A stretch of 64,000 nt of DNA, from IMG/VR virus record IMGVR_UViG_3300008259_005066, positions 1-64,000 of that record. One strand, given 5' to 3'. The notes under the pieces are model-generated. The model did no database searches, had not been told where the DNA came from, and saw only the letters and a program-made list of their open reading frames with translations. The position numbers were made by a program, and so were the translations under genes. Positions within the stretch are counted from its first letter, which is position 1. The number at the start of each line of letters is the position of its first letter. Below are positions 1 to 64,000 of this stretch, piece after piece.

Positions 1-603
1 TTCTGTGACACGGATATCAGTCCTATGATACTCGTCTGCCTTTCCTGATGGATCCACGTGCCAGGCATAGAACTTAGACCATGGATAATCTTGTTTGAGG
101 CTAAGAAAAGCATTTAAATTGGGCACAGAATCATCATACATGATGATCTTGTCGTAGTGTTCTTTGCCCAAGAGATGTTGTAGTATGATCTTTTTCTTTT
201 CTTCTGTGGCGGCTTTGATGTTCAAGTTACCAGCACGATACACATGCACTTTTGACATGTCAATGCCATACTGGCGGAATGTGTCCAGGAAAACTTCTCG
301 GTCATTGAAGTCCGAGCGGGCAGTAAGCATGATCACTTTGTTGCCCGTGGCGATGTCTTGTTTGAGTTGGCGGATCATGCCGGGTATGGGCCGGGCCTGT
401 GTGTAGAATTCGCGGGCATCACGGAAAGCACCAAAGTCAAACTCTTCACCGGGCTGTAAGTGATAGTGCGTGAAATCGTGACTGTTGAGTTGCTTCACGA
501 TCCGGCCATCTCGCACCACATTGACCTTGGTGTCTGTGTTGACCAGGGTATCGTCGATGTCAAAGATGACTAGTTTGGAATTAGCGAATTCTTGTGCTCT
601 CAT
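1..603 (-). CDS. HAD-superfamily phosphatase (3'-partial, runs off the window; missing from the ORF track)
   Basis: Manual translation from ATG at 603 is open to base 1: MRAQEFANSKLVIFDIDDTLV...MLTARS...IIMYDDS, i.e. HAD motif I (DxDxT), motif II (T) and motif IV (DD). ATGA overlap with the upstream gene. Confidence 0.85.
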   Translation of the reverse strand, partial: MRAQEFANSKLVIFDIDDTLVNTDTKVNVVRDGRIVKQLNSHDFTHYHLQPGEEFDFGAFRDAREFYTQARPIPGMIRQLKQDIATGNKVIMLTARSDFNDREVFLDTFRQYGIDMSKVHVYRAGNLNIKAATEEKKKIILQHLLGKEHYDKIIMYDDSVPNLNAFLSLKQDYPWSKFYAWHVDPSGKADEYHRTDIRVTE

Positions 604-998
604 ATCATCATCTCTGGTAATGTTTCCAAGTTGGCTTTAATCTTGGCAAAGTTCATCATATATCGGTTGACAAAGTTGGCATAGCCGGCAGGATCTCGGG
701 CTTCCCAATCTGCCAATCTTTCTTTCATTGCTGTGTATTCTTCATTAAATGCCACAGCATTGTCGCTTTTACTTTTCCAAAGCCGTTTGACTGTTTCTTC
801 TAGTTCTCGGGTGTTGGGGTTGTTGGGATAGTGTTTTTTACATATCACCCACAACATGGCAGCCGAGTTGATAATCTTGGTGATGTTCCGATCGGATTGA
901 GCCTGTGCCGATCCCAATGCCGCAGAGCCAGCCACGGCACCTGCACCACGCAAGAAGTCTCTGCGAGTGATTTCGACTAATAATTCTTGTGCTCTCAT
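600..998 (-). CDS. Hypothetical protein with twin-arginine (Tat) signal peptide
   Basis: MRAQELLVE-ITRRDFLRGAGAVAGSAALGSAQA matches S/T-R-R-x-F-L, then a hydrophobic stretch and an AxA site. Confidence 0.75.
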   Translation of the reverse strand: MRAQELLVEITRRDFLRGAGAVAGSAALGSAQAQSDRNITKIINSAAMLWVICKKHYPNNPNTRELEETVKRLWKSKSDNAVAFNEEYTAMKERLADWEARDPAGYANFVNRYMMNFAKIKANLETLPEMMI

Positions 999-1579
999 AG
1001 GCTGTAGGGGTCCATTATCACTAGATGTCCATCACTGCGGCGGCGAAGGTTCTCTATCTGGCTGAGATCCAATGGTGCCTGGCCGCCCAAGGCTTGTTCT
1101 AATTTCAGCGTAGTATTTACTAAACCCACGATGTCATCACGATCCAGTTCTTTAGGAGCAGGATTGTTCTTCATGAACTCCTGCACACGATCACGTCCGC
1201 GTGCCACTGCTGACATGAGATTTTCTAGATAGTCCAGCGTGGCTTCTTCGTTGGCCACATAGTCTAGATATTCCATCTCATACACAAAATATGTTTCTCC
1301 ATCTACTTCAAAATCACCCACGTTGTAAATCCTGGGAATATAAGGATCGTTCTGATTGTTGACGAAAAATTTCACGTAGTTTTTTACTATCTGTTCGCGC
1401 TCATCTTCACCTATGCCCAAGACTTTGAGTATGGTGTTTCTGGGACTCAACAAGGCTATCTGATCGCGTCCTTCGCCGGCCAACTGATAGCCGCGATCAA
1501 AAAAATAGTTTTGTATGCGGTCGCTCACTGATAACTCATCGGGAAAGTTTACTTCTGAGATAAATTCCTGAGATCGCAT
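995..1579 (-). CDS. Protein-kinase-like (PKL/APH fold) protein
   Basis: Gly loop GEGRDQIA, ILKV lysine, YEMEYL hinge, DLSQIEN catalytic-loop-like and VIMDP metal-binding-like motifs. The D-to-N spacing is one residue longer than canonical. Confidence 0.6.
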   Translation of the reverse strand: MRSQEFISEVNFPDELSVSDRIQNYFFDRGYQLAGEGRDQIALLSPRNTILKVLGIGEDEREQIVKNYVKFFVNNQNDPYIPRIYNVGDFEVDGETYFVYEMEYLDYVANEEATLDYLENLMSAVARGRDRVQEFMKNNPAPKELDRDDIVGLVNTTLKLEQALGGQAPLDLSQIENLRRRSDGHLVIMDPYSL

Positions 1580-4500
1580 TATCTCAACTCTGGAACGACT
1601 TCTACAGGATCATCAAATCTAGTGCGTTGGACCCATTGTTGTGCCACACGATTGGCATCGCCTTGACTGTTGCCTATGCCACTGAATGTGTAAACCACTT
1701 CTCCGGTATTGGCATTACGAACTTGCCACTGTCCTGAGAATTCGCCCTGTGTTGATGTGGCAACAGGTTCTCGATTGCGCCGCCAGGCTGGTGGCTGTTG
1801 GGGGTGTGCAGATATCTGTATGACATCTCGACCTTGCATTTGCAACGCATCTAGCACATTCTGTCTGGCTGCTTCGGCACTGGCAGCATCAATGTTCAAA
1901 GAATCACTGGTTACTGTTCCATTCCTGCGCTCATCCCACATCACACGATAGTGTCCGGCGTCTGATACTGCGCCTGCGGGTTGAGGCTCACCTATGCGGG
2001 CCTGTATCTGTTCACGATCTCGCTCATTGTCTGCGGCCACTGCCGGTGTGACCTTGGGTTCTTTGAGGCGTTTGGCCACTTGAGCACGTGGACTCAGTTT
2101 CTTTTCTGGCTCAGGAGTGTCATCGGGCCTGCGATATATCTCCCAATCGTCGGAGAGTCGATCCCCATACTCTGCCTGGACCTTTTGTTTGGCGCTGTCA
2201 AAATCTCTGGCTCTCACAGTGAGTATGATGTCACCGTAGGAATCCTTGACATCATACCAGGGTTGTTTCTTACGGATGTCCAAATTGCGCCATTCGGGTG
2301 TGTTGCCATACTTGTCCTGGGCTTTCATATAGGCAGTGTCATATTCATCAGCATAGAAAGAGTCGATCACTCCATCCGGACCAGACTTGCGCTGATCATA
2401 CACTTCCCACTCTTCTTGACCAGTGGTGGGTATCTCTTTCTGGAGCACAGCATTGGCCCACTGTTTCTTGAGTTCTTCTGGAGTTATGGTGCCAGCGGCA
2501 AATTGAGAAAATAACTTGAGACCGTCATCCTGTGCACCAGGTGAGATCAGTTTATAGAGTTTCTTGGCATACTCTCGACGTTCCAGGCTGGGGCTGCCTG
2601 CGATCTGCATGGCCCGAGCAAAACGCAACATGGTATTGCGGATGTCATCATATTCACCGCGACTCTCCATGCTCAAATAATCACCACCAGGGCTACGGAA
2701 CTCGATGTAGCCGTCCTGGATGTGTGCGGAAGTATACTTGCTGTCTCCCACACCGTTCTGCACATAACGAGCAGCCAGTTCAATGAGATTTTTCTGCACC
2801 AGTTCTAGCGCACCCATGGGATCAAATCGGGCTTCAGTCAAGGTGCCACGGCGGCGTGCCACTCGCATGCTGTTGCGTAGTTTTTCCATGGCCGATGCCG
2901 CATAGGTGTTGGAAGCACGACCAAACTTGTCTAACACATATTCGTCGCCCATGAACAGCACCAATTTGACATAGTCTACGTCACCGCCCACATAGGGTAT
3001 AGAGATGCCCATGTGCAAGCCGGTGGACGAGTTGGTGTAGGCATCGGCTTCTGAGTTACCCCACTCAATGACCTGTTTTAATTTTTCCAGGGTTTCTGGC
3101 AAGGGCAAGGGCGGAGACACGATCTCCAGGCCCATTTCATCATCACGATCATCGGGATCTAGGCTGCCGTCGGGTTCGATGATCCATAGACCGGGCCGGC
3201 GTGTGGTTGAGTGATAGCCTGAACTCACTCTCACTGGCATGTCAATGGCACGCTGTAAACTGTCACCAATATCGCTCCACTCACGGCTGCCAGTGCCAGA
3301 GGAACCGCCGCTCCAGTAGGGCCAGTCAAGGCTTTCTTCGTTGGCGATGTCAGTCATGTAACCATAGCGGTCACGGAGGAAGTCGCGCTCGTCAAACTCG
3401 CCGCCTTCTCGCGTCATGTCCCAATAATATTCGCGAGCCGCATCGTAATATTCGCCTTGGCTTTCAAACTCATTGGTTATTTCTTCTTCGAATGCTTCGT
3501 AGGCCGCATCGGATGCTTGCTTGAATTTTTGGTATAATTCGTTGGATTGTGCATATTCATCTTGATCTGAACTCCGGGTGAATCTTGGTGCGCTGTCGCC
3601 GGCTTTCATTATAGCGGGCACTGCCTCGTCACCAAACATTTCCTCGACCTTGTCTTGGATACGGCTTTCGCGTTCTGAGTCATCGTCCCAGACGTTGGTC
3701 TCCATGTAGTCACGCACTTGATCTTCGGCATTCTCGTCCCAACTCTCGCTGATCTGTTCATCCACCCATTCCGTATAGGCTTCCCACAGGCTTTCTCGTA
3801 GATTCCTGGCGCCTTGGCGACTCAAACCATAGCCATAGTCATCATTGGAGAAGAAGTCTATGACATGGTCGATGTCATCGGGCCGCTCATCGTAGTCGTA
3901 GTCAGGTTCTTGATCGTAGTCTTCATCTTCGTCACGGCGGGTATCACGGAAGATCATTTCTGCTTCAAAGCCAGCACGTATACCTTCGGCTTCAGGTGAT
4001 CGTGCCCAGGCTTCCAAGGCCCCGGGCGACATCTTGACTTCCATGAGATCTTCGTCTTCTTTGACTTCGATATTGACGAATCTTGGATTGCCAGTGCTCG
4101 ATGGTGTTTTTTTCTTTGGTCGGTCTTGTGGTCTTTGTCGTTTCTGGGCCTGCCCTTGATATGGATCTATTTTTTGTCGTGGGTCTGGCACGGCAGGAGT
4201 CACGGGATTGACTGCTTCAAACACTCCAGTCTCTTTGTATTCCTTCAAGGCATTGGCCAAGTTCTTGATCAACAGTGCAGGACGTCCTTGGCTGTCGGTC
4301 TGCAATCCCAACTTGTTGGCTTCCTTGCCTACCTGTCCAGGTCGGATGTCCACTGTGAGTGCTGTTTTGAAACGTGGATCTCGGGCCTGCTTCTTGGTGG
4401 GGATGTATCCTGCGGCATCTTCGGCCACTTTACCTTGTATTTTCTGTTGTAGACGATAGGTCTTGATGAATTCTTGTTCCGAGCGTGTCAAAGGACGACC

Positions 4501-6678
4501 TGTCGTGGCCTTGCCCATGACAAACTTGTAGTAATCTTCGCGATCCTTTTGGCTGCGACTCACAGGCGTCTGTATGGATTCTCTGCGCGGTGCAGGACCT
4601 TCTATGGCCACCATGGCACGGAATGTGTTGCCCATCTGGTCGGCTTCATAATCCACAACTTTCCAACCGCCGGGGCCCAGTGTGATAGGACCATGCTGTT
4701 GTTGTGCGCGGTTGATGGCATTTTCCAGGGCCTGTCGATAGGCTTCTTCTGCTGATGCAGCCGCGGCGTTTGACGCAACACGCTCACCTTGCGGTCTAGG
4801 GCCACCATAGATCAACTTGCCACCCACACGTATTTCTCTGCTGCCACGTGCCATGTCTCGGGCTATGCCCTTGAGTTCTTCTTCAGCACCTGCACGGGTG
4901 AATATGCCCGAGGGTTGATATATCTGCTTGCCTATCTGATAGGCCGTGCGCCCCACATCCTGTGCCTGTGCTGGCTGTCCCAGTGCGGCAGCGGCTGCCA
5001 AGGCACCAGTGGCCAGTGTTTTTCCTAGACCCTCGTCTACATTGTAGGTAGGATCGGTCTTGACTTTTCGCATGCCAGCGGGTTGCCGGGGATCCTTGGG
5101 ATCGATGTCAGTGACATCTAGGCCCGTGGCTTCAAGATCTTTGATAAACTTATGTTCAGTTTCTTCATCGCCAAACGAGATTATGGAACTGGGCGGACCT
5201 GCACCAAAGTCATGCTTGCCCAAGCCTTTCATGTTGGAGATATGCTGTCCCAGTTTATACCAGTCATACACATCGCTCACATCTACCCTCACAGTGCCTG
5301 CGGGCATGGTAGGAGGGAATTCTGGTCCTGGTGGAGTCTGATCACCATAGTGTGCTTCGATGTCATCGTCTTCACCGGTAGCACCAGACTGTGCGGGTGA
5401 AAACTCCGTGAGTTGTTCTTCCACTGTTTCTGCGCCAAAGAATTCTGGATAACGATTTTGGAAATGGCGCATAATTATGCCGGCCTTGGCATTGGCTTCA
5501 TTTTCGTAGGGACTGCCAGTGCGACCCGCTGTGTCAGGCATGTCTCGGCCCAAGCGTTCATGCTGTTTGTAATGTGTGAGTTCATGTGCCACGGTGCGCA
5601 GGATGTCCATGATGTGGCGACCGTGCGTGGCCACCTCGATCATTTTCTTGTCATCTACATAATGGCCCATTGAATGGATGTGCTTGGTAAATTTTTCACC
5701 TTGCAAGATGATGCGAGGCAGTTGATCTAGTTTGAGATAGTGCGCGGCAAAATGCACGAAGCGTCGCACCACTTTGTCTATGGGTATGCTCTTGGCTTGG
5801 ACTTTGATCTCTGTGTCTTCGCGCACACTTTCTCCGCCCCCATCACCACCACCGTCTGCGGCTTCGGCGTCGCCGGTCTGACCATAATAACCATAGCCTG
5901 GATAATAGTATCCACCAAAAGAACCGTAACGGAATTTCTTTTTGGATTTTTTCTTTTTCTTTCGGCGCTCAGCCAGGCTCAGTTTTGAATCTTCTAGGCT
6001 GGCACGATGATCAAACAATCGCTTGACCAAGCCCTGTGTGCGCAGGATCTTGTAGGCCAGATTCTCAGGTCCGAACTCGCCATGTTCATCCAATCCGGCC
6101 TGCCGATATCGTTTTATCACGTCAGTGAGATTGGTGACTGTTTGGAGATCATCGCTGGTCAGTGCAAGCTCAATCAGGTCTCTGAGTTTTTCGTATTTTG
6201 CTTGGGTTGATTTTTCGTCGAGATTGCCTTGGCGTCGCACGGGAATACGAGTCCAGTCGTCACGCACGATGGAATACTCACCAAGGCTGCGAACAGGCTT
6301 GCCTGCGTCTTGCACATAGAGCTCGACGTCATAGCCTCTGATTTTTATATCGTGTTGATCGTTGTATTGATATTTCTTTGCGTTGAACAGCTCTTGATAT
6401 ACTTGGTCGGGATTGAGCTTGCTGAAATCTACTAAGAGATGCAGATCTATGTCGGAATGGGGAGTATAGGTGTATGCGGCATTGGATCCACTCACAGTGA
6501 TATCTTCCACTGCGAGATCACTGATGCCCAGGAATTCGCGGAAATCATCGGCGATTTTGATCAGGGCCTCACGCACTTCGGGACGCATGCGATCGCCGTC
6601 CCAGAGTGCAGGGTTTAATTCAGTGTGAAACTTTACCGCGTCCGACAGGCGGTAACTGTCTAATTCATTGATGTCCAT
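1579..6678 (-). CDS. 1699-aa multidomain protein: nucleotidyltransferase + zincin (HExxH) + putative amidoligase + C-terminal repeats
   Basis: GS-x10-DIDLH (pol-beta NTase) in residues 60-125; AHELTH at 364-369; GFEAE...W-x-I-x-PDGSL...EIVSPPL...NSSTGLHM...IEFR (COOH-NH2 ligase family). Confidence 0.8.
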   Translation of the reverse strand: MDINELDSYRLSDAVKFHTELNPALWDGDRMRPEVREALIKIADDFREFLGISDLAVEDITVSGSNAAYTYTPHSDIDLHLLVDFSKLNPDQVYQELFNAKKYQYNDQHDIKIRGYDVELYVQDAGKPVRSLGEYSIVRDDWTRIPVRRQGNLDEKSTQAKYEKLRDLIELALTSDDLQTVTNLTDVIKRYRQAGLDEHGEFGPENLAYKILRTQGLVKRLFDHRASLEDSKLSLAERRKKKKKSKKKFRYGSFGGYYYPGYGYYGQTGDAEAADGGGDGGGESVREDTEIKVQAKSIPIDKVVRRFVHFAAHYLKLDQLPRIILQGEKFTKHIHSMGHYVDDKKMIEVATHGRHIMDILRTVAHELTHYKQHERLGRDMPDTAGRTGSPYENEANAKAGIIMRHFQNRYPEFFGAETVEEQLTEFSPAQSGATGEDDDIEAHYGDQTPPGPEFPPTMPAGTVRVDVSDVYDWYKLGQHISNMKGLGKHDFGAGPPSSIISFGDEETEHKFIKDLEATGLDVTDIDPKDPRQPAGMRKVKTDPTYNVDEGLGKTLATGALAAAAALGQPAQAQDVGRTAYQIGKQIYQPSGIFTRAGAEEELKGIARDMARGSREIRVGGKLIYGGPRPQGERVASNAAAASAEEAYRQALENAINRAQQQHGPITLGPGGWKVVDYEADQMGNTFRAMVAIEGPAPRRESIQTPVSRSQKDREDYYKFVMGKATTGRPLTRSEQEFIKTYRLQQKIQGKVAEDAAGYIPTKKQARDPRFKTALTVDIRPGQVGKEANKLGLQTDSQGRPALLIKNLANALKEYKETGVFEAVNPVTPAVPDPRQKIDPYQGQAQKRQRPQDRPKKKTPSSTGNPRFVNIEVKEDEDLMEVKMSPGALEAWARSPEAEGIRAGFEAEMIFRDTRRDEDEDYDQEPDYDYDERPDDIDHVIDFFSNDDYGYGLSRQGARNLRESLWEAYTEWVDEQISESWDENAEDQVRDYMETNVWDDDSERESRIQDKVEEMFGDEAVPAIMKAGDSAPRFTRSSDQDEYAQSNELYQKFKQASDAAYEAFEEEITNEFESQGEYYDAAREYYWDMTREGGEFDERDFLRDRYGYMTDIANEESLDWPYWSGGSSGTGSREWSDIGDSLQRAIDMPVRVSSGYHSTTRRPGLWIIEPDGSLDPDDRDDEMGLEIVSPPLPLPETLEKLKQVIEWGNSEADAYTNSSTGLHMGISIPYVGGDVDYVKLVLFMGDEYVLDKFGRASNTYAASAMEKLRNSMRVARRRGTLTEARFDPMGALELVQKNLIELAARYVQNGVGDSKYTSAHIQDGYIEFRSPGGDYLSMESRGEYDDIRNTMLRFARAMQIAGSPSLERREYAKKLYKLISPGAQDDGLKLFSQFAAGTITPEELKKQWANAVLQKEIPTTGQEEWEVYDQRKSGPDGVIDSFYADEYDTAYMKAQDKYGNTPEWRNLDIRKKQPWYDVKDSYGDIILTVRARDFDSAKQKVQAEYGDRLSDDWEIYRRPDDTPEPEKKLSPRAQVAKRLKEPKVTPAVAADNERDREQIQARIGEPQPAGAVSDAGHYRVMWDERRNGTVTSDSLNIDAASAEAARQNVLDALQMQGRDVIQISAHPQQPPAWRRNREPVATSTQGEFSGQWQVRNANTGEVVYTFSGIGNSQGDANRVAQQWVQRTRFDDPVEVVPELR

Positions 6679-6686
6679 GGCACATC

Positions 6687-6696
6687 TATTTATTTA
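6687..6696 (-). promoter_or_regulatory. Tandem TAAATA late-promoter motif
   Basis: TAAATAAATA overlaps the upstream stop, 8 nt before the 1699-aa gene. Confidence 0.55.
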
Positions 6697-7634
6697 GATT
6701 GTGCTTTGGCCTTTTTTGCTTGAGGTTTGGTTTTGGCCACCACTTTGGCCTGCACAGGCACAGGTTGTGTGGGCACAGCGTCGGCGGCTGGCACAGCAAG
6801 TTTTTCATGCTGGCTGTAGTCGCTGGTCTGTGTGGTAGATACCGGTGTATTCACGGGTTGTGCCACTGGTAGCTGTCCGTTGCGTTCCATTTCTTCCTTG
6901 AGACTCTGATACAAGGCCGGTTGCACAGCATAGTCAAACACATAGGTTCCTGTGTGCTTGAGCAACACACGCTTGTCTACCCATACTTCGCCACCGAAAT
7001 CGCGCCAGTTTTCACAGAACGTCCAGTCTTCAGAATAGTAGCGATTTTCACGCACTGCTGTGTCAAAGTAGGTCTTCATGTGTGGATCAAGTTCTTTGGG
7101 CAGGCCGATATCATTGGCGAAAGTTTTCACAGCAGGATGGCGAGCGAGCTTTTCAAACACATGTCGCTTGATCAACATAAAGCCTGTGCCTGTTTTTGAT
7201 ACTTCCTGTAAGGGTCCTTCTTCTTTGGCACCTTCGAAGCCATTGACCACCCACTTAACGGGCATGGTCTTCATTGGGTATAAGCCACCAATGACGTCTT
7301 TGTCTGCGTTTAGTAGCACCAGCAAATGCCACGGTTCCCAACCAATGTCAGCATCCACGAACATCAAGTGTGTGCTGCCAGGAGTGTTCAAGAACTTGGC
7401 AACTAGAGTATTTCTAGCACGTGAAATCAATGATTCATTGGTCATGGTTTCTATAGTCCAGTCCAAGCCCAACTGTCGGCATGTGTTTGACCATTTGATA
7501 TAACTCATGAATGTAGACTCAGTGAGCTGGCCACCATAGCAGGGCATACAGAGATGCACACGCTGTTGGCGCAAGAAATCTACATTGACTTGGATCTGGG
7601 TCTGGCCCGGTTGTGGTTGCTGTTGTTCGCTCAT
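6690..7634 (-). CDS. GT-A fold glycosyltransferase-like protein
   Basis: MPCYGG, ESLISRARN, FVDADIGW (DxD), SEDW; low-complexity P/A/K tail. Confidence 0.7.
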   Translation of the reverse strand: MSEQQQPQPGQTQIQVNVDFLRQQRVHLCMPCYGGQLTESTFMSYIKWSNTCRQLGLDWTIETMTNESLISRARNTLVAKFLNTPGSTHLMFVDADIGWEPWHLLVLLNADKDVIGGLYPMKTMPVKWVVNGFEGAKEEGPLQEVSKTGTGFMLIKRHVFEKLARHPAVKTFANDIGLPKELDPHMKTYFDTAVRENRYYSEDWTFCENWRDFGGEVWVDKRVLLKHTGTYVFDYAVQPALYQSLKEEMERNGQLPVAQPVNTPVSTTQTSDYSQHEKLAVPAADAVPTQPVPVQAKVVAKTKPQAKKAKAQSK

Positions 7635-7685
7635 GGAGTCCTCTAAAATAATGTGCGTATATTTAGTCTAGCGATTGTAGCACGA

Positions 7686-9206
7686 TTATTTCATTGGGTC
7701 AATGATGGTGTTCCAATTTGAACGGGTATGGATCAAGCGCATTCCGCTGTTGTCCATCCTCATGCGCCAGCCCAGCATTTGCAGATCTCTGCGCAGTGGA
7801 GCCAACATAGGACCAGGATCCTGTATCTTTTCGTCTTTGGCTATGTCTACTATTTTGAAGGCCAATTGTTTGGCTTGCTCATAGCCCTCGGGCGGAGTGG
7901 CCGAGGGCGGAAACGGAACCACATCACCTTCTTCGATATAGTCGGGAGATTCTTCCACAGGCATCCTCATCCGGATTTTTTCTGCGAGATTGAGTTGGCT
8001 CATGTCAACTTCTCGGCCACGTGCTATGGGTCTGCGACCTTGTTTCTGCATGAAACGCTCGTATTCTGCCAAGGCGTCAACCAAGCTCTTGACCACGCCA
8101 CCTTTGTAAAGTGCATATTGCAGTCCAGAGTAGTTTTTGCCTTTGACCATGTTGACCATGTCGGCAAACTTACGGGCGAGATTGTTGACCATGCTGGCCT
8201 CGTCCCAGGTGCCCATGCCACCGTCAGGTATGATCTGATGGCCAGCGTCTGGATCATTTACCAGCACTGCTTCAGTGGTTGGTGCAGGGTGGGTCTTGAT
8301 CCATTGTGCTATCTGAGATTTCACGTTTGGTGGAATCAGACTAGAATCAAGAGTGAATACATTGTCCGAATCCATTTTGCGACTAACATCAGTCACACGA
8401 TCATTGAGTTTAAGAGTCACAGCCTCTTGCGGTGGCACCCAGCGAATTTTGGAATTAGTGACCAGAGGGTTGCCTGGCTGACCAAATCTATCAGTCACAC
8501 GATATCCTATGTCAATAAACTGATCATTGCCCATTTTGATATAGTCTGTGCGTTTATTGAAAAGATCTAGTTCATTGAGTTGTTCCTCATTGACGTCTTT
8601 CCCGACGCCCATCACTGTGTCTAGTATTTCCACGATCTTGGCTATCTTTGCTTGATTGTCGGCTGCCAAGGGATACAGCACACCAGCCAGAGCGGCTTTT
8701 TGTTTGGGATCCATGCCGGGCCATTTGGCACGGATTTCAGTGGCTGACGTCATGCCCGGACCAAACTGCACAGTGGGCAGATAAGTCATGTAAGCATGAT
8801 CTTTCATGGGTTCGAGACCGTTGCGACGGTAGGGCTGTAAATAAGGGCTCAGTCCTTTACGAGGACCACGTGTGATTATCTGTCCAGGCTGGCCTGGCTG
8901 AGGATTCTGATCGCGATCTTTGTCTGAACGAACAAAAATCAACTGTGTTTCGTTGGGATCAAAATGTTGGGTTATTTCTTCTGCGCTGAAAGGTGATTTT
9001 ACCTGGATGAATCTGTTGCTGGGGATGCCGGCTTGCTGTGCCAGGAACTTCTTGGTCTTGAATGGAAATGGACGACCAGTGGTATCGTCTGTGGCCGCCA
9101 CATACACTTCGGCCGAAGGAAACGCTTCACGTGCGGCATCATACAAGGCTTTGTGCCCGGCATGATAAGGGTGGAATCCACCTGGTATGATCACTAATTT
9201 TTTCAT
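7686..9206 (-). CDS. Cytidyltransferase-like (HIGH-motif) protein with C-terminal extra modules
   Basis: GGFHPYHAGH (HxGH) and a distal SATEIR (KMSKS-like) motif within residues 1-200. Confidence 0.75.
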   Translation of the reverse strand: MKKLVIIPGGFHPYHAGHKALYDAAREAFPSAEVYVAATDDTTGRPFPFKTKKFLAQQAGIPSNRFIQVKSPFSAEEITQHFDPNETQLIFVRSDKDRDQNPQPGQPGQIITRGPRKGLSPYLQPYRRNGLEPMKDHAYMTYLPTVQFGPGMTSATEIRAKWPGMDPKQKAALAGVLYPLAADNQAKIAKIVEILDTVMGVGKDVNEEQLNELDLFNKRTDYIKMGNDQFIDIGYRVTDRFGQPGNPLVTNSKIRWVPPQEAVTLKLNDRVTDVSRKMDSDNVFTLDSSLIPPNVKSQIAQWIKTHPAPTTEAVLVNDPDAGHQIIPDGGMGTWDEASMVNNLARKFADMVNMVKGKNYSGLQYALYKGGVVKSLVDALAEYERFMQKQGRRPIARGREVDMSQLNLAEKIRMRMPVEESPDYIEEGDVVPFPPSATPPEGYEQAKQLAFKIVDIAKDEKIQDPGPMLAPLRRDLQMLGWRMRMDNSGMRLIHTRSNWNTIIDPMK

Positions 9207-9211
9207 ACCAG

Positions 9212-9219
9212 TATTTATA
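9212..9219 (-). promoter_or_regulatory. T4-type late promoter
   Basis: TATAAATA, 5 nt upstream of the ATG at 9206. Confidence 0.65.
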
Positions 9220-9222
9220 GTA

Positions 9223-9657
9223 TCACATGTTCTCTAGCAACCAGAGATAAACTGGCGCTGAAAATTTCATTTGCACATGCCCGTTACAGCCAAGGTCTCC
9301 AAAGAAATCATGCACAGCAATGGTTTTACTATTGTTGCCATCATGCACATAGTCGGCCAACGAATGCATCATGGTGTCAATGTTGATTTCATCCAAACAA
9401 ACATTGCTGACATTGATTAGGGCATCGCTGACAATATTTCCGTGTTCGTCGATGTGCGTATTTTCATGAGTCTTGTTCTTGAGCACGATTTTCAACCAAT
9501 GATCTCCATCCGCACACTCAAACTCATGTATGACATGATGACGACCAGGCGACACTGTGTTATCAAAAAATTTGTCACGGTCTATCCATAATTCTATACC
9601 CATATTATGATATTCAGAGGCATTGATTACATCCAGGCTAATTTTGATACGATCCAT
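9223..9657 (-). CDS. Hypothetical protein (resembles 61724..62191)
   Basis: Clean ORF. C-terminal LGCNG...F-x-x-PV-x-x-W is shared with LGWNG...F-x-x-PV-x-x-W of 61724..62191. Confidence 0.6.
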   Translation of the reverse strand: MDRIKISLDVINASEYHNMGIELWIDRDKFFDNTVSPGRHHVIHEFECADGDHWLKIVLKNKTHENTHIDEHGNIVSDALINVSNVCLDEINIDTMMHSLADYVHDGNNSKTIAVHDFFGDLGCNGHVQMKFSAPVYLWLLENM

Positions 9658-9660
9658 GAT

Positions 9661-10032
9661 TTAGTATGTGAGCAATACGCTGTTGATAGTGCCGCCTAGG
9701 AAGCCAGTGACCGTGGCTCGCATCCAGGCGAAATTGCCCGTGATGGCCACGCTCACTGTGGCAGACGTGGCCGCTGAATCGTCGGGGAATGTATAGACGT
9801 CGAACCATTCGGCATTCTGCGTGGGATCTGCATCCAGCGAACCCTGGATCTTGATGTCACCTATGAAATCGTTAACATCAAACAGCACGCTCTGTGTGCC
9901 CGATGCCCTGCGATAATAGGCCACGGCTTTCTGTCGATCGCCTGCAAAGTCCGTGTCGGAACTGCCATCATAGTTGCCAGATGGTGTGCCATAGATAGTC
10001 AACGGAAGTAGCACTAGATCTTCGGTTTTCAT
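9661..10032 (-). CDS. Hypothetical beta-rich, possibly virion-associated protein
   Basis: Tightly packed ORF; T/S/G-rich composition. Confidence 0.55.
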   Translation of the reverse strand: MKTEDLVLLPLTIYGTPSGNYDGSSDTDFAGDRQKAVAYYRRASGTQSVLFDVNDFIGDIKIQGSLDADPTQNAEWFDVYTFPDDSAATSATVSVAITGNFAWMRATVTGFLGGTINSVLLTY

Positions 10033-10193
10033 TCGGTAGCGATTTCTACCAATACATTGGATCCAGCAAGCTCTTGGATTACCTGTTCGAGACTGGCCAC
10101 GGTTTCAGCGCCCATTATGGGTTGTGCCTGTTCTGTGTCCTTGAGCAATTTGCTTACTTTGACTACGATGATTTCTTCGTGTAATTTTGCCAT
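10029..10193 (-). CDS. 54-aa hypothetical protein (missing from the ORF track)
   Basis: MAKLHEEIIVVKVSKLL...EIATE*; fills the gap, ATGA overlap downstream, TAAATA upstream. Confidence 0.7.
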   Translation of the reverse strand: MAKLHEEIIVVKVSKLLKDTEQAQPIMGAETVASLEQVIQELAGSNVLVEIATE

Positions 10194-10199
10194 GGTTTT

Positions 10200-10895
10200 T
10201 TATTTATCGCGTATGAGTTTGACTGTTTTCCTTGTGATACGAGGTAACAACAGGCTCAGCATAGTAACTATGCCCATGCCATCATGATCAATGAAAAAGT
10301 TTTCACTGACATAATAGTGTTTTTGATCCTGTTCAATAAACTGCGCCAGACCCGGTCCCAATCGTATGCTTTCTTGCTTGATCAAGAAGTCCACTAGATT
10401 GTGGCGTTGAGGTTCATCCAGACGCTGTGCCCGGAAATAGGACCGGAACTCGTGCTGGCTGTTCTGGATCCTCAGCGTGTCTCTGGGGCGATCCAACACA
10501 CTGCGTTTCACGCTCACTGCATGCACATAAGGCAACTGTTCTATGGTGCGGATCAGGCCCAGATCGCTGGTGTAAACATATCCCCAATCACCTGACACTG
10601 TGATTTTGTAATTCTGTTGTGCCTGCAGGAAATCCAACATGGCATGGCAATTGGCTCGCTGTTCTTCGGTGATCTGACCCCGGCGGCTGGCCCAAGATCC
10701 ACCAAAGTTCGGACTGCGTTGCCGCCAGTCATTGCGATGGTTGATCATGCGATCGATGCGGTCATGCTCCATCTCTCGCACACAACTCATCTCGTCCATG
10801 CGGAAAGCCAAACAATACTCATAGAGATCGAAATAAGATCTATCTCTACGATGTATTTTAATGGTCAAAGGGCTAGTCGACTTGTATGATACCAT
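10200..10895 (-). CDS. Hypothetical protein
   Basis: Start moved to MVSYKS to limit overlap with clpA; start is uncertain. Confidence 0.6.
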   Translation of the reverse strand: MVSYKSTSPLTIKIHRRDRSYFDLYEYCLAFRMDEMSCVREMEHDRIDRMINHRNDWRQRSPNFGGSWASRRGQITEEQRANCHAMLDFLQAQQNYKITVSGDWGYVYTSDLGLIRTIEQLPYVHAVSVKRSVLDRPRDTLRIQNSQHEFRSYFRAQRLDEPQRHNLVDFLIKQESIRLGPGLAQFIEQDQKHYYVSENFFIDHDGMGIVTMLSLLLPRITRKTVKLIRDK

Positions 10896-13082
10896 CGGCG
10901 TCCACGGTTCCTGTGCTGGGTATTGGGTTGAGATCGCTGAAAGCCACTGTGCCATCGCGATAGTCTGCTGTGATTTCGCAGTCCTGCAAGCGATCAAACA
11001 GGATCTTGCGGCTCAATGGCACGCGGATCAGTTCGTCGATTTTGCGACCCAACGGCCTCGCACCCATCTTGGGATCATAGCCAACGTCTGCTAGATGCTC
11101 CACCATGGCTTCTGTCAGCGTGAGTCTGATGTTGCGATCCACTAGACTGCGTTTGAGTTCGTCTACGAACTTGATGACCACTTTCTTGATACTCAGCGGA
11201 TCCAGTTTGTTGAATTTGCAGATGAGATCCAAGCGATTGCGCAGTTCCGGGCGGAAGTAATCTTTCACAGCGCGATCTTCTTCGCCGGTCTTCTCGAGGC
11301 TCTGGCCAAACCCGATTGTGTTATTTTCATTGTCTCGAGCACCTAGATTTGACGTCATGATGATGATGCAGTTCTTGACGTCCACGGTCTTGCCATTGCT
11401 TCCAGTGATGGTGCCTTCGTCCATCATCTGCAGGAAGATGTTGGCTATGTCTGGGTGGGCTTTTTCCACTTCATCGAACAACAGCACTGAGAATGGATGT
11501 TTAGAAAGATCATTGATCAGTTTGCCCCCGGCCAGTTGGCTGTCATCATAGCCCACATAGCCCGGAGGTGCTCCCAGCAGTGAACTCACGGTGTGTCGAT
11601 CTTGATATTCGCTCATGTCGTATCTCAACAGTTTCATGTCGAGATTGTCGGCCAACAGCCGTGCCAGTTCTGTTTTACCTGTGCCAGTGGGGCCCAGGAA
11701 AAGGAAACTGCCCACTGGCCTGCGACCTGATGCGATACCAGCGAAGTTCACATAGATACGTTCCAACACTTGATCCACCACATGATCCTGACCGTAAAGT
11801 TTTTGCTTGATGTTGCTGTCTAGTTCGGTCACTCGGGTGTTTACATCATTCTTCACACGTTCGGGTGGAATATTGGCCACACGGCCCACTTGATCCTGGA
11901 TCAAATCTGCGGTGATCACCACATCATCAAGATCTTTGATGCGTTCTCGGGCACAGGCCGCATCTACTAGATCTATGCTCTTGTCAGGATTTTTGCGATC
12001 AGTGATATAACGACTGGCCAGTTCCACTGCTTTGGTGATGGCATCTGCGTTGATTTTGACCCGATGGAATTCTTCCATGCGAGGTTGCAATCCTGTCAGT
12101 ATGCGTATAATGCGCGATCTTTTTCAAACGACTCATAGTATTCTTCCCAAGTGGTTGATGCTATGACTTTGAGCAAGCCCTTGGTTATGGCCGGCTTGAT
12201 CATGTTGGCAAAGTCTAGACTGGATCCAGACCCTGCACCAGCACCGCGCATGGTGTGCGCTTCATCTATGAACAGTATGACATTTTTCTTATGTTCCAAG
12301 GCCATGAGCACGGCCTTGAGTTTTTCTTCGAACTCGCCGCGATATTTGCTTCCTGCCAGCAATGAGCCAATCTCCAGGCTCCAGACTTCATGATCCTTTA
12401 GGAATTCTGGCACTGTGCCGTTGTATATCAGCGTGGCCAGGCCCTCGGCGATGGCAGTCTTGCCCACTCCGGGATCTCCTACCATGAGCACGTTTGACTT
12501 AAACTTTTTGGCCAATACCGTGATGATTTCATTGAGTTCTGTGGATCGCCCGATCAAGGGCTCCAGTTTATCCTCTCTCGCCCGCTGGCTGAAATTGATA
12601 CAGTGTTCGGTGAGGATTTCGTTGGCCTGATCATCACTGATCACTCCGTCCTTGGTAGTGTAGTTGGCTTGCCAAAATTCGATGAACTCTTTCTTTTCCA
12701 GCCCGTGCTTGAGGAAATAATAGTGTGCATGGCTGTTTGACTCGTTCATGATGGCCAACCATAGATCTATAGTGGTCACTTGCCTGCGGCCTGTGAACAA
12801 CACCTGGGTGAGCGCACGATTGAACACACGTTCCAATCCATTGGTTTTCTTGGGATCTTCGTCGCGATTCATACGCAGGCTGACCATGCTGTCGATATAA
12901 CTTTCAAGGTCTTGATCGAGATGATCCACAGGCGTGCCAAACTTGACGATGACCTGCGTGAAAGGCTGATGCCTTACCAAGGCCAAGGCCAGGTGTTCCA
13001 GCGTGACATATTCGTGTCGCTTTACGCGGGCCAGTTTTTGCGCCTGGGCTAATATTTGTTCAATTTCAGGATTCTGTTGCAT
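10873..13082 (-). pseudogene. clpA: ClpA-like AAA+ chaperone split by a frameshifting deletion near 12105
   Basis: Clp N-domain, D1 Walker A GDPGVGKT and Walker B LFIDEAH, D2 GPTGTGKT, LLFDEVEKAH and GARPL. KDRAL joins IRILTGL in another frame; the RRF-containing segment is absent. Confidence 0.9.
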
Positions 13083-13512
13083 TCTGTTCCTTGGCTCGAT
13101 CATGCATGGTTATTCCTTGTAGATGATCCAACTCGTGTTGGAAACATCTGGCTTCAAGTCCCGAAAGATCTGCTTCGACCCAATCACCGAAATGATTTTG
13201 GTATCTCGCCCTGATCGCATCGGGTCTTTTAAGTATACATGAGTCTCCGGGAAAACTCAAGCATCCTTCCTCAAATTCGGCAAACACATCACTGCTAGAC
13301 ACTATGACAGGATTAAAGCACGCCCGATCGTGTCCGTCAACGCTCATCACAAACAATCGTTTGGAAAGGCCAATCTGTGGAGCTGCCAATCCTATGCCAT
13401 TTTGCAAGCGCATCAACCCAAACATCTGGGTGGCCAGATCATGATTGCGGACAGGATACTGGAAATCTACAGGCTTGGCTTGATTGTGTAAAACCCTGCG
13501 TGTCAACTTCAT
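13066..13512 (-). CDS. def: Peptide deformylase
   Basis: GIGLAAPQIG, EGCLS and QHELDHL motifs; ATG follows TAAATA. Confidence 0.95.
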   Translation of the reverse strand: MKLTRRVLHNQAKPVDFQYPVRNHDLATQMFGLMRLQNGIGLAAPQIGLSKRLFVMSVDGHDRACFNPVIVSSSDVFAEFEEGCLSFPGDSCILKRPDAIRARYQNHFGDWVEADLSGLEARCFQHELDHLQGITMHDRAKEQNATES

Positions 13513-13516
13513 AAAA

Positions 13517-14215
13517 TTATTTATTGGTGTGTTTTTCCAGTATAGCGATGATTTCTTCGGGTATGTTACCGGGCATTTCGGCACGCAATCTCACTATCAA
13601 ATCGCCGGTGGTGTGTCCTTCTCGCACGACTCCGCGTCCTCGCGCTCGTAACATAGTTCCGGGACGTGTGCGTGGTGGTATGGCCAAACTCAACACACGA
13701 CCTTGTAGATCTGTGATCTCTAGATTATGACCCAGGATCAATTGCCAGAAATCCACACCTCGTTCGGTATAAAGATCTTGTCCATCTCGCTGCCAGCCGG
13801 GGTGCCCATGCACACGATAGTTGACAATGAGATCTTGACCACCCGGGCCCAAGCCCGGATAACGCACATTTTCATTGTCATTGATCCCCGGTGGTATGGT
13901 TATTTCCAAGGCCTGTGTGCCTGTTTGGGTGTGCATGCTCACAGTGCGAGGTCCACCAACCACAGCAGTCTCCAATGAAATCCAGATACTGATGCGCTGA
14001 TTGCGCGGTGCTTGTTGGCCACGTGGATTCATCCTTGCACCGAACATCTCAAATATGGTATCAAAGTTGAAAGGTCCACCACCGCCGCCGTGGAAAGGAT
14101 TGCCGTTGACGTTGATACGCACCTGAGGATTGTCATAGTGCTGGCGCTTGGTGGCATCGCCCAAGGTATCATAGGCTTCATTGATTTCTTTGAATTTTTT
14201 CTCATCACCACCGCC
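13517..14215 (-). pseudogene. dnaJ: DnaJ/CbpA-like co-chaperone lacking start codon, helices I-II and the HPD motif
   Basis: GGDEKKFKEINEAYDTLGDATKRQHYD (J-domain helices III-IV), a G/F region and the C-terminal domain are present. An in-frame TAG lies just upstream. Confidence 0.8.
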
Positions 14216-14232
14216 GTGCTACCTTTTAGAAG

Positions 14233-14448
14233 CTATTTCTTTTCAGGAACTTTGGTTCCTTCGTGCTTTTGATGTGCTTTGACTTCTCGGCAGTTCTGCT
14301 TGTTAGTGCCATCTTTGTTTTTGACCACTTTTCCATCTTTGTCCTTGACATCCACACAGACTTTGCGAGTCTCTGGTTTGGTATCAGCGGCGATCACCGG
14401 ATAAGATACTGCCAAGGCCAATCCCGCGGCGAATATGATATGTTTCAT
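14233..14448 (-). CDS. Small secreted protein with a Cys pair
   Basis: Signal peptide MKHIIFAAGLALAVSYPVIA, then a K-rich mature part with two Cys. Confidence 0.7.
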   Translation of the reverse strand: MKHIIFAAGLALAVSYPVIAADTKPETRKVCVDVKDKDGKVVKNKDGTNKQNCREVKAHQKHEGTKVPEKK

Positions 14449-14451
14449 TTT

Positions 14452-14571
14452 TTACCCTTTCTTGAATAGACCCACGATCCGGGCCTGTATAGTTTTAGCG
14501 AATTCGGGTTGAGGAAAGTTCCACCCTATAAACGCTCCCAATGCCAACCAAAATATAGTTTCCAGCATCAT
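14452..14571 (-). CDS. 39-aa membrane peptide in the lysis region (missing from the ORF track)
   Basis: AGGAG RBS; MMLETIFWLALGAFIGWNFPQPEFAK... Confidence 0.65.
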   Translation of the reverse strand: MMLETIFWLALGAFIGWNFPQPEFAKTIQARIVGLFKKG

Positions 14572-14587
14572 ACTTCTCCTTTAAATT

Positions 14588-14917
14588 TTAACTTTTAGAT
14601 TCTTTGTCTTTTTGCATGTAATTGTCAAACAATGCATTGGCCACCCAGGCACCCATGTATCCAACAAAATACCATTCTGAAAAACGCTGATCCACTATGA
14701 GGTAGACAAAACCCCATGTGCTGACCACCCAGGCGCCCAGGCGTGTGAATTTCTTTTCATCGATCTTTCCATCGGTGCAGAATAGATCTTTGATATCTAC
14801 ATTGTTTGAACTGTCTCTTTGATACACCCACAAGATGATCAGGAGGAAGATAAAACACAGGGCCAACACCAGGCTCATGCTGATCTTGGTCTCCATCAGC
14901 ATCATGATGTCCATCAT
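14588..14917 (-). CDS. Putative holin
   Basis: Small protein with 2-3 hydrophobic segments and a charged C-terminus, next to spanin and endolysin. Confidence 0.55.
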   Translation of the reverse strand: MMDIMMLMETKISMSLVLALCFIFLLIILWVYQRDSSNNVDIKDLFCTDGKIDEKKFTRLGAWVVSTWGFVYLIVDQRFSEWYFVGYMGAWVANALFDNYMQKDKESKS

Positions 14918-15522
14918 CGTATGGACTCCCAGATTCGTTTCTGATCTCTATACCACTGCTGCCATGCTTCTAATCTCGCCGCGTTGTCGTGGCAGGAGCC
15001 GTAGTTTTCGACGACTGTGGTAAGGAGCTGACTGGCTTTAACTTCACTGGGGGTTCCATCAGTTCCTTCGGCACGTCCGGCCACTTCATTTTGACTGGCG
15101 CGGTCATGCACGCTGACAGCACTACGGGGCAAGCGGCAAGTAGCATCAATCTGCCCACCAGTGACTTCCTTGATGATTTCTCTGTTGACATACACAGTTT
15201 CCTTTATGACTTTGGCTTTTTTCTTTACTTCTTCAGCCAGTTGCTCGTTGGCTTCTCGGCTTTGTTGTTCTGCGACTCGCACTTTTTCTCGATATTCAGC
15301 AATCATTTCTCTATAGGCCACACCACCGTAGAAATAAGCGCCAACTACCAAGACCGCTACACCTATCAGCTCCACTGGTAGTTTGTAAGTGCTGATCACG
15401 GGCAACCACAACAGAACCTTGCTGGCCACGTAGGCACCAAGGCCTGCAGCCAGCATGGCATAGGTGATCCAAACAAAGATGCTGTCTGGAATCAACTGTA
15501 GCATCATCTGGATGCTAAACAT
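14914..15522 (-). CDS. Rz-like inner-membrane spanin
   Basis: N-terminal TM segments and a coiled coil, directly downstream of the endolysin; contains a nested lipoprotein ORF. Confidence 0.7.
   Translation of the reverse strand: MFSIQMMLQLIPDSIFVWITYAMLAAGLGAYVASKVLLWLPVISTYKLPVELIGVAVLVVGAYFYGGVAYREMIAEYREKVRVAEQQSREANEQLAEEVKKKAKVIKETVYVNREIIKEVTGGQIDATCRLPRSAVSVHDRASQNEVAGRAEGTDGTPSEVKASQLLTTVVENYGSCHDNAARLEAWQQWYRDQKRIWESIR
14970..15146 (-). CDS. Rz1-like outer-membrane lipoprotein spanin embedded in Rz
   Basis: MLLAACPVVLSAC with an LSAC lipobox and a Pro-rich mature part, in an alternative frame of the 3' half of Rz. Confidence 0.65.
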   Translation of the reverse strand: MLLAACPVVLSACMTAPVKMKWPDVPKELMEPPVKLKPVSSLPQSSKTTAPATTTRRD

Positions 15523-16142
15523 CAGTGAGCTCCCAGCACGTGGAGGGCATGCTCATAATGCTTTTTGCGGTCTTCGAGACCGATGGTTCCACCGTTGATG
15601 CGTTTGGTAAGAGTGAGGATGTCTCGCTTGTCTGCCCAATCGTTGAGTTTGTTTTGCTCCCAGAAGAAACAGGCACTTTGCACAGCACCTTCAAAGGTCT
15701 GCAGATATTCAGCGGCTTCTTCCACGGGTATGTCAAGACTGCCTGCAAAGAAAGCATAGTTGTCGTGCCCAGTGAGTTGGATCAGGCCGCGACCACGATA
15801 GCGCCATCCGTCTCCAGATGCTTCATCGCTGTTGCCCATTCTGTTAGCATATATCCTGTTGGCAATGCGTTCGGGCTGTTTTTCATAGGCTGCCGCGAGT
15901 TCATCAGTGGGGAAGTATTTGGGGAAAACTTTGCGCAGGCTAGCGGCTTTGTAGTTGAGGTTTTCTGTGAGGAACTTGAATCCACCCGATTCGTGTGCGC
16001 ACTGTGCGACAAAAGCGGCCACACGCTCGGCAGTATTGATGCCGTATTCTGGCAGTATGGCATTGAGTGCTTGGCACCACTGGTCTAGATAAGCATTGTT
16101 GCCTATGCATTCTTTGAGTTGATCGCGAGATATCACGGACAT
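15522..16142 (-). CDS. GH19 (chitinase-like) endolysin
   Basis: AAFVAQCAHESGGF, ENLNY and YRGRGLIQLTGHDNY. Confidence 0.9.
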   Translation of the reverse strand: MSVISRDQLKECIGNNAYLDQWCQALNAILPEYGINTAERVAAFVAQCAHESGGFKFLTENLNYKAASLRKVFPKYFPTDELAAAYEKQPERIANRIYANRMGNSDEASGDGWRYRGRGLIQLTGHDNYAFFAGSLDIPVEEAAEYLQTFEGAVQSACFFWEQNKLNDWADKRDILTLTKRINGGTIGLEDRKKHYEHALHVLGAH

Positions 16143-16169
16143 TGTTTTGCTCCTTGTGTCGGTATTTAG

Positions 16170-17279
16170 TTATTTTGTGGGCTCAAATAGCCAAGTATGG
16201 TCTTGTTTTCTCAAGACGTCTAGTTCTAGGTTCACACGTTGGGCAGTGGTCCATGCATCGGAGTCAAATTCATGCTGGATGATGTTGTTGCGCAGATCTA
16301 CCAGGACATCACGTGCAGAATCTACAAAATCCAGAGCCAACAAACAATCAAGATAGTCAATGGCCGCAGGACGCATATGATCTGGCCAGTTAATGGGAGA
16401 GAAGTATCTAGGATGGTTGCATATCTGTATGAACTGTGTGCGTCCGTTGGGACGATCGTTGAATTTCCGGACGATGTTGATAAATGCCAGCAAGGGTCCA
16501 AGTTGGAAAAAATTTAGTTGCGTTATCACTGTGCTGAAGTTCACACTGTGACCATGGTTGGCTAGATACAGGACGTTGCGCTCGATCTGCGACCAACTGG
16601 TGCCGTGGCGTATGATTTCTGCAGCTGGGCCCACAGCATCAAGACTCACAGTGAAATTAACATTGGGCATGGTGCTGGCGATTTCCAACCACCATGGATC
16701 ACGGAAGCTGCCATTGGTGATCATGATGATCTTGGTATCTAACTGCTCACGTCGTATACGATTGACTATTTCTTTTACTTCGGGCAATAAGGTAGGTTCA
16801 CCGCCGGTGAACATCAGTCTATCAATGGTCGATATGTTGTCCAAGATCCATTGTTTGTCTGACACTGTGGCGGTTTTTTCTGGCGGAATCTGATAGAGAG
16901 TTTGTAAGAATTCGCTCTGGCGCACATCTTGTGCGATACCGTTGGAAAAATAAGGTTCGCATGACCGGCATCGAAAGTTGCAGACGTTGCTGGAACGATA
17001 ATCCACATAATCTATATCAGTGTCTGACACAGGAGTGGAACCATAGTGTTGCAACGCTCCCAGTCTGGTGCCCACACCATGCTGTTGTTCGTTACGGATA
17101 CAGTCAGCACATCCAGAGTCTATGGATCCTGACAGGATGTTTTGTTGCAAATTCCTCAATCGATCACTGGACAACCACTGAGTCACAGTGATCGGAGCAG
17201 TCTCTGTGAAACTGCAACAAGGCTTGATACCTCGTGGCTCAATGAAAACATGTCGGAATGGCAAAGGACAATAACTCAT
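16170..17279 (-). CDS. Radical SAM protein with N-terminal SPASM/twitch-like Cys cluster
   Basis: CNFRCRSC (CxxxCxxC), FTGGEPT; N-terminal CP...PCC...C..C. Confidence 0.9.
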   Translation of the reverse strand: MSYCPLPFRHVFIEPRGIKPCCSFTETAPITVTQWLSSDRLRNLQQNILSGSIDSGCADCIRNEQQHGVGTRLGALQHYGSTPVSDTDIDYVDYRSSNVCNFRCRSCEPYFSNGIAQDVRQSEFLQTLYQIPPEKTATVSDKQWILDNISTIDRLMFTGGEPTLLPEVKEIVNRIRREQLDTKIIMITNGSFRDPWWLEIASTMPNVNFTVSLDAVGPAAEIIRHGTSWSQIERNVLYLANHGHSVNFSTVITQLNFFQLGPLLAFINIVRKFNDRPNGRTQFIQICNHPRYFSPINWPDHMRPAAIDYLDCLLALDFVDSARDVLVDLRNNIIQHEFDSDAWTTAQRVNLELDVLRKQDHTWLFEPTK

Positions 17280-17893
17280 AGTGCAGACACTCTGTGTAAC
17301 CAATGATCAGCGGCTGCCACATGCGCTGCCTCCAGTGGATGCCAACCTGGGCTCTCGGCAAAGCCACGACCTCGGCTCCATTCGAGGAATGTCTGTCCAT
17401 CAAAATCCTGGAGATGTTGGTGTATTTTGCTTTGTAAAACCTGCACATAATCCGGAGCATGCCATTGTTGATCCAACAGCAATCGATCCATGTAAGTCAT
17501 CACACATCGATGACCTTGCATCATGTCGCACGCATGTGATACATAGATCAAATTCCGGAACTTGTCTGACAGTTCACCGTGGAAATGTCTATAGTAAAGA
17601 TCGTCATTTGGTGAATCATCCAATGCGGGCCGTATGGTATGCCACTGGGCGTCTTGGCTGTGGACATAATCAAAACGATCAATCCAGGTCCAGTTGACGA
17701 GATAGGTGGCCCGGGGCCCAAAACGATCCAGCGCCTCAATCACTTGTTGTAGTATGCGGAGATTGCCCACGCCAGGTTGGGCTAGACAATGATACTCTGA
17801 GTCCAGTCTCTGCGCGACCAGCGCGGGCCATGTGCTGTTTGCATCTTGTAGATCGCTACCGTAGAAAAAACTGTCGCCACAACTCACTATCAT
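17276..17893 (-). CDS. SGNH/GDSL-like hydrolase
   Basis: CGDSF block I, PGVGN and a C-terminal HP; paralog of 34680..35375. Confidence 0.65.
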   Translation of the reverse strand: MIVSCGDSFFYGSDLQDANSTWPALVAQRLDSEYHCLAQPGVGNLRILQQVIEALDRFGPRATYLVNWTWIDRFDYVHSQDAQWHTIRPALDDSPNDDLYYRHFHGELSDKFRNLIYVSHACDMMQGHRCVMTYMDRLLLDQQWHAPDYVQVLQSKIHQHLQDFDGQTFLEWSRGRGFAESPGWHPLEAAHVAAADHWLHRVSAL

Positions 17894-17909
17894 AGGAGTA
17901 TGTAGCAGC

Positions 17910-18443
17910 TTATATCAGACCGGCAGCACTTTGTAAGGTTCTGATATCTGCTTCGCGTTCATAGATCTGCCGCACAGGCAAGCCAGATGCAGAACGCATT
18001 TCGTTGAGATCGCTCTCCACACGACGGCGATACTCTTTGGGACTGGTAGGCACAGTGGCGTTGAATGCTTCCACTGACCATGGTTGATCTTTGCCTCTGT
18101 AGACCAAGGTCCATTTGGAACTGTCTTCGTATTCTGTGAGCGTGGAAAAATCGCTGAGTATTTCTTCCAGTTTGTCTGCTACATTGGATCGGCGTTTCAT
18201 TTCTGTGTAGACCAGATATCGATTGGGTCGGATCTCGCCGGGACTGGTATCTGCATCAATCACTGCATCGTAGCCCTTTTCCAACCAGTTCACTATGTCC
18301 TTGGCGGCTTGGCGATCGCGCACGAAAAATGATGCTACCAAGATCTCGTCATCATCACCCATCTTGGATGAGAACTCATCGATGTGTATGGTGGGCTTCA
18401 TCATGCCTACCAAGTCTTTGAAATTAAGTCCTTCAGACAACAT
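17910..18443 (-). CDS. Hypothetical protein, possibly prohead-associated
   Basis: Start at MLSEGL overlaps the upstream stop; C-terminal LNEMRSASGL / LQSAAGL motifs. Confidence 0.65.
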   Translation of the reverse strand: MLSEGLNFKDLVGMMKPTIHIDEFSSKMGDDDEILVASFFVRDRQAAKDIVNWLEKGYDAVIDADTSPGEIRPNRYLVYTEMKRRSNVADKLEEILSDFSTLTEYEDSSKWTLVYRGKDQPWSVEAFNATVPTSPKEYRRRVESDLNEMRSASGLPVRQIYEREADIRTLQSAAGLI

Positions 18444-19017
18444 TGGGGATTCCTCCAGATGGTGCCAACGTGGCCTGGGCCTGCTGTACGGCACCTTGGT
18501 CTTGATATTGTTCCTGATCTAGATCCTGCTCATAGGCTTGATCCAGTTCTTCTAGGTCTATGGTCTCATCTTCCAGTTCCACGGCACCGGTGCGGATGTC
18601 ATTCATGAGATTCTTGGGCATGACGATTTCTACCAACCATACGGGTTTGTCTATGAGTTTGGCTTTGTGTGTGCCAGGACGGAAATCCGTGGGTTTTTCG
18701 ATCTTCTTGGGCACTTTCATGCGGGTCTTTTTGAAGCGCACTTCGCAGTCAAAGGGCAACAATCTACGGGCACCGCGTGGGTCTGGCATGAGTTCCCCGG
18801 GCCACATGAATATGCAACCTACTTTGTATTTGCCAATGTCGGGTCCTGACACTAACTCGCCCAACTGCCAGTTTTTAAAGGCATAGATATCCAGTTCGTC
18901 TAACACACGCTCAAAATCCAGCAATGTGCTGAGGCTGCCGTCACTGAGATAGATGTCGCGGATGTTGTCGGCTATGAGCCAATAGTCTTGATCGTTTTTG
19001 AAGATATTGCTGTCCAT
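18433..19017 (-). CDS. Hypothetical phage protein
   Basis: Start MDSNIF lies just downstream of TAAATA (19025-19030); acidic C-terminus. Confidence 0.7.
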   Translation of the reverse strand: MDSNIFKNDQDYWLIADNIRDIYLSDGSLSTLLDFERVLDELDIYAFKNWQLGELVSGPDIGKYKVGCIFMWPGELMPDPRGARRLLPFDCEVRFKKTRMKVPKKIEKPTDFRPGTHKAKLIDKPVWLVEIVMPKNLMNDIRTGAVELEDETIDLEELDQAYEQDLDQEQYQDQGAVQQAQATLAPSGGIPNVV

Positions 19018-19186
19018 GGTCAAGTATTTATGGTCAGCGATAGTTTGCTGTTTTTTGCCTGGCAGGCATGGGCAAAGCCTAATATTTAGTGGGCTGATCT
19101 TGGAATTCTGTCCTGTGTTATGACTCAAGTTAATGACCTAAATATTCATGTGAGGTAGCGCACAAATGTTCAAAGGAGAATTGACA

Positions 19187-19918
19187 TTGAGTAGAGCAAG
19201 AGGGGCCAAAGCCCAACGACGTATTCACACACAGCAAGAAAACACCATCAACTTTAACCAAGCACTCCGACAAACCAGGCACATAGATCTAGTGCCAAAA
19301 ACCCGCAATCAAGAACATCTCATTTTAACCCTGTTAGATCCCAGCCAACACATAGTGGTGGCTGTAGGTCCTGCTGGAACGGGCAAGACCTATTTGGCCA
19401 TGCAAGCGGCCATCAAGGCTCTCAAAGCCGGGCAATGTGAAAGGATAGTTCTAACCCGTCCTGCGATAGGAGTAGAGGATGAGCGACATGGATTCCTGCC
19501 CGGCGATCTGATATCAAAGATGGAACCGTGGACCAGGCCACTGCTGGATGTGTTGCGTGAATACTACAGACCACAAGACATTGTCAAGATGATGGACGAC
19601 CAGATCATAGAAATCTCACCCTTGGCTTTCATGCGAGGCAGGACTTTCAAATCCAGTTGGATCATCGCTGACGAGATGCAGAATGCCACTCCGGGACAGA
19701 TGAAAATGCTTTTGAGCCGCATTGGCAGCGGTTCAAAAATCGTAGTTACCGGGGACGTTGAACAGACCGACCGCACCAAGCGAGACAATGGCCTACTAGA
19801 TCTCTGCGAGAGACTGAAATCTCAATCAGGAAATGGCCTAGCAGTATGCACCTTAGGAAAACGGGATATACAACGTCACCCCATCATTGACACAGTGCTA
19901 GGACTCTATGCTGAATAA
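19187..19918 (+). CDS. phoH: PhoH-like ATPase
   Basis: GPAGTGKT, LTRP, GFLPGD, RGRTF, DEMQN and GDVEQTD. A TTG start after AAGGAG is preferred to 19166. Confidence 0.95.
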   Translation: MSRARGAKAQRRIHTQQENTINFNQALRQTRHIDLVPKTRNQEHLILTLLDPSQHIVVAVGPAGTGKTYLAMQAAIKALKAGQCERIVLTRPAIGVEDERHGFLPGDLISKMEPWTRPLLDVLREYYRPQDIVKMMDDQIIEISPLAFMRGRTFKSSWIIADEMQNATPGQMKMLLSRIGSGSKIVVTGDVEQTDRTKRDNGLLDLCERLKSQSGNGLAVCTLGKRDIQRHPIIDTVLGLYAE

Positions 19919-20523
19919 GAGGATCCTGTGACTTGACGGAAAATGTCCGCCCAGTTCTTGCATATTGTAATATCTGGGTGGTCATATCCCATGTTGTGCC
20001 CATGCTCTAGGAGGATGGGTTTGAGCCCTTGTTGCCAGCCTGCTAGAGCATTTTCGGGCTTGTCTTCGACCCACCAACATCCAGTGCCTTCGTATTCCTG
20101 CAAGATTTCGTCTTTATGGGCACCGGTATCCAAACACACGATGCGTTCAAATACTGTGGCACCATAGATTTTTTGCAGATTCATTTCACGCAGTTTCTGT
20201 GCGTTCTCATCTCGACTGAGACTGGTAATACAGTGGAATCTGAAACCATACTCCTCGTGCAGACGTTTGACATAGTAGACCGAATCTCTCAAGGCCGGAA
20301 GGAATCCGATAGAAGCGGATTCATTGAATATCTTTATGAGTTTGCGTATCTGTTCTTTGGACGTGCCGTAGCGTATGCCCATGTCGTAGTGCAGTTTTGC
20401 ATCGGGCTGTTCTACGAACCCGTGCTGTTGCACCCACACATTGAACGCCCACTCCCAATCCAGGAGCACTCCATCACAATCAGTTAGGATCAGTCGATCC
20501 AGGTTCCGCAGTTTTGATCTCAT
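19906..20523 (-). CDS. HAD 5'(3')-deoxyribonucleotidase-like protein
   Basis: LTDCDGVLLDW motif I; WVEDKPEN motif IV. Confidence 0.8.
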   Translation of the reverse strand: MRSKLRNLDRLILTDCDGVLLDWEWAFNVWVQQHGFVEQPDAKLHYDMGIRYGTSKEQIRKLIKIFNESASIGFLPALRDSVYYVKRLHEEYGFRFHCITSLSRDENAQKLREMNLQKIYGATVFERIVCLDTGAHKDEILQEYEGTGCWWVEDKPENALAGWQQGLKPILLEHGHNMGYDHPDITICKNWADIFRQVTGSSYSA

Positions 20524-20770
20524 AACCGTTTTCGTTGAATAGTCTTTCGATGATGTTGGGGTAATGTTGATGATAGAATGCAACGATACGATCGAAATCT
20601 TTGGGCACTGACTGACCATCCAGCGTGGCTTTTAAAACTTTACATTCTTTGAAATCTAAAATCACCGCGGCTGATTGCCAGTCGCGCATCTTGACCTTTT
20701 TGCTTACCGTGGTGGCTTCGTCCAATTTGCCATTGGGTTTGCGGTAGTAATTGATGATGAGATATCTCAT
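20480..20770 (-). CDS. Hypothetical protein
   Basis: ATGA-coupled to the clamp loader gene. Confidence 0.6.
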   Translation of the reverse strand: MRYLIINYYRKPNGKLDEATTVSKKVKMRDWQSAAVILDFKECKVLKATLDGQSVPKDFDRIVAFYHQHYPNIIERLFNENGYEIKTAEPGSTDPN

Positions 20771-21687
20771 CTGAGTCCCGCTAGTTCGATCATGGTAGCG
20801 GCAAGATTGATCTCCTGATCTGCTACCATGGGTATGTTGGCTATACCATTGCGTATGATCACTATGGCTTGATCTTGTTTGTGGACATCAGTGTGCCAAA
20901 GATCTAAATTGTCATACATCCAACGGAACACGTCTTCCATTTCCTCAGGCCTGGCTGACTGACACAACAGCACACGGGCTTCTCGGATGCGACCTTGTTT
21001 AAACAGATCTACGACATCCAGTTTCCACTCTCGTGTGCCACCTTCGTCACCGTGTGGACGTTCTAGTTTGCCACCTGTGGAATTCATTTGGCACATGTTC
21101 AAACACTTACGCAAATCCGGATAAGTGGCTTTGACATAGGTATCTAGAGTATCAAGATCAAACTCCACACTTTCTGTTACCAGAACAGTAGCCATGCGAG
21201 CAGTAAACTCAGTGACGTCAACCCGCTCGATATGAAATCCTTGGCATCTACTGTGCAGAGCAGGAATAACGCGGTTAGGATAGTTACAAGTAAGTATGAA
21301 CCGAGCACTAGCATGATAAGTCTCCATAACACCACGCAGTGCGGCCTGACCGTTGGGCGATATGTAATCTGCCTCGTCTAGTAGCACCACTTTAAATACG
21401 CCATAAGGCATGGTTTGCACAAAGCCAGTGATCTTGTCTCGGATGGTGTCCACTGAGTTTTCGCGGCTGGCGTTGATTTCTAATATATCATAGTCATCAA
21501 TCTTTAGTTCATTGATCAGTATCTTGGCCAAGGTAGTCTTGCCCACACCTGGGGCGCCCGAAAATAGCAGATGTGGAATAGCCCCACTTTTGACCCAGCC
21601 TTCTACCTGTTGCCGTTGTGCGTCATCGCGGAACACATAATCTTTGAGTTCACGTGGGCGATATTTTTCTGTCCATAGTTCTTTCAT
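20767..21687 (-). CDS. Sliding-clamp loader AAA+ subunit (gp44/RFC-like)
   Basis: WTEKYRP, GAPGVGKTT, LDEAD, QAALR, ALHSRC (SRC) and DLRK. Confidence 0.95.
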   Translation of the reverse strand: MKELWTEKYRPRELKDYVFRDDAQRQQVEGWVKSGAIPHLLFSGAPGVGKTTLAKILINELKIDDYDILEINASRENSVDTIRDKITGFVQTMPYGVFKVVLLDEADYISPNGQAALRGVMETYHASARFILTCNYPNRVIPALHSRCQGFHIERVDVTEFTARMATVLVTESVEFDLDTLDTYVKATYPDLRKCLNMCQMNSTGGKLERPHGDEGGTREWKLDVVDLFKQGRIREARVLLCQSARPEEMEDVFRWMYDNLDLWHTDVHKQDQAIVIIRNGIANIPMVADQEINLAATMIELAGLR

Positions 21688-21799
21688 TTTTTATTACCAA
21701 TCCGACGTTTTGTATAATCACACATTTTATGATAACCCATGTTGTAACAGGCACAGTGTTGTCCCAATATCCATCGAGCCAATGCCATCCTCAATCGTT

Positions 21800-22003
21800 T
21801 CATTCGCCTTTTCCTGTTGTGCAACTATCGCCCCATGTTTCCTGGGCTTGTTTTTTGTATTGTTCAAATTCCCACTCGCTTAGTTTAACACGATAAGCAT
21901 CTTCTGTCAAGGCATGCCACCCACAGCATTTGCCAGTTGGACTACGCCCACAACCACACTTACCAAATTCTTCAGGATTTTGTTTAACTCTTATTTGCAT
22001 CAT
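21800..22003 (-). CDS. CDGSH-type Fe-S/zinc-finger protein
   Basis: CGCGRSPTGKCCGWH resembles CxCxxS...CDGSH. Confidence 0.6.
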   Translation of the reverse strand: MMQIRVKQNPEEFGKCGCGRSPTGKCCGWHALTEDAYRVKLSEWEFEQYKKQAQETWGDSCTTGKGE

Positions 22004-22205
22004 CGTCCTTTCTATATGCTTTGGGATTGGGCAAGCCGCTGTAATGGTCCCATCCATCATCTAAGTCGTAATATTCGTCTCGCAGGAAGGCTTCGGCCTG
22101 CAGTTCACCTTCGGTCTTTTTGGGTTTTTTAAAAATCTGATCCCAATTGGAATCAAAGGTTGATTGATCAACTGAAAACGGTCTTGGCGTGCTACCTTTG
22201 CCCAT
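21984..22205 (-). CDS. Hypothetical protein
   Basis: MGKGSTPRP... ORF in an operon. Confidence 0.5.
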   Translation of the reverse strand: MGKGSTPRPFSVDQSTFDSNWDQIFKKPKKTEGELQAEAFLRDEYYDLDDGWDHYSGLPNPKAYRKDDDANKS

Positions 22206-22434
22206 GCTGTTCTTTCTTGCTCAATACCTCTACCATGCGTATCTTTTCCCATGTTTCTTCGTCGCCGAATCTAGGGAGATCCTGATAGAGATCTTCCAGC
22301 ATGCATTTGAGTTGATAGAGTTCTAGTTTGAGATATGCTGAAGTGAATCCATCGTTGTAAGGACTGCGTATTTCGGTCGCGGCCTTCCTTATGGCCATTT
22401 CAGCACCGTGTAAATCAGGTTTTTGGAAACCCAT
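22192..22434 (-). CDS. Hypothetical protein
   Basis: Translationally coupled to groES. Confidence 0.55.
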   Translation of the reverse strand: MGFQKPDLHGAEMAIRKAATEIRSPYNDGFTSAYLKLELYQLKCMLEDLYQDLPRFGDEETWEKIRMVEVLSKKEQHGQR

Positions 22435-22805
22435 CAGGTCCCTGACACTGCCTCAGATATGGTATCATCAGATCCTGGATGCTCGTCGCTGATCAACAAG
22501 ATATCCTTGGGATCTACCTTGCGTATGGTCTTTACGCCGCTGTCATCTTCTATCTCTAGTCCGCGTGTCCAACGACCATGGGCCACGCAGATCCACTGTC
22601 CTGGGCGAACATCCTGCTGTTCGGGTCCCACTTCATAGACCTGACCCCAGCGTGGTCGGATGCCGTTGGCTTTGCCGTTGTCGTTCATGAGGATGATACC
22701 CGAACTGAGTTGTCGTCCTTTGAACTCCATGTCTGACACTATCACAGCGTCATGCAACGCTTTCAATTTGTGTATACGATGCGGAGCAAAAGCGGCTCTG
22801 GTCAT
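22434..22805 (-). CDS. groES: GroES-like co-chaperonin
   Basis: LKALHDAVIV, SSGIIL mobile loop, GQVYEVGP and DILLI pattern. Confidence 0.8.
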   Translation of the reverse strand: MTRAAFAPHRIHKLKALHDAVIVSDMEFKGRQLSSGIILMNDNGKANGIRPRWGQVYEVGPEQQDVRPGQWICVAHGRWTRGLEIEDDSGVKTIRKVDPKDILLISDEHPGSDDTISEAVSGT

Positions 22806-23260
22806 ATTTTCTGCACTCCTGGTGTGTCTTGTCGTTGTTGTCGAGGTGATTTCAATGGTTCTTGTTTGATCGAGCGTGCTTTGGCTATAGCGGCTGCCAA
22901 TCCACCTTCTGGTATTGGCGATGGCGAGGCAGCTGATGTGGGAGATTCCACCACGGGTTCGGCCACGGTTTCCGCAATGGGTTGATCCTGGATCACTGTG
23001 TCATTTACCACTTCGTCGGCCTGCATCTCGTCTTGGCGTGATTTGGTTTTGCGCTGGTCGCTGACATTGGTGGTCTGGCGGGCATACTGCCGTCCCACAC
23101 GTTGATTGCGCGAATCGATGGAACGATTCTGTCCATCTACCCTGTCACCACGAGCGTTCACGCCCATGTTGCCCACGGCACGCACTGTTTCATTTTGTAA
23201 GATCAGGCTGCCAAGATCCACTGTCTTGCCTTGCGCTGTCCTATATACTTTTTTGGTCAT
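22802..23260 (-). CDS. Hypothetical protein
   Basis: ORF with AGGA RBS and upstream TAAATA. Confidence 0.65.
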   Translation of the reverse strand: MTKKVYRTAQGKTVDLGSLILQNETVRAVGNMGVNARGDRVDGQNRSIDSRNQRVGRQYARQTTNVSDQRKTKSRQDEMQADEVVNDTVIQDQPIAETVAEPVVESPTSAASPSPIPEGGLAAAIAKARSIKQEPLKSPRQQRQDTPGVQKI

Positions 23261-23286
23261 TTTTCCTACTCCTGGTAATAGTGTAT

Positions 23287-23808
23287 TTAACGGAGGAATT
23301 CTACAGGATCTAAATCATAGAACATCGAATCAATCCTATGCACGCCCAGTAGATACAGCACATAACTGGCCACGCTGGATCCTCGACCCACTCCCCAAAT
23401 AACATTGTTTTGTCGCATGACATCCACGAGATATTTGAGATATCGCAAGAGATCAAATAGTTCACGTTCCTGGAACATCAGCAGTTCCGCACCAGCCCTT
23501 TGCAGTTGTTCCGGTGTGTCACACAACGACAGCACATGCTGGGCTATGTCCAGTTGCTGATATTCGTCGGGCATGAACCAATGGCCTTGCCTGACACGAT
23601 CAAACTCCGGCACAGCGATGTCGGATGCTTCAGGGAATCCCCAAGTCAACAAACTCTTGGGATCGTCCAGCATGACAGCCACTTGCTCTATGTTCACACT
23701 GGGGTCCACTGTCACATGTGACATGTTAGCGACATCACGGCCTTGCATGAGCAGATCGCAGAGATCTGGTTCACCCAGTATGATTTCACCAAATTTATTT
23801 GTCTTCAT
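23287..23808 (-). CDS. Stand-alone fragment of DNA polymerase III alpha (C-family)
   Basis: WGVGRGSSVASYVLYLLGVHRIDS matches the DnaE GxGRGS region; only 173 aa. Confidence 0.75.
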   Translation of the reverse strand: MKTNKFGEIILGEPDLCDLLMQGRDVANMSHVTVDPSVNIEQVAVMLDDPKSLLTWGFPEASDIAVPEFDRVRQGHWFMPDEYQQLDIAQHVLSLCDTPEQLQRAGAELLMFQERELFDLLRYLKYLVDVMRQNNVIWGVGRGSSVASYVLYLLGVHRIDSMFYDLDPVEFLR

Positions 23809-24385
23809 CTTTGCGGAATGCTACCACGTTGGATTTCACATCGTCGTCATCTTGCGTCCAGTGCAGATCCAGGCTTTTCCAAGTCTGGCTGGCACCAATA
23901 TCTACCACTTTGCCTGCAGTGGGCCTAGCATCACTGCACACAGGTTCGGGATTCTGCCACCAACCGGGCTGGGCCAATGGCCCTAGAGATTCCATGTTGT
24001 TTTGATAATAGATCACATTTTCTCCCAATTCCGAACTCAGAGACAGTTGCATGACCGATATGCGACCTTCCATCACTGCTTCTAATTTAGAGTATAACAT
24101 CATGCCTATCACTTGGTCAACTGGAGGTGCGGGCAACGGCACAGTCCTCAGGCCTGCCGCTTCCAAGCGTTTTATGGTGGCTTTTTCTCGGGCATCAATG
24201 AACACCGAATTCTGCATGGCCTGGAACAGGATCCATTTCAAGCGTTCCAGGGCCACGTTTTGCTCTACCGCATCATTGGTGCCAGTGATCATCTCACAGC
24301 GCACGGTGTAGCAATTCATCAGCACTGAGTCCTCCCAATGGGCGGCAGCCAGGAACTCAGCAGGGTATTCTATACGGACATTCAT
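23795..24385 (-). CDS. Hypothetical protein
   Basis: Coupled ORF in an operon. Confidence 0.65.
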   Translation of the reverse strand: MNVRIEYPAEFLAAAHWEDSVLMNCYTVRCEMITGTNDAVEQNVALERLKWILFQAMQNSVFIDAREKATIKRLEAAGLRTVPLPAPPVDQVIGMMLYSKLEAVMEGRISVMQLSLSSELGENVIYYQNNMESLGPLAQPGWWQNPEPVCSDARPTAGKVVDIGASQTWKSLDLHWTQDDDDVKSNVVAFRKDEDK

Positions 24386-24624
24386 CAGTGGTTGGAAATG
24401 TTTATCTTGTCGTCGAAATTTTTCTGTGCTTCTTGATATTGTTTATCTTGTATCTGTCGAGCGCGGTTGGTATAACTTTCTATGGCCATGCGCAGTTGAT
24501 CGCACAGGTAACCATTGCCAGATCTCGCCGCCACACCCAACTTGCGATGCAGTTCATTGATCTTTTCGTGCAGTTGTTCCAAGGTGAGTTCTCCGAGATC
24601 ACCGATCAAAGGATGTTCCATCAC
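24385..24624 (-). CDS. Hypothetical coiled-coil protein
   Basis: Coupled ORF. Confidence 0.6.
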   Translation of the reverse strand: MMEHPLIGDLGELTLEQLHEKINELHRKLGVAARSGNGYLCDQLRMAIESYTNRARQIQDKQYQEAQKNFDDKINISNH

Positions 24625-25061
24625 AGATCTCCCGGCAGGCGATGCTCGCTGTGATAAGGGTCGAATGTGCCTCCAGGATATCGGCTCTGGAGTTTGCGCA
24701 CATTCTCAGCGATGACTTCATTGGGATCGAGATCCAGTGCCCTACAGGCATTGATCCAATACCACATGATGTCGCCCAATTCGCGTTTCATATGGAAAAC
24801 TGCTTCTTCGTTGAGTGCTTTGTTCTGGAAGAAGATCTTTTTGGGGATCTCGCAGAACTCACCGGTCTCGGCCGCCATGCCCAAGGCCGCGGTCAGCAAC
24901 AATGGCACATTGATGTCGGGTCCGTGGCGCATCTCACCATCAAACAGTTCATAATTGGCATCGAGTCGATCCAGGGTATTCATGAACGTGGTAAGGTCAT
25001 TGCTGGCACCGCTGGTGACCTTTTGGACGAATTCGCTGTAACGATTGAGATCTATGGGCAT
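24621..25061 (-). CDS. mazG: MazG-like NTP pyrophosphohydrolase
   Basis: GMAAETGEF...KRELGDIMWY...NVRKLQSRYP. Confidence 0.85.
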   Translation of the reverse strand: MPIDLNRYSEFVQKVTSGASNDLTTFMNTLDRLDANYELFDGEMRHGPDINVPLLLTAALGMAAETGEFCEIPKKIFFQNKALNEEAVFHMKRELGDIMWYWINACRALDLDPNEVIAENVRKLQSRYPGGTFDPYHSEHRLPGDL

Positions 25062-25069
25062 AAATGAAA

Positions 25070-25100
25070 ACTCCTCTATGCTAGTGTAACATAGAGGAGC
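25070..25100 (-). terminator. 10-bp hairpin overlapping a -10 box and the mazG RBS
   Basis: CTCCTCTATG-N9-CATAGAGGAG followed by TTTT on the minus strand. Confidence 0.55.
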
Positions 25101-25111
25101 GGGTGTGTCAA
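25083..25111 (-). promoter_or_regulatory. Sigma70-type promoter of the mazG operon
   Basis: TTGACA-17-TACACT. Confidence 0.65.
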
Positions 25112-25122
25112 TGACGTTTGGA

Positions 25123-26016
25123 TCAACTGAAAGTGACGCCGTTGTTACCGATCACGAACCATTTGGAGTTCACATACTGCATGGTGCAGGCCGAACCCAC
25201 CGCAGAAAGGTTAGCGATGTTGGATCCGCCCCAGGCCGCATTGGCCACGGTGATTCGGGTGTTTCCGGCAGCGGCATTGCCATAGGCCAAGATCTTGATC
25301 TGTCCCGTGGTGCCGGCATTGAGGTTGCCCGTCCTGTTGGCGTTGGAAGTGAACACCGTGGTGGAATTGGTCAGGCTCACGTTGCCGTTGGCCGCGAATG
25401 ATTCGGGCACTTGCAGGAACAAAGGATTCATGAATTGGTTGCGTGGTCTATCTAGATCTTCTACATCCACCGAAGAACCACCGTCGCTGGTAGAAAACTT
25501 CAGACTATAGGTGCCGCTTTGATTGAAAGTGACCACGTTGTTGGCATCTGCGCCTTGTATGTTGGTGTTGCCGATGGAAACTGAACTAGGTAGTGTCACA
25601 GCATTGCCAGCATTGGCCACGATCAACTGCACGGTCCATTCTGCGTAGTTGCCTGCGCTGGGAATGTTGGTAAATGCTAGATTGATGTTGCCGTTTTGAT
25701 TGATGCGATAATAACTGCCGGCGGCGAAGTCCACAGTGATGTTGCCCGATGTGGCCGTGGGCGCGATGCGTGTGTAACGAACGCCACGCATGGTAGGTGC
25801 CACCAGGGCCGCTCCAGCCATGTTGTTGTCTAGGGTGGTGCCTGTGAGCGCGGCTTTGAGCAGGACCTTGCTCTGCAGGTCGTCAATTTCTTGTTCGGCG
25901 AACTCAAAGTTGGTCTTGATGTTGGTAAAGTTATCGCGGAAACCCTGCGAATCGTTGTCCTGACCAGCGATGGGATACGCTGTGTCAATGTTGTTTGGGT
26001 TGATGTTTGATGCCAT
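25123..26016 (-). CDS. Virion structural protein (tail/baseplate region)
   Basis: N-terminal YPIAGQDNDSQGFRDNF plus coiled coil, N/G/T-rich beta body, late promoter. Confidence 0.65.
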   Translation of the reverse strand: MASNINPNNIDTAYPIAGQDNDSQGFRDNFTNIKTNFEFAEQEIDDLQSKVLLKAALTGTTLDNNMAGAALVAPTMRGVRYTRIAPTATSGNITVDFAAGSYYRINQNGNINLAFTNIPSAGNYAEWTVQLIVANAGNAVTLPSSVSIGNTNIQGADANNVVTFNQSGTYSLKFSTSDGGSSVDVEDLDRPRNQFMNPLFLQVPESFAANGNVSLTNSTTVFTSNANRTGNLNAGTTGQIKILAYGNAAAGNTRITVANAAWGGSNIANLSAVGSACTMQYVNSKWFVIGNNGVTFS

Positions 26017-26074
26017 CTTTATATTCCTAGTTTATGGATATATTTAGCCGGATTGGCGCAGTCATTGAAAAACG

Positions 26075-28909
26075 CTATTCTTGTAGATCGGGCCCCAGGA
26101 TATTGACTTTGGGGAACAGCAAATAACGGTTGTATTCATCGGTGTATTTCCACTGATCGCTGGGTGCGTTGAACAGCAGACTGCGATCATCGAAAGTGGT
26201 TTCTTGGGTGGCTGGCTCAGGAATCAGGCTCCATACCCGTGCGATCTGATTGGGCAGATACAGTTCGGTGTTAGCCCATGTTGCACCACGTGTGATAAAC
26301 ACATAGTCATAGATGTTGGCTTCTTTGACCAGGCTCAAGGAGATGTAATTGCCCCCTACCACGGTCATCTTCCATATGGCTAGCCGTTGTTGCTGGGGAA
26401 GTATGGAACTAGGGTCCAATGGAGTGCTGTCATAGATCAACTGATCGTAGGTGCTGGGCCAGTCTGTGAATGCTTCATCATCGGTTTCGCCACCGGGCCA
26501 ATCATACTGTTTCTTGAACACCAAGGTGCGATTGTTCAGCGCACTACCAATGTCACCATCTATGCCGCCCAAGCTGGCGATATAGGCCAAGGTTTGGTTG
26601 TTGACGTCAGCAAAACTGAGTTCAGTGGCATAGTCCACACGCCCAATGAAGTTGAGATTGCTGGGCCTGTCAAAACGATCAAATGTGGTGGAACTTGGGC
26701 TCGGTTCCCATTCCCCATCTATGGTAGAATCATCGAAGGCCACCCAGTTGCGAGTCATCAAACGATCCAGGATCAAACGATCCACTTCAAAATCCACTAA
26801 GTTCAATCGCTCACCCCACTGTGTGCGGATGTTGTAGGCCAATTGATTGCCTCGATCGGGCTTGGTATAGGCTATGATGAAGGCTTTGGTAAAGCCCAAC
26901 ACACGCCCGTTGGCCTGCTTGGATGTCATCCACAACGGCAACACCTGGCTATACTGTCCTACGGTATCAATGACCTGGTCTCGCATCTCGATCAGGCTGT
27001 TGGGATATACGTCAGTGATGGTCACTGAAGGATCATAGGGATCCTGGAACGGGAAAGCCACGGGCACTGATTGTGGTGGACTTTCGCCCGCATCGTTCAC
27101 GCCCGAATCTATGATCTCACTGTAGACCACTTCATAGGCCACGGCTCCGGTATTGTTGTATCGGGCCTGTGCTACCTTGATCTCGCCCAATGTCAACTGT
27201 TTGCGGAAATGGTTGAGGTCCAAGGCCTCTACATATTGCTCCAGCGTGGCAGCTCTTAATCCAAACGCATGCTGATATACGACATTACGGCTCACACCAT
27301 ACCATGGATCATCATCGCGGAATATGAGATCTGGATCCATGATGTCCTGGTTCTGGAGCAGACTGTCAATGAGTTCTCTGTCGGCTTCGCTGGGCATGGC
27401 CTGTATATACAGGCTCTCATAGGGCTCGTTGAACTCACGATTGACAGTGATATAAAAATTCTTGAACGTGGATATCAGTCCATCTGAACTGTAGACTTCC
27501 ACTGTGAAGTTAAACACCGAATCAAATGTTGTAGGCGCGGGCACCAGCCGTGTGGTGCGCATGTTATCGAATGTAGTGGTTCCACCATCCAGAGCAAAGG
27601 TATTGAAACTCACACGGCCTGATATGTGTCCAGATGATAATAAATTCAACCCTTGAGGCAGTTTGTTGTAGACTCCGGGAACATAATTTTCGGCAGCGCC
27701 GGCACCGGGTTTGAGTCGATACTGCAGAGATCTATCGCTGTTGGTCACAGCTTCTACTGCGAACAAACTCAATCCACCATTGTCGATGATGCCAATGTTG
27801 GTGGGCGTGATCCAGGTCACAGCAGTTTCTATGTCACCAATGGTATCTATGCTGTAAGGATAAGGATTGGAAATCAGTGTGGGATTGTCTTTTTTGTAGA
27901 CGTATACCACAAAATTGTATGCATTTTCCGTGGCGCCTTGATCGGGTATGTAACCATACAACCAACCAGTGGTTTGATCCAAGGTCAGACCAGGAGGCAG
28001 GTCAGCAGAGTCACCGGCTGCTATCTCAAAAAGGTATTGATCGCCGTCGAGATCTATGGCCTGGAACTGATAGGCAAAGAAGTTGGAATGGCGATACAGT
28101 CCGATATATCCATCAGGTGGATAGTTAGTGATCAATGGTGCTCGTTGTGGCAGCACGTCGGCAGTGATTTCATTGTTGTCGGCTGTGAAGTCTGTGGTGT
28201 CGGCTGTGAGGCTGTCACGGCTCACGACAAACATCTCAAAAGTTCTTTGTGTGCGATCTTTACCGTCGGATATCTGGAGAGTAAACTGGTAGTTGGTAGA
28301 GATCGATCGGGATGAAAAATCAAAAGGATATTGATCGAATGCAGTGCCAGTTCTATCATACCCTGCGATGGCAGTGTCTGGCAGAGGAGCCACAGGTTCA
28401 ATATAACCTTCAATCAGGCCAGTGGCTGATATGCGCAGACCTGGAGGCAAATCACCATCTTCCAGTGTGACTACGACCAGATCGTTTTGATCACTGTCTT
28501 CGTAGAGGATCTGGTATTCCACTGTGTCGCCATCATAGAACAGACCAATGGATCCGGCCGGCGTGATGAACTGTGGCAAATCCTGTCCCGTCACAGTGAT
28601 GGTAAAAGTTCGGTCATTGAGTCGAACTATGCCGCCGGGTGTTTCCACATAGGCACGCACAGCGAAACGACTGGTTATGTTTTCAGAAACTTCAATGGGC
28701 ACGCCCTGCACAGATGCAAAGGCCGCGGGCACACCTTCGATCACACCGTTGGCTTTGACTTGGATGCCTCCGGGCAAGGTGCCGGCTATGAGCCTATATT
28801 TTACCGTGCCGCCGTCGGGATCCACTGCCTCAACGGGCGTTTGGAAAAACAAGCCCTCGGCTATGGTTCCTAGGTCTCCAGCAGGAGTTATCCACTGTGG
28901 TTGTGCCAT
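26075..28909 (-). CDS. Large baseplate-region structural protein with Ig-like repeats
   Basis: Repeated PQWITPAG...LPPGL-x-L...G-x-I-x-G-x-P units. Confidence 0.7.
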   Translation of the reverse strand: MAQPQWITPAGDLGTIAEGLFFQTPVEAVDPDGGTVKYRLIAGTLPGGIQVKANGVIEGVPAAFASVQGVPIEVSENITSRFAVRAYVETPGGIVRLNDRTFTITVTGQDLPQFITPAGSIGLFYDGDTVEYQILYEDSDQNDLVVVTLEDGDLPPGLRISATGLIEGYIEPVAPLPDTAIAGYDRTGTAFDQYPFDFSSRSISTNYQFTLQISDGKDRTQRTFEMFVVSRDSLTADTTDFTADNNEITADVLPQRAPLITNYPPDGYIGLYRHSNFFAYQFQAIDLDGDQYLFEIAAGDSADLPPGLTLDQTTGWLYGYIPDQGATENAYNFVVYVYKKDNPTLISNPYPYSIDTIGDIETAVTWITPTNIGIIDNGGLSLFAVEAVTNSDRSLQYRLKPGAGAAENYVPGVYNKLPQGLNLLSSGHISGRVSFNTFALDGGTTTFDNMRTTRLVPAPTTFDSVFNFTVEVYSSDGLISTFKNFYITVNREFNEPYESLYIQAMPSEADRELIDSLLQNQDIMDPDLIFRDDDPWYGVSRNVVYQHAFGLRAATLEQYVEALDLNHFRKQLTLGEIKVAQARYNNTGAVAYEVVYSEIIDSGVNDAGESPPQSVPVAFPFQDPYDPSVTITDVYPNSLIEMRDQVIDTVGQYSQVLPLWMTSKQANGRVLGFTKAFIIAYTKPDRGNQLAYNIRTQWGERLNLVDFEVDRLILDRLMTRNWVAFDDSTIDGEWEPSPSSTTFDRFDRPSNLNFIGRVDYATELSFADVNNQTLAYIASLGGIDGDIGSALNNRTLVFKKQYDWPGGETDDEAFTDWPSTYDQLIYDSTPLDPSSILPQQQRLAIWKMTVVGGNYISLSLVKEANIYDYVFITRGATWANTELYLPNQIARVWSLIPEPATQETTFDDRSLLFNAPSDQWKYTDEYNRYLLFPKVNILGPDLQE

Positions 28910-28912
28910 GTT

Positions 28913-29176
28913 TTACCAACTCGTGTCAAGCGAGATCCTGCCCCAGATCACTGATGAACCATCATAGTCCTGGAAGCACACATAGTAGTAAGAGCCATCA
29001 TAGGCTGTTTGCCCTGCTGAATCGCCCACTGAACCCGTGCTCAGTGTGGGTGCATTGTTGCTGGTGAATGAGTTCAGGAACGCAAAATTGTTGTTACACT
29101 TGATGTAAGCCGTGCGTAAGCCATCTCCAGTTCCATCATTGGGCACAGTTCCTACGTTGATCACTTCTATCGACAT
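28913..29176 (-). CDS. Short structural protein with T4 gp9/gp10-like N-terminus
   Basis: INVGTVPNDGTGDGLRTAYIKCNNNF. Confidence 0.7.
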   Translation of the reverse strand: MSIEVINVGTVPNDGTGDGLRTAYIKCNNNFAFLNSFTSNNAPTLSTGSVGDSAGQTAYDGSYYYVCFQDYDGSSVIWGRISLDTSW

Positions 29177-29218
29177 GTTTTACCTCGCTTTGAGATATTT
29201 ATGCTATTTTGGAGGCGT

Positions 29219-29947
29219 TTACAAACCGTAAGTAGCCTTTGTAGCGTTGTAGTTTTGTAGGATTTCTGCAGAGTCTAAAACACGATTATAGACAAATACC
29301 TGTCCTAGATCGCCCACATACTGGTAACTGCCAGTTGGGCTTCCACCTGTGAATGCGCTTCGTCCTACCCAGAGTTCTTGAGCATTTGAAATAGTGCCCG
29401 ATGGAAATGATCCTGCGGCTGTGGCGATCTGGGCGCCATTCACATACAAGGTTTGAGTTGCAGTGCTACGGGTATACATGACAAGATACCAGGCGCTGTT
29501 GTTGTAGTTGGTCAATGGGCTGTTGATGTTTCTAGTTGATGCACCGCTCTGTGCGATGTCACCTATGATCTGTCCGCCGTTGAGCCAGATGCGATAGTTC
29601 CAAGGCCACCCTCCTGTTTCCTCTTTGCTAAGTATCATCTTGATGCCGCCGGCTGATGATCGGAACCAAGCACCCACTGAAAATTCTTCTGCAGATAGAC
29701 TTTGATTGGTGTCCACATACTCAGTGGTGCCATCAAAATTAAAGTAGGTTGAATTGAAAGCCGGTGCACCAATCAAGGTGGTTGAATAAGCATTTGGGCT
29801 CAAGTCAGTCCAGGTCGTGCCTGAACCTGGATAGCTGGCCGGATCAGCCGCGTTCAAATACAGTTGCAGATTCAAGGTCACAATGCTGGGAGCGGGAGTC
29901 GCGGCCTGTTGCACATTGTTGGCCACCATCTGCATGATGCCGCTCAT
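29219..29947 (-). CDS. LamG/concanavalin-A-like lectin domain protein
   Basis: LYLNAADPASYPGSGTTWTDLS...VYNRVLDSAEILQNYNA. Confidence 0.85.
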   Translation of the reverse strand: MSGIMQMVANNVQQAATPAPSIVTLNLQLYLNAADPASYPGSGTTWTDLSPNAYSTTLIGAPAFNSTYFNFDGTTEYVDTNQSLSAEEFSVGAWFRSSAGGIKMILSKEETGGWPWNYRIWLNGGQIIGDIAQSGASTRNINSPLTNYNNSAWYLVMYTRSTATQTLYVNGAQIATAAGSFPSGTISNAQELWVGRSAFTGGSPTGSYQYVGDLGQVFVYNRVLDSAEILQNYNATKATYGL

Positions 29948-32900
29948 TAGCTGACTCCGGTGCCGTTGATGAACCAGGTGTCTGTGGCCACCTTCATGAT
30001 TGTGGCCATACCAAATGTGGCCACTGTCCTGTTGCCTGATGTGGCATTACCAGCCAGGTAAAGAGTTACTCCAGATCCTTGGGCCACTGTGATATTGCCT
30101 GTGCCTTGATTGATCACTGTGATGGCTGCACCTGTCGCAAACCCTTGGCTGGCGTTGTTGGCTATTGTGAGGATGTAGTCGGTGCTTTGGGTGGAGTAGA
30201 AGTGCTTGCCAGCGTCTGTGGTAGCAATGGTTGCGTTAGCTGTGAATGCGACCTGCGGTATGTCTCTATAACCTAGGGCAAAGCCGGCTGTGTTGCCGGT
30301 GATGTTGCCTGCGGTGATAATGTTTCCACCTGAGATGTTACCAGTTACACTGATAGCATTACCATAGGTGATTTCTTTTGATGTGGTATTATAGAACACG
30401 ACTTCAGCCACATTGGCCACATCATTGCGTATGGGTGCCACTGTGAATGTATTGGCAGTGGTTTGATTAAGTATGCCACCGGTGGCATTGATGATGATTG
30501 AATTGTTGCCTTGATTGGTGTCACCAGCACCGTAGCCCAAGGCTACCGCATATTCGCCTTGTGTGATTCGACCAGCTCCGTCACCTACGGCCACTGCTGA
30601 GACGCCTTGTGTGTCGGTACCAGCCATTTCACCAATGGCCACTGCTGAACCACCACTGCTCTGCCCGGCAAACCCAGCTTCTTGACCAATGGCCACTGCG
30701 TAGGCACCTTGTGCGTTGCCGGCTTCTCGACCAATGGCCACTGCTCCAATGCCTTGTGAGGTTATGGCAGCTTGGAAGCCCATGGCCACTGCATAGTTGC
30801 CTTGTGATGTTTCACCAGCTTGTTGTCCAATGGCCACTGCATCACCTGCGGTGTCTCGTATCACTGCACCGTTGGTGAGTGTGATCTTGCCAGTGTTGAC
30901 GTTGCCGCCTGTGATGTTACCAGCAACACTTATGACATTGCCATAGGTAATTTCCTTGCTGGTAGTGTTGTAGAACATGACCTCAGCCACATTGGCCACA
31001 TCATTGCGTATGGGTGCTACATAGAAACTATTTGTTTGTGCGGGCACGCCTCCCATATTTGTGCCTGTGGCATTTAGGAAGATGGTGTTATCAGGTTGTG
31101 CTACACCAACTCCATTATAACCAGCGTACTTACCAATTGCTATGGCATCGGCACCCTGGAGTTGAGCACCAGCAAAAGCACCAATAGCCACAGCACCATC
31201 TTCTTGCCCAGTTTGGCCTGCGGCATATCCAATTGCTATAGCATTATTACTTTGATTGGATTGACCAGCCTGCCAACCAACGGCCACGGTTAATCCACCT
31301 TGGTTGGTTTGACCTGCATTATATCCGATGGCCACAGTTCCAAATCCAGGTGTGTAAGTAAATGTTTGGTGAACATTTTCTCCTATTGCTATATTTTGTG
31401 GTCCATTGGCATTAGTGATATTACCAATATTAGCCCAGTCAGTGCTAGGCAAGTTTGTGAGTTGGCTGCCGTTGCCAATGAAATAGTTGCCGGTGATGTT
31501 GCCACCCGCATTGATGTTGCCATTTACTCCAACGCCACCCAAGACCTTGAGAGCTCCTGTGTTGGGATCCACACTGACAGTTTGATCCGATACTATGACT
31601 TCGCCACCGTCGGCGTTGAGATACAAGTTGCCTGAGGGTTCTATCTTGATGTCTACACCAGAACCGCCTGATGTAGCGATCAGTGCTCCGGTGCCAGGAT
31701 AGTTACCATACAATGCCAAAGTGCCACTGACGCTGAAACTGTTGCTGATATCAACGTGTTGGTTGGTAGGATCCCATTCCATGATGGCATTGCCACCCAG
31801 GAAAGAGATACCGGGCACGCTCAGGACAGCAGTTTGTAGATTGCCAGGCACTGTGCTGATATTGGCAGCGCCGATGTTGATGTTACCGGAAAGATTGATA
31901 TCTTTCCATCTTCTTGTGGTGGTGTTGCCCAGGCTGTAAGTGGCATTGGCCGAGGGTATGATATTGCCAGCCCATCCTGCTTCGCCATAGGCTGCCACAT
32001 TGGCGTTGGCATAACTGGACACGCCGGTGAGCAAGCTACCATTGCCAACGAAATAGTTGGCCGTGATATTGGCACCAGTGATGTTACCGCCCACATTGAT
32101 GTTGCCATTTACTCCAACGCCACCCAAGACTTTGAGTGCTCCTGTGTTGGTATCCACACTGGCGGTTTGATCAGAAACAATCACTTCCCCGCCATCGGCG
32201 TTGAGATAGAGATTGCCTGAGGGTTCAATGGTTATGTCTACCCCAGACCCGCCGCTTGTGGTAATTACCGCTCCATCGCCGGGATAGTTGCCGTATAATT
32301 GCAGTGTGCCAGAAATAGAAAAACTGTTGGAAACATCCACGTGTTGATTTACTGCGTCCCATTCCATGATGGCTGATCCGCCTTGGAACGCGATTCCGGG
32401 CACCTGAAGGATGTAGGGTTGGCTGTTGCCTGCGACTGCTCGGAGATTGGCGCCACCTAGATAAAAATTGCCTGTGGCACGATTGTAGGTAAAGTTGGCG
32501 TTGCCGCCAAAGTTGCCGGCATCATTGAACTGTATGTAGGTGTTGCTGCCGCCAGGCGTTTTGCCTATGGGTTGACCGTTGGCGTAGGTGATCGGTAGAT
32601 TGGTGACCCAGGAGTTGGAAGTGGAATTGTAAAGGAACGTGGCTATGTTGTCCGAAGCACCCACAGTGATGCCCGATCCATTGGCCTGGATGGCATTGGC
32701 CGCTGTGTTGGCCAACTGTATGGTCTTGGTGTCAGTGACGATGTTGCCAATCTGTATGGTATCGCCTTCCACAGTGAGATTGCCCTGGATCACAGCATCG
32801 CCGGGCACTGTGAGCGTGCCAGTGATGGTTATGTTGCCGGTTTCTACCGACGCCGTATACAAACCGCGCCACTGCATGGTGGCAGAGCCCAGGAACCAGG

Positions 32901-33147
32901 TGTTGTTGGCGCCGGGAATGGTGTTGTTGTTGAGGCGCACATTGCCCACACCATTGGGGCTCAGGGCTAGATCTTGATTGACCTGGAGCGTGGAGATGAC
33001 GTTGCCTGCGATACGGACATTGGATCCTACAGGACCGGCTGTCCAGATCTGATTGAAATTGTCGTTGGTTTTGTCAAACGCTGTGCGTAAATTGTCACCC
33101 TGCCCGTCATTGGGCTGTGGGCCAATATTGATAATATCTTGGGCCAT
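29947..33147 (-). CDS. Tail fibre / receptor-binding protein with YadA-like repeats
   Basis: gp9/gp10-like N-terminus (NIGPQPNDGQGDNLRTAF), G/N-rich shaft, 14-aa AVAIG..AG repeats and internal duplications. Confidence 0.85.
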   Translation of the reverse strand: MAQDIINIGPQPNDGQGDNLRTAFDKTNDNFNQIWTAGPVGSNVRIAGNVISTLQVNQDLALSPNGVGNVRLNNNTIPGANNTWFLGSATMQWRGLYTASVETGNITITGTLTVPGDAVIQGNLTVEGDTIQIGNIVTDTKTIQLANTAANAIQANGSGITVGASDNIATFLYNSTSNSWVTNLPITYANGQPIGKTPGGSNTYIQFNDAGNFGGNANFTYNRATGNFYLGGANLRAVAGNSQPYILQVPGIAFQGGSAIMEWDAVNQHVDVSNSFSISGTLQLYGNYPGDGAVITTSGGSGVDITIEPSGNLYLNADGGEVIVSDQTASVDTNTGALKVLGGVGVNGNINVGGNITGANITANYFVGNGSLLTGVSSYANANVAAYGEAGWAGNIIPSANATYSLGNTTTRRWKDINLSGNINIGAANISTVPGNLQTAVLSVPGISFLGGNAIMEWDPTNQHVDISNSFSVSGTLALYGNYPGTGALIATSGGSGVDIKIEPSGNLYLNADGGEVIVSDQTVSVDPNTGALKVLGGVGVNGNINAGGNITGNYFIGNGSQLTNLPSTDWANIGNITNANGPQNIAIGENVHQTFTYTPGFGTVAIGYNAGQTNQGGLTVAVGWQAGQSNQSNNAIAIGYAAGQTGQEDGAVAIGAFAGAQLQGADAIAIGKYAGYNGVGVAQPDNTIFLNATGTNMGGVPAQTNSFYVAPIRNDVANVAEVMFYNTTSKEITYGNVISVAGNITGGNVNTGKITLTNGAVIRDTAGDAVAIGQQAGETSQGNYAVAMGFQAAITSQGIGAVAIGREAGNAQGAYAVAIGQEAGFAGQSSGGSAVAIGEMAGTDTQGVSAVAVGDGAGRITQGEYAVALGYGAGDTNQGNNSIIINATGGILNQTTANTFTVAPIRNDVANVAEVVFYNTTSKEITYGNAISVTGNISGGNIITAGNITGNTAGFALGYRDIPQVAFTANATIATTDAGKHFYSTQSTDYILTIANNASQGFATGAAITVINQGTGNITVAQGSGVTLYLAGNATSGNRTVATFGMATIMKVATDTWFINGTGVS
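30358..31020. repeat. Two 84-bp copies closing the YadA-like blocks (30937-31020 and 30358-30441)
   Basis: VAPIRNDVANVAEV(M/V)FYNTTSKEITYGN occurs twice. Confidence 0.9.
31489..32412. repeat. Two 339-bp copies of a tail-fibre module (32074-32412 and 31489-31827)
   Basis: Both encode ...VPG.....GG.AIMEWD..NQHVD.SNSFS.SGTL.LYGNYPG...IEPSGNLYLNADGGEVIVSDQT...GALKVLGGVGVNGNIN.GGNITG. Confidence 0.9.
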
Positions 33148-33196
33148 CTACCTGTTCCTTTGGTATATTTACCGGAACAGGCAGTTTGGATCTATG

Positions 33197-33520
33197 CTAG
33201 TAAGGTGAGAAACTTGATCCGCAACCGCAGGTGGTCTGTGCGTTGGGGTTTTCTATGCTGAAACTACTGCCCATGATGTCGTCTTTGTAGTCTATTGTAG
33301 CACCTTGCAGGTAGCCCCATGACATGGAATCTACCAAGAGTTTGACACCATTGTAATCAAAATCAAAGTCGTCTTCGTTTTGTGCTTCATCAAATGTGAA
33401 ACCATACTGCATGCCCGAGCAACCACCGCCCTGCACGAACACACGCAGTTTGAGATTGGCATTGTTTTCCTCGGCGAATATGTCTTGTATCTTGCTCTGT
33501 GCTGATTCCGTTAACTGCAT
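33197..33520 (-). CDS. erpA: A-type Fe-S cluster carrier (ErpA/IscA)
   Basis: [17 protein letters not shown] and [14 protein letters not shown]. Confidence 0.9.
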
Positions 33521-33523
33521 AGT

Positions 33524-34102
33524 TTATTCCTCGATGATACCAATGCGCTCGTTGATGATGTCCCAGTTGATGATGCGCCACACATTGTTGAGATAGGCTT
33601 CTTTGTCACTTTGGTAATCCAGGGCCCAGGCATGTTCCCACCAGTCGATCAGCAAGGCTATGTCAGTGCGAACAGCATGATTTTTGATGGTCTTGATTTC
33701 GCCTGCAGTGGATAGATATACCCATCCCGATCCCTGTATCTTCATGGCGGTTTCTTTCACTGAGTCCTTGAATGTATCAAAATCTTCAAACTTTTGCTCG
33801 ATGAGTTTGAGGCTGGATCCTCTAGGGCGATTGCCGCTCTTGGGAGCACGAAACTGCGGGAAGAACATGTTGTGCAAGAAACTGCCAGCACGATTGAAAT
33901 CTGCGTTGCCTTCACCTGCGTTGTAGCGTTTGGCGTAGCCACGGGCCAGATGCTCAAAATGATAATCCAGGGTTTTTTCGCTCATCACCGGATCTAGATC
34001 TTTCATCCCGTAGGGCAAAGGAGTGGTTTCCAGTTTGGCAGGACGAGTAGATGCTTCTACTAGATTGATAAATTCTGCTATTGCGGCGGCTGTTTCCATC
34101 AT
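33524..34102 (-). CDS. sod: Fe/Mn superoxide dismutase
   Basis: YHFEH, HNMFF, GSGW and DWWEHAW metal-ligand motifs. Confidence 0.9.
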   Translation of the reverse strand: MMETAAAIAEFINLVEASTRPAKLETTPLPYGMKDLDPVMSEKTLDYHFEHLARGYAKRYNAGEGNADFNRAGSFLHNMFFPQFRAPKSGNRPRGSSLKLIEQKFEDFDTFKDSVKETAMKIQGSGWVYLSTAGEIKTIKNHAVRTDIALLIDWWEHAWALDYQSDKEAYLNNVWRIINWDIINERIGIIEE

Positions 34103-34530
34103 GTTTGCCTCACTACCAACCCACCAGAGTTGTTGAAATACACCTGACCAATGGCCACTCCGCCTGCGGCGGCTGTGGCATCGTTACTGTAAGGTCCCAT
34201 AAAACTAAATCCGCTACCTGTTTCTATGTTGGCCACGGTGTTGGCCACGCTGTCCAGTGCGCCCTGCACATTGGCTAGCACTGTGGGCCAGTCTCCTGGA
34301 TTGGTCTGGGAGTAACTCACTGAATTTGCAGTAACATTACCACCGCCGAATACCACTGCAACACCGTTGGCATATCGATAGCCATTTGTGAGTATGTTTG
34401 CGGCGGCAACATTTCCGCCGATGGTTATGCTCTGGAACGTGACCTCACCGAGATCGGCGTCTCCTATCGAGCCTTCCAGTGGATTTTTAATAGAACGGGG
34501 TTTACCGTCGTTGCCTTTTACGAATCCCAT
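34099..34530 (-). CDS. Hypothetical, probably structural, protein
   Basis: G/A/N-rich fibre-like sequence behind TAAATA. Confidence 0.6.
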   Translation of the reverse strand: MGFVKGNDGKPRSIKNPLEGSIGDADLGEVTFQSITIGGNVAAANILTNGYRYANGVAVVFGGGNVTANSVSYSQTNPGDWPTVLANVQGALDSVANTVANIETGSGFSFMGPYSNDATAAAGGVAIGQVYFNNSGGLVVRQT

Positions 34531-34550
34531 AAAGCATTCCTTTATGGTAT

Positions 34551-34655
34551 TTAGCGCCTGCGTGTGATGCGACCTTTGGTTAGATCGTAGAGGCTGAACT
34601 CCATCTCTACCCTATCGCCCAGCAGGATCTTGATGTTGTGCATGCGCATCTTGCC
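34551..34655 (-). pseudogene. infA: Displaced 3' half of infA (34 codons + stop)
   Basis: Encodes [34 protein letters not shown], identical in protein to 36259-36363; 97/105 nt identical. Confidence 0.95.
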
Positions 34656-34679
34656 TTAAACTAATGTGCATATAGATAT

Positions 34680-35375
34680 TTAGTCTTTTAATGCTTGGGC
34701 ATAACTATCCACCCACAAATCACAGGCTGCATCATGAGCCTCTTTTAGGGGGTGCAGACCTGGGTCGGTGACTGTAAATCCCTTTGACCTGCTCCAATCC
34801 AAGAAATTCAAACCCTGAAAATTTTGCATGCAAGGCCTAGTAAAATCTTGCAAGGTCCTGATGTAGTCTGGAGCATGCCATTGAGTGTCCCAAAGTTCAT
34901 AATCCATGTAAGTCTGAATATTGGATATTTTTTTATGTTTTAAAAATGTTTGCACCATGTAGATTGTTTGCAGACTCCGCCATTTGTCCCATAAGGTAGA
35001 ATGTCCAGGATATTTGTTATAAAATTCCAGTATTTTTTCTGCTTCTTCTATTCCTACCATTGGTGCCAGTTTGCTAGGAACACAGGTTAAACCCAACGTG
35101 GTCCATTGTTCCAATCCTGGAACATAAAAATCCCATCGAGCTCCCCAGGTCCAATTGATCACTGCTACCACATCATCTGATGGATTGTTAGAAAAATATG
35201 TCAGTATTTGTCGAGCGATATTTTCGTTACCGCATCCTGGAACAGCAGTGGTCTCATATGTGACTCCTAGTTTTTTTGCCGATAGGCCGATCCAGGAGTT
35301 ATGTCCGTCGTCGTTGTCATCAAGTTCACTGCCAAATACGAAACTATCCCCGAACCCCACAATTTTGTTTTTCAT
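34680..35375 (-). CDS. SGNH/GDSL-like hydrolase
   Basis: GFGDSF, PGCGN and a C-terminal HP; visibly AT-richer than its flanks. Confidence 0.7.
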   Translation of the reverse strand: MKNKIVGFGDSFVFGSELDDNDDGHNSWIGLSAKKLGVTYETTAVPGCGNENIARQILTYFSNNPSDDVVAVINWTWGARWDFYVPGLEQWTTLGLTCVPSKLAPMVGIEEAEKILEFYNKYPGHSTLWDKWRSLQTIYMVQTFLKHKKISNIQTYMDYELWDTQWHAPDYIRTLQDFTRPCMQNFQGLNFLDWSRSKGFTVTDPGLHPLKEAHDAACDLWVDSYAQALKD

Positions 35376-35388
35376 GATTAGTTTTATA

Positions 35389-36258
35389 TCATCCTTTTAC
35401 AATATCGTATAGATAATCTGCCCACAATTCATGCCCTCGTTCAGTGGGATGTTTGGTGGCTTTTTTATAGTTTAGATCACTGTCCATCAACCAATCTATA
35501 GCCAGCGAAGCTGAACTCATGAGACCATATAAATCTCGTCGCCAGGACCGATGCAACGATCGTTTTTGTAAATATTCTTCCAACGGAACAAATCCTAACT
35601 GACTGACAATTCTAGCGTCCTGTGGATACAATGATTTATCTTCTTGTGCTTCTGCTAAGATATCAACCCAGGTTTTTTTCAGCATATACGGAAACTTACT
35701 GATGTTTGATGGATAGGACACTGTAAAGTTTCTTGCCAAGATCCATTGCACATCAGGATGCTCAAGCATGGCCGCATGAAAAGTTGCCAGCATATTGTAT
35801 TCATAGTCTGTTAGGAATCCATCCAATGAATTTTCAGTTGGCGCTGGGTCTAACCACCATGGATCCCCTGTGATTTCTCTCATTAATTCTGTGAGCGTGA
35901 TTACCACAGTAATTTTACGATATTTTGATTTGATCTGATCGATATACCCAAACGCCATTCTGTGTATTTCCGAATTGGTAGCACCACACTTGGCCAACAT
36001 GAGAAAGTCTCTGTTTAGTTTGTCTGCCAGCAGTCTGCCAAAAACATGCGAAGTCCTGTGAGTGATATCATCGAAGATTCCTTTGTCAAAATCGATCTGA
36101 CCCAGACTATCTCCCCAGGTCCAACTGTCTCCCACAGTGATCAAGAGATCTTGTTTTCCGGTCACAAATTCGTAGTACCAGGATCTTTCCGGTGCTTCAC
36201 CGTAAGTAAATTTGGTATTGTGTGTGTCCAAACTGGGCACAATGTAGAAAGACAACAT
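35389..36258 (-). CDS. SGNH/GDSL-like hydrolase
   Basis: VGDSWTWG, CGATN and KHPTERGH. Confidence 0.65.
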   Translation of the reverse strand: MLSFYIVPSLDTHNTKFTYGEAPERSWYYEFVTGKQDLLITVGDSWTWGDSLGQIDFDKGIFDDITHRTSHVFGRLLADKLNRDFLMLAKCGATNSEIHRMAFGYIDQIKSKYRKITVVITLTELMREITGDPWWLDPAPTENSLDGFLTDYEYNMLATFHAAMLEHPDVQWILARNFTVSYPSNISKFPYMLKKTWVDILAEAQEDKSLYPQDARIVSQLGFVPLEEYLQKRSLHRSWRRDLYGLMSSASLAIDWLMDSDLNYKKATKHPTERGHELWADYLYDIVKG

Positions 36259-36477
36259 TTATCTCCTACGGGTGATGCGCCCTTTGGTTAGGTCGTAGAG
36301 ACTGAACTCCATCTCTACCCTATCTCCCAGCAGGATCTTGATGTTGTGCATGCGCATCTTGCCCGAAATGATGCCCATCACAGGATTTTCGTGCCCGTCT
36401 ATTTTTACCCGGAACATGGCATTGGGTAGCACGTCAACCACAGTGCCTTCCATTTTTACGCCTTCTTCTTTAGCCAA
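36259..36477 (-). CDS. infA: Translation initiation factor IF-1
   Basis: [15 protein letters not shown]...[18 protein letters not shown]...YDLTKGRIT. Confidence 0.97.
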
Positions 36478-36772
36478 GATTGAATGTGATCCGTTTTAGA
36501 CGATCCCAGCGGAAACTGCGCCAGGCGTTTTGATTGGTATCCCAGACCACGCAGGTGTCAGGATGAGGTTTTTTTCGTGTGCTTTCATTGGTGGAATATT
36601 TAGCCCCTGCGCTCTCGGCCAGTGTGCATTCCATGCGCCTGGGGCTACCATCGGCCTTGACGAATTCCACAGTGACCACTCGTTCCTGTAGCAGGCCACG
36701 CAACCACTTTTTTAGTTGTTCTCGCTCTTCGGCATCCACTTGATCGTATTCCCAAAGTCCTTGTTCTATCAT
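36470..36772 (-). CDS. WYL_2/Sm-like SH3-fold protein
   Basis: [19 protein letters not shown]...VWD....WRSFRWD. Confidence 0.65.
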
Positions 36773-36987
36773 CGTTGCTCCGGTAAAGTGCGGGCTGACC
36801 AACCTGTCAAAAACAACATGCGGTCCTGCTCGGTGTAAAATTTGAAATCCATGTAGTTGGCATCCAGTTCAGTGACATAACGATCGCCGGGAAGTCCAAA
36901 CACTTCGATCACGCTCTCCAAGAATCCGTCCCAACTCAGTATGGTATCTCCGGCTTGCCATTCTACTCTTGCTGGATATAGGATCAT
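36769..36987 (-). CDS. Hypothetical protein
   Basis: ATGA-coupled ORF. Confidence 0.6.
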   Translation of the reverse strand: MILYPARVEWQAGDTILSWDGFLESVIEVFGLPGDRYVTELDANYMDFKFYTEQDRMLFLTGWSARTLPEQR

Positions 36988-37073
36988 GACAAAAATATGT
37001 AAAGCGCGGCCAAGGCCAAGGGCACGACCACACAGAACAACACATAAGCGATCAACGGTCCTGGATTAGGCAT
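36984..37073 (-). CDS. 29-aa membrane peptide (missing from the ORF track)
   Basis: MPNPGPLIAYVLFCVVVPLALAALYIFLS*; coupled at both ends. Confidence 0.5.
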   Translation of the reverse strand: MPNPGPLIAYVLFCVVVPLALAALYIFLS

Positions 37074-37474
37074 TATCGTCTCATGTGAGCGATGGCTTCG
37101 GCTTCTTCGTCTGAAAAGATAGGAACTGCATTAGATTTGTGCATGGTACCTATGCCCTTGATCTTGGTGCCAGTGTAGACCTTGTCCGGCGCTTTCACTG
37201 CCGGGGTAGAATCCACACCACCATTGAGGCTGGGGATATAAGGAGTCTCGCGTCCGGGTGGCGGACCGTAGGATGGAAATTTTTTGCTCACAGTCACAGA
37301 AACTTTTTTACCGGAAAAATTAGGAGCCAGTTTGGCCCATTCCAGTTGTCGTTGCTCCCACTCGGCTTTGAGATCACGGGCTCGGCGGGCCGCATCAGCA
37401 GATGCCCACCGGCGGCGTTTGCTTTTTACTTTGCCAGTGGTGGTCAACCAAGGGCCTTCCAAGTGCATGGTCAT
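37073..37474 (-). CDS. Hypothetical phage protein
   Basis: YTGTKIKGIGTMHKSNAVPIF motif; GGAG RBS; directly behind a promoter. Confidence 0.7.
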   Translation of the reverse strand: MTMHLEGPWLTTTGKVKSKRRRWASADAARRARDLKAEWEQRQLEWAKLAPNFSGKKVSVTVSKKFPSYGPPPGRETPYIPSLNGGVDSTPAVKAPDKVYTGTKIKGIGTMHKSNAVPIFSDEEAEAIAHMRR

Positions 37475-37503
37475 TGATGACTCCAAAATGTTATCATTGT
37501 ATT

Positions 37504-37532
37504 ATTATAATACCTTTTGGATTATTGGTCAA
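37504..37532 (-). promoter_or_regulatory. Sigma70-type promoter
   Basis: TTGACC-17-TATAAT. Confidence 0.75.
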
Positions 37533-38928
37533 CCTGCTGAAAAATAGGCTCTAACCAAGGAAAAACTCGTTGCCAATTGGTTGCTCTACGCCGATCGAGT
37601 TCGGTTAAAAATTCTCGGAGCTTTATGATTTCCTCTGTGTCAAATCCTTTGCTGGCGCTTTCTTGAGCAATGCCTTGCAGATATTTTTTGATATTGATCT
37701 GCTCCGCATCATTCTCGGGCATGATCTGGATAGCTCTATTAAAATCATCCACGAAAACATCGCCTAAAATATCAACATGCATGTGCAACGGTGATTCTGC
37801 ACTGTTCATGTAATGAGATACATGGCGTATCTTTCTCCATTGATTGATGCGCTCAATAAGATCAGGCAGAGTCTTGATAGTGAGAGGAGTCAGTGTGCTA
37901 CCTACTATTAATCTAATCCAAGATTGATCAAGCAGGTATCGGAAATTTTTTTCCCAAATGTCTAGTTTGAGAGGAAAACGTGCATATTCTTGTTCAGGTC
38001 CCCAGCAATCGAGACTGGCAGTTACCACAAAAGTTTTGAGATGTTGTTTGTCAATGAGATTTTTAATTTTGCTTACCACCGCAGACACTCGAGCCGGAGT
38101 AGCATTGAGATTGGTAAAAATCTGGAACTCTAGTTCCGGCATTGGGTTGTGATCAAAAAAATCCAGACAATCATCGAGATCTTTTTGGAACAAAGGCTCG
38201 CCGCCAAGGAAATTAAAGTTGGTAAGGCTATGTCCGTGTTGCGATATCCACTCAAACATCTTGGTTTTATTTTTTGCGATATCAGGACTTTTCTTAAATG
38301 TATTCGAGATGATCAAACCATTTTTTTCAAACTTACCATGTTTTTTGTTTTCAGCATCCCATAAACTGCTGAAATGCGGACCGCAATACACACATTTCAA
38401 ATTACAGACATTGTCAAAGTAAACTTCTAATATACGAGGAGTGACTTGGATAGCAACAAGATCATCATCCAGTTCTGGCGGAGCAAACATTCCAGGCATA
38501 TCAAGATTGGTTATCCTGTCACTTTGTCCTCCGGCCGTTTCTATATCTCGACAATAACCACAACCTTTTTCGGGCCAAAATCCCTGGAGCATGCGAGATC
38601 TATCGTCCAACTTGCTAGGAGTGTTGTGAAAATCAAATACATCGATATCAAACTTGTGATGATTGGTGCGATGACAACTGGCAGTATTTTCTGTCGTAAG
38701 ATAAACTGTGCTCCAGTTCCATTTGAGTTGACAAGCTGTGGCAGTTTTTATGGGAAATGTTTTGTGTTGATATCGAGGCTGATTTCTGTAACTACCTATC
38801 ACATAACCATGAACTTGTTGACACTCATCCTGTATCCACTGTGGTAGAGATAAAAAATCTTGTTCATGGTCGCAGTCCGGCCATGATGAATCTTTTATGC
38901 TTAGATAAAATTCCTGCCAAGGCGTCAT
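37522..38928 (-). CDS. Radical SAM protein
   Basis: CNLKCVYC and FLGGEP; AT-rich. Confidence 0.9.
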   Translation of the reverse strand: MTPWQEFYLSIKDSSWPDCDHEQDFLSLPQWIQDECQQVHGYVIGSYRNQPRYQHKTFPIKTATACQLKWNWSTVYLTTENTASCHRTNHHKFDIDVFDFHNTPSKLDDRSRMLQGFWPEKGCGYCRDIETAGGQSDRITNLDMPGMFAPPELDDDLVAIQVTPRILEVYFDNVCNLKCVYCGPHFSSLWDAENKKHGKFEKNGLIISNTFKKSPDIAKNKTKMFEWISQHGHSLTNFNFLGGEPLFQKDLDDCLDFFDHNPMPELEFQIFTNLNATPARVSAVVSKIKNLIDKQHLKTFVVTASLDCWGPEQEYARFPLKLDIWEKNFRYLLDQSWIRLIVGSTLTPLTIKTLPDLIERINQWRKIRHVSHYMNSAESPLHMHVDILGDVFVDDFNRAIQIMPENDAEQINIKKYLQGIAQESASKGFDTEEIIKLREFLTELDRRRATNWQRVFPWLEPIFQQVDQ

Positions 38929-39692
38929 TCTTGATCTTTGAATTTACACACCGGAATAGCCTGCATCTTGTGTAGATTGCGAGCACGGATCTCTCGATAT
39001 CGTTTTAGATTTTTCTTGAGCTCTTTGTTATCGCACTGTATTTCGCCCTGGTCCATGCGCATGGCCACTTCAAGGTCGGCGTAGGTCATGCCTAACTGTT
39101 GTTCGTCAGTGCGACCATCTGCCCATAAACCATCAGTGGGAGCGGCATCAATGATATCTTGCAACACGCCCAGTTCACGACCCATGGCCCACACTTCAGT
39201 TTTCATGCAGTCTCCAATGGGACTGATATCCACACCACCGTCGCCATACTTGGTAAAGAACCCCACTCCAAAGTCTTCAACCTTGTTGCCTGTGCCCACA
39301 ACGATGCCGGAGTTGGCTTGCGCTAATTGATACAAGGTCATCATGCGTAATCTAGCACGACTGTTGGCATAGGCCAGTTCATCGCTGAACACACGGGTAG
39401 CATGTTCAAATTGTTCAAAGGCGGATGTGAGATCGATAACAAAGTGATCCACCAGTTCAAACGTGTCTTTCAGCCACTGTCCATGCCGCATGCTGAGATC
39501 ATGTGTGTGTTCGCTTTGCCGGATGGGCATGCTCACAGCAATGACATACAGTCCTGCACGAGCACACAGCGTGGATACCACGGCCGAATCTATGCCGCCC
39601 GATACACCCACCACCAAGGTATTGATTTTGTGTCTGGTGGCATAACTTTTAATCCACTTTGTAATGTAGTTGATACGTTGTTTTGGTGTCAT
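38925..39692 (-). CDS. nadE: NH3-dependent NAD+ synthetase
   Basis: SGGIDS, NSRARLRM, GTGNKVE, GFFTKYGDG and APTDGLW. Confidence 0.95.
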   Translation of the reverse strand: MTPKQRINYITKWIKSYATRHKINTLVVGVSGGIDSAVVSTLCARAGLYVIAVSMPIRQSEHTHDLSMRHGQWLKDTFELVDHFVIDLTSAFEQFEHATRVFSDELAYANSRARLRMMTLYQLAQANSGIVVGTGNKVEDFGVGFFTKYGDGGVDISPIGDCMKTEVWAMGRELGVLQDIIDAAPTDGLWADGRTDEQQLGMTYADLEVAMRMDQGEIQCDNKELKKNLKRYREIRARNLHKMQAIPVCKFKDQE

Positions 39693-40126
39693 TTGATTTC
39701 AGGTGGTGGCATCTTTTTCAGTGTGTCCCACATCTTTGATTTTTCTTCTATGTTGCGCACCATGTCGCGATAGCGATCGCCCAGGACCCGGAGTTCCGAC
39801 CACTCGTTTTCTAGATCTTCACGGGCATGTAGCAGGCCCAGGCGACTTTCGATGCCGTCTAAGATCTGCATGACACTGCGTCCGTTGATCTCTATGTCAG
39901 CGTTTTCGCCTGTGAGTTGTATCTTGGCTGAGTTGGGTGCTACCAACCTGGACTCGTCCAGGGTCCACTGTCCCGCAGACGTTGTGGACCACGTGTTGGG
40001 TGAAACTGTGATGGAAGGTATGGCGCCGTAATGAGGATCCCACGCAATACCAGTGGAACTCATAGAGGTGTCGCAAGAAATATTGCCTAGATCGATTGAG
40101 AAGGTGTCTTCTTTTGTATAGTCCAT
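39689..40126 (-). CDS. Hypothetical protein
   Basis: ORF in an operon. Confidence 0.6.
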   Translation of the reverse strand: MDYTKEDTFSIDLGNISCDTSMSSTGIAWDPHYGAIPSITVSPNTWSTTSAGQWTLDESRLVAPNSAKIQLTGENADIEINGRSVMQILDGIESRLGLLHAREDLENEWSELRVLGDRYRDMVRNIEEKSKMWDTLKKMPPPEIK

Positions 40127-40269
40127 GTTCCGTCCTTGTTGTCGACCCATTCCACCTCATCACCTGGCTGCCAACCCAATTGGTCGCACAGCGCCAGACC
40201 AAGGTCCAGCATCAGTTCTCCGGTGTCAGGATCTTCTACCACTTCAGCAGACCAAGTTGTCTGCGTCAT
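40087..40269 (-). CDS. AbrB/MazE-like swapped-hairpin protein
   Basis: GELMLDL...LGWQPGDEVEW pattern. Confidence 0.55.
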   Translation of the reverse strand: MTQTTWSAEVVEDPDTGELMLDLGLALCDQLGWQPGDEVEWVDNKDGTWTIQKKTPSQSI

Positions 40270-40472
40270 ATTTTCCTGGTGCAGGTAAAGGCGCTGGTTT
40301 CCACTCTAAATGAATTGGCATACTTGCAATCCAAAGCGATGTCACTGCCCTTCATATACCATCCTGCCCAATAACCAATGACCAGCACAGCCAAGACCAG
40401 CAGGGTCTTGGGTGCGGCTTTGATCATTTTATCTCGGAGTGATTTCCACTCTTCGGGAGTGAGAAAAATCAT
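40266..40472 (-). CDS. Small membrane protein
   Basis: One TM segment. Confidence 0.55.
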   Translation of the reverse strand: MIFLTPEEWKSLRDKMIKAAPKTLLVLAVLVIGYWAGWYMKGSDIALDCKYANSFRVETSAFTCTRKI

Positions 40473-40474
40473 GG

Positions 40475-41143
40475 CTATTCTCGATTACCAAACAGTTGCA
40501 ACAGGCTCACGAAGATGTTGATGAAGTTGATATATAGGCTCAATGCACCAAACCATTGCATGCGACCTATTTCCTGCTCACTGGCCGACCAGAACATGTC
40601 ACGGATGCGATTCATGTCATAGGCAGTGAGTCCCAGGAATATCAGGATGGTCAATACATTTATGGTCATCTGCAGGGCAGTGGATGCCACGAACATACCG
40701 ATCACGCTGGCGATGATCAAACCGATCACACCTGCGAACAGGAACGGACCCCAACCCGAGATGTCTCGTTTGGTGAAATATCCCCAACCCGCTAACGCAG
40801 TGAAACTCACAGTGGTGCCAACCAAGGCCTGCACTATGGATCCGGTGGTATACACAGCGAACAACAGGCTGAGGCTCAGACCCATGGCTGCCGCGAAGGC
40901 AAAGAACCACAGTTTGATACCTTGCTCAGTGAGACTGTCACCTTTCCACATGAGAAATAAACTCATCAGCAAAGGTGCGAATATGATCACGTAGCCTAGG
41001 ATACCTGAGAACAGCACAGGAACCAGGCCCATGCCAGCAACCAAGGCTGCGAATACCAAGGTAGCAAACACTCCCCCGGCCATGCGACCCAAGACTCCGG
41101 CCACTGCGGTGTTGAGACTCTGTGCGGCTGATAATGTAGACAT
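40475..41143 (-). CDS. Bax inhibitor-1/YccA family membrane protein
   Basis: About 7 TM segments; TKRDISGWG, GLTAYD and ALSLYINFINIF. Confidence 0.9.
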   Translation of the reverse strand: MSTLSAAQSLNTAVAGVLGRMAGGVFATLVFAALVAGMGLVPVLFSGILGYVIIFAPLLMSLFLMWKGDSLTEQGIKLWFFAFAAAMGLSLSLLFAVYTTGSIVQALVGTTVSFTALAGWGYFTKRDISGWGPFLFAGVIGLIIASVIGMFVASTALQMTINVLTILIFLGLTAYDMNRIRDMFWSASEQEIGRMQWFGALSLYINFINIFVSLLQLFGNRE

Positions 41144-41154
41144 AGTGATGCTCC

Positions 41155-41343
41155 TTATTTGGTAGCTGCCATGGCCTCTTTTTCAGCCGTGATTTCTTTG
41201 CGGCGTTCCTTGATGGCCTTTGACATTTCTTGCAGGGCTTTGCGGGCCCGGGCCGCGGCGGCTTTGACACCTTTGCCTGCGAACTTGTCGTTCTCGGCGA
41301 TGTAGGTTTCAAAAGCGGTTTTGATTGCGTCGTGATTGCTCAT
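41155..41343 (-). CDS. Histone H1-like (Hc1-type) basic protein
   Basis: KGVKAAAARARKALQEMSKAIKERRKEI. Confidence 0.7.
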   Translation of the reverse strand: MSNHDAIKTAFETYIAENDKFAGKGVKAAAARARKALQEMSKAIKERRKEITAEKEAMAATK

Positions 41344-41344
41344 A

Positions 41345-41515
41345 CTATTCTCCTTGTGTTTTTGCTTGTTGGCGCAAGGCATTCTGCCTGCGCACGTTGT
41401 CGTGCATCTGTTGCTTGACTGCATCGGGGTCTTGGGCCGTGGCCAGTGATCTACTGAGTGACCGATATTCGTCCAGCAATATCTTGATCTGTTCGGTAAA
41501 TTGTGCGTTGTCCAT
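41345..41515 (-). CDS. 56-aa hypothetical protein
   Basis: AAGGAG RBS; first gene behind a promoter. Confidence 0.6.
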   Translation of the reverse strand: MDNAQFTEQIKILLDEYRSLSRSLATAQDPDAVKQQMHDNVRRQNALRQQAKTQGE

Positions 41516-41535
41516 TTCAACTCCTTGCTTGCGAT

Positions 41536-41564
41536 ATTATGTATGAATGTTGCAGGGTTGTCAA
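41536..41564 (-). promoter_or_regulatory. Sigma70-type promoter
   Basis: TTGACA-17-CATAAT. Confidence 0.65.
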
Positions 41565-41574
41565 GTGGTTTTTA

Positions 41575-41856
41575 TCACCACCAGAGCACAGCCACACCAA
41601 AACCATACACATTGATGATCATGAAGTAAGCCGTGAGCAACATGGGCCAGATCAACTGGCGCCGGTAGTAGCCCCAACAGCCAGCGGCGCTACCAATAAA
41701 AAAGATTGGATAAATCAAGGCCATGTTAGGTGCCACTGCCGAAACAGCCAACCAAACGCTGGCTATCACGGTGAACACGAAACTGGTTATCTCTAAGGCA
41801 AAAGCACGGGGGTCTGAGTGCAAACTGGCACTCCAGAATTCTCGGAATCGTTGCAA
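41575..41856 (-). CDS. Small membrane protein (about 3 TM)
   Basis: Hydrophobic helices; TTG start. Confidence 0.6.
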   Translation of the reverse strand: MQRFREFWSASLHSDPRAFALEITSFVFTVIASVWLAVSAVAPNMALIYPIFFIGSAAGCWGYYRRQLIWPMLLTAYFMIINVYGFGVAVLWW

Positions 41857-42081
41857 TCAGCGGACCTCTAGGTGGCGCTTGTTCCAGCAATCCCATATGG
41901 TCACGGCACTCCAGGTCTGGGTCCAGGTCATACGGAATTTATCAAGCATGTTTTGATTATAGAGATTCAATCGGTTTTTGTCAACATGACGTTGATCCAA
42001 TCCGTGTTGTTTTGCCCAAGACAAGAGGTGCTTCTGGGCATCGGATCCACGGAAGATCACGATATAAAGTGGTTCGTTCAT
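41857..42081 (-). CDS. Hypothetical protein
   Basis: Coupled ORF. Confidence 0.55.
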   Translation of the reverse strand: MNEPLYIVIFRGSDAQKHLLSWAKQHGLDQRHVDKNRLNLYNQNMLDKFRMTWTQTWSAVTIWDCWNKRHLEVR

Positions 42082-42350
42082 CAGTGTAAAGTGCTGTCGG
42101 CTGGGCGTGTTTCAATCAACTCGCTGGTTTCGCCTTCTTCTTTTATTTTTTGTTGTATGTCCGTGATGACCATTACATCACCATCGTAGTCGGAGGCAGT
42201 TTCGCAATCTATTCCTACCAACCGCATGAGCCCACCCACGTGGATCTCGGTTATGCCATGTTCGGTAAGGACCCAACAGAGGTTTACCACCAACTCTCTT
42301 ACGGCTTCTTCGTTGAGTATTTCAAATGCCAGATCTTCTTGACGATCCAT
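42081..42350 (-). CDS. Hypothetical protein
   Basis: ORF after TAAATA (42359-42364). Confidence 0.6.
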   Translation of the reverse strand: MDRQEDLAFEILNEEAVRELVVNLCWVLTEHGITEIHVGGLMRLVGIDCETASDYDGDVMVITDIQQKIKEEGETSELIETRPADSTLH

Positions 42351-42381
42351 GGTGTAGTTATTTAATCCTTTTTGAAGTCAT

Positions 42382-42411
42382 AAAAAAAGCGGCCCTGCTG
42401 GAGCCGCTTTT
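42382..42411 (-). terminator. Intrinsic terminator, possibly bidirectional
   Basis: AAAAGCGGC-loop-GCCGCTTTT with a 7-T tail on the minus strand. Confidence 0.85.
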
Positions 42412-42429
42412 GTAGATCGCTGACAGCGA

Positions 42430-42765
42430 TTAGGCTTCGTCGGCCACAGCAGTGGTCTGCTTGGCTTTCACAGCCTTGGGCTTGGCCGCGACCTTGATCT
42501 CGCCACGCTTGGCGATCTTGGTCTTCTCAGCCAACTTGTTGGCTACTGCATAGCCAGCATCACCAGTCTGACCTTGCTCTTGCAGATACTGCAATGCCTC
42601 GAGTTTGGTCATGGCACGTGGAAGTTCCACGAGGTTGATGTTGGAGCACTTGGCCTTGGTCAAGATCTTGACGCGGGCTACCATGTCGTTGGCGAAACGA
42701 GCCTTGGTTGTGCCATCTGGGTTTGTTGCTGTGCCTGCTACAGTAAAGAGTTTTTCAGTTGCCAT
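42430..42765 (-). CDS. Hypothetical protein with K/A-rich tail
   Basis: Monocistronic between a promoter and a terminator. Confidence 0.75.
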   Translation of the reverse strand: MATEKLFTVAGTATNPDGTTKARFANDMVARVKILTKAKCSNINLVELPRAMTKLEALQYLQEQGQTGDAGYAVANKLAEKTKIAKRGEIKVAAKPKAVKAKQTTAVADEA

Positions 42766-42841
42766 AATAAAATTGCCTTTCTAAGTTGCCTAAAGTTGAA
42801 TTTAAATTAAACTTGATATGCCAATTTCTTAGCATACCCAT

Positions 42842-42870
42842 ATTTTAGCAAGATTCCGATTTTGTGTCAA
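42842..42870 (-). promoter_or_regulatory. Sigma70-type promoter
   Basis: TTGACA-17-TAAAAT. Confidence 0.7.
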
Positions 42871-43183
42871 CCGGTTTCTGCTTCTTTGATTTGCCCATTT
42901 TGCCGGATTTTGGGCCAGCAGTTTGGGCAAGTTCAAAGTCTCGGACCTGTGCCCTGAGCCCATGCAGGCCACGACACACGGTTTCATAGGTGCGGAAGGT
43001 GCGCTCAAAACGGTTGGCATAGACCTGTCGGTAGGCTGTCAGTGCCTCTACCATTTCGGCCTGGTCCATGTGTCCGCTTTGGAGATCTTCCACGATCTCT
43101 CTGATGTCATCCACGATGTTCCAGCATCGCAGGATCTGTTGTTCTAGATCAAAGTTGGCGTCAGTCAAAGGGTCAAGACTCAT
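42845..43183 (-). CDS. Hypothetical protein
   Basis: Coupled ORF. Confidence 0.6.
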   Translation of the reverse strand: MSLDPLTDANFDLEQQILRCWNIVDDIREIVEDLQSGHMDQAEMVEALTAYRQVYANRFERTFRTYETVCRGLHGLRAQVRDFELAQTAGPKSGKMGKSKKQKPVDTKSESC

Positions 43184-43305
43184 TTGGTAAGTTCCTCGGT
43201 TTGGGTTTTCACTGCTTCTACTCCACGGTCCAGCATGCGAGCCACACCGCTGAAACCAGCAGTGGCGATCACGATGCCTACCACGATACCTATCAAGAAT
43301 TGCAT
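43180..43305 (-). CDS. 41-aa membrane peptide (missing from the ORF track)
   Basis: AGGAG RBS; MQFLIGIVVGIVIATAGFSGVARMLD... Confidence 0.65.
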   Translation of the reverse strand: MQFLIGIVVGIVIATAGFSGVARMLDRGVEAVKTQTEELTK

Positions 43306-43314
43306 ACGGTCTCC

Positions 43315-44025
43315 TTATGCCAAACGCACACGATTGAGTTGGGTGGCATCCGGTCTGTGTGCTTTCACGGTGCCACGGAAATCGATCTCACTGTCCACTG
43401 CCAGGCGCTCTCTGTAACTGAAGAACACCATGTGATTGGTATCAGTCTTGGCAGTGACGAAGTAGACATTGTAATTGGTGCTGTAGACCACGCGGATCAC
43501 TCGGGCATGTCCCGATACCTTGGCACCCACGTCAGCCAACGGAGCCCGGTTCACATCGTCCATCACGGCTTCGATGCGTGTGCCTTCACGGAATGCACGG
43601 ATCTGGCTGGTCACAAGAGCGATTTCATAGCGATCTGCACCGGTCTGGAATTCAGTGATGTCAACCACTGAGGTCAAAGAACGATCGAAATCTGACATAG
43701 ATCCTTTGAGACCTTTGATAATCAGATTCTTGCGGACATAATCCAAAGCGGCACGACCGGTATCACGATCTGCGTCAGTGATCAGGGAGTTGTCGCGGAT
43801 GGCCGCCCACATGTGGACCTTGTTGGGCTGGCGCACCACTTCGTCAGTGATGGTGCCATCTTCGCGCACACGATATTCGGGCTCCTTGCGATACTCACCA
43901 CCGTTGACCCTGTCCGCATGAGCCGCGGCACCCCATACTGTTTCAGCTGATACCACTGCATCAGCGGGCTGTTGGCGAGGTTTGCGGCTACGGGCTGTCA
44001 TTGGGCGGAAATAAGTTCTATACAT
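43315..44025 (-). CDS. Hypothetical protein with a C-terminal OB-fold-like domain
   Basis: GAKVSG...F-x-GTVKAH...TQLNRV; GGAG RBS. Confidence 0.65.
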   Translation of the reverse strand: MYRTYFRPMTARSRKPRQQPADAVVSAETVWGAAAHADRVNGGEYRKEPEYRVREDGTITDEVVRQPNKVHMWAAIRDNSLITDADRDTGRAALDYVRKNLIIKGLKGSMSDFDRSLTSVVDITEFQTGADRYEIALVTSQIRAFREGTRIEAVMDDVNRAPLADVGAKVSGHARVIRVVYSTNYNVYFVTAKTDTNHMVFFSYRERLAVDSEIDFRGTVKAHRPDATQLNRVRLA

Positions 44026-44054
44026 AAGTGGCTCCAATCATTTACTATACCTAT

Positions 44055-44084
44055 ATTATAACCGAAAATGCCATTTCTGGTCAA
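44055..44084 (-). promoter_or_regulatory. Sigma70-type early promoter
   Basis: TTGACC-18-TATAAT. Confidence 0.75.
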
Positions 44085-44101
44085 CCACCCTAAAATCGCT
44101 A

Positions 44102-44119
44102 TGTTAGTGCGCACTTACC
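44102..44119. promoter_or_regulatory. 18-bp palindromic box, copy 1
   Basis: TGTTAGTGCGCACTTACC. Confidence 0.75.
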
Positions 44120-44124
44120 TAGTT

Positions 44125-44346
44125 CTAGCACCCTGCGTCCTGCGGTGGGCGCATGATGCTCCGGATTTCTGGAGAAATATACTGCGGGCGATTCTTGTGT
44201 CGGCGATACTGAGTGCGCAAGAACCATCGATACTGGCGCCAGTATTCCGTCATGGAATAAGGTGGTTCACCATAAGCATCATGCTCTTCGCAATTGGCCA
44301 ACCACATGTGGCGCAACCAAAGTCTGAAATCGGTTTCTTTTACCAT
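44125..44346 (-). CDS. Hypothetical protein
   Basis: Coupled ORF. Confidence 0.55.
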   Translation of the reverse strand: MVKETDFRLWLRHMWLANCEEHDAYGEPPYSMTEYWRQYRWFLRTQYRRHKNRPQYISPEIRSIMRPPQDAGC

Positions 44347-44750
44347 GATGAATTGTAGAATACTTTGAGACCCATGAACAATTCCGCACGGGCGTTTTTG
44401 ATAAACTCTAAGTCATCGTTGTAGTAGTCAGCATCGGAGTTGTTGCCGAAGAAGAAACCTTGTGTCTGGGGCAGTTCGCCATTCCGCACATCGTATTCCA
44501 GGCGTTCCAGCATGTCCCAGGTGATCTCCAGTTCATCACCATTGAACGAACCTTCGTTGCCCAGGCTTTCCCATTCGGCCCGAAACCAGCCGTGTAGGTT
44601 GGGATGCTTGCGCCAGTAGGCGATCTCTCTGGGTCGGGCCACGGTCTTGCTCTCATATTCGTTGCTACCTTGGGCCAACTCAGCCGTGTCCCAGAATTCT
44701 TTTTGTTGTCCAGCGCGGGCGGCCGCGTAAGCATACATGTCTAGACCCAT
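44340..44750 (-). CDS. Hypothetical phage protein
   Basis: MGLDMY...EIAYWRKHPNLHGW motif. Confidence 0.7.
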   Translation of the reverse strand: MGLDMYAYAAARAGQQKEFWDTAELAQGSNEYESKTVARPREIAYWRKHPNLHGWFRAEWESLGNEGSFNGDELEITWDMLERLEYDVRNGELPQTQGFFFGNNSDADYYNDDLEFIKNARAELFMGLKVFYNSSW

Positions 44751-44947
44751 TATCTCGTCCTCCGGTCATTGATTATTGGTGTGAAACGTTCTAAGAAACT
44801 TTCTATATAACATGAATGTTCATGACATTCAGGGCACTCCTGGTCACGATAATGCACCCAGGTGTGTCCATCTACATCTACCACATGGAGCACCACGAAT
44901 TCTTTGCCGTCGCTACTGCTCCACAGACTTCCTTGTTTCACTTGCAT
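44750..44947 (-). CDS. Hypothetical protein
   Basis: GGAG RBS; coupled ORF. Confidence 0.55.
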   Translation of the reverse strand: MQVKQGSLWSSSDGKEFVVLHVVDVDGHTWVHYRDQECPECHEHSCYIESFLERFTPIINDRRTR

Positions 44948-44956
44948 ATCTTCTCC

Positions 44957-45295
44957 TTACCTAATCTTTATTGTATCCTCTCTCGCTCGATCTGAATAAA
45001 ATTTATGACCAATCCTCCGCACAGTATCGGCCATCTGTTGTGGAGCATCTTCGAATGCCTGAGTGATATCTTCCACAGTGATGTCATCCTCTATTTCCAA
45101 GAGATAGATCTCGTAGTGCCTTTGCGTGTTGGCCTGGGCTCGTAAACGCCAGTGCATGAGGTTGGGCTCGGTTCGCACTTTGGTCAGATCCTGGCCTTTC
45201 AGTGCGGCCCACATCCTTTGCTGATTGATGTCAGTGACATTCACAGCGGCCTCCAAGCCCAGACAATCCCACATCAGCGCCACGGTCTTGCTCAT
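44957..45295 (-). CDS. Hypothetical protein
   Basis: Packed ORF. Confidence 0.6.
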   Translation of the reverse strand: MSKTVALMWDCLGLEAAVNVTDINQQRMWAALKGQDLTKVRTEPNLMHWRLRAQANTQRHYEIYLLEIEDDITVEDITQAFEDAPQQMADTVRRIGHKFYSDRAREDTIKIR

Positions 45296-45296
45296 A

Positions 45297-45764
45297 TCAA
45301 CTGCCGGTGCTCAACCGCAGATGCCCGGGTTTATCAGCGATGGGCTCAAATGATTCGATGAAGCAATGATGGCCATCGCCCGAGGCTTGTATGGCAGAGT
45401 CAGCGGCGCGATACAAGGCATTCCAATCTCGGCCTTCGATCTTGCGAACCACTTCACCACCGTCGCCCCAGTGCTGATCATAGACCACATACTCTGCGTC
45501 CTTGTAGGGATGGCATAGGGTCATGTTGTCCACTTCGTAGATGCTCCAGGTGCTGGTCAGCCCGTAGTGCCCACGCCAATGATCATATTGTTTCCATTTG
45601 CGGTCGAATGCCGCCGAATCTTGCTCGTAGGCACCTTTGAGGGCTACCTCGCGGATGCGTTCGACTAATTCAGACACTCGAGGATGGTCGATAGTGCTCA
45701 AAGCACAGAGGCTGTTGTGCAACACTTTGAATTCTTCTGCGGTCAGTGTAGGTGAACAGTTCAC
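45297..45764 (-). CDS. Hypothetical protein
   Basis: AAGGAG RBS; GTG start. Confidence 0.6.
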   Translation of the reverse strand: MNCSPTLTAEEFKVLHNSLCALSTIDHPRVSELVERIREVALKGAYEQDSAAFDRKWKQYDHWRGHYGLTSTWSIYEVDNMTLCHPYKDAEYVVYDQHWGDGGEVVRKIEGRDWNALYRAADSAIQASGDGHHCFIESFEPIADKPGHLRLSTGS

Positions 45765-45773
45765 ATTGTCTCC

Positions 45774-45965
45774 TTAACTATTGATGGTTCGATAAGGGCC
45801 AAGGTCTTCAAACACACCCCGGCGAGCAAGTTCTAATTCTAGCAAATCTCGCACCATGATGTCAACCACTCCCATGCTTTTGAGATCACGATACAGTTCG
45901 TATCTTTGTTTCAACACCACGATGTCGCTACGGGAGATTTCGGCTTTGATGTCTTCAAATTTCAT
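45774..45965 (-). CDS. Hypothetical protein
   Basis: AAGGAG RBS. Confidence 0.55.
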   Translation of the reverse strand: MKFEDIKAEISRSDIVVLKQRYELYRDLKSMGVVDIMVRDLLELELARRGVFEDLGPYRTINS

Positions 45966-45974
45966 GCTGTCTCC

Positions 45975-46316
45975 TTAGTCTAAGCGGCTACCAGCATAGG
46001 CACGGAAACCATACTTCTCAAAAATCTTGGCGGCCGCTTCGGCACCGGCTTCAAGAGTGTCAACGTTCTGGCAACCATAATTGGCTGGGTTCCAGATCTG
46101 CAGACCGCCTGAGTAACTCTTGCGCAGACCTGCTGTCTTGAGCATGCGACCCAATCGGGTATTACCTTTGATACCAAAGATGTCAACCCAGGCAAACCCA
46201 CAGGCCATCTGGTCTCGGCCGCCCAAACGAGTCTGGAAAAAATTGTCTGCGGCCTTGAATGCTTCGCTTTTGGCTTCGGCCACGATTGCGTTCACTTGAT
46301 CTTGAGTGTATTCCAT
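45975..46316 (-). CDS. Hypothetical phage protein
   Basis: AAGGAG RBS; ACGFAWV motif. Confidence 0.65.
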   Translation of the reverse strand: MEYTQDQVNAIVAEAKSEAFKAADNFFQTRLGGRDQMACGFAWVDIFGIKGNTRLGRMLKTAGLRKSYSGGLQIWNPANYGCQNVDTLEAGAEAAAKIFEKYGFRAYAGSRLD

Positions 46317-46326
46317 TTTGGGCTCC

Positions 46327-46626
46327 TTACTTGGAAAGGTTCATGATACGAGCATCGTGCTCGAGGAAATCAACTTCAAAAGGCACGTAGACCAGTTTGC
46401 CTACTCGGCTACCTCGGGTTCCTTCGGGCTGGTCTTCACCACCGAACACGTCACGGGTGGCTTTGATGCAGAAACATGAATAACCCATTTCAGGATTGTA
46501 ACCTTTGGTGATGACCTTGCCTTCCACATAGCAGTCTTCACGACCTGCCATGGGTTTGAAATCGTATGCACGGATGATGTCATCGATGTCCGCGGCATTG
46601 GTGAATTTCAGTGTTCTTTTTAACAT
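46327..46626 (-). CDS. Hypothetical SH3-like protein
   Basis: AAGGAG RBS; first gene behind a promoter. Confidence 0.6.
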   Translation of the reverse strand: MLKRTLKFTNAADIDDIIRAYDFKPMAGREDCYVEGKVITKGYNPEMGYSCFCIKATRDVFGGEDQPEGTRGSRVGKLVYVPFEVDFLEHDARIMNLSK

Positions 46627-46658
46627 AGGGCTAACTCCTTATCATTTACTATACCTAT

Positions 46659-46687
46659 ATTATAGCAAAATGGTAAATTTCGGTCAA
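46659..46687 (-). promoter_or_regulatory. Sigma70-type early promoter with extended -10
   Basis: TTGACC-17-TATAAT with TGn. Confidence 0.8.
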
Positions 46688-46705
46688 CCTGGGCAAAAAC
46701 CCGTA

Positions 46706-46723
46706 GGTTAGTGCCCACTTACC
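46706..46723. promoter_or_regulatory. 18-bp palindromic box, copy 2
   Basis: GGTTAGTGCCCACTTACC. Confidence 0.75.
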
Positions 46724-46985
46724 TAAAATACACCGCAAAACGGTTGGCATCTTGTTTCCAAGTGGTGCTTTGCCCGTGGTATCGATTTTTGCGCCCACGG
46801 AACATGATGTAGGTCTTGCGTCCGCTGAGGGCTCGGATGCGGGCCAGGATAGGGCGCACCTGTTCCAGGGCGCCAATGGGCACATCTTTGACTAGGCTGG
46901 ATTCTGTGGTGGGGCTGGCGAATGCTGTGAAGAACTGTTGATCTTCTCTGCTGAGATTGAACTGCGTCCATGGGTCCAGTTTCAT
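46719..46985 (-). CDS. Hypothetical protein
   Basis: AAAGGAG RBS; stop codon lies inside the palindrome. Confidence 0.6.
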   Translation of the reverse strand: MKLDPWTQFNLSREDQQFFTAFASPTTESSLVKDVPIGALEQVRPILARIRALSGRKTYIMFRGRKNRYHGQSTTWKQDANRFAVYFR

Positions 46986-47011
46986 AGGGCTCCTTTTTAA
47001 AGTATGTCCTA

Positions 47012-47040
47012 ATTATAGCAAAATGGCTATTTCTGGTCAA
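47012..47040 (-). promoter_or_regulatory. Sigma70-type early promoter with extended -10
   Basis: TTGACC-17-TATAAT with TGn. Confidence 0.8.
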
Positions 47041-47046
47041 CCGCGG

Positions 47047-47064
47047 GGTCAGTGGGCACTAACC
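47047..47064. promoter_or_regulatory. 18-bp palindromic box, copy 3
   Basis: GGTCAGTGGGCACTAACC. Confidence 0.7.
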
Positions 47065-47784
47065 TAGGGTCTGCCCAAAATGTTGGTATGCGTGTGGGTT
47101 GAGTTCGAATCCAACGAATCTACGTCCCAACCGGAGAGCGGCACGGCCCGTGGAGAACGATCCTCCAAAGGGATCCAGCACCAAGTCTCCTAGATTGGAA
47201 CTGTAATCGATGAACTTTTCAATGAACGATTCGGCCAACTGATTGTTGTTGCGGATCTCGCCCGTCTTGTATTCTCTAGGCAAGGTCTGCACACTGAGTC
47301 GGTCGTTGTATGATTCTGTGGTATCAGCAAAACGACAATGTGTGTTGAAGATCCTCTTCTGTTGGCCTCGTTCTCGCTTGGACCAGAACAGCACATGGTA
47401 ATGGCTCGAGACCCATTTCTTTTTGGTGTATACTCCAAAGGTGTATTGGGCGATGATATGATTGATTTCTTCGAGTTGTGTGTAGTGCAAGGCGTTGAGA
47501 ATATGATGTAGATTTGAATAGCCAGACACGATATACAAGGATCCACCGGGCCGCAACACTCGCTCACATTCCTGGATCCAGGCATGACACCATTGGGCAT
47601 ATTGATCTCTGGGCACATCCACATAACCGGCGATGACCTTGCTGTCGTCTCGATTGTAGTGCGTGTCTAGTTGATCACCGGCTATGCCATAGGGCGGATC
47701 AGTGAATATGAGATCTACTGTGCCATCGGCCACGTGTTCCTGCATGCCCACTACACAGTCCTGCTGGTAGATGCTATGTGTCAC
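47059..47784 (-). CDS. N6-adenine/N4-cytosine DNA methyltransferase (beta class)
   Basis: FTDPPY catalytic motif N-terminal; VLDPFGGS SAM-binding motif C-terminal. Confidence 0.9.
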   Translation of the reverse strand: MTHSIYQQDCVVGMQEHVADGTVDLIFTDPPYGIAGDQLDTHYNRDDSKVIAGYVDVPRDQYAQWCHAWIQECERVLRPGGSLYIVSGYSNLHHILNALHYTQLEEINHIIAQYTFGVYTKKKWVSSHYHVLFWSKRERGQQKRIFNTHCRFADTTESYNDRLSVQTLPREYKTGEIRNNNQLAESFIEKFIDYSSNLGDLVLDPFGGSFSTGRAALRLGRRFVGFELNPHAYQHFGQTLG

Positions 47785-48142
47785 GGCGGATATCAGAAAA
47801 TGTGTTTTCTACTTCCCACTCCACCCAGTTGCGGATGGTTTCGAATGGTATGGTTTCGTCCACCCACTCATATACATAGTCATTGTGTCCGCTGACGAGA
47901 TAATCACGGAAGGCTGCCTTGAGACGATGTTCCAGTTCTCGGATAGGGCGTTCGGGCCCAGACCAAGTGGCCGCCCAGCGCACTGCGTGTCCCACATGAC
48001 CTTCATAGCCATTTTGCCTGGAATCGAGATTGCCAGTGATACCAAAACAGGTGCGTGTGATCACTGCTTCGGTATCATCGTCCACATAACGATGGCGCCA
48101 AAGGTAAAAATTATGTGCGTCAGAGAGACTTGTATTCGTCAT
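47774..48142 (-). CDS. Hypothetical protein, degenerate GIY-YIG-like
   Basis: NFYL...FGITGNLDSRQNGY pattern. Confidence 0.45.
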   Translation of the reverse strand: MTNTSLSDAHNFYLWRHRYVDDDTEAVITRTCFGITGNLDSRQNGYEGHVGHAVRWAATWSGPERPIRELEHRLKAAFRDYLVSGHNDYVYEWVDETIPFETIRNWVEWEVENTFSDIRRDT

Positions 48143-49259
48143 AGTTTGGCACTGTGGGCAGAGGCAGTGTGCCTCCTTTTTTCATGTAGTCTTTGATCCA
48201 GATGGGCAACAGACAGGCATCCTTCCATCCCGATCCGGCCCATTTTTTGTAGCGTTGCCAGCAGTCTTGATGGAACGCTTTAGGCGACCCATAGCGTTTC
48301 ATGTGCTTGTAGAATTCTAGTTCATGCTCGCGAGTGATTTCTATGCCTTGGTTGCGACACAGCACAGCGAATCTACCAAACGTGATGAGATAGCCGCCAT
48401 CTACACCTTTTTCGCTGGCATAGAACTGATCATGCCACTTGAGCACCCAGTCAAGATCACCCTTGGTCACTTCAAAGTGGTCAGGTTCAGTGCCATGTCC
48501 GGCCAGCTTGAGCATGCTACTGACATGGGTTACCATACCGGGTTTGGCTCGTTGACCTTGTGCTTCTACTCCGGGAGCGGCAAACATGTTGTGCGATTGT
48601 AGCATGTTCTGTATCTCATTGGCCTGCAGGTCTTCAGTAAGTTCACTGTCATACAATCTGACACCATTGACCATGCTACGGAAAATATAGAACAGATCGG
48701 GCTCTTTGCGACCTTTGTAGTTGATGCAACGGAAACCATAGTTGCCCACTGCTTCACCTCGAAGTGTGGATCCTGGAACCTCAAGATCATCATCCACAAC
48801 CTTGCACTGAATCAGTGTGTCTGGATCGATCAATCCAAAGTAAAACATCAGTGCAAAGGCTGTTCCACTCTGTTGGCCCTCCCAGGCACTGTAGCGACCA
48901 GTGGCCTTGATGTAGATCACGTTCAAAGGTTGCATGATCCTGGGATCAAACAGTTCAATGATGTTGCCACCGATGTGCGCTTTTTCCAGCAGACGTTGGA
49001 TATCAATGTTGATGTCAATCAGATTTGGATCAATCAGTTCTAGGCGACCGAAGTGTTCCTGTTTGTATCGCTGACCACCAAGTCTAGCCTTCAGCGATTC
49101 AATGGCTTTTTCAATTACATCTTCGTTGGCGATGCCCATGGCACGTTGTACCAGAGGTTCGTAGATATTGCCCGTAGATACCAAAGGTGTCTGGATGTCT
49201 TTGGGAGGAGGTGCAAATGGATTGGTGCCTTTGGTTGCAGTTTTAAAATATGATGTCAT
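48120..49259 (-). CDS. ParB/Srx-like N-terminal domain protein
   Basis: LIDINIDIQRLL...YSAWEGQQ resembles the QR...DGQH pattern. Confidence 0.5.
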   Translation of the reverse strand: MTSYFKTATKGTNPFAPPPKDIQTPLVSTGNIYEPLVQRAMGIANEDVIEKAIESLKARLGGQRYKQEHFGRLELIDPNLIDINIDIQRLLEKAHIGGNIIELFDPRIMQPLNVIYIKATGRYSAWEGQQSGTAFALMFYFGLIDPDTLIQCKVVDDDLEVPGSTLRGEAVGNYGFRCINYKGRKEPDLFYIFRSMVNGVRLYDSELTEDLQANEIQNMLQSHNMFAAPGVEAQGQRAKPGMVTHVSSMLKLAGHGTEPDHFEVTKGDLDWVLKWHDQFYASEKGVDGGYLITFGRFAVLCRNQGIEITREHELEFYKHMKRYGSPKAFHQDCWQRYKKWAGSGWKDACLLPIWIKDYMKKGGTLPLPTVPNYDEYKSL

Positions 49260-49280
49260 GATGAGAAATTAAATTGAAGT

Positions 49281-50303
49281 TTAAAAAGGCCAGGATTTTT
49301 TGGATGCCACTGTTTGGCCAGTTTCAAAGGCCGGATCCCATGGTTCGTCTGGCTCATCTGATTGTGGACAGTTGTTCCAGTCAGACGTGTCCCAGTTCAA
49401 TCCTGTCCATGAAACCACACCATCCTGATCGATGGATTGCTCTTTGTTGTATTCAAAATCTACAAATGCCGTGCCGTTCCAATACAGTTTGCCAAAGGTG
49501 TTACCATAGCCCCAGTTGCATTCATACCAGCCTTGATGCACCGGTTTGTGTTTTTTAAACTTGAAAGAAATCTTTTCATCATCATCGGGGTAGTAACTGG
49601 CTGGCCAACCCGCACCACCGTTTTCTTCGCCTTCTGGAACAGCATCAGAGGGATCATAGGCTTCTTCGTCTCCACCAAAGATCCATTTGTTCTCGCCCCA
49701 CTTGCCTGTGGTGCTGAGATCGTTGTTGTCGATGGACTCACCGTCGTAGTCAACTCCGTTGCAGATATACCATCCATCAGCATTGGAGAAATTCAACATG
49801 AGTTTCTTGGGATCAAACGGTTCCTTGATTTCAAATTCGCCACCGAACAACAGACCCTTTTCACCCTGTGCTCCCCAGTAGGCCACTTCACCGTTTTTGA
49901 GATCGTCCATGGTAAATGATTCCCACTCATTGACTGGAATCTCAGAATCGTCCAGGGCATTGAGATCTAGGCTGTGTCGCCAAACTTCTTCACCGTTTTC
50001 GTCATACACAGTGATATAGTTGGTATCGTCCATGGTTGCGCCTGATGCATGCACTAAGCCATCGCATTCGTAGGGCGATCCAGGAGGAAAAGGTTGCATT
50101 TCATCGGGCACTTCTAGTTCGTTGTCCCAGTCAGATGCGAATTCGTCTAAATCAATATTGCGGCTCTGGAAGTATTGGTAGATTTTGCGATCAACGCGAC
50201 CAGCATACACTTCACCGCCATAGGCACCCAACTCCACACGATAGGTGCGAGGGGTGAATTTCAAAGTATTGATCAAATCTTGTTTCTGTTTACGAGTTGC
50301 CAT
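49281..50303 (-). CDS. Acidic hypothetical protein
   Basis: GAGGAG RBS before MATRKQ. Confidence 0.7.
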   Translation of the reverse strand: MATRKQKQDLINTLKFTPRTYRVELGAYGGEVYAGRVDRKIYQYFQSRNIDLDEFASDWDNELEVPDEMQPFPPGSPYECDGLVHASGATMDDTNYITVYDENGEEVWRHSLDLNALDDSEIPVNEWESFTMDDLKNGEVAYWGAQGEKGLLFGGEFEIKEPFDPKKLMLNFSNADGWYICNGVDYDGESIDNNDLSTTGKWGENKWIFGGDEEAYDPSDAVPEGEENGGAGWPASYYPDDDEKISFKFKKHKPVHQGWYECNWGYGNTFGKLYWNGTAFVDFEYNKEQSIDQDGVVSWTGLNWDTSDWNNCPQSDEPDEPWDPAFETGQTVASKKSWPF

Positions 50304-50442
50304 TGATGCTCTCCTCGGAACTGAAACAGTGTGGCACCCATCCACAGAAGGCTATGGCCCAGGCCACGGCCGCTGGGGTGTTCCAGGTCAGGGCAAACAT
50401 GGCGCCAGACAAGCCAGCGATCAAGATAGCAAGGATTTTCAT
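50290..50442 (-). CDS. Small membrane protein
   Basis: MKILAILIAGLSGAMFAL; 2 TM segments. Confidence 0.5.
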   Translation of the reverse strand: MKILAILIAGLSGAMFALTWNTPAAVAWAIAFCGWVPHCFSSEESINGNS

Positions 50443-50696
50443 TATTGTCGACCTTTCAATTCGCGCTCGATCTGTTTCTGCTCTAGATCGTATAGAGTGT
50501 AACTGAAACGAAACCAAGCACGGGCCGCGTCAATGACCACGATAGCACCACCTAGGATCGTCATGATCATGGGCCAGGGTTTGGGGCATCCGGCCGCTAG
50601 TGCAACCAAAGCCAGGATGGTCAACGCAAAGCCATAAAAACTGGGACTGCTCAGTGTGCCTTCAAACTGCCAACGTAAAAAACCTCGTATGTTCAT
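50442..50696 (-). CDS. Small membrane protein
   Basis: 2 TM segments; GGAG RBS. Confidence 0.55.
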   Translation of the reverse strand: MNIRGFLRWQFEGTLSSPSFYGFALTILALVALAAGCPKPWPMIMTILGGAIVVIDAARAWFRFSYTLYDLEQKQIERELKGRQ

Positions 50697-50698
50697 AG

Positions 50699-50965
50699 TC
50701 AACTCCATTTCAAAGTAAAAGCAAAATAATCCTGATCGCTGTCAAAGTAAAAAATATATCTACCCGGACGATGATCAGAACTCATATCCACCATCTGCCA
50801 ACGCCAATCTTCGCGGCATTCGGACTTGCACCATCGTATGATGTCGTCTATGGCACCAAATGGTTTGATCACTTCGGTGGCATGGCGGAAACTGTCCCCG
50901 TCGCGCACTTGGTAACCATTGGCCGCTAAAACGGCACGGAATCTTTGTCTGGTGACTTCGTCCAC
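50699..50965 (-). CDS. Hypothetical protein
   Basis: WCKSEC..DWRW...YIFYFDSDQDYFAFTLKW pattern. Confidence 0.6.
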   Translation of the reverse strand: MDEVTRQRFRAVLAANGYQVRDGDSFRHATEVIKPFGAIDDIIRWCKSECREDWRWQMVDMSSDHRPGRYIFYFDSDQDYFAFTLKWS

Positions 50966-51387
50966 TGTTCTTTTTCATTATACGCAGGAAGCAATATCTG
51001 GTCAACCTGTTGCCAAAGTGGCTCGGTATCCAGATTCCAATCCTGATAGCCTTGGGCTATGAGGTCTACATAACTCCAATAGGTTGATCCATATTGGGGT
51101 CGGTTCATGATATAGACCATGAATTCGTAGCCGTCCTGCGCCAGGATCCTTTTGGAATAATAGAGAGGGTAACCTTCAAAGGCATCCAAACTGGCTTCGC
51201 AGTCGTCAGTGATGCGCCACAGCGCACCGGGCACCGATCGTCCTGGGTTGGGTCGTATTGTGGCATGCGTGGCAAAATCCAGTTGCCAACCACGCAGATA
51301 GAATGATTGGAATGGGCGGGCACGAGGACAGCGATGGGCCATGCTTTCGTGGCTGAGATTGGCACCATAGGCGAAATACAGTTTCAC
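50926..51387 (-). CDS. Gamma-glutamylcyclotransferase (AIG2-like) family protein
   Basis: YFAYGANL...M..RCP...LDAFEGYP. Confidence 0.85.
   Translation of the reverse strand: MKLYFAYGANLSHESMAHRCPRARPFQSFYLRGWQLDFATHATIRPNPGRSVPGALWRITDDCEASLDAFEGYPLYYSKRILAQDGYEFMVYIMNRPQYGSTYWSYVDLIAQGYQDWNLDTEPLWQQVDQILLPAYNEKEQWTKSPDKDSVPF
50977..51005 (-). promoter_or_regulatory. Sigma70-type promoter inside the GGCT 3' end
   Basis: TTGACC-17-TATAAT. Confidence 0.65.
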
Positions 51388-51588
51388 TTAGATTCCTTTG
51401 TGTTGCTTGTCATTGATTTCCTCTACTGTCTTGATTTCTATGGCATGGTTGTATCTCCATGCATGTTCAACCTGTTGTTGGGCCTGCTCAGGAGAATCTG
51501 CTTCTACGACTTCGGTCCTTACCAACCAATATTTTTTAGGTGGACAACAGTTCTGCTGTTGTTGCCGGAATCTCACTTGATATTTCAC
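51388..51588 (-). CDS. Hypothetical protein
   Basis: Coupled ORF. Confidence 0.5.
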   Translation of the reverse strand: MKYQVRFRQQQQNCCPPKKYWLVRTEVVEADSPEQAQQQVEHAWRYNHAIEIKTVEEINDKQHKGI

Positions 51589-51824
51589 AGCAGATAGTGC
51601 CGGTGTATGCGCTCTCGGGCACGTTGTATGTCTCGTTCATAATACAAGAAATTGTCCGTGATTCCAAACTCGTTGCAGAACGCCTGGCCATATCGCTGAT
51701 CGCGCATGGCATCGAAGATGAATCCTCTGTCCCATTGTTGGTATGTATCTCGTGTCAGAGTCTGCCGGGCTGTTCTACCATGCAGTGCCAGTGTGAGTTC
51801 ATCCACGGCATGTTTCAAACTCAT
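51585..51824 (-). CDS. Hypothetical protein
   Basis: GGAG RBS before MSLKHA. Confidence 0.55.
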   Translation of the reverse strand: MSLKHAVDELTLALHGRTARQTLTRDTYQQWDRGFIFDAMRDQRYGQAFCNEFGITDNFLYYERDIQRARERIHRHYLL

Positions 51825-52534
51825 ATCAACTCCACGTTGCTGATCCTGAAATACACTGTGCTCTGCCGGGTGCCGCGATGGCGAGTGGGATGCCAAGACG
51901 CTCGCACACCGACGGGCTGACCTCGCTCATAGAGACTGCGCACCACGCTGGCCAAGGGATTTGCAGTGTTCACGGACCACTGCACTGCATGACCTTCGGG
52001 ATCAGTCCACCACCATTGATGGCTTTCCTGGTTCTTGCGACTGGCGAACACATAGGTCAGAGGCGTGATAGTCTGTTCGTGGGCGGTCACTGCATAACCA
52101 CCCGGGAGATCAACGCTTTGGGTCTGGGTTACCATGGCGTCCAGCGCCACATCCTCTATGTAAAAATATGGAATCTTCATCAGCGCACCCATCTGGTCTG
52201 ACATGATAGACTGTTCGCCCGACACGATGCCATACAGCACGGTCTGGAACGCTGTCAATGGTTTGCCTCTAAGCACCTGCATGGTAAAGCGATCTCTATA
52301 GTATCTGCGAGTCACTGCCGCTATCTCACGATCATGTTGATGGGCATCCACTTCGTTGAGATTGACCCAGCGTCTGGTAGGAAATTTCTGCCATACATGA
52401 TAACTGGCCCAGCTTAGAGCGATGGGATCATCGGCAAAGGCCAGTTCTTGCACGGGTTTTTTATCTCGCACATCATCCACCCATTCTGACAGCAATTCAT
52501 GGATGGTGCGGGGTGCGTTTGCGGTCAGTCCCAT
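51821..52534 (-). CDS. Hypothetical protein
   Basis: Coupled ORF. Confidence 0.65.
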   Translation of the reverse strand: MGLTANAPRTIHELLSEWVDDVRDKKPVQELAFADDPIALSWASYHVWQKFPTRRWVNLNEVDAHQHDREIAAVTRRYYRDRFTMQVLRGKPLTAFQTVLYGIVSGEQSIMSDQMGALMKIPYFYIEDVALDAMVTQTQSVDLPGGYAVTAHEQTITPLTYVFASRKNQESHQWWWTDPEGHAVQWSVNTANPLASVVRSLYERGQPVGVRASWHPTRHRGTRQSTVYFRISNVELI

Positions 52535-53250
52535 AGTGCCTCATAGTATTTGCCAAACAATCGGAATCCGTTGGAGATGCGATCCTGCACAGCCTTCATG
52601 CCGTCCATGTCGATTTCATGTGTGTCCTTGGGACCACGGCGCATCTCCATATATTTGTGTTCGCCTTTGGCGACTTCGTTGCCATCTTTGTCCACTGGCA
52701 CCCACAGCATATCAATCTCGCCTGAATGAAACTCTGAGGCCCAATCATCTTTGTTCTTCATTTCAAATGCATAGATCATTTCACCAATAGCCCAGTCCCA
52801 ACGCAGGAAGTGATTGGCATCAGTGTCATACTCGTTTTCTCGGGGCGGAGCGGCAGTGCTACGCAGATGCTCAGGCACGTCTGCATCATCCACAAACGGA
52901 GCACCATGCTTGGTGTCTTGCAGTTGTCGCAACATGGGCAACACGATCTGGGCCAGGGTGGAATCCATGGACCAGGTATCCCAGTGATCGATCTTGACAT
53001 AGTTCACGGGCGGATGGATCTTGTCCAACACCCACTGGATGGCGCGGCTCATGGGTTCGATCCTATCCGCCCAGCGGTCCACCCACTCAGGATGGTCCAC
53101 CCACTGGCTCTTTTCTCTCTTTTCGTCTTCAAGAGTTTGCGTGAGATTCCAGCGACCACAACGGCTCCAGTCAGTCCAGAAAAATGTATATTCTAGGATC
53201 TTGTAAGGACTATACCAGTGATGGCGATAGTTAGAAATGTAAACTTTCAT
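52525..53250 (-). CDS. Hypothetical phage protein
   Basis: VKIDHWDTWSMDSTLA...GFRLFGKYYEALWD motifs. Confidence 0.7.
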   Translation of the reverse strand: MKVYISNYRHHWYSPYKILEYTFFWTDWSRCGRWNLTQTLEDEKREKSQWVDHPEWVDRWADRIEPMSRAIQWVLDKIHPPVNYVKIDHWDTWSMDSTLAQIVLPMLRQLQDTKHGAPFVDDADVPEHLRSTAAPPRENEYDTDANHFLRWDWAIGEMIYAFEMKNKDDWASEFHSGEIDMLWVPVDKDGNEVAKGEHKYMEMRRGPKDTHEIDMDGMKAVQDRISNGFRLFGKYYEALWD

Positions 53251-53459
53251 TCTTTGACTCCAAAATGTTCTTTGATCAACATGCCTTTGGTCTTGGTGAT
53301 ATATCCACATCCAAGCGAACTAGGTCGTTCTACATCGGCAATCTCAGCACACTCTTTAACAATCAACTGGGCGAATTCTTGAACTTTGTGTTCCCACAGT
53401 GGACTGGTCGCGATAGTCAGATTGGCCTGTTCAGCAAGTTCTCTAATCCGTTGGTTCAT
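53247..53459 (-). CDS. Small hypothetical protein (MNQRIRELAEQA...KEHFGV family)
   Basis: Tandem paralog of 53456..53656. Confidence 0.65.
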   Translation of the reverse strand: MNQRIRELAEQANLTIATSPLWEHKVQEFAQLIVKECAEIADVERPSSLGCGYITKTKGMLIKEHFGVKE

Positions 53460-53656
53460 TTGACTCCAAAATGTTCTTTTAAAATCCACACAGCGGTTTT
53501 CTCATCAAATGGAAAAGGTTCGTTCTTCCACTCTAGCAGTTGCTCAATGCACTCCTGCACGATCAACTCGCCAAATCGTTGCTGTAGATCTGGGTTGATA
53601 CTAGGATAATGGCTGCCGCCTGCCATCAAACTAAGTTGCTTAAATCTTTCGTGCAT
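53456..53656 (-). CDS. Small hypothetical protein (same family)
   Basis: RFGELIVQEC...LKEHFGVK. Confidence 0.65.
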   Translation of the reverse strand: MHERFKQLSLMAGGSHYPSINPDLQQRFGELIVQECIEQLLEWKNEPFPFDEKTAVWILKEHFGVK

Positions 53657-53853
53657 TACCACACCTCCACGTCTGTTATATCATCTTCGAAACTGCGTTC
53701 GATCTGACTTTTATTAAACAAGGCATGATGGCTAGCACCAATGCCGGATGTGTTAGTTTCAAAAATAGTCACACTCTCAATGCCATCATCAAGAGCCATG
53801 TGTGTTATTATACGTTCTAACTGTTTTCTTGTCAAGGTAATTGTTGCGGCCAT
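53656..53853 (-). CDS. Hypothetical protein
   Basis: Start uncertain (53853 or 53859). Confidence 0.5.
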   Translation of the reverse strand: MAATITLTRKQLERIITHMALDDGIESVTIFETNTSGIGASHHALFNKSQIERSFEDDITDVEVW

Positions 53854-54026
53854 TGCCATTCTTTGTCGCAGGCTGGACAAATTTCTCCTGGTTTTGCCTG
53901 ACAAGGTTGAGATAAATCCCCAAGGCCGTGACCTTGATTACCTATCTCTTTTTCCCATTCTTCGGCCCAGGCACGCATTTCGTGACCCGGGCTTTTCCAA
54001 CATGGATCGTTGGTATTATTCTTCAT
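53832..54026 (-). CDS. Possible small Cys-containing protein
   Basis: Fills the gap; C..C pair; weak support. Confidence 0.35.
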   Translation of the reverse strand: MKNNTNDPCWKSPGHEMRAWAEEWEKEIGNQGHGLGDLSQPCQAKPGEICPACDKEWQWPQQLP

Positions 54027-55029
54027 CCTCGTCTTCAAATTTCTTGCTATGACGGCGTTTAAGATCGTTTAACGTAGTCATTCCGATTTGAGGGAATCCA
54101 CGAACTCCTAACCAAAATCTAAACTTTTTAGCAATACCGTATGCTATCGCATCTTCCCAACTTGGTGCCCAATTTCTGTTGGCAAAAAACTTTAAACCTT
54201 TGTCAAAAGATAAACTTTGAGGAACTACGTTGATAAACCACTCATCAAATCTTTGACTTAGTTTAGTTGTTGGGTCCATGATCTTGTCGTATTCTCTAAT
54301 ACCAAGAAACGTAGTCAATCCCAGAAGTTGTTGATCAATATTTTTTTTCTCCTGTGGGTAGGCTTTGCGTATCAAAGCAAGTGCTCTGATTGTTTCGTCC
54401 TCTCCTATAGCAATACATTTTTCAAATCCTGCGACATTGACTTGTATATTTCTATTTCCTTTGGAGTCGAGCTCATTTACAATTCCGCATCCAAGACCAC
54501 ATTTAACTAATATACGCTCAATATTCAAGGCCTGTGGGTCTTGAGCAACAATATCTGCCCAAAGTCTTTCTTCACGAGTAACCGCATCACTGGCTCCACC
54601 GTTCATATAACCAAATAATTTGGCTACATAAACTTCGTCATCTTCTTCGATGATGTGTGCTGGAACATCTTTAATGCTGGGATCCAAAGTCTTAATAAGA
54701 CTAATACGATGTTGCCCGTTGATAATGCATGTTTCGCCTGTTTTTTTGTTTCGAACAGCAGTAGCTACACCAAACAAATTCCAATCAATCTGGCCTTTAG
54801 TTTTTATAATGTTTTTGCGAACATTTTTTGGATGAAAAGGTCGCTGAGCTATTGCCATTGGAGCATTAACTGATACTCGTTCGTAACCGGCCATAACTCC
54901 TCTCGGAGGTGCACCAAACAGCGGCAATGATTTCAGTTCATCGTCGAGTTCGATAGGATCAACTATGCGAGTTTGCGGGATAGGTGTGTGGGCATGCCAC
55001 GATTGTGGGGTAGTTTTAGTAAGCATCAT
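54016..55029 (-). CDS. ParB/Srx-like domain protein, AT-rich
   Basis: IAQR...IINGQHR motif; AAAGGAG RBS. Confidence 0.65.
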   Translation of the reverse strand: MMLTKTTPQSWHAHTPIPQTRIVDPIELDDELKSLPLFGAPPRGVMAGYERVSVNAPMAIAQRPFHPKNVRKNIIKTKGQIDWNLFGVATAVRNKKTGETCIINGQHRISLIKTLDPSIKDVPAHIIEEDDEVYVAKLFGYMNGGASDAVTREERLWADIVAQDPQALNIERILVKCGLGCGIVNELDSKGNRNIQVNVAGFEKCIAIGEDETIRALALIRKAYPQEKKNIDQQLLGLTTFLGIREYDKIMDPTTKLSQRFDEWFINVVPQSLSFDKGLKFFANRNWAPSWEDAIAYGIAKKFRFWLGVRGFPQIGMTTLNDLKRRHSKKFEDEDEE

Positions 55030-55141
55030 TTCTCCTTTGTAGAATGCTTGTATCACTAACTAAATCTTCAGACCTAGCTAGATTACATCTTCAGATGTAA
55101 TAAAATAATAGTATCAAACTGATTTTTAATACTATGCCATT

Positions 55142-55170
55142 AGTATAGCAAAGATATTTATTATTGTCAA
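55142..55170 (-). promoter_or_regulatory. Sigma70-type promoter
   Basis: TTGACA-17-TATACT with TGn. Confidence 0.7.
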
Positions 55171-55240
55171 CTCTCAGTATATCCAATTAAAATCAAATAG
55201 TCTAAAATATTTTTCTTTGCCACTGTGATCTCTGTGGCCA

Positions 55241-55444
55241 TTACCAATCTCCCGAGTCGATCCAAACCCGAATAGTAACACCAAGGAAGCCGCAGGCGTA
55301 GGTGTGTTCTGCGGCTCCCCATTCTGCTACCGTTTCATTCCTGGCCCAGGGTAACACCTTCCACCACAGTGGATTTAGTGCTACAATGACACTGACTCCG
55401 CTGTAGCGGACATACTGTCCAAATCTATGTATTTTGCCTGCCAT
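55241..55444 (-). CDS. Hypothetical protein
   Basis: Start MAGKIH. Confidence 0.5.
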   Translation of the reverse strand: MAGKIHRFGQYVRYSGVSVIVALNPLWWKVLPWARNETVAEWGAAEHTYACGFLGVTIRVWIDSGDW

Positions 55445-56201
55445 CGGTCGGCCCTTTCTTCGTGTCCAATGTAGCCGCGTGGGTTGCATACCACACGGGT
55501 TGATCCGATCATGTAATCAAAATCTTCGTGAGTGTGACCATGTGTCCATAACACGATCTCCGGGTGTGTTAGGATGAAGTTGAGGAACGGCTGGGCGCAT
55601 GATGTCCAACCACTACCACCCGGCGATCGCGCAGACCTTGATCTCTGCGGTTGTCCAGCACCACCCGGATGTAATCTCGCATGGCATAATGGTCTCGCAA
55701 GGTATGCTCGGGGATCAGTTTCCAGATGCCCGAAGCATGCCCAGAATTAGAATTGCGGATTCCGTGATAATCGTTCATGCCCCATGACGCATGTTGCATG
55801 GTCTGAAGATCGGCTCCGTTAAAGTCTGTCCACAAGGTGCCACCGATGAATGTCCAACCATCTATATCCCGGCACGCTTTTTCCAAAAGGTAAACATTGT
55901 GGAGATGGGTGTCGGCCAACATGTTTTTCAGGATGCTGTAACTCTTTGCAAAGTCTCCGTGATAGTGTTCATGATTGCCCATGACAAAAATCACATGAGG
56001 GAATGCCTCGCTTACACGCTGGAAGAAATCTCGTATGCGTTGGCTACGAGCACCTTCCATGAAATTGGTGGTATCCGGGCGACCGATGTCGCGGGCTACA
56101 CAGATATCGCCCGATAGGATCAGCACATCGGCTGACTCTGTGTTGGGGATATCACAATCTCCAAATTCCAGATGCACATCACTGGCTACTGCTACTTTCA
56201 T
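55381..56201 (-). pseudogene. Calcineurin-like metallophosphoesterase split by a frameshifting deletion near 55585
   Basis: SDVH, SGDI, MGNHE and GHHAP in one frame; LWTHGHTH and CNPRGY in another. Confidence 0.85.
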
Positions 56202-56547
56202 TTAATTGCTCTTTCAGTTGTTGGAGAACTGCTTCGTCACCGGCCACCACGCTCACACGTATGTTGGACCAGCGGGCTTTGATGCGCTCTCTCAGTTCGG
56301 TCAAGGTATTGCCTTGTGCCATAAATTCATTGGTTTGATCATTATACACGAAAAACATGCCTTGATGCGACTCCACACGGCACGGTATCATGTCTTCTTC
56401 GTGATATTGCTCTATGGCCTTCTCTAGGTCCTGTAATTCTTTGCTGGCTCGGGCCACAGTGATATGCACGGCCATTTTCATCACAAGATAGAACAGCCAT
56501 ATGCCCAGGAGCATGCCCAGGATACCACCTACAATAAAATCACTCAT
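56179..56547 (-). CDS. Membrane-anchored hypothetical protein
   Basis: N-terminal TM segment. Confidence 0.6.
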   Translation of the reverse strand: MSDFIVGGILGMLLGIWLFYLVMKMAVHITVARASKELQDLEKAIEQYHEEDMIPCRVESHQGMFFVYNDQTNEFMAQGNTLTELRERIKARWSNIRVSVVAGDEAVLQQLKEQLNESSSSQ

Positions 56548-57073
56548 CTTTGATCAGTCCTTTGTCTTTGGCACCTTGTATATACCATTCTGTCAAGGGC
56601 TCTTCGTCTTCGTATTCGGCCATGGTTTCTGAGATGGCGAACCAATCGTCTAGATCCGGGGGCAAGGCTTCTTTGGCGGCCTTGCTGTCCATGTCTGTGA
56701 GATCGTAGTTGTCGTCTGAACCGCCAGAGTAGATCCCTGCGAACGCACAACCAGGCTCATAATACATGGCTTCCACATCAAATCCTTGATCGAGCATGAC
56801 ATCATAGGCCGCTGTGGGCGGTGCCCAAGCCGAATCAAAGTTCACGGTCATGCTTCGACCATCATCAGAGATGTCAGGTTCACCATAATCTTTGCCGCCC
56901 ACGTCCCATTTGGTTCCCCAATGTTCGCATGACCATTCATAGTTCCATTCACTGCTGGGATTGGGCACCAATTCTTGTAGGAGTTCTCCGCGTTGGAACG
57001 CATCGGCCGCGCGACGTATTTGTGCAGGATCTTCGTGCGACAGGGTCAAAGTGTTGGAACACCAGTTGGGCAT
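56540..57073 (-). CDS. YubB ferredoxin-like/DUF1281-type protein
   Basis: MPNWCSN...WSCEHWGTKWD...FDSAWAPP...YYEPGCAFAG. Confidence 0.7.
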   Translation of the reverse strand: MPNWCSNTLTLSHEDPAQIRRAADAFQRGELLQELVPNPSSEWNYEWSCEHWGTKWDVGGKDYGEPDISDDGRSMTVNFDSAWAPPTAAYDVMLDQGFDVEAMYYEPGCAFAGIYSGGSDDNYDLTDMDSKAAKEALPPDLDDWFAISETMAEYEDEEPLTEWYIQGAKDKGLIKDE

Positions 57074-57077
57074 GGCC

Positions 57078-57542
57078 TTACTCCTTGTTGTTTAGCAAAC
57101 GTCTCAGTTGGAAATATTCGTTGTGGGGGATCCACTTGTTGTTAAACAAAAATCCCCATTCGCGTCGATGTGGTCCGGGCATGAACAAGGTCCAGGCAGT
57201 CACACCCGGTTTGAGTTCAATGCGATGGTAACTGCCAGCACCACAGATGCGGAAATGTCCGGGGCCACGCCAGTGACGAATCTCACTGGATTTGCGCCCT
57301 TGGCTATCAAACTGTGGAACCCATTCATAGTATCCGCCTTTCAATATCAGAGTGGCATAGGGCCAGGGATGATCATGCACATCGTGGGGATCACCCTTGA
57401 GGAATCGGTGCAAGAACACATTGAACGGAAACCGTTGGCGATCCTTGAGGAATAGATAATATCTTTCCAGATAAGGTTCGTCGTCCTGGCGATCCATGAT
57501 CACCCGATGTCGTCCTAATCGTTGCATGAGTTTTTTTAGCAT
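57078..57542 (-). CDS. Cupin-like protein
   Basis: HDHPW...LKGGYYE...SYHRI. Confidence 0.65.
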   Translation of the reverse strand: MLKKLMQRLGRHRVIMDRQDDEPYLERYYLFLKDRQRFPFNVFLHRFLKGDPHDVHDHPWPYATLILKGGYYEWVPQFDSQGRKSSEIRHWRGPGHFRICGAGSYHRIELKPGVTAWTLFMPGPHRREWGFLFNNKWIPHNEYFQLRRLLNNKE

Positions 57543-57547
57543 ATCTA

Positions 57548-57576
57548 ATTATAGCAAAAAAGAAATTACCGGTCAA
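57548..57576 (-). promoter_or_regulatory. Sigma70-type promoter, probably leaderless
   Basis: TTGACC-17-TATAAT with TGn; ATG lies 6 nt past the -10 box. Confidence 0.75.
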
Positions 57577-57578
57577 TC

Positions 57579-57608
57579 AAAAAAAAAAGGCTACCGTGGT
57601 AGCCTTTT
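57579..57608 (-). terminator. Intrinsic terminator
   Basis: GGCTAC-4nt-GTAGCC with a long T tract. Confidence 0.85.
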
Positions 57609-57649
57609 GGACAAGGGTGACCAATTTGGGTTGGCCAGCGAACCTTTGA

Positions 57650-57919
57650 TTAGACCGTGATACCCATGGCCTGTGCTTTGTATGCCAAAGCAACCATGTT
57701 ACGGCTTGGTTTGCCCAACACATACTCAGTCACGTTCACACCATTACCTGCGGTGCGACGGTTGGTGTAGACAGCGAATCCATGCTGGCGGATGCGATGG
57801 ATTTCGGCGTTGAGATTGCCGATGCCCATTTTCTTGGCCTTGGATTCGGTCACGGGTTGACCATTTTGCAGTGCTTTGAGCACACGGAACGTCTTGGTTT
57901 CGGGATTGATAAATTTCAC
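57650..57919 (-). CDS. Winged helix-turn-helix-like protein
   Basis: RVLKALQNG...GIGNLNAEIHRIRQHGFAV...wing; GTG start. Confidence 0.6.
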   Translation of the reverse strand: MKFINPETKTFRVLKALQNGQPVTESKAKKMGIGNLNAEIHRIRQHGFAVYTNRRTAGNGVNVTEYVLGKPSRNMVALAYKAQAMGITV

Positions 57920-58111
57920 AGTATTACCTTTCTATAGTAAGTCGCTGTGTTTTACAGCGTGTTATAATAATACACTATGTCGGCAGTAAGATCTACGATT
58001 TTGGTAGAATTACTGCTGTGAGTTTACCCATCTTGTATCATTGAAACGTGATATATAGCATTGTGGGCAGGATGGTCTTGCTCACACCGCTTTTATCCAA
58101 TTGGAGGAATC

Positions 58112-58270
58112 ATGAAAGCAATCGCAACTCTTATCGCTGGTCTTTTTGCCGCTGGTGTGGCCGTCGCCCAGACACCCGCTCCTGCTAAGAAAGAAGAGCC
58201 AAAAAAAGCCGAAGTGAAGAAAGAAGAAAAGAAGGACAAGAAAGACGAAAAGAAAGAAGCCAAGAAGTAA
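58112..58270 (+). CDS. Small secreted K/E-rich protein
   Basis: GGAGG RBS; signal MKAIATLIAGLFAAGVAVA; KKEE repeats. Confidence 0.8.
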   Translation: MKAIATLIAGLFAAGVAVAQTPAPAKKEEPKKAEVKKEEKKDKKDEKKEAKK

Positions 58271-58296
58271 TCCAGGCTCACCGGGTTTTCGAAAGG

Positions 58297-58325
58297 ATAA
58301 ACCGCCCTTGAGGCGGTTTATTTTT
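58297..58325 (+). terminator. Intrinsic terminator between convergent genes
   Basis: ATAAACCGCC-CTTGA-GGCGGTTTAT-TTTT. Confidence 0.85.
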
Positions 58326-58719
58326 GGGCAGTTTGCAGTTCGTCCACATGCCGACAATGGCGTCGGAATCCAAATCCGGGACAGGTGCATGACCAGTGTC
58401 CGGCCGAAAGATTGACAAAATATTGGTTGCCTTTGCTCCCTTGCACAGTCCAGATCTCACCTTGAGGTTCTGGCTCTTTGGCAGGGGCTTCGGTCTGTAT
58501 TGATAGATCGAACTTCCAGGTGTTCTTTTTGACTTCTTCAAACTTTCTGCCCCTGCGATCCATGCGGAGAAAGGTCTTCTTGTATTGGGGCTCGCTTTGA
58601 CCCCATTTGGAGTAGGCATAGACCTTGTCGCCATCCATGAGATACACATGGTTGGGCAGGCGATATTCCACGCCCTTCCATTCAGTGACTTCGCGCATGA
58701 TCTTCAGCGCCACGATCAC
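58318..58719 (-). CDS. SWIM zinc-finger protein
   Basis: GSKGNQYFV...WSCTCPGF...CRH. Confidence 0.8.
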   Translation of the reverse strand: MIVALKIMREVTEWKGVEYRLPNHVYLMDGDKVYAYSKWGQSEPQYKKTFLRMDRRGRKFEEVKKNTWKFDLSIQTEAPAKEPEPQGEIWTVQGSKGNQYFVNLSAGHWSCTCPGFGFRRHCRHVDELQTAQK

Positions 58720-58994
58720 ATGCTCCAGTAGGATTCGGATGCAGGCGAGCAGAAGTAAGGAGTGTTCACATCTTCTTGGAACTCCTGGCCTGACATCAAA
58801 TTCCGACGAGTGACCATGCGTGGTTGGTAATCGCGGGTGTGAGTGATTTCAAACTCGTTGCCCTTCCAACCGGCTTTCTTGACCAATCTAGTGATGGTGG
58901 CCTTGGCGGCACCTTGAGTGCGATAGGCACGAGTGCGATTTGGGCCATCCGAAACGATGAGTCCTGTGGCTTTGACTATGATGTAATATGACAT
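58716..58994 (-). CDS. Hypothetical protein
   Basis: AAGGAG RBS; TPYFCSPASESYWSM tail. Confidence 0.7.
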   Translation of the reverse strand: MSYYIIVKATGLIVSDGPNRTRAYRTQGAAKATITRLVKKAGWKGNEFEITHTRDYQPRMVTRRNLMSGQEFQEDVNTPYFCSPASESYWSM

Positions 58995-59023
58995 ATCTGC
59001 TCCTTGATGTTTACTATACCTAT

Positions 59024-59053
59024 ATTATAACCGAAAATGGCTTTTTTGGTCAA
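59024..59053 (-). promoter_or_regulatory. Sigma70-type early promoter
   Basis: TTGACC-18-TATAAT. Confidence 0.75.
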
Positions 59054-59059
59054 CCGCTA

Positions 59060-59077
59060 GGTTAGTGCGCACTTACC
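59060..59077. promoter_or_regulatory. 18-bp palindromic box, copy 4
   Basis: GGTTAGTGCGCACTTACC. Confidence 0.75.
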
Positions 59078-59303
59078 TAGTGAAAAATAACCCTACAAGG
59101 TATATGGACAATAAGCCCACGTTCACAGTGATCATGGCACGGTCGCGGATACGCACGGCCCATAGCACAAAAACCAAACTGCCTAGATTCAGCAGATATA
59201 CGTTCAAAGGATCAATGCGGAGGCTGGTGCAGAGTGCTCCAGCCAGGGTTACGATAGTTCCGGCCCATTTGAGGCCCCAGGTGATTCGGTCATTTCTTAG
59301 CAT
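59073..59303 (-). CDS. Small membrane protein (about 3 TM)
   Basis: Hydrophobic; probably leaderless start; stop codon lies in the palindrome. Confidence 0.6.
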   Translation of the reverse strand: MLRNDRITWGLKWAGTIVTLAGALCTSLRIDPLNVYLLNLGSLVFVLWAVRIRDRAMITVNVGLLSIYLVGLFFTR

Positions 59304-59309
59304 ACCCAT

Positions 59310-59339
59310 ATTATAACCGAAATCACTATTTCTGGTCAA
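59310..59339 (-). promoter_or_regulatory. Sigma70-type promoter
   Basis: TTGACC-18-TATAAT. Confidence 0.7.
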
Positions 59340-60130
59340 CCAGCGGTTTCTGCGGCTATGCGATCCAGGGCAAAGTCCCTGTAGTTTGCATCAATTTCAA
59401 AGCCCATCCATGACAGACCACAGCGATGGGCCGCGATGGCAGTAGTGCCTGATCCCATGAATGGGTCCAGCACAGTGCCTGATGTGATGCCTGACACACG
59501 GATGCAATTTTCGGCCAAGGCCACAGGAAAAGTGGCCGGATGATCGCCTCGATGCTTGGCCCGGTTGCTGATGGTCTCATAGGGTATGAACCAGGTGTTG
59601 CCACGACAGCGTAGATTGGGTTTGGTTCCGGCAGTCTTGGGATTGCGTAGATTCTCCGCATAGTATTCGTAGGGCACACCAATGGTGAGTTTGTCCAATG
59701 GGCTCCGACCTGCCTTGGTGAAATGGAACACATGCTCCCATGTGGGAGCGATGTAACGTTCGGAGTTCACTGGTTTGAAGTGTCCCGATGTCTTTCCGTT
59801 GACATAGATCGATTTGACCCACATCACGGAATTCTGGAGCACGAAATGATCACGAGCCACCTGCGCCACGTCTTGTGCCACCCAGGGATCTTGATTGCTG
59901 TAACCTACGTTGAGCCAGAAGTGTCCGTCATCGGTCAGCACTCTTTTGATCTCGCCGAACACCGACCCCAGCCATCGGAGATAGTCCTGCCGTGGCCGGT
60001 CGTCGCGATAGGTGCTGTAACCAATGCCCAGGTTGTAGGGCGGAGAAGTCACGCAGATATCGACACTGGCTTCGGGCAAGGCCTGCATGCCTGTGACGCA
60101 GTCCTGCAATATGATGTTATTTTTATCCAA
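59336..60130 (-). CDS. N4-cytosine/N6-adenine DNA methyltransferase (beta class)
   Basis: VTSPPY, HPATFP and VLDPFMGSGTT. Confidence 0.92.
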   Translation of the reverse strand: MDKNNIILQDCVTGMQALPEASVDICVTSPPYNLGIGYSTYRDDRPRQDYLRWLGSVFGEIKRVLTDDGHFWLNVGYSNQDPWVAQDVAQVARDHFVLQNSVMWVKSIYVNGKTSGHFKPVNSERYIAPTWEHVFHFTKAGRSPLDKLTIGVPYEYYAENLRNPKTAGTKPNLRCRGNTWFIPYETISNRAKHRGDHPATFPVALAENCIRVSGITSGTVLDPFMGSGTTAIAAHRCGLSWMGFEIDANYRDFALDRIAAETAG

Positions 60131-60578
60131 ACAGTCGTTCTCGTTCTTGTGTGGGTATCTTGCCCGCAGGATAGTTTTCTACCAATTCGGTTCCACGTTT
60201 GAACACGATGCGCACCCGGGGGAATTCTGTGATATCACTCAGTATGTAGTCGATGGTGAGAGCATGCTCATGCAATTTCTCTCTATCGATCTTGCGCCCG
60301 GCACCCAGCATGTTGCTGGGAGCATAACTGGCACCACCGCGGGTGAAGCCTTTGAGGTCCAGCCTGCGACCAGTGGATGTCTGCACATGATCATAGCCGT
60401 CTTGATCCACGTATTCTAGATCTTCGAACCATACTGGCAAGATGTTCTCCAGGAACTTGCTGGCCACACGACCATCCTGGAACAAGTCATGCACGGTATC
60501 TATGGGCAGATCACCAAACTGCACCCGGCCCGTGAGGTCAAACTCAAAGGTATGATCGTATCGGATCTGCTGTTTCAT
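60123..60578 (-). CDS. Possible PD-(D/E)xK nuclease-fold protein
   Basis: FLE...GYDHV...LDLKGF spacing; overlaps the methyltransferase start. Confidence 0.45.
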   Translation of the reverse strand: MKQQIRYDHTFEFDLTGRVQFGDLPIDTVHDLFQDGRVASKFLENILPVWFEDLEYVDQDGYDHVQTSTGRRLDLKGFTRGGASYAPSNMLGAGRKIDREKLHEHALTIDYILSDITEFPRVRIVFKRGTELVENYPAGKIPTQERERLFG

Positions 60579-60850
60579 ACTCGTTCCAAAAGGTTGGCCG
60601 GAACATTGTAGCGACCACCCAGTGTCTGCACCAGGATAAATTTCTGCTTCACACGGTCCACGGTGCCAAAGATGTCCTGGCCCAGTTTGGGATGATAGAA
60701 CTTCACCGGAGTGCCCACACGGATGGTGACTTTTACTTCTTGTCCAATCTGGCGCCGGCGATACTTGATGGCCAGGGCGATGGCATTGAGTTGATCATTG
60801 GTGAAATCGCCGTGCATGATTTCGTGATTGACTTCGCTGATTGTGGGCAT
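60575..60850 (-). CDS. Hypothetical SH3-like protein
   Basis: AAGGAG RBS. Confidence 0.65.
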   Translation of the reverse strand: MPTISEVNHEIMHGDFTNDQLNAIALAIKYRRRQIGQEVKVTIRVGTPVKFYHPKLGQDIFGTVDRVKQKFILVQTLGGRYNVPANLLERV

Positions 60851-60980
60851 GTGTATCTCCTTGTGATATAATAAGTGCTGATTTTTCTTTATAGTCTATA
60901 ATCAGCAAAAATAGACTGCTTCGGGTTCTGGGGTATCAAGGCTCCCCAAGGCAGGCACCTGCCTATCACGGCCTCAAACA

Positions 60981-61355
60981 TCAAGCCGCCTTACGGAAAT
61001 AACCGTAAGGCAGGCCCAGTTGGAAACAGAGATACTCATCGTCTCCCTGGGTATCGTGTGATTCATGCAACCAACGTATCGCTGTCGCACGATCCCGGGC
61101 ACCTGAACGCATCAGGGTGTCAATGGCTTTCTCCACCCGGGCCGTGGCCTCGGCTTCGCTTTCGCGGCGTTGGGCTTCTTCGGCTTCGATGACCTGACCT
61201 AGGGATGCAAACTCGCGGTCGAAATCCGCCAAGGTCCAGCCGCTGGTGTCGATGCCACGTGGGCGCACACCGTAGGCGTCTTTATACATGTCCCAGAAAG
61301 TGCATGATGCACGTTCTAGATCTGACATTTCTTCCCAAGATTTAAAGTCGCTCAT
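60981..61355 (-). CDS. Hypothetical phage protein
   Basis: AAGGAG RBS; WDMYKDAYGVRPRG motif. Confidence 0.7.
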   Translation of the reverse strand: MSDFKSWEEMSDLERASCTFWDMYKDAYGVRPRGIDTSGWTLADFDREFASLGQVIEAEEAQRRESEAEATARVEKAIDTLMRSGARDRATAIRWLHESHDTQGDDEYLCFQLGLPYGYFRKAA

Positions 61356-61384
61356 TGTTGCTCCTTGTGTATCACTATACCCAA

Positions 61385-61413
61385 ATTATAGCAAAATGGC
61401 GATTTCTGGTCAA
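61385..61413 (-). promoter_or_regulatory. Sigma70-type early promoter with extended -10
   Basis: TTGACC-17-TATAAT with TGn. Confidence 0.8.
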
Positions 61414-61430
61414 CCTGGGCAAAAACACTG

Positions 61431-61448
61431 GGTTAGTGCGCACTAACC
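61431..61448. promoter_or_regulatory. 18-bp palindromic box, copy 5 (perfect)
   Basis: GGTTAGTGCGCACTAACC equals its own reverse complement. Confidence 0.8.
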
Positions 61449-61489
61449 TTGGTTGTCATAATATTTTAACATTTTGTGGTAGTGCAACA

Positions 61490-61497
61490 TATAAATA
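61490..61497 (+). promoter_or_regulatory. T4-type late promoter
   Basis: TATAAATA upstream of the plus-strand micro-ORFs. Confidence 0.6.
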
Positions 61498-61527
61498 TCA
61501 GTAGAAACCATGAGAAAGGAAATAAAG

Positions 61528-61662
61528 ATGAAAAATTTTTGGAATTCTGTATATTGTTTTTTTGAATCCATAGCACGGGCCAGAGCGGCCAGCTTCCACG
61601 CCCGACAAGGAAATTACAAAACGGCTCAGCGTATAATGGGAGAAAAAAGCCAATGCTGTTAA
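61528..61662 (+). CDS. 44-aa hypothetical peptide
   Basis: AAAGGA RBS; MKNFWNSVYCFFESIARARAASFHARQGNY... Confidence 0.55.
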   Translation: MKNFWNSVYCFFESIARARAASFHARQGNYKTAQRIMGEKSQCC

Positions 61663-61724
61663 ATTGGTGGCCTTACACCGACGAAGAGTGGGAACAATTG
61701 AACTATCCCAGTCGCAAACCTAAC
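61653..61724 (+). CDS. 23-aa possible peptide
   Basis: MLLNWWPYTDEEWEQLNYPQSQT*; overlaps the previous stop. Confidence 0.35.
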
Positions 61725-62191
61725 TAATCGTAGATCCAACCCAGATCCTCGATCCGGTGTATCCAAGTAAACACTGGGATGTCGAAATCCAGTGTCCAGA
61801 TTCCATTCCATCCCAGGTAAGTGTGAGCAGATAGATATTCTGGTAGATCCTGTCCAGACTTCCGTTGTTCAGTGGCCCAGGGTTCTGGGTATCGAGGACG
61901 ATAACGTCCTTGCCATAGTAATTTGTCAGTGCTGATATCGTTTAATCTCACACCCTTTATTACCACGGCTTTGTCTTTGTTCCCCACTGTGTCTGAATCT
62001 TGTTTGTTGAGCAATTCAACTGAAACTTTGGCATCACCTTTGCCGGATTCCCATGTATGGGAAAAATGGGTGGCTTTTTCGAGAGGGCCGGCCCAGCGCC
62101 ATTCTGGGCCTATCTTCACGATTATCTCAGGCAGTTCCTCATGCCACACAGAATCGATTTCGATATCGATCTTAGTTCTGTAGGTAGCCAT
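61724..62191 (-). CDS. Hypothetical protein accompanying a radical SAM gene
   Basis: Start MATYRT overlaps the radical SAM end. Confidence 0.65.
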   Translation of the reverse strand: MATYRTKIDIEIDSVWHEELPEIIVKIGPEWRWAGPLEKATHFSHTWESGKGDAKVSVELLNKQDSDTVGNKDKAVVIKGVRLNDISTDKLLWQGRYRPRYPEPWATEQRKSGQDLPEYLSAHTYLGWNGIWTLDFDIPVFTWIHRIEDLGWIYD

Positions 62192-63494
62192 GCTTGTCAA
62201 GTATGTGGGCAAATTCTGGATACAACACACGAGCGTCAAATCCAAACACACGATCCCAGCGATCGAGATGCTGTACCAATGCTGACCAACGACGATCTCG
62301 ATCATCAGGTTCTGGTAGATCCAATATCCGCAGTATTTGTAATATCTGATTTTTGGCCACCCTGCGGAAGTTGTTGGGGTCACTTTCGTTATAGTCAGAC
62401 CACACATCGGCTTCATCCAGTGCATATCTTGTCAACAAATCAAGATATGGCAGTCGATACTGATCTCTTATGTTTTTGGGTACCACAGTGATATCAAGGA
62501 AATCTGGATCTGTGCAGAGATTGCTTTTGATCAACAACCCCTTTTGCAAAGCCAACTCAATGACTTGCCAATAACTGCGCACTGTCAGCAATCCCGGTGC
62601 TGGTCTCAAGGTCACTGTGATCGTGGTGCCATTGCACTCATTGATGTAATTCTCGATGTTGGCCAGCACCATGCTATTATCTGTGCCCTGGCGAGTGTAT
62701 TCATTGAGCGTGTCCAGAGTTTCTATGCTGATCTCAAGACCCACCCTGGGGAACCGTTTGAGTTTTTCGATGATCTTTTTGTCAAAGGAAGTGCCATTGG
62801 TCACGAAACTCATGCACACATCTGTGCGACCATGATCGATCAGGAAATCCACTAGATCATGGAACCGAGGTTGTATTATGGTCTCCCCGCCCATGAAATG
62901 TATGTTCTTGAGTTTGGATATTGATACTAACTCCTCGCGGAATCTATTCCATACTTCTGGATCAGCGGTCCAATCCTGTGATACAGCACTGATCATGTTC
63001 CATTGACGATGTTGGCTGGCGATGCGGCTGGATGCTGACGGGTTACACATCTTGCAGGCGAGATTGCAGTAGTTGCCAAGATCAATGTGCAGATCGATTG
63101 GCATGCCATCATATGCACCTGCGTTGGATCGACTGTGTTCAAATTTTTCGAACCCAGGACTTTGCTGGTAACTTTCTGCAAAATTCTGCTTGGTGAATAT
63201 CACTGATTTCTGATTGCTACGATGCCGACGACTGGTGTCACTGACCTGTTCTTCGTGCCAGCATCTAGCACAATGATTCCATTGCTGATCCCCTAGCACT
63301 TGTAATCTAGCTTCACGCATGGGCACAGAATCATACCACTCCTTTATGGACATGTTCCTGATGTTGTATCGCTGTTTCAGCGATGTATCATAGGGAACAT
63401 TGGGAGTGGCATGACAGCAAAACGCCAAAGCGCCGTCCCAGTAGATATGTAATTCATACCACGGGCTGTTGCAGAATATTCTTTGATTAGACAT
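62172..63494 (-). CDS. Radical SAM protein with N-terminal SPASM/twitch-like domain
   Basis: CNLACKMC and FMGGET; N-terminal C...FCC...C..C. Confidence 0.9.
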   Translation of the reverse strand: MSNQRIFCNSPWYELHIYWDGALAFCCHATPNVPYDTSLKQRYNIRNMSIKEWYDSVPMREARLQVLGDQQWNHCARCWHEEQVSDTSRRHRSNQKSVIFTKQNFAESYQQSPGFEKFEHSRSNAGAYDGMPIDLHIDLGNYCNLACKMCNPSASSRIASQHRQWNMISAVSQDWTADPEVWNRFREELVSISKLKNIHFMGGETIIQPRFHDLVDFLIDHGRTDVCMSFVTNGTSFDKKIIEKLKRFPRVGLEISIETLDTLNEYTRQGTDNSMVLANIENYINECNGTTITVTLRPAPGLLTVRSYWQVIELALQKGLLIKSNLCTDPDFLDITVVPKNIRDQYRLPYLDLLTRYALDEADVWSDYNESDPNNFRRVAKNQILQILRILDLPEPDDRDRRWSALVQHLDRWDRVFGFDARVLYPEFAHILDKHGYLQN

Positions 63495-64000
63495 CTCGTT
63501 GGGTGATGATGCGATCAGCTAGGCCATACTCCACGGCCTGTTGTGCTGTCATCCAGTTGTCTCGATCCATATCTTTCTCCAGAGTCGCATAGTCTTTGCC
63601 GGTGTGCTGGACATAGAGTTCAGTCAAGGTCTTCTTCCAGCGCATGAGTTCTTTGTAACGGATCTCCACTTCAGTGACCTGTCCTTCAGCTCCACCCAGA
63701 GGTTGATGGATCATGTGCTGGCTGTGTGGCAGGATGAACCGCTTGCCAGCAGTGCCGGCGCAGGCCAGCATGGAGCCCATCGACGCGGCCAATCCACACA
63801 CTATGGTAGAAACATCACACTTGATGAACTGCATGGTATCATAGATGCTCATGCCCGCTGTGATTGACCCGCCTGGTGAGTTGATATAGAACAAGATGTC
63901 TCTGTCAGGATTTTCCGCTTCTAGGAACAGCATCTGCGCCACTATGAGGCTGGCTGAATGTGAGTTTACGTCTGTATCCAGCATGATGATGCGATCTCTC
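63487..64000 (-). CDS. clpP: ATP-dependent Clp protease proteolytic subunit (5'-partial)
   Basis: YINSPGG, AASMG (Ser), MIHQP (His) and DRD (Asp). Confidence 0.95.
   Translation of the reverse strand, partial: RDRIIMLDTDVNSHSASLIVAQMLFLEAENPDRDILFYINSPGGSITAGMSIYDTMQFIKCDVSTIVCGLAASMGSMLACAGTAGKRFILPHSQHMIHQPLGGAEGQVTEVEIRYKELMRWKKTLTELYVQHTGKDYATLEKDMDRDNWMTAQQAVEYGLADRIITQRDV

What the first reader, a model, noticed from the sequence alone, without database searches (positions are those of the whole stretch)
1..1579. Three adjacent unrelated genes share a T4-like capsid-targeting leader (MR-A/S-QE-F/L...E)
Seen: three consecutive unrelated proteins begin MRSQEFISE (kinase-like), MRAQELLVE (Tat protein) and MRAQEF (HAD phosphatase); the 1699-aa neighbour starts MDINE. 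Established: T4 internal proteins carry an N-terminal capsid-targeting sequence (MKTYQEFIAE) that the gp21 prohead protease removes after Glu at I/L-x-E. Inference: this is an operon of enzymes packaged in the head, matured by the prohead protease and injected with the DNA. The HAD protein lacks the distal I/L-x-E, so it is the weakest member.
Basis: partly seen in the sequence, partly recalled or inferred. Interest (0 to 1): 0.85.

Follow-up and report, generated by a model that had tools for sequence, protein, structure and literature searches.

The report
Shared capsid-targeting-like leader on phage proteins
Three neighbouring, unrelated genes of an uncultured freshwater giant phage start with the same nine-residue tag (MRAQEF-I/L/V-x-E), which I found on more than 60 other protein families of related phages and almost never in bacteria. 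It most likely works like phage T4's address label for loading proteins into the virus head, but packaging was not shown.

Summary
On the minus strand, three translationally coupled genes start MRSQEFISE (protein-kinase-like fold), MRAQELLVE (Tat-signal protein) and MRAQEFANS (HAD phosphatase, 614 aa in full). The motif occurs nowhere else in six frames of the window.

The genome is a ~270 kb uncultured freshwater phage. Its nearest cultured relative is Pseudomonas phage PA5oct.

The tag is widespread. Nearly all matches are ORF starts, on about 65 protein families. Synonymous codons vary, and conservation stops after Glu9.

In 596 Gb of bacterial genomes there were four matches, about the chance number, and two of them are chance.

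The tag resembles T4's MKTYQEFIAE and the capsid-protein cleavage site (T4 FLTE, PA5oct FLVE). Fusion proteins keep I/L/V-x-E at the domain junction.

The best reading is a T4-type capsid-targeting propeptide, cut by a gp21-family prohead protease, that loads host-takeover enzymes for injection.

Not shown: packaging, cleavage, and the head protease gene of this genome, which I could not reach. I rate it a new variant of a known kind. No paper in the searched library holds the string MRAQEF.

The parts
1553..1579 (-). Leader codons 1-9 of the kinase-like gene (MRSQEFISE)
   Evidence: AF2 gives pLDDT below 50 for residues 1-13, so this is a flexible extension outside the fold.
995..1579 (-). 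194-aa protein with a protein-kinase-like fold. The conserved core starts right after Glu9 (VNFPDEL).
   Evidence: phrog_15752, E 1e-4. AF2 plus Foldseek give 111 PDB hits with E below 0.001; the 50 listed are all kinases, pseudokinases or aminoglycoside phosphotransferases. Family alignment A3.
972..998 (-). Leader codons 1-9 of the Tat-signal gene (MRAQELLVE)
   Evidence: Conserved as MRAQE[FL][LI]xE in all five homologues.
600..998 (-). 132-aa protein: leader, then a twin-arginine signal (ITRRDFLRGAGA...AQA), then a domain of about 98 aa with no known family
   Evidence: Pfam PF10518, 28.8 bits against a cutoff of 22.7. Residues 9-21 are invariant even in a homologue of 39% identity.
586..603 (-). 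Leader codons 1-6 of the HAD gene (MRAQEF). The distal I/L-x-E is absent (ANS).
1..603 (-). N-terminal 201 aa of a 614-aa multidomain protein: HAD phosphatase (DIDDT at residues 15-19), a weak GNAT-like match and a C-terminal basic Cys module. The gene continues past the window start.
   Evidence: Pfam and PHROG hits. Full length from L002. Module sharing.
1579..6678 (-). 1699-aa multidomain (polyvalent-type) protein, first gene of the coupled block. It has a nucleotidyltransferase-like N-terminus, an HExxH motif and an amidoligase domain. Residues 871-1699 match a stand-alone leader-bearing protein of another phage.
   Evidence: Pfam PF12224 and PF01909. Alignment with L010, 563 aa, starting MRAQEF.
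6687..6694 (-). AATAAATA, a T4-late-promoter-like motif 9 nt before the ATG of the 1699-aa gene
   Evidence: NATAAATA occurs seven times on the coding strand, always close upstream of a start codon (6-20 nt to the called start for five; the other two, by eye only, precede ATGs of small ORFs that were outside my gene list), and once on the other strand.

Best explanation
The shared N-terminus is most likely a capsid-targeting propeptide of the T4 type. The first six residues (MRAQEF) would bind the protein to the scaffolding core while the prohead assembles. The next three (I/L/V-x-E) would form the site cut after Glu9 by a gp21-family prohead protease. The trimmed cargo would stay in the head and enter the next host with the DNA. 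The cargo includes a kinase-like enzyme, a HAD phosphatase with further modules, small basic proteins, and in relatives GNAT, ART, NUDIX and nucleotidyltransferase domains. Variants that lack I/L-x-E, such as the HAD protein, would be packaged uncut. Multidomain versions would be cut again at I/L/V-x-E junctions. Shown here: the motif, its restriction to N-termini and to phages, peptide-level conservation, the sharp end at Glu9, and the resemblances. Inferred: binding to the core, cleavage, packaging and injection.
For: (1) Spread. Of 134 matches, only two are complete ORFs under 60 aa; three more are cut by a locus end. They give 124 distinct proteins in about 65 families.
(2) Without the distal constraint, 73 of 76 unique MRAQEF matches start ORFs of at least 50 aa. 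Of those, 62% have [ILVMF]-x-E at positions 7-9 and 15% have it shifted by a few residues.
(3) All synonymous codons are used (Arg AGA 86, CGA 28; Ala GCA 66, GCC 20, GCT 14, GCG 11). Positions 10 and beyond are unconserved.
(4) Phage restriction. There were 4 matches in 596 Gb of bacterial and archaeal genomes, about the number I expect by chance. Two are chance and two lie on freshwater MAG contigs.
(5) T4 reference, read from NC_000866: IPII and IPIII start MKTYQEFIAE, gp24 MAKINELLRE, gp21 MNEPQLLIE, gp22 MLKEQLIAE. The loose pattern hits only gp21, gp22, gp24, IPII, IPIII and gp2 in 50 kb of T4. The T4 CTS alone suffices for packaging.
(6) The nearest cultured relative, PA5oct, has the T4 gene order portal, small core protein, protease, scaffold, capsid protein. 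Its virion-detected gp150 starts MKINDIITE. Homologues start MKA[RK][DE]LLVE. Relatives of the protease carry PF03420.
(7) The leader's F-[ILV]-x-E matches the capsid-protein maturation site. A 66-aa leader protein aligns FIKE-NASVGATSSGSVATV with PA5oct capsid protein FLVE-NASAGATQAGNIATI. T4 gp23 has FLTE-AEIGG at its cleavage site (sequence; that this is the cleavage site rests on the 65-residue propeptide stated in PMC9026906).
(8) In the kinase-like family, long forms carry the leader on an extra N-terminal domain and still keep [ILV]-x-E immediately before the kinase core, in 22 of 22 sequences. The 1699-aa protein has LME where a stand-alone homologue has LDE just after its leader.
(9) Cargo domains are those of injected effectors: GNAT, ART-PolyVal, NUDIX, nucleotidyltransferase, amidoligase, ParB_N and an RNA polymerase inhibitor (PMC5512222).
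(10) A late-promoter-like NATAAATA lies before the operon. Eight of 118 leader genes have ATAAATA 4-6 nt before the ATG.
(11) The leader is disordered in the AF2 model.
Against: There is no virion proteome, no observed N-terminus and no transcript timing for this phage; no RNA run holds it. I could not retrieve the head module (protease, capsid protein) of this genome or of any contig that carries MRAQEF genes, so their co-occurrence is inferred from relatives. The cluster lies between replication genes rather than in a structural module. The PA5oct proteins in the syntenic slot are not homologous to it; only the flanking w86/gp310 and w123/gp299 match. PA5oct itself uses the leader sparingly. 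gp150 has it, but gp271 (MKIKEIILE) was not detected in virions. About 23% of MRAQEF proteins lack any nearby I/L-x-E. A conserved Tat export signal directly behind the leader of gene 2 suggests a different destination for that protein. The [ILV]-x-E before the kinase core could be part of the domain rather than a cleavage site.
Confidence: 0.6

Rival explanations
1. The tag is a protein-level signal for another fate. It could be recognised by the phage's own Clp machinery for timed unfolding or degradation, or it could belong to export signals, as in the Tat protein.
For: The genome encodes a ClpA/B-like AAA+ protein inside the window. Just upstream of the window it encodes two ClpP paralogues, ClpX and ClpS. 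PA5oct gp271, which starts MKIKEIILE and was not detected in virions, lies next to ClpP. Gene 2 has an invariant Tat signal immediately after the leader.
Against: The tag ends in the specific I/L/V-x-E motif of gp21-type proteases and matches the capsid-protein cleavage site. The same kind of leader sits on the virion-detected core protein gp150 and its homologues inside head modules. Only one of about 65 cargo families has a Tat signal. I know of no Clp degron that resembles it (own knowledge).
Confidence: 0.12
2. The conserved element acts mainly at the nucleic-acid level. It would be a shared 5' coding segment that helps translational coupling or initiation, or that serves as a homology patch for shuffling gene cassettes. 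The peptide would be incidental.
For: Genes 2 and 3 share 17 identical nucleotides from the ATG. All three starts overlap the previous stop codon, and Shine-Dalgarno sequences are weak. Tagged genes often sit in tandem (L010, L044, L113). The cargo proteins are mosaics of shuffled modules.
Against: Across contigs every synonymous codon is used while the amino acids stay fixed. Gene 1 of the window encodes the same peptide with different codons. Conservation ends at a particular residue, Glu9. I/L/V-x-E persists at internal domain junctions where no start codon exists. A recombination role can coexist with the targeting role.
Confidence: 0.1
3. Chance, or common descent of the three genes (paralogues that kept only their N-termini).
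For: None beyond adjacency.
Against: There are three hits in six frames, all at gene starts. The folds differ. The same tag occurs on about 65 families in more than 100 contigs.
Confidence: 0.01

Closest known systems
[quoted passage not shown]
   Same: Both are short tags at the extreme N-terminus shared by unrelated proteins of one phage. They share the core QEF-I-x-E (T4 MKTYQEFIAE; here MR[A/S]QEF[ILV]xE). Both end in I/L-x-Glu, the gp21 cleavage motif. The cargo includes small basic proteins and host-modifying enzymes.
   Different: The tag here is one residue shorter and has no equivalent of T4 Tyr4. It occurs in a PA5oct-related giant freshwater phage lineage rather than in Tevenvirinae. 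The cargo repertoire is far larger (about 65 families, many of them enzymes and multidomain proteins). Some members lack the cleavage part. One member carries a Tat signal. Function is untested here.
Polyvalent proteins of phages and conjugative elements (Iyer et al. 2017, PMC5512222)
   Same: Multidomain proteins that combine disparate enzymes (ART-PolyVal, GNAT, NUDIX, ParB, nucleotidyltransferase, amidoligase, an HExxH motif) and are predicted to be delivered with the DNA.
   Different: Those proteins were linked to packaging through MuF or portal fusions and gene context, not through a common N-terminal tag. Here the same modules also occur as separate genes, each with its own leader.
Propeptide-processed head and ejection proteins of phiKZ-like giant phages (phiKZ, SPN3US)
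   Same: Many internal head proteins are matured by a prohead protease that cuts after Glu (papers listed).
   Different: Those phages use a different motif (A/S/G-x-E) and long, non-uniform propeptides (own knowledge; papers listed but not read here). They have no short universal tag.
Twin-arginine (Tat) signal peptides
   Same: Gene 2 has TRRDFLR, a Gly/Ala-rich hydrophobic stretch and AQA, with a Pfam match above the cutoff.
   Different: It is preceded by the phage leader. I know of no other phage protein described with both (own knowledge, not searched).

Membership tests
T4-type capsid targeting sequence | A short (about 10 aa) segment at the extreme N-terminus shared by otherwise unrelated proteins of the same phage | tested here: met
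   Three genes in the window and about nine of the 13 genes that follow the 1699-aa gene carry it. Folds differ.
T4-type capsid targeting sequence | Ends in the gp21 cleavage motif I/L-x-Glu | tested here: met
   Met for the kinase-like protein (ISE) and the Tat protein (LVE), not for the HAD protein (ANS). In an unbiased sample, 62% have the motif at positions 7-9.
T4-type capsid targeting sequence | Sequence resemblance to the experimentally defined T4 CTS, including the targeting residue Phe7 and the processing residues Ile8 and Glu10 | tested here: met
   T4 IPII and IPIII were read from NC_000866. Residue roles come from PMC9026906. QEF-I-x-E is shared; Tyr4 has no counterpart.
T4-type capsid targeting sequence | The same genome encodes a gp21-family (PF03420) prohead protease and a T4-type scaffolding core | tested here: inconclusive
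   Present in PA5oct and its IMG/VR relatives. Not retrieved for this genome or for any MRAQEF-bearing contig.
T4-type capsid targeting sequence | Late expression together with head genes | tested here: inconclusive
   NATAAATA lies 9 nt before the first gene of the coupled block and 4-6 nt before eight other leader genes. No RNA data exist.
T4-type capsid targeting sequence | Tagged proteins are present in the virion with the tag removed | not testable with these tools
   The phage is uncultured. PA5oct gp150 is detected in virions, but its N-terminus is not reported and the supplement is not held.
T4-type capsid targeting sequence | The tag alone carries a foreign protein into the head | not testable with these tools
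   Needs an experiment.
Polyvalent proteins | Two or more unrelated effector domains in one polypeptide of a phage or mobile element | tested here: met
   The 1699-aa protein has nucleotidyltransferase-like, HExxH and amidoligase parts. The 614-aa protein has HAD, a below-cutoff GNAT-like match and a basic module.
Tat signal peptide | S/T-R-R-x-F-L-K motif, a hydrophobic region and an A-x-A site, with a Pfam PF10518 score above the gathering cutoff | tested here: met
   28.8 bits against a cutoff of 22.7. TRRDFLRGAGA is invariant in five homologues. Export itself is untested.
Protein-kinase-like fold | Bilobal kinase fold with a Lys in beta-3 and a catalytic D-x-x-x-x-N plus a metal-binding Asp | tested here: met
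   AF2 pLDDT 82.6 and pTM 0.78. Foldseek hits are only kinases or aminoglycoside phosphotransferases, with probability 1.0 but TM only 0.35-0.44. K52, D171...N177 and D190 are invariant in A3. Assigning these to catalytic roles is my reading.

The most novel reading that the evidence does not exclude
The tag may define a portable "injectome" for a large group of uncultured T4-related phages. More than 60 unrelated protein families would be addressed to the head by one nine-residue label. Some would be multi-enzyme polyproteins cut apart at I/L/V-x-E junctions by the prohead protease inside the capsid. At least one cargo would carry a second address, a Tat signal exposed after cleavage, that sends it to the periplasm of the next host after injection.
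Probability: 0.3. Interest if true: 0.8.

Novelty: new variant of a known kind. Interest (0 to 1): 0.62.

Why it matters
If the tag works as in T4, a nine-residue string would identify from sequence alone which proteins an uncultured phage carries in its head and injects. That class usually needs virion proteomics to find, and it includes anti-defence and host-takeover factors. The catalogue found here has about 65 families, mostly without known function, and gives concrete candidates to test. It would also show that the T4 targeting and processing logic extends well beyond T-even phages into giant freshwater phages, and that it handles polyproteins. The tag could serve as a second, orthogonal packaging label for engineered phage capsids.

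Tried and rejected
Tried without success:
- Nucleotide search of the region and protein searches of the kinase-like protein and of the commonest leader family against GenBank phages gave no match.
- The string MRAQEF gave no hit in the paper library.
- I searched for the head module of this clade with blastp and HMMs of PA5oct head proteins against all fetched loci.
- I ran a combined pattern for a leader plus the TRRPRLT motif of the small core protein (no hit).
- I fetched neighbourhoods of a conserved 567-aa structural-region protein and of a putative tail tube. They hold tail and fibre genes (my reading of the ORFs; not scanned against any family library), not head genes.
- I walked about 30 kb upstream of the window. 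It reached ClpP, ClpX, ClpS, ribosomal protein S21 and metabolic genes.
- The protease profile search returned only the 120 hits closest to PA5oct, none on this phage's contigs.
- No RNA run holds the sequence, so I did not lay reads.
- The PA5oct supplement with peptide data is not held.

Rejected:
- That the PA5oct virion proteins in the syntenic slot (gp300-gp309) are homologues of the cluster; they are not.
- That MDINE on the 1699-aa protein is a leader.
- Chance and paralogy.
Full report
**What is in the window**

Nearly all genes lie on the minus strand. Three consecutive genes start at 1579 (194 aa, MRSQEFISE), 998 (132 aa, MRAQELLVE) and 603 (MRAQEFANS, running off the window start). 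MR[AS]QE[FL] occurs exactly three times in the six-frame translation of the 64 kb window, each time at one of these starts.

The starts overlap the preceding stop codons (TAATG, ATGA, ATGA). Together with the 1699-aa gene upstream (1579-6678), the genes therefore form one translationally coupled block. The similarity begins at the ATG, and the upstream 20 nt are unrelated. Genes 2 and 3 share 17 identical nucleotides. Gene 1 spells the same peptide with other codons.

**What the three proteins are**

- The 194-aa protein folds with confidence (pLDDT 82.6, pTM 0.78). Its 111 PDB matches with E below 0.001 include, in the 50 listed, only protein kinases, pseudokinases and aminoglycoside phosphotransferases, though TM-scores are low at 0.35-0.44. 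Residues 1-13 are disordered in the model.
- The 132-aa protein has a Tat signal above Pfam's cutoff.
- The third protein is 614 aa in full. It has a HAD phosphatase domain, a weak below-cutoff GNAT match and a 57-aa basic Cys module.

**Which genome this is**

The exact proteins lie on freshwater metagenome contigs of 267.8 and 274.5 kb. The best cultured relative is Pseudomonas giant phage PA5oct; the clamp loader is 55.6% identical and gene order around it is collinear. GenBank phages hold nothing similar to the cluster itself.

**The cluster is larger than reported**

Downstream of the window the block continues. The starts, with protein lengths, are:
- MRVAEFIAE (105 aa)
- MRAQEFQEV (195 aa)
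- MRAREFVTE (60 aa)
- MRYREILE (177 aa)
- MRVTDIVRE (115 aa)
- MKASEFVSE (176 aa)

The block ends before a homologue of PA5oct virion protein gp310 and the DNA polymerase. About nine of the 13 genes that follow the 1699-aa gene carry the tag. None of the roughly 90 other genes in the window do.

**The tag is widespread and specific**

Of 134 matches, only two are complete ORFs under 60 aa; three more are cut by a locus end.
- The matches give 124 distinct proteins in about 65 families at 60% coverage. Many are mosaics of shared modules.
- Most loci share other genes with the window genome, so this is one broad uncultured group.
- With the distal part left free, 73 of 76 unique MRAQEF matches start ORFs of at least 50 aa. 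Of these, 62% have [ILVMF]-x-E at positions 7-9, 15% have it shifted and 23% lack it.
- Every synonymous codon is used at each position. Residue 10 onward is unconserved.
- In 596 Gb of bacterial and archaeal genomes the pattern occurs four times. My estimate for chance is about four. Two are chance ORFs, and two lie on freshwater MAG contigs, at least one of them a member of a leader family already seen in IMG/VR.

**Link to T4 head assembly**

From the T4 reference record, IPII and IPIII start MKTYQEFIAE, gp24 MAKINELLRE, gp21 MNEPQLLIE and gp22 MLKEQLIAE. A loose pattern derived from these hits only gp21, gp22, gp24, IPII, IPIII and gp2 in 50 kb of T4. The same pattern hits only the kinase-like and Tat genes in the window.

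In T4 the ten residues alone carry foreign proteins into the head. Residues 4 and 7 serve targeting and residues 8 and 10 serve processing. An E10D change blocks cutting but not packaging. By that logic, MRAQEF without I/L-x-E (the HAD protein and its homologue L424) could be a tag that is packaged but not cut.

PA5oct has the T4 gene order portal, small core protein, protease, scaffold, capsid protein. Its virion-detected gp150 starts MKINDIITE. In related IMG/VR head modules the gp150 homologue starts MKA[RK][DE]LLVE, close to the window's MRAQELLVE. The proteases of these relatives carry PF03420.

**The cleavage half of the tag**

A 66-aa leader protein aligns FIKE-NASVGATSSGSVATV with PA5oct capsid protein FLVE-NASAGATQAGNIATI. 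T4 gp23 reads FLTE-AEIGG at its maturation site after Glu65 (sequence; 65-residue propeptide). The last four leader residues therefore copy the capsid protein's own cut site.

In the kinase-like family (208 homologues, all from metagenomes), short forms read MRAQEF[ILV]xE followed at once by the conserved core. Long forms carry a GNAT, ParB-like or other domain in front. In these the leader has moved to the new N-terminus, and [ILV]-x-E is still present directly before the core, in 22 of 22 sequences.

Residues 871-1699 of the 1699-aa protein match a stand-alone MRAQEF protein. The polyprotein has LME where the stand-alone protein has LDE. This fits cutting at junctions. It could also reflect conservation of the domain edge itself.

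**Cargo and timing**

Pfam finds the following among the leader families: GNAT, NUDIX, nucleotidyltransferases, amidoligase, ART-PolyVal, ParB_N, an RNA polymerase inhibitor family, HAD and several DUFs. This is the repertoire predicted for proteins injected with phage DNA (PMC5512222).

NATAAATA, the T4-type late promoter core, occurs seven times on the coding strand of the window. For five the called start lies 6-20 nt downstream. The other two appear, by eye only, to sit just before ATGs of small ORFs that were not in my gene list. One copy is 9 nt before the 1699-aa gene. It occurs once on the other strand. Eight of 118 leader genes elsewhere have ATAAATA 4-6 nt before the ATG. This suggests late transcription but does not prove it.

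**What does not fit or is missing**

- I could not reach the head module of this genome or of any contig with MRAQEF genes.
- The cluster sits among replication genes.
- PA5oct's syntenic slot holds unrelated fibre-like virion proteins.
- PA5oct uses the leader sparingly, and its gp271 (MKIKEIILE) was not detected in virions.
- The Tat signal directly after the leader is invariant even at 39% overall identity. That argues for real export and needs a two-step explanation under the packaging model.
- No RNA run holds the sequence.

**Verdict**

The best explanation is a T4-type capsid-targeting and processing propeptide in a new lineage, with a very large cargo set (confidence about 0.6). The rivals are another protein-level fate such as Clp recognition or export, and a mainly nucleic-acid role in coupling or cassette exchange. 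Each rates about 0.1.

The principle is known from T4. This consensus, its spread and its cargo are not mentioned in any paper of the searched library. I rate it a new variant of a known kind, interest 0.62.

Noticed in passing
window 6687-6694, 9212-9219, 10201-10208, 13518-13525, 19025-19032, 29196-29203, 55155-55162 (minus strand): NATAAATA occurs seven times on the coding strand. Five copies lie 6-20 nt before a called ATG; the other two look, by eye only, to precede ATGs of small ORFs outside my gene list. It occurs once on the other strand. In other contigs ATAAATA lies 4-6 nt before the ATG, which would make late mRNAs almost leaderless.
   Followed up: partly
L243:4559-4741 (just past the window start in the same genome); L048:5983-6180 and about ten other loci: Leader proteins of 60-66 aa whose sequence after Glu9 (NASVGATSSGSVATV...) resembles the N-terminus of the mature capsid protein of PA5oct-type phages. 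An HMM of capsid proteins hits them weakly. They may mimic or partner the capsid protein's N-arm.
   Followed up: partly
window 10873-12090 and 12096-13103 (minus strand): A ClpA/B-like AAA+ gene is split into two ORFs in different frames in the window. It is called as one gene of 753-760 aa on the matching metagenome contigs (L001-L003). This may be a frameshift, an assembly error or a strain difference.
   Followed up: no
L452-L454 (about 30 kb beyond window position 64000 in the same genome): The phage encodes two ClpP paralogues, ClpX, ClpS, HSP20 and ribosomal protein S21, in the same order as PA5oct. It also encodes isocitrate lyase/PEP mutase, AdoMet decarboxylase, a fatty-acid desaturase, UDP-glucose dehydrogenase and UvdE.
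   Followed up: no
window 16170-17303, 37522-38928, 62172-63494: Three separate radical SAM (one with SPASM) proteins lie in one 64 kb stretch, next to an NAD synthetase (38925-39692).
   Followed up: no
L002:12621-12818; L040, L083, L085, L108 and others: Small basic Cys-containing modules recur both as stand-alone leader proteins and as C-terminal modules of larger ones. Examples are KWSxKYKxSINCxxPKGFSQ[KR]AHC, CWxGY...NCVP and NFADG...SCxGSVxxLR. One has homologues in T4-like cyanophages and Pelagibacter phages.
   Followed up: partly
L451:5980-6219 (Haliscomenobacter MAG contig, 70 kb) and L449 (Legionella MAG contig, 2.5 kb): These are the only genuine leader-bearing ORFs found in 185,579 species' genomes. 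Both lie on freshwater MAG contigs. They may be phage contigs binned with a host, which would hint at the host, or mis-binning.
   Followed up: no
window 897-974 (minus strand): The Tat signal of the 132-aa protein (ITRRDFLRGAGA) is invariant in all homologues and more conserved than the mature part.
   Followed up: partly
L326 (PA5oct 179881-180267, gp271): PA5oct gp271 carries MKIKEIILE five codons after its annotated start. It lies next to ClpP and was not detected in virions.
   Followed up: no

What the first reader, a model, noticed from the sequence alone, without database searches (positions are those of the whole stretch)
600..998. Tat signal directly behind a predicted maturation site: a 'package, cleave, inject, export' route
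Seen: LLVE is followed at once by ITRRDFLRGAGAVAGSAALGSAQA, a canonical twin-arginine peptide with an AxA peptidase site. Established: Tat exports folded proteins carrying S/T-R-R-x-F-L-K. Inference: prohead cleavage would expose a short Tat signal, so the injected protein could reach the periplasm right after infection (for example for superinfection exclusion or envelope modification). Alternative: it is an ordinary Tat substrate with a long n-region.
Basis: partly seen in the sequence, partly recalled or inferred. Interest (0 to 1): 0.8.

Follow-up and report, generated by a model that had tools for sequence, protein, structure and literature searches.

The report
Capsid-targeting leader fused to Tat signal
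A small gene of an uncultured freshwater giant phage joins a T4-style "load into the capsid and trim" leader directly to a bacterial Tat export signal, so a protein carried in the virion could plausibly be re-exported to the periplasm of the next host; this route has not been described and is untested.

Summary
The ORF 600-998 (minus strand, 132 aa) reads a 9-residue leader ending L-V-E, then a canonical Tat signal (T-R-R-D-F-L-R, weak h-region, A-Q-A site), then a 99-aa orphan helical domain. Both curated Tat models score above threshold.

The leader is not private to this gene. Four clustered genes here share it, and at least 132 genes on at least 120 IMG/VR contigs carry it on unrelated cargos. 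The consensus is MRAxEF[ILV]xE, close to the T4 internal-protein capsid-targeting sequence MKTYQEFIAE.

Modules that follow the leader in one phage sit inside long ORFs in others. At 95 such internal junctions, 65 have hydrophobic-x-Glu just before the module, against 1.4% expected. That is the specificity of the T4 gp21 prohead protease.

The Tat cassette follows [LI]-x-E in every homolog, including forms where it lies 135-670 residues into a polyprotein.

The closest cultured relative, Pseudomonas phage PA5oct, has a T4-order head module with a gp21 homolog. I did not find the protease on this contig.

Packaging, injection and Tat export remain inferred. Verdict: real, new variant of a known kind, interpretation partly supported.

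The parts
972..998 (-). Leader, residues 1-9 (MRAQELLVE). It is a capsid-targeting-sequence-like propeptide ending in an L-x-E site.
   Evidence: Searches give the sequence and coordinates. T4 ipII and ipIII start MKTYQEFIAE. The leader family consensus is MRAxEF[ILV]xE.
900..971 (-). Tat signal peptide, residues 10-33, with the twin arginines at 960-965 and a predicted signal-peptidase site A-Q-A|Q at its end.
   Evidence: Pfam 28.8 bits against 22.7. TIGR01409 26 bits against 16.7. Invariant in homologs.
603..899 (-). Mature domain of 99 aa, a predicted all-helical bundle of unknown function (stop codon at 600-602).
   Evidence: AlphaFold2 mean pLDDT 92.3 and pTM 0.83. No Foldseek match with E<0.6 in PDB or BFVD. 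Only 6 relatives among 1.84 billion representative proteins.
995..1579 (-). Upstream leader-tagged gene of 194 aa, starting MRSQEFISE. Its stop overlaps the Tat gene's start (ATGA).
   Evidence: Weak PHROG match to a T7 gp0.7-like protein kinase family, E=1e-4.
1..603 (-). Downstream leader-tagged gene starting MRAQEFANS, cut by the window edge. It is 614 aa in L007 and holds a HAD phosphatase-like part, a GNAT-like part and a C-terminal basic module.
   Evidence: Internal module starts in L007.
1579..6678 (-). Polyvalent-type protein of 1699 aa that heads the translationally coupled cluster. It has a nucleotidyltransferase-like N-terminus, an HExxH motif (5557-5592) and an amidoligase domain. 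It also has an internal junction S-L-A-E|RRKKKK (5950-5988) whose downstream module is a separate leader-tagged gene in other contigs.

Best explanation
The gene encodes a three-part pre-pro-protein of an uncultured freshwater jumbo myovirus related to Pseudomonas phage PA5oct. Part 1 (residues 1-9) is a member of a leader family, MRAxEF[ILV]xE, that I read as the counterpart of the T4 internal-protein capsid-targeting sequence. Its front half would bind the scaffolding core, and its end (hydrophobic-x-Glu) would be the cleavage site of a gp21-family prohead protease. Part 2 (residues 10-33) is a complete Tat signal. Part 3 is a 99-aa helical domain. Proposed route: made late; loaded into the prohead through the leader; trimmed after Glu9, which leaves I-T-R-R-D-F-L at the new N-terminus; ejected with the DNA into the next cell's cytoplasm; refolded; recognised by host TatBC; exported; released by signal peptidase after A-Q-A. 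The protein would then act in the periplasm before any phage gene is expressed. Shown: the sequence anatomy, the leader family, the junction rule, and co-conservation of the site and the RR motif. Inferred: every physical step (packaging, cleavage, ejection, export) and the function of the mature domain.
For: (1) Both curated Tat models score above cut-off.
(2) Four clustered, translationally coupled genes share the leader.
(3) The pattern for MRAQEF-h-x-E gives at least 132 genes on at least 120 IMG/VR contigs, against fewer than 1 expected. Nearly all are at ORF starts, and about 215 distinct cargos were collected.
(4) In loci not chosen by the leader, 83 of 108 ORFs starting M-[RK]-x-x-[ED]-[FLIY] have a hydrophobic residue at 7 and Glu at 9, against 45 of 4733 other ORFs.
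(5) T4 ipII and ipIII start MKTYQEFIAE. gp21 cuts after L/I-x-E, and CTS residues 4 and 7 target while 8 and 10 direct processing (PMC9026906).
(6) The same cargo (KWSxKYKxSINC) carries MK[ST]FKQFQE in T4-like cyanophages.
(7) At 95 independent internal junctions, P1 is Glu in 72, P3 is L/I/V/M/F in 68, and both hold in 65. The expectation is 1.4%, and shifted controls give 0-10.
(8) The Tat cassette follows [LI]-x-E in all 15 sequences. It is internal in P0006, P0007, L011, L012 and a second L137 protein with other passengers.
(9) In P0008, DNA-enzyme-like modules follow the Tat passenger, so export of the unprocessed protein makes little sense.
(10) Leader contigs carry T4-like terminase and sheath genes. 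PA5oct has the portal, gp67-slot, protease and capsid genes in T4 order, and its protease is 37% identical to gp21. The gp67-slot proteins start MKINDIITE (a PA5oct virion protein by MS annotation) or MRARDFLTE.
(11) Natural bacterial Tat signals often start M-T-R-R-D-F-L-K, so a two-residue n-region is normal.
Against: No proteomic or genetic data exist for this phage. No gp21-type protease was located on the window's own 315-kb contig: the window holds no head genes, and the HIITEMW motif scan did not hit that contig.

The untrimmed precursor already looks like a working Tat signal, so Tat could export it from the producing cell in competition with packaging.

T4 gp21 sites mostly have small P1' residues. 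Here P1' is Ile, and it varies widely across the family.

Internal, uncleaved Tat signals do exist (class IV and V substrates, PMC13673990), so the fused forms do not strictly require proteolysis.

Proteins ejected through a tail must unfold and refold. Tat needs a folded passenger, and refolding is not known for this domain.

The timing of expression is unknown; no significant late-promoter signal was found.
Confidence: 0.4

Rival explanations
1. It is an ordinary phage-encoded Tat substrate. The protein is made during infection and exported at once from the producing cell, and the nine leading residues simply serve as the n-region. The shared leader reflects a common translation-initiation or coupling cassette (ATGA stop/start overlaps) or some other N-terminal tag unrelated to capsids.
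For: The full precursor has net positive charge before the h-region and passes both Tat models. Gene starts overlap the preceding stops (ATGA), which partly constrains codon 2. No head genes lie in the window.
Against: This does not explain why the same nine residues head about 215 unrelated, mostly non-secreted cargos. It does not explain why hydrophobic-x-E persists at internal junctions that lack the Met-Arg-Ala start. It does not explain why the leader resembles the experimentally defined T4 CTS. Synonymous variation in leader codons points to selection on the peptide.
Confidence: 0.28
2. Processing is real but happens in the cytoplasm. A phage peptidase (the HExxH module of the neighbouring polyvalent protein, or the phage Clp system) cuts leader-tagged proteins and polyproteins at hydrophobic-x-E in the producing cell. 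The freed Tat module is then exported there, without any passage through the virion.
For: A polyvalent protein with an HExxH motif heads the cluster. Iyer et al. propose autoproteolysis by such peptidases before or after packaging (PMC5512222). The window encodes ClpP and a split ClpA-like ATPase.
Against: The site specificity matches gp21-family proteases, and head proteins of related contigs carry the same N-terminal L-x-E. Zincin specificity for P1 Glu is not established. Leader-like N-termini occur on the gp67-slot prohead protein beside the protease.
Confidence: 0.15
3. The Tat signal acts as an uncleaved or internal membrane-insertion signal (class III or V type). It would tether the protein, or the fused polyproteins, to the inner membrane with the helical domain in the periplasm.
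For: Internal uncleaved Tat signals with a folded N-terminal cytoplasmic domain are known, for example FecR (PMC13673990). The cassette is internal in several homologs.
Against: The h-region is short and weakly hydrophobic (0.87) and is followed by a conserved small-x-small site with Ala at -1 in nearly all homologs. The window protein has only nine residues ahead of the signal.
Confidence: 0.1

Closest known systems
T4 internal proteins IPI, IPII, IPIII (and Alt) with the capsid-targeting sequence, processed by prohead protease gp21
   Same: They have a leader of about 10 residues of the same pattern (M, basic, x, (x), Q/K, E, F, I/L, x, E) shared by otherwise unrelated small proteins. The leader ends in L/I-x-E. 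The genes sit in plastic clusters. The cargo is thought to act at the start of the next infection.
   Different: The leader here is one residue shorter and Arg-Ala based. P1' is not restricted to small residues. The family is far larger and is interchangeable with internal polyprotein junctions. No T4 internal protein carries an export signal. Packaging is unproven here.
Polyvalent proteins of phages and conjugative elements (Iyer, Burroughs, Anand, de Souza, Aravind 2017, PMC5512222)
   Same: They are large multi-domain proteins (NTase, zincin-like HExxH, amidoligase, ParB-like, HAD, GNAT modules) predicted to be packaged and delivered with the DNA, with proteolytic release of modules.
   Different: That paper does not use the words 'signal peptide' or 'periplasm' in its main text. 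It does not describe a common N-terminal leader, and processing is ascribed to embedded peptidases rather than a prohead protease.
Ejection proteins of giant phages phiKZ and SPN3US, cut by gp21-related proteases
   Same: Many head-internal proteins are loaded through propeptides and cut after Glu at a short motif by a diverged gp21 homolog.
   Different: The motif there is S/A/G-x-E, no short universal N-terminal leader is known, and it is a different phage lineage.
Class I Tat substrates, and class V substrates such as FecR
   Same: They share the S/T-R-R-x-F-L-K motif, a weak h-region and an AxA site. Internal Tat signals are known to work in class IV and V substrates.
   Different: Known substrates are host proteins made in the cell that exports them. 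None is known to be unmasked by a viral protease or delivered by a virion.
T4 Spackle and Imm (periplasmic or membrane superinfection-exclusion proteins)
   Same: They are phage proteins that act in the envelope early in infection. (From my own knowledge, not tested here.)
   Different: They are synthesised de novo and use Sec-type signals or membrane insertion. There is no sequence or fold similarity.

Membership tests
T4-type capsid-targeting-sequence (CTS) internal proteins | N-terminal leader of about 10 aa of the MKTYQEFIAE type | tested here: met
   MRAQELLVE compared with T4 ipII and ipIII from NC_000866. The family consensus is MRAxEF[ILV]xE.
T4-type capsid-targeting-sequence (CTS) internal proteins | Leader ends in the gp21 site L/I-x-E | tested here: met
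   L-V-E at residues 7-9. All 15 Tat-cassette sequences have [LI]-x-E before the signal. The site rule is taken from PMC9026906.
T4-type capsid-targeting-sequence (CTS) internal proteins | Same leader on several unrelated proteins of one phage | tested here: met
   Four genes in the cluster. Two or three per locus elsewhere.
T4-type capsid-targeting-sequence (CTS) internal proteins | Genome encodes a gp21-family prohead protease and scaffold core | tested here: inconclusive
   Present in the closest cultured relative PA5oct (37% identical to gp21) and in 173 related IMG/VR stretches. Not found in the window, and not found on its contig by the motif scan.
T4-type capsid-targeting-sequence (CTS) internal proteins | Protein present in virions with the leader removed, and ejected on infection | not testable with these tools
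   This needs virion mass spectrometry or N-terminal sequencing. The only indirect support is that PA5oct homologs of a leader-tagged cargo and of the gp67-slot protein are annotated as ESI-MS/MS virion proteins.
Tat (twin-arginine) signal peptide, class I substrate | S/T-R-R-x-F-L-K motif scored by curated profiles | tested here: met
   T-R-R-D-F-L-R. Pfam 28.8 bits against 22.7, and TIGR01409 26.0 bits against 16.7.
Tat (twin-arginine) signal peptide, class I substrate | Weakly hydrophobic h-region followed by a small-x-small peptidase site | tested here: met
   Mean hydropathy 0.87 and A-Q-A|Q. Ala at -1 is kept in homologs.
Tat (twin-arginine) signal peptide, class I substrate | Export depends on TatABC and on the RR pair; host has a Tat system | not testable with these tools
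   The host is unknown; the habitat is freshwater or lake.
Polyvalent proteins (Iyer et al. 2017) | Many effector-type domains in one polypeptide of a phage, with a peptidase module | tested here: met
   This applies to the neighbouring 1699-aa ORF (NTase-like, HExxH, amidoligase) and to fused homologs P0006-P0008, L011 and L012. The 132-aa Tat gene itself is a single module.

The most novel reading that the evidence does not exclude
A large, uncultured clade of freshwater jumbo myoviruses uses one universal leader (MRAxEF[ILV]xE) and hydrophobic-x-Glu junctions to load hundreds of interchangeable effector modules into the capsid, either as stand-alone genes or as polyproteins. A subset of these modules carries Tat signals that are unmasked only by the prohead protease. 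Virion-delivered proteins would then be re-exported by the host's own Tat machinery into the periplasm of the newly infected cell. That would be a virion-to-cytoplasm-to-periplasm delivery route with no known precedent.
Probability: 0.33. Interest if true: 0.85.

Novelty: new variant of a known kind. Interest (0 to 1): 0.66.

Why it matters
If true, phages can place ready-made proteins in the periplasm of a new host within moments of injection, using the host's Tat system. That would open a new compartment to injected effectors such as exclusion of competing phages, repair of the entry wound, or blocking of envelope-based defence.

It would also extend the T4 capsid-targeting idea to a huge environmental phage clade and give a simple sequence rule for predicting its injected proteome: the leader plus hydrophobic-x-E junctions. 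The short leader could be tried as a packaging tag, as the T4 CTS has been.

Even if the export step fails, the leader and junction grammar is a useful annotation rule for polyvalent proteins.

Tried and rejected
- **Near-identical DNA and tblastn in cultured phages:** no match for the region or for the Tat protein. The basic NFADG cargo module also has no match.
- **Function of the mature domain:** Foldseek against PDB and BFVD and the ESM Atlas gave nothing usable. The best TM-score, about 0.5, was to a type II secretion pilotin at E=3.5, which I do not accept.
- **T4 head proteins in the fetched loci:** phmmer found only terminase and sheath, no gp21 or gp23, near the leader genes.
- **Physical link between protease and leader genes:** megablast found no overlap between protease loci and leader or terminase loci. 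The protease motif scan did not hit the window's contig.
- **Timing of expression:** the T4 late-promoter motif TATAAATA occurs twice in the window against 0.9 expected, and sigma-70-like sites are at the chance level, so nothing can be said.
- **Laid reads:** RNA-library contigs cover only parts of the two upstream genes. This is not proof of transcription. No variants were seen in 600-998.
- **Literature:** 'MRAQEF' occurs in no paper, hits for 'MRAREF' are unrelated, and no paper combines twin-arginine with virion and ejected.
- **Internal translation starts as an explanation for internal Tat cassettes:** rejected, because P0007 has no Met within about 70 residues upstream.
- **Host-derived auxiliary gene:** rejected, because there are only six relatives, all in phage-like contexts.

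Full report
**What is there**

The finding's coordinates hold one ORF on the minus strand, 600-998, of 132 aa. It has three parts:
- residues 1-9, MRAQELLVE (window 972-998);
- residues 10-33, a twin-arginine signal with T-R-R-D-F-L-R, a Gly/Ala-rich h-region (mean hydropathy 0.87) and A-Q-A before Gln34 (900-971);
- residues 34-132, a domain that AlphaFold2 models with high confidence as a helical bundle (pLDDT 92.3).

Pfam TAT_signal (28.8 bits, cut-off 22.7) and NCBIfam TIGR01409 (26.0 bits, cut-off 16.7) both pass their curated thresholds.

**Genomic setting**

The gene is the third of a translationally coupled row on the minus strand:
- a 1699-aa ORF (1579-6678) with a nucleotidyltransferase-like N-terminus, an HExxH motif and an amidoligase domain;
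- a 194-aa gene (995-1579);
- the Tat gene;
- a gene cut by the window edge (1-603).

Stops and starts overlap. The last three genes start MRSQEFISE, MRAQELLVE and MRAQEFANS.

The identical IMG/VR contig (L007, 315,778 bp) shows that the cut gene is 614 aa (HAD-like, GNAT-like and a basic C-terminal module). It also shows a fourth leader gene 0.5 kb further on.

The rest of the window holds auxiliary genes and no head genes: ClpP, a split ClpA-like ATPase, DnaJ, peptide deformylase, superoxide dismutase, NAD synthase, PhoH, MazG, DNA methylases and several radical SAM enzymes. The sequence occurs in freshwater and lake metagenomes.

**The leader is a family, not an n-region**

These carry 132 genes, where fewer than one match is expected by chance (my estimate from the pattern's degeneracy). 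Nearly all matches sit at ORF starts and head very diverse proteins.

I then looked at loci chosen for other reasons (terminase and protease neighbourhoods, and the window). There, 108 distinct ORFs start M-[RK]-x-x-[ED]-[FLIY]. Of these, 83 have a hydrophobic residue at position 7 and Glu at position 9, against 45 of 4733 other ORFs. The consensus is MRAxEF[ILV]xE.

Codons vary synonymously between leaders, so the peptide is what is conserved.

T4 ipII and ipIII, read from the T4 record, start MKTYQEFIAE, and ipI starts MKTFKEF. According to the review PMC9026906:
- the first ten residues of IPIII are the capsid-targeting sequence;
- residues 4 and 7 matter for targeting, and residues 8 and 10 for processing;
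- gp21 cuts after L/I-x-E.

One cargo family that follows the leader here (KWSxKYKxSINC) occurs in T4-like cyanophages behind MK[ST]FKQFQE. This links the two leader types through a shared cargo.

**The junction rule**

Modules that follow the leader in one contig lie inside long ORFs in others. I aligned leader-stripped cargos to all ORFs in hand and kept internal hits that start at cargo residue 1. This gave 95 independent junctions:
- Glu at P1 in 72;
- L/I/V/M/F at P3 in 68;
- both in 65, against 1.4% expected from composition and 0-10 in shifted controls.

The window's own 1699-aa ORF shows this. Its S-L-A-E|RRKKKK junction precedes a module that starts separate genes as MRAQEFVVE|KKKRK elsewhere.

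So the front of the leader is needed only at a polypeptide's N-terminus, while hydrophobic-x-Glu is needed before every module. That is the same division of labour as described for the T4 CTS.

**The Tat cassette obeys the rule**

A profile of the mature domain found only six relatives among 1.84 billion representatives. Together with the word-index and IMG/VR searches, they show the cassette in four settings:
- **Behind the N-terminal leader:** the window protein, P0001-P0005, P0008, P0009 and L010.
- **Behind a ParB-like module:** as ..Q-I-T-E| in P0006 and ..H-I-A-E| in P0007.
- **Deep inside ORFs of about 1000 aa:** as ..F-L-L-E| in L011 and L012, with different passengers.
- **Inside a 482-aa protein of L137:** as ..E-L-D-E|, with yet another passenger.

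TIGR01409 passes its cut-off in the window protein and all eight relatives scanned, at internal positions 136, 211, 425 and 671 in the fused forms. The second L137 cassette was found by motif only.

In P0008 the Tat passenger is followed by ParB-like and basic modules after further x-x-E junctions. Exporting that protein unprocessed would send DNA-directed modules to the periplasm, which argues for cleavage before export.

After cleavage the signal would start I-T-R-R. Natural signals are just as short: of 119 genome matches to M-T-R-R-D-F-[LF]-K, 81 are followed by an uncharged h-region in an ORF of at least 80 aa.

**Which protease**

Contigs with leader genes carry T4 gp17-like terminase (phmmer about 1e-50) and gp18-like sheath genes. 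That terminase defines a clade of at least 598 IMG/VR stretches, many on contigs of 315-347 kb.

Its closest cultured relatives are Pseudomonas phage PA5oct and its kin (52% identity), then Phosso, Atu_ph07, GAP32 and CBB. The window's ClpA-like gene points to the same group. One window gene is 81% identical to a gene 2 kb from the terminase in L187.

PA5oct has its head genes in T4 order: portal, a small gp67-slot protein, a scaffold-like protein, the head maturation protease, another scaffold-like protein, and the major head protein. Its protease is 37% identical to T4 gp21 and keeps the GVSSRG motif.

Related IMG/VR head modules show N-terminal L-x-E on the capsid, scaffold and protease proteins. 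The gp67-slot protein starts MKINDIITE in PA5oct, where it is annotated as detected in virions, and MRARDFLTE in L230 and L241. A PA5oct virion protein, gp279, is a homolog of one leader-tagged cargo.

I did not find the protease on the window's own contig.

**What remains inferred, and the rivals**

Nothing here shows packaging, cleavage, ejection or export.
- **Ordinary Tat substrate.** The untrimmed precursor is itself a plausible Tat substrate, so export from the producing cell is a live rival.
- **Cytoplasmic processing.** The neighbouring HExxH peptidase or the phage Clp system could do the cutting in the cytoplasm (PMC5512222).
- **Uncleaved membrane signal.** Internal uncleaved Tat signals exist (class IV and V, PMC13673990), so the fused forms could be membrane proteins.
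- **P1' mismatch.** P1' is broader here than in T4.
- **Unknown function.** The mature domain has no recognisable relative, so its role is unknown.

I put the full package-trim-inject-export route at about 0.4. The narrower claim, that the leader and hydrophobic-x-E mark proteolytically processed, probably capsid-borne modules, I put at roughly 0.65.

**Novelty**

CTS-tagged internal proteins, gp21-type processing, polyvalent proteins and Tat signals are all known. I found no published description of this leader family, and none of an export signal placed directly behind a prohead-type cleavage site. I rate it a new variant of a known kind. It gives a clear and testable prediction.

Noticed in passing
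window 1579-6678 (minus), sub-feature 4957-5046: The 1699-aa polyvalent-type ORF has an internal signal-like stretch right after a V-D-E site: a Lys, an Ala-rich h-region and A-Q-A|Q, but no RR. Similar 'EGW..L.AAG.GAA' modules follow the leader or x-x-E junctions in L112, L029 and L179. This may be a second kind of export or membrane signal unmasked by cleavage.
   Followed up: partly
IMG/VR loci L014-L133, L138-L217: The leader family MRAxEF[ILV]xE heads hundreds of unrelated small proteins in an uncultured clade of (mostly freshwater) jumbo myoviruses. Two or three paralogous leader proteins of about 120-130 aa sit between the sheath and terminase genes.
   Followed up: yes
L137 8915-10363: A 482-aa protein carries a second, internal Tat cassette (..E-L-D-E|L-T-R-R-D-F-L-R-G-A-G-A..) with a different passenger of about 115 aa. 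It lies on the same contig as the fused homolog P0007.
   Followed up: partly
L005 10924-11145 and many leader loci (e.g. L021, L032, L040): A very common 64-73-aa leader-tagged family (leader, then N/T-A-S-x-G-A-T-S-S-G-S-V-A-T-V) looks superficially like the Tat cassette but has no RR pair. Its function is unknown.
   Followed up: no
window 10873-13103 and other window genes: The phage encodes a ClpA-like ATPase split into two ORFs, plus ClpP, DnaJ, peptide deformylase, Fe/Mn superoxide dismutase, NAD synthase, a Bax1-I family protein, an Hc1 histone-like protein, PhoH, MazG and two DNA methylases.
   Followed up: partly
window 16170-17303, 37522-38928, 62172-63494: The window holds at least three radical SAM genes. 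Radical SAM genes also flank the terminase in related contigs (L204), so this looks like a hallmark of the clade.
   Followed up: no
Synechococcus phages Bellamy gp122 (L134 1501-1656) and SynMITS9220M01_096 (L135 1501-1620): Tiny T4-like cyanophage proteins start MK[ST]FKQFQE and continue with the same Cys-rich basic module that follows the leader in the freshwater clade. They are candidate internal proteins of cyanophages.
   Followed up: partly
window 1277-1519 and 2270-2461: Contigs from two metatranscriptome libraries cover parts of the two genes upstream of the Tat gene. DNA carry-over cannot be excluded.
   Followed up: no
window 9212-9219 (minus): A T4 late-promoter-like TATAAATA lies in the 16-nt gap before gene 7686-9206. 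There are only two copies in the window, which is not significant.
   Followed up: yes

What the first reader, a model, noticed from the sequence alone, without database searches (positions are those of the whole stretch)
1579..6678. The 1699-aa protein looks like a protease-processed polyprotein of unrelated enzymes
Seen: unrelated modules in one ORF: a pol-beta NTase (residues ~1-237), a basic peptide, a HExxH zincin (~288-415), a signal-peptide-bearing module (~550 onward), an amidoligase with a long acidic insert, and beta-beta-alpha repeats. Hydrophobic-x-E motifs sit at apparent boundaries: SLAE, SVRE, QLTE, NVDE, KVAE, ALKE, GVFE, DLME. Inference: the prohead protease cuts it into separate internal proteins, so one late gene delivers several effectors. 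Caveat: x-x-E is common, and one such site (TLTE) lies inside the amidoligase.
Basis: partly seen in the sequence, partly recalled or inferred. Interest (0 to 1): 0.85.

Follow-up and report, generated by a model that had tools for sequence, protein, structure and literature searches.

The report
Jumbo-phage cassette polyprotein with protease junctions
One 1699-residue gene of an uncultured ~316-kb freshwater jumbo phage strings unrelated enzymes and small cassettes together, separated by conserved hydrophobic-x-Glu sites of the kind T4-type head proteases cut, so it most likely yields several capsid-carried proteins delivered into the next host.

Summary
These are a pol-beta NTase, a conserved basic/aromatic peptide, an intact HExxH zincin, a module that starts with a signal peptide, an amidoligase with a folded helical insert, and four small dodecin-like repeats.

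More than 1,200 long homologs exist, mostly on 310-370 kb metagenomic contigs. In them, cassettes are permuted, gained and lost. Almost every cassette ends in [L/I/V]-x-Glu. 95 of 97 distinct contexts have the motif directly before the amidoligase, and 90 of 97 have a second copy 6-7 residues upstream. The chance rates are 1.8% and 0.25% per position.

In 69 of 120 homologs a Sec or lipoprotein-like signal peptide begins at the residue right after such a site.

Stand-alone homologs of two modules are reported virion proteins of T4-related phages: Atu_ph07 gp196 and S-CREM2 ORF156. Both carry short N-terminal peptides ending in the same motif.

Which protease cuts (S77 head protease or the built-in zincin), when the gene is expressed, and whether the protein is packaged all remain inferred. 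I could not find the S77 gene in about 150 kb of reachable genome.

The parts
1579..6678 (-). Whole polyprotein gene, 1699 codons plus stop
   Evidence: the identical product is on 24 contigs; more than 1,267 long homologs
6664..6678 (-). Residues 1-5, MDINE: candidate N-terminal propeptide ending in I-x-E
   Evidence: I3 is conserved in 92/92 and E5 in 88/92 distant homologs. pLDDT is below 50. The stand-alone virion homolog S-CREM2 ORF156 starts MKKLISE|L.
5968..6663 (-). Residues 6-237: pol-beta-type nucleotidyltransferase, ending SLAE
   Evidence: Stand-alone homologs end within 1-2 residues of this point.
5818..5967 (-). Residues 238-287: conserved 50-aa peptide (Lys run, YG-FGGYxYPG, GGGDGGGES), ending SVRE
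   Evidence: predicted disordered
5404..5817 (-). Residues 288-425: minimal zincin metallopeptidase (HELTH at 365-369 = window 5572-5586; E392), followed by VEE/QLTE
5032..5403 (-). Residues 426-549: linker plus small alpha/beta 'V' cassette (VDVSDVYDWY...TDPTYNVDE); its position differs among homologs
4963..5031 (-). Residues 550-572: Sec-type signal-peptide-like stretch GLGKTLATGALAAAAALGQPAQA, starting at P1' of the NVDE site
   Evidence: 69/120 homologs have such a stretch right after a junction Glu (31 distinct lipobox-like, 24 distinct AxA-like)
4420..4962 (-). Residues 573-753: rest of the 'S' cassette (beta-rich core 632-694) and a helical hairpin cassette (710-753) ending KVAE
4216..4419 (-). 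Residues 754-821: 'I' cassette (GYIPTKKQARDPRF...), highly conserved but low pLDDT; its C-terminal boundary is uncertain
   Evidence: Also fused directly to the NTase in minimal relatives.
4039..4215 (-). Residues 822-880: Pro/Gln/Lys-rich disordered linker ending EVKE, then a 6-residue acidic spacer ending DLME (tandem sites)
2434..4038 (-). Residues 881-1415: Amidoligase_2 (GFEAE 903-907; core about 1134-1415) with a folded helical insert at 954-1114
1585..2415 (-). Residues 1422-1698: four small beta-beta-alpha(-beta) dodecin-like modules and a helical linker. No conserved junction motif, so probably stays attached to the amidoligase.

Best explanation
The gene encodes a cassette polyprotein of a T4-related jumbo phage.

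Proposed mechanism (inferred):
- The protein is taken into the prohead.
- The phage's T4 gp21-type (Peptidase S77) head-maturation protease cuts it after Glu in [L/I/V]-x-E junctions.
- For this copy the sites are E5, E237, E287, E421/425, E549, E753, E874 and E880.

Predicted products:
- a 27-kDa nucleotidyltransferase
- a 50-residue basic/aromatic peptide
- a 16-kDa minimal zincin
- small V, S and I cassettes
- a 94-kDa amidoligase with its C-terminal repeats

The larger products would stay in the head and be ejected with the DNA, acting on the new host as T4 Alt and the internal proteins do. Cleavage at E549 would place a signal peptide at the N-terminus of the S cassette, which could send that product to the cell envelope.

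Shown:
- the modules and their intact catalytic residues
- the conserved junction motif and its position at domain edges
- cassette shuffling at the junctions
- virion association of stand-alone homologs of two modules

Inferred: which protease cuts, packaging of this protein itself, expression timing, ejection, and every biochemical target.
For: Junction motif:
- 95/97 distinct contexts have [LIVMF]-x-E directly before the amidoligase start VKMSP.
- 90/97 have a second site 6-7 residues upstream.
- Background is 1.8% and 0.25% per position.
- At least 15 unrelated upstream cassettes end this way.
- The I cassette is preceded by Glu in 79/79 contexts, with hydrophobic P3 in 66/79.
- E237 and E287 keep the motif in 91/92 and 86/91 distant homologs.

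Domain edges: E237 is at the exact C-terminus of stand-alone NTases. E287, E549, E753 and E874/E880 flank low-pLDDT linkers.

Shuffling: the order is N-Z-V-S-I-A here, against N-Z-I-V-S-A or N-V-Z in others, with extra cassettes. In P0118 a GNAT cassette is bounded exactly by KLAE| and AVAE|. In distant relatives the NTase plus junction is followed by quite different module sets.

Signal peptides start at P1' of a junction in 69/120 homologs. That arrangement makes sense only if the bond is cut.

The motif matches S77 specificity: T4 gp21 cuts L/I-X-E (PMC9026906); phiKZ cuts S/A-X-E and SPN3US cuts A-X-E (PMC5694885).

Stand-alone homologs in phages that have an S77 protease:
- Atu_ph07 gp196 starts MRWQDISSKKLTE|LKM and RsoM2USA_26 starts MKLIQKLSE|LKM. 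Both align with DLME|VKM.
- gp196 is in the virion proteome with 14 peptides. It lies two genes from the portal, and the S77 protease is gp204.
- RsoM2USA ORF379 is S77-like, with the conserved ELNHP and GVSSRG motifs.
- S-CREM2 ORF156 is an NTase homolog (E 3e-44), a virion protein with 6 peptides, and starts MKKLISE|L.
- tblastn found no homolog of the zincin in those phages.

Lineage: the window's closest cultured relatives by its Clp ATPase are group-2.2 jumbo phages. [quoted passage not shown]
Against: No S77 protease, portal or major capsid gene was found in the 64-kb window, in about 85 kb walked downstream, or in 10 kb upstream. Three IMG/VR scans gave no contig carrying both genes. 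The protease's presence in this genome therefore rests on lineage.

The gene sits in a conserved block after a ClpA-like ATPase, next to genes with only weak glycosyltransferase-like and cytidylyltransferase-like matches. It is not among head genes.

There is no evidence of late expression. TATAAATA occurs twice in 64 kb against 0.9 expected, and no RNA run holds the gene.

The polyprotein carries its own invariant zincin, which could be the processing enzyme.

About 15% of junctions have Q, T or R at P3.

A signal peptide on a protein locked in a capsid needs post-ejection, post-translational export. I know of no precedent for that.

The motif before VKM could partly belong to the amidoligase fold.
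Confidence: 0.55

Rival explanations
1. Self-processing polyvalent protein. The embedded zincin (MPTase), not the head protease, cuts the junctions. This could happen in the producing cell, in the capsid, or after injection, as Iyer et al. 2017 proposed for polyvalent proteins.
For: The zincin is present in nearly all homologs, and H365, E366, H369 and E392 are invariant. There is a weak Pfam match to MPTase-PolyVal (PF18818, E 0.12). The polyvalent-protein paper argues that MPTase domains release the other domains (PMC5512222). No S77 gene was found near the gene or in about 150 kb of this genome. Cytoplasmic self-cleavage would allow ordinary export of the signal-peptide cassette in the producing cell.
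Against: P1 is fixed as Glu and P3 is hydrophobic, while P1' varies (R, D, S, G, V, L, A). That is the signature of S77 proteases; from general knowledge, zincins usually select on P1'. Stand-alone amidoligase and NTase homologs keep the L/I-x-E leader in phages where tblastn finds no homolog of this zincin but where an S77 protease is present. The zincin is itself flanked by junctions like any other cassette.
Confidence: 0.2
2. Processed, but not packaged. The polyprotein is cut in the cytoplasm of the infected cell by the zincin, a ClpP-type protease or a host protease. Its products act in the producing cell, and the S cassette is exported there.
For: The neighbours are not head genes. The gene follows a ClpA-like ATPase in a conserved block, and two ClpP genes lie just beyond the window. 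Signal peptides and lipobox-like motifs fit export in a living producer cell more easily than export after ejection.
Against: Stand-alone homologs of two modules are reported virion proteins. In three IMG/VR contigs the stand-alone NTase homolog lies 5-9 kb from portal and S77 genes. ClpP degrades proteins processively and does not cut at defined junctions (general knowledge).
Confidence: 0.12
3. Not cleaved. It is one large multidomain enzyme, possibly membrane-anchored by the hydrophobic stretch. Its domains cooperate, for example nucleotidylation plus amide ligation on one substrate. The hydrophobic-x-Glu pattern would be a linker feature.
For: The N-Z-...-A core order is kept fused in more than 1,000 homologs. 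The N4 virion RNA polymerase is packaged unprocessed although it carries an MPTase domain (PMC5512222).
Against: Free permutation, gain and loss of cassettes is not expected of a cooperating assembly line. A bare linker has no reason to keep tandem sites with a 6-7 residue spacer, or to keep Glu plus hydrophobic P3 next to more than 15 unrelated cassettes. N-terminal-type signal peptides with lipobox-like Cys or AxA sit exactly at P1'. A periplasmic amidoligase would lack ATP.
Confidence: 0.08

Closest known systems
Phage T4 head-internal proteins (Alt, IPI-III) and their processing by the gp21 (Peptidase S77) prohead protease
   Same: Enzymes are carried in the head and injected with the DNA. 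Short N-terminal peptides (7-20 residues) are removed after L/I-X-E (PMC9026906). The motif here is the same, and stand-alone homologs of two modules are virion proteins with such leaders.
   Different: In T4 each internal protein is a separate gene. Here up to ten units sit in one ORF with internal junctions, tandem sites and swappable cassettes. The enzymes are an NTase, a zincin and an amidoligase, not an ADP-ribosyltransferase. Packaging and cleavage have not been shown for this protein.
Polyvalent proteins of phages and conjugative elements (Iyer, Burroughs, Anand, de Souza, Aravind 2017, PMC5512222)
   Same: A large phage protein joins biochemically unrelated domains (pol-beta NTase, zincin MPTase, and GNAT in relatives) in variable architectures. 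It is predicted to be delivered at invasion and cut into units.
   Different: The word 'amidoligase' does not occur in that paper's text. [quoted passage not shown] The proposed processing enzyme there is the MPTase; here the junctions carry the signature of the S77 head protease. The Pfam match to MPTase-PolyVal is below threshold. Signal peptides placed at junctions came up in none of the passages I read; I did not search that paper for the term.
Ejection and inner-body proteins of phiKZ-like giant phages (phiKZ, 201phi2-1, SPN3US)
   Same: Many head proteins are cut by an S77 protease after Glu at a three-residue motif, often at several sites per protein. Some ejection proteins carry a predicted transmembrane helix (PMC5694885).
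   Different: Those cuts mainly remove propeptides. They do not separate independent enzymes. The motif there is S/A/G-X-E. The lineage is different (group 1, against the group 2.2-like lineage here).
Atu_ph07 gp196 / RsoM2USA_26 (stand-alone Amidoligase_2) and S-CREM2 ORF156 (stand-alone NTase)
   Same: They are homologous to the amidoligase module (about 30% identity) and to the NTase module (35% identity, E 3e-44). They start with leaders ending in L/I-x-E. gp196 and ORF156 were detected in virions.
   Different: They are single-module genes. The amidoligases have a shorter or different insert and no dodecin-like tail.
Polyproteins of RNA viruses
   Same: One ORF holds many products, with a short conserved cleavage motif at each junction.
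   Different: Analogy only. This is a dsDNA phage, the protease is probably encoded elsewhere in the genome, and the products are accessory rather than replicative.

Membership tests
Pfam PF12224 Amidoligase_2 | Score at or above the curated gathering cutoff (22 bits) | tested here: met
   29.6 bits, E 7.9e-7, residues 1137-1226. Also met in P0035, P0109, P0042 and P0118.
Pfam PF12224 Amidoligase_2 | Conserved N-terminal strand with acidic residues, and conserved core residues | tested here: met
   G903, F904, E905, A906, E907, E1168, D1170, E1185, H1222 and R1328 are invariant in 118 sequences (numbering +540). They also align with Atu_ph07 gp196 and RsoM2USA_26.
Pol-beta superfamily nucleotidyltransferase (PF01909 NTP_transf_2) | Pfam gathering score (21 bits) | tested here: not met
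   17.3 bits in the window protein. Homolog P0118 reaches 21.9.
Pol-beta superfamily nucleotidyltransferase (PF01909 NTP_transf_2) | G-S motif plus DxD catalytic carboxylates and the NTase fold | tested here: met
   G64, S65, D76 and D78 are at least 90% conserved. Foldseek gives ANT(9) 6xz0 at E 5.5e-4 and CdnE 6wt9 at E 6.9e-4.
Zincin-like metallopeptidase of polyvalent proteins (PF18818 MPTase-PolyVal) | Pfam gathering score (27.5 bits) | tested here: not met
   12.9 bits, E 0.12
Zincin-like metallopeptidase (superfamily) | HExxH on a helix, a downstream Glu on the next helix, a three-stranded sheet and an N-terminal helix | tested here: met
   H365, E366, H369 and E392 are invariant. AF2 gives strands 322-326, 338-341 and 346-350 and helices 300-315, 356-379 and 390-409. 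Foldseek gives jannalysin 4jix_B at probability 0.97 and CapP 7t5t.
Polyvalent proteins (Iyer et al. 2017) | A large protein of a phage or conjugative element that joins unrelated enzymatic domains in variable architectures | tested here: met
   the phage context comes
Polyvalent proteins (Iyer et al. 2017) | Packaged in the virion and delivered on invasion | not testable with these tools
   Indirect only: stand-alone homologs of two modules are in virion proteomes.
Substrates of T4-type (S77) prohead protease / head-internal proteins | Cleavage motif L/I-X-E (or a related x-X-E) at accessible sites | tested here: met
   the sites lie at low-pLDDT edges
Substrates of T4-type (S77) prohead protease / head-internal proteins | An S77 protease encoded by the same genome | tested here: inconclusive
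   Not found in the window, in about 85 kb walked downstream or in 10 kb upstream. About 165 kb of the genome was out of reach. [quoted passage not shown]
Substrates of T4-type (S77) prohead protease / head-internal proteins | Observed cleavage products in virions | not testable with these tools
   Needs proteomics of a cultured member.
Sec / lipoprotein signal peptide | Basic n-region, hydrophobic h-region, and AxA or lipobox-Cys c-region at a (new) N-terminus | tested here: inconclusive
   The pattern is present right after the junction Glu in 69/120 homologs. Most lipobox-like motifs (A-G-T/A-P-G-C) are non-canonical. No dedicated predictor was available, and export is untested.

The most novel reading that the evidence does not exclude
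Cleavage in the head unmasks an N-terminal Sec or lipoprotein signal peptide on one cassette. The phage would then inject a ready-made secretory or lipoprotein precursor, and the new host's own export machinery would install it in the envelope within moments of infection. It might, for example, block superinfection or alter the envelope before any phage gene is expressed. More broadly, the junction motif would act as a plug-in socket: any small gene can be recombined into the polyprotein and so gain capsid delivery without evolving its own targeting signal.
Probability: 0.15. Interest if true: 0.85.

Novelty: new variant of a known kind. Interest (0 to 1): 0.7.

Why it matters
If this is right, a large and common group of uncultured freshwater jumbo phages packs a changeable kit of enzymes into the capsid as one precursor. 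There are more than 1,200 protein clusters and more than 500 IMG/VR loci. The enzymes include a nucleotidyltransferase, a metallopeptidase, an amidoligase, a GNAT and envelope-directed proteins. The head protease's three-residue motif would be the universal joint.

That would join two ideas that have so far been treated separately: T4-style internal proteins and Aravind's polyvalent proteins. It would also give a simple rule for predicting mature virion cargo from sequence.

It points to testable early-infection effectors. Amidoligase_2 and this NTase family have no function given in any source I read.

The junction-plus-signal-peptide arrangement would be a new route for delivering proteins to a host's envelope.

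Tried and rejected
1. Finding the S77 protease in the same genome.
- I scanned about 50 window ORFs against PHROGs.
- I ran tblastn with T4, RsoM2USA and metagenomic S77, portal and capsid proteins against the window and all polyprotein loci.
- I walked contig Ga0114880_1000010 about 85 kb downstream and another contig 10 kb upstream of the window end.
- These found ferritin, DNA polymerase B, sugar-nucleotide and GTP-cyclohydrolase genes, Tct/DctP transporter parts and two ClpP genes, but no head genes.

2. Cross-matching contig names between IMG/VR scans for S77 and for the polyprotein.

3. Matching 'longest contig' lengths between S77 clusters found with the Atu_ph07 protease and the polyprotein clusters. 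There was no exact match. P0150 turned out to lie in an unrelated head module.

4. The T4 late promoter TATAAATA occurs 2 times against 0.9 expected, so it is uninformative.

5. No RNA run was listed as holding the gene.

6. The freshwater bS21 huge phages (PMC9723584) were rejected as the clade: their GC is 31-34% against 49% here.

7. The Atu_ph07 gp195 NTase next to gp196 is not a detectable homolog of the N module (E 0.47). The window's 506-aa neighbour is not significantly similar to the virion cytidylyltransferase of S-CREM2 (E 0.14).

8. The Foldseek search with the 1159-residue model gave nothing for the amidoligase; a multi-domain model is a poor query. The protein-atlas search of the S cassette gave only unnamed viral clusters below the score at which hits are meaningful.

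9. The whole-protein motif count is not enriched. The argument rests on position and conservation, not on abundance.

Full report
**The object.** Window 1579-6678 (minus strand) is one uninterrupted ORF of 1699 codons. It is not an assembly oddity. Exactly the same protein is called on 24 contigs from several lake metagenomes. A word-indexed search returned 1,267 significant homologs of 1,000-2,660 aa among the 8,000 candidates scored, many on contigs of 310-370 kb. The window is phage DNA: nearly all genes are on one strand, and they include an endolysin, a spanin-like protein, a clamp loader, PhoH, radical-SAM enzymes, DNA methylases and two 'virion structural protein' PHROGs. Its ClpA-like ATPase is closest to those of Phosso, Atu_ph07, CBB, SCTP-2 and GAP32, the T4-related 'group 2.2' jumbo phages. 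The local gene order (DNA polymerase B, ClpA, DnaJ, clamp loader) recalls Atu_ph07 gp276-312. No cultured phage has the full-length protein.

**Modules.**
- Residues 6-237 are a pol-beta-type NTase. PHROG 36119 gives E 3e-42. The GS and DxD residues are conserved. The fold is nearest to aminoglycoside NTases and CdnE.
- Residues 238-287 are a disordered but highly conserved peptide: a Lys run, YG-FGGYxYPG, then GGGDGGGES.
- Residues 288-421 are a minimal zincin with invariant H365, E366, H369 and E392. The Pfam matches to MPTase-PolyVal and M78 are only weak.
- Residues 455-532 form a small alpha/beta cassette, 'V'.
- Residue 550 starts a signal-peptide-like stretch (GLGKTLATGALAAAAALGQPAQA|QD). 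It is followed by a beta-rich core (632-694) and a helical hairpin (710-753).
- Residues 754-821 ('I', GYIPTKKQARDPRF...) are among the best-conserved parts, yet they fold with low confidence.
- Residues 818-875 are a Pro/Gln/Lys-rich linker.
- The amidoligase passes Pfam's cutoff. Its first strand (GFEAE, 903-907) is separated from the core (about 1134-1415) by a 160-residue helical insert predicted with pLDDT above 90. The 'acidic insert' is therefore a folded domain, not a spacer.
- The last 280 residues hold four small beta-beta-alpha(-beta) units with dodecin-like fold matches.

**The motif.** Counted over the whole protein, [LIVM]-x-E is not enriched: 30 sites against 25.6 +/- 4.3 in shuffles. 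Position and conservation tell a different story.
- Among about 92 homologs below 70% identity, the Glu and the hydrophobic P3 are both kept at E5 (88), E237 (91), E287 (86) and E880 (91).
- I anchored on the invariant start of the amidoligase (VKMSP) and read upstream. 95 of 97 distinct contexts have [LIVMF]-x-E directly before it.
- 90 of 97 have a second such site 6-7 residues further up, followed by Ser or Asp. The per-position background rates in the same proteins are 1.8% and 0.25%.
- What lies upstream of that second site differs completely between homologs. At least fifteen unrelated cassette ends occur (...QQKLAE...TYNVNE...DPDLFE...ATGLME...EQNLTE...NCVKIDE...AEGMNE...RSRVVNE and others). 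All end the same way.
- The I cassette is preceded by Glu in 79 of 79 distinct contexts, with V, L or I at P3 in 66.
- In AlphaFold models built on 117-118-sequence alignments, these sites sit at the edges of the low-confidence linkers 246-288, 417-454, 533-577, 749-782 and 818-875.
- E237 coincides with the C-terminus of stand-alone NTase homologs.
QLTE and KVAE are supported through equivalent sites in other subclades. ALKE and GVFE are weak. TLTE is a poorly conserved loop inside the amidoligase.

**Module shuffling.**
- The core order, NTase then zincin then amidoligase, is kept. The small cassettes move.
- The window has N-b-Z-V-S-I-A. The commonest relatives have N-Z-I-V-(S)-A. Some have N-V-Z.
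- Unrelated inserts of 60-860 aa occur between N and Z, between Z and I, between S and A, and after A.
- One homolog carries a GNAT acetyltransferase that passes Pfam's cutoff. Homologs also show weak, below-cutoff matches to DUF6886 and DUF6934. The database's precomputed Pfam column lists a sigma-70 region 4 domain in two homologs.
- In P0118 the GNAT cassette runs exactly from KLAE| to AVAE|, and the next cassette runs from VLNE| to GMNE|.
- More distant IMG/VR relatives keep the NTase and the LS[LI]xE junction but continue with other module sets. These include minimal NTase+I proteins of 288-330 aa.
- This is what is expected if the junctions separate units that work on their own.

**Signal peptides at junctions.**
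- In 69 of 120 homologs a stretch with a basic start, a hydrophobic run and either an AxA|Q site (24 distinct sequences, the window among them) or a lipobox-like ...A-G-T/A-P-G-C (31 distinct) begins at the residue right after a junction Glu. A typical example is DLEE|GWKEK-AAGLAAAACIAGTPGC.
- P3 is V, L, I or M in 52 of 60.
- A signal peptide works from an N-terminus, so this coupling is hard to explain unless the bond is cut.
- I had no dedicated predictor, and most of the lipobox-like motifs are non-canonical. Export is a hypothesis.

**Which protease, and where?**
- Cutting after Glu with a three-residue motif is the hallmark of S77 head-maturation proteases. T4 gp21 cuts L/I-X-E (PMC9026906). 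phiKZ cuts S/A-X-E and SPN3US cuts A-X-E (PMC5694885).
- T4 removes 7-65-residue N-terminal peptides from head proteins, including the injected enzyme Alt.
- Stand-alone amidoligase homologs of cultured relatives start MRWQDISSKKLTE|LKM (Atu_ph07 gp196) and MKLIQKLSE|LKM (RsoM2USA_26). Both align with DLME|VKM of the polyprotein.
- gp196 lies two genes from the portal, and Atu_ph07's gp21 homolog is gp204. gp196 was detected in purified virions with 14 unique peptides and 30% coverage.
- RsoM2USA ORF379 is S77-like, with the conserved ELNHP and GVSSRG motifs.
- The NTase module is 35% identical (E 3e-44) to S-CREM2 ORF156. That protein is listed in the cyanophage's virion proteome with 6 peptides, and it starts MKKLISE|L.
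- In three IMG/VR contigs the stand-alone NTase lies 5-9 kb from portal and S77 genes.
- tblastn found no homolog of the zincin in these cultured phages.

**Weak points.**
- I could not show that this genome encodes an S77 protease. None is in the window, in about 85 kb walked downstream or in 10 kb upstream. Attempts to link contigs through IMG/VR or through contig lengths failed. Its presence rests on lineage.
- The gene's conserved neighbours are a ClpA-like ATPase and proteins with only weak glycosyltransferase-like and cytidylyltransferase-like matches. They are not head genes.
- Nothing shows late expression.
- The built-in zincin is intact and universal, so the Iyer-Aravind model of self-processing polyvalent proteins (PMC5512222) stays a live rival. 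I rank it lower. P1' is variable while P1 and P3 are fixed. The zincin is flanked by junctions like any other cassette. The leaders persist in phages that appear to lack this zincin.
- Whether the C-terminal repeats are separated from the amidoligase is doubtful, because the candidate sites at 1540 and 1564 are not conserved.

**Comparison and novelty.**
- In function the closest models are the T4 internal proteins with gp21, and the multiply cleaved ejection proteins of phiKZ-like phages. In architecture the closest class is the polyvalent proteins.
- It meets the descriptive definition of a polyvalent protein. It fails the Pfam threshold for the class's signature peptidase family.
- It differs in three ways: its enzyme set includes Amidoligase_2, a word that does not occur in the 2017 paper's text; its junction grammar is S77-like; and signal peptides are placed at junctions.
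- In the papers I searched I found no description of this family or of a cassette polyprotein with head-protease junctions. That is an absence in a limited library, not proof of novelty.
- I rate it a new variant of a known kind.

**Predicted products of this copy (inferred).**

| Residues | Product | Size |
|---|---|---|
| 1-5 | leader | |
| 6-237 | NTase | 26.8 kDa |
| 238-287 | peptide | 5.5 kDa, pI 9.7 |
| 288-421/425 | zincin | 16 kDa |
| 426-549 | V | 13.5 kDa |
| 550-753 | S with signal peptide | 22 kDa |
| 754-821 | I | 7.4 kDa, C-terminal end uncertain |
| 822-874 and 875-880 | linker peptides | |
| 881-1699 | amidoligase with insert and repeats | 93.6 kDa |

Noticed in passing
window 10873-13103 (minus strand), junction near 12108/12109: The ClpA/ClpB-like AAA+ ATPase gene is split into two ORFs (335 aa and 405 aa). 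Other contigs that carry the identical polyprotein gene have one ORF of 753-760 aa. The window lacks 52 nt of that gene (nt 975-1026 of the L031 copy), which shifts the frame. This is either a disrupted allele or an assembly error.
   Followed up: partly
L370 7230-10008 (just beyond window position 64000): Two ClpP protease genes (190 and 196 aa) lie next to the radical-SAM gene at the window's end. Together with the ClpA-like ATPase, a DnaJ gene and a peptide deformylase gene, the phage carries a full protein-quality-control set.
   Followed up: no
window 600-998 (minus strand): The second gene downstream of the polyprotein encodes a 132-aa protein with a twin-arginine (TAT) signal that passes Pfam's cutoff (28.8 bits against 22.7). 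The gene between them (995-1579, start overlapping the polyprotein's stop) has a weak match to a T7 gp0.7-like kinase PHROG (E 1e-4).
   Followed up: no
window 4216-4419 (residues 754-821); L189, L178, L188: The 'I' cassette (GYIPTKKQxxDPRF...ALTVDIxPG) is nearly universal in the family. In minimal relatives of 288-330 aa it is fused directly to the NTase. AlphaFold still gives it pLDDT 30-50. It may fold only on binding a partner, which would make it a candidate capsid-targeting or partner-binding element.
   Followed up: partly
window 5818-5967 (residues 238-287): A 50-residue peptide bounded by two junction sites is conserved in over 90% of homologs although predicted disordered. It has a Lys run, an aromatic/Gly block (YG-FGGYWYPG) and an acidic Gly block (GGGDGGGES). 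Its function is unknown.
   Followed up: no
L031-L036, L282-L284, L367 (about 85 kb downstream of the gene on contig Ga0114880_1000010): There is a long run of auxiliary metabolic genes: ferritin, several sugar-nucleotide epimerases and aminotransferases, GTP cyclohydrolase I plus PTPS, peroxiredoxin, and parts of TctABC and DctP tripartite transporters.
   Followed up: no
L369 76-2193 (S-CREM2 ORF154-156); L368 (S-CRM01 g125-g127): In T4-like cluster C cyanophages the stand-alone NTase homolog sits beside a cytidylyltransferase that is also a virion protein. The window's 506-aa gene two genes upstream of the polyprotein has a weak cytidylyltransferase-like N-terminus, but the two are not significantly similar (E 0.14).
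   Followed up: partly
window 16170-17303, 37522-38928, 62172-63494 (minus strand): There are three separate radical-SAM enzyme genes in 64 kb, plus an NAD synthetase gene (38925-39692) and two DNA methyltransferase genes (47059-47784, 59336-60130).
   Followed up: no
window 9212-9219 (minus strand): The only minus-strand TATAAATA in the window lies 5 nt upstream of the start codon of the 506-aa gene. That is too close to serve as a typical T4 late promoter, and the count is not above chance.
   Followed up: no
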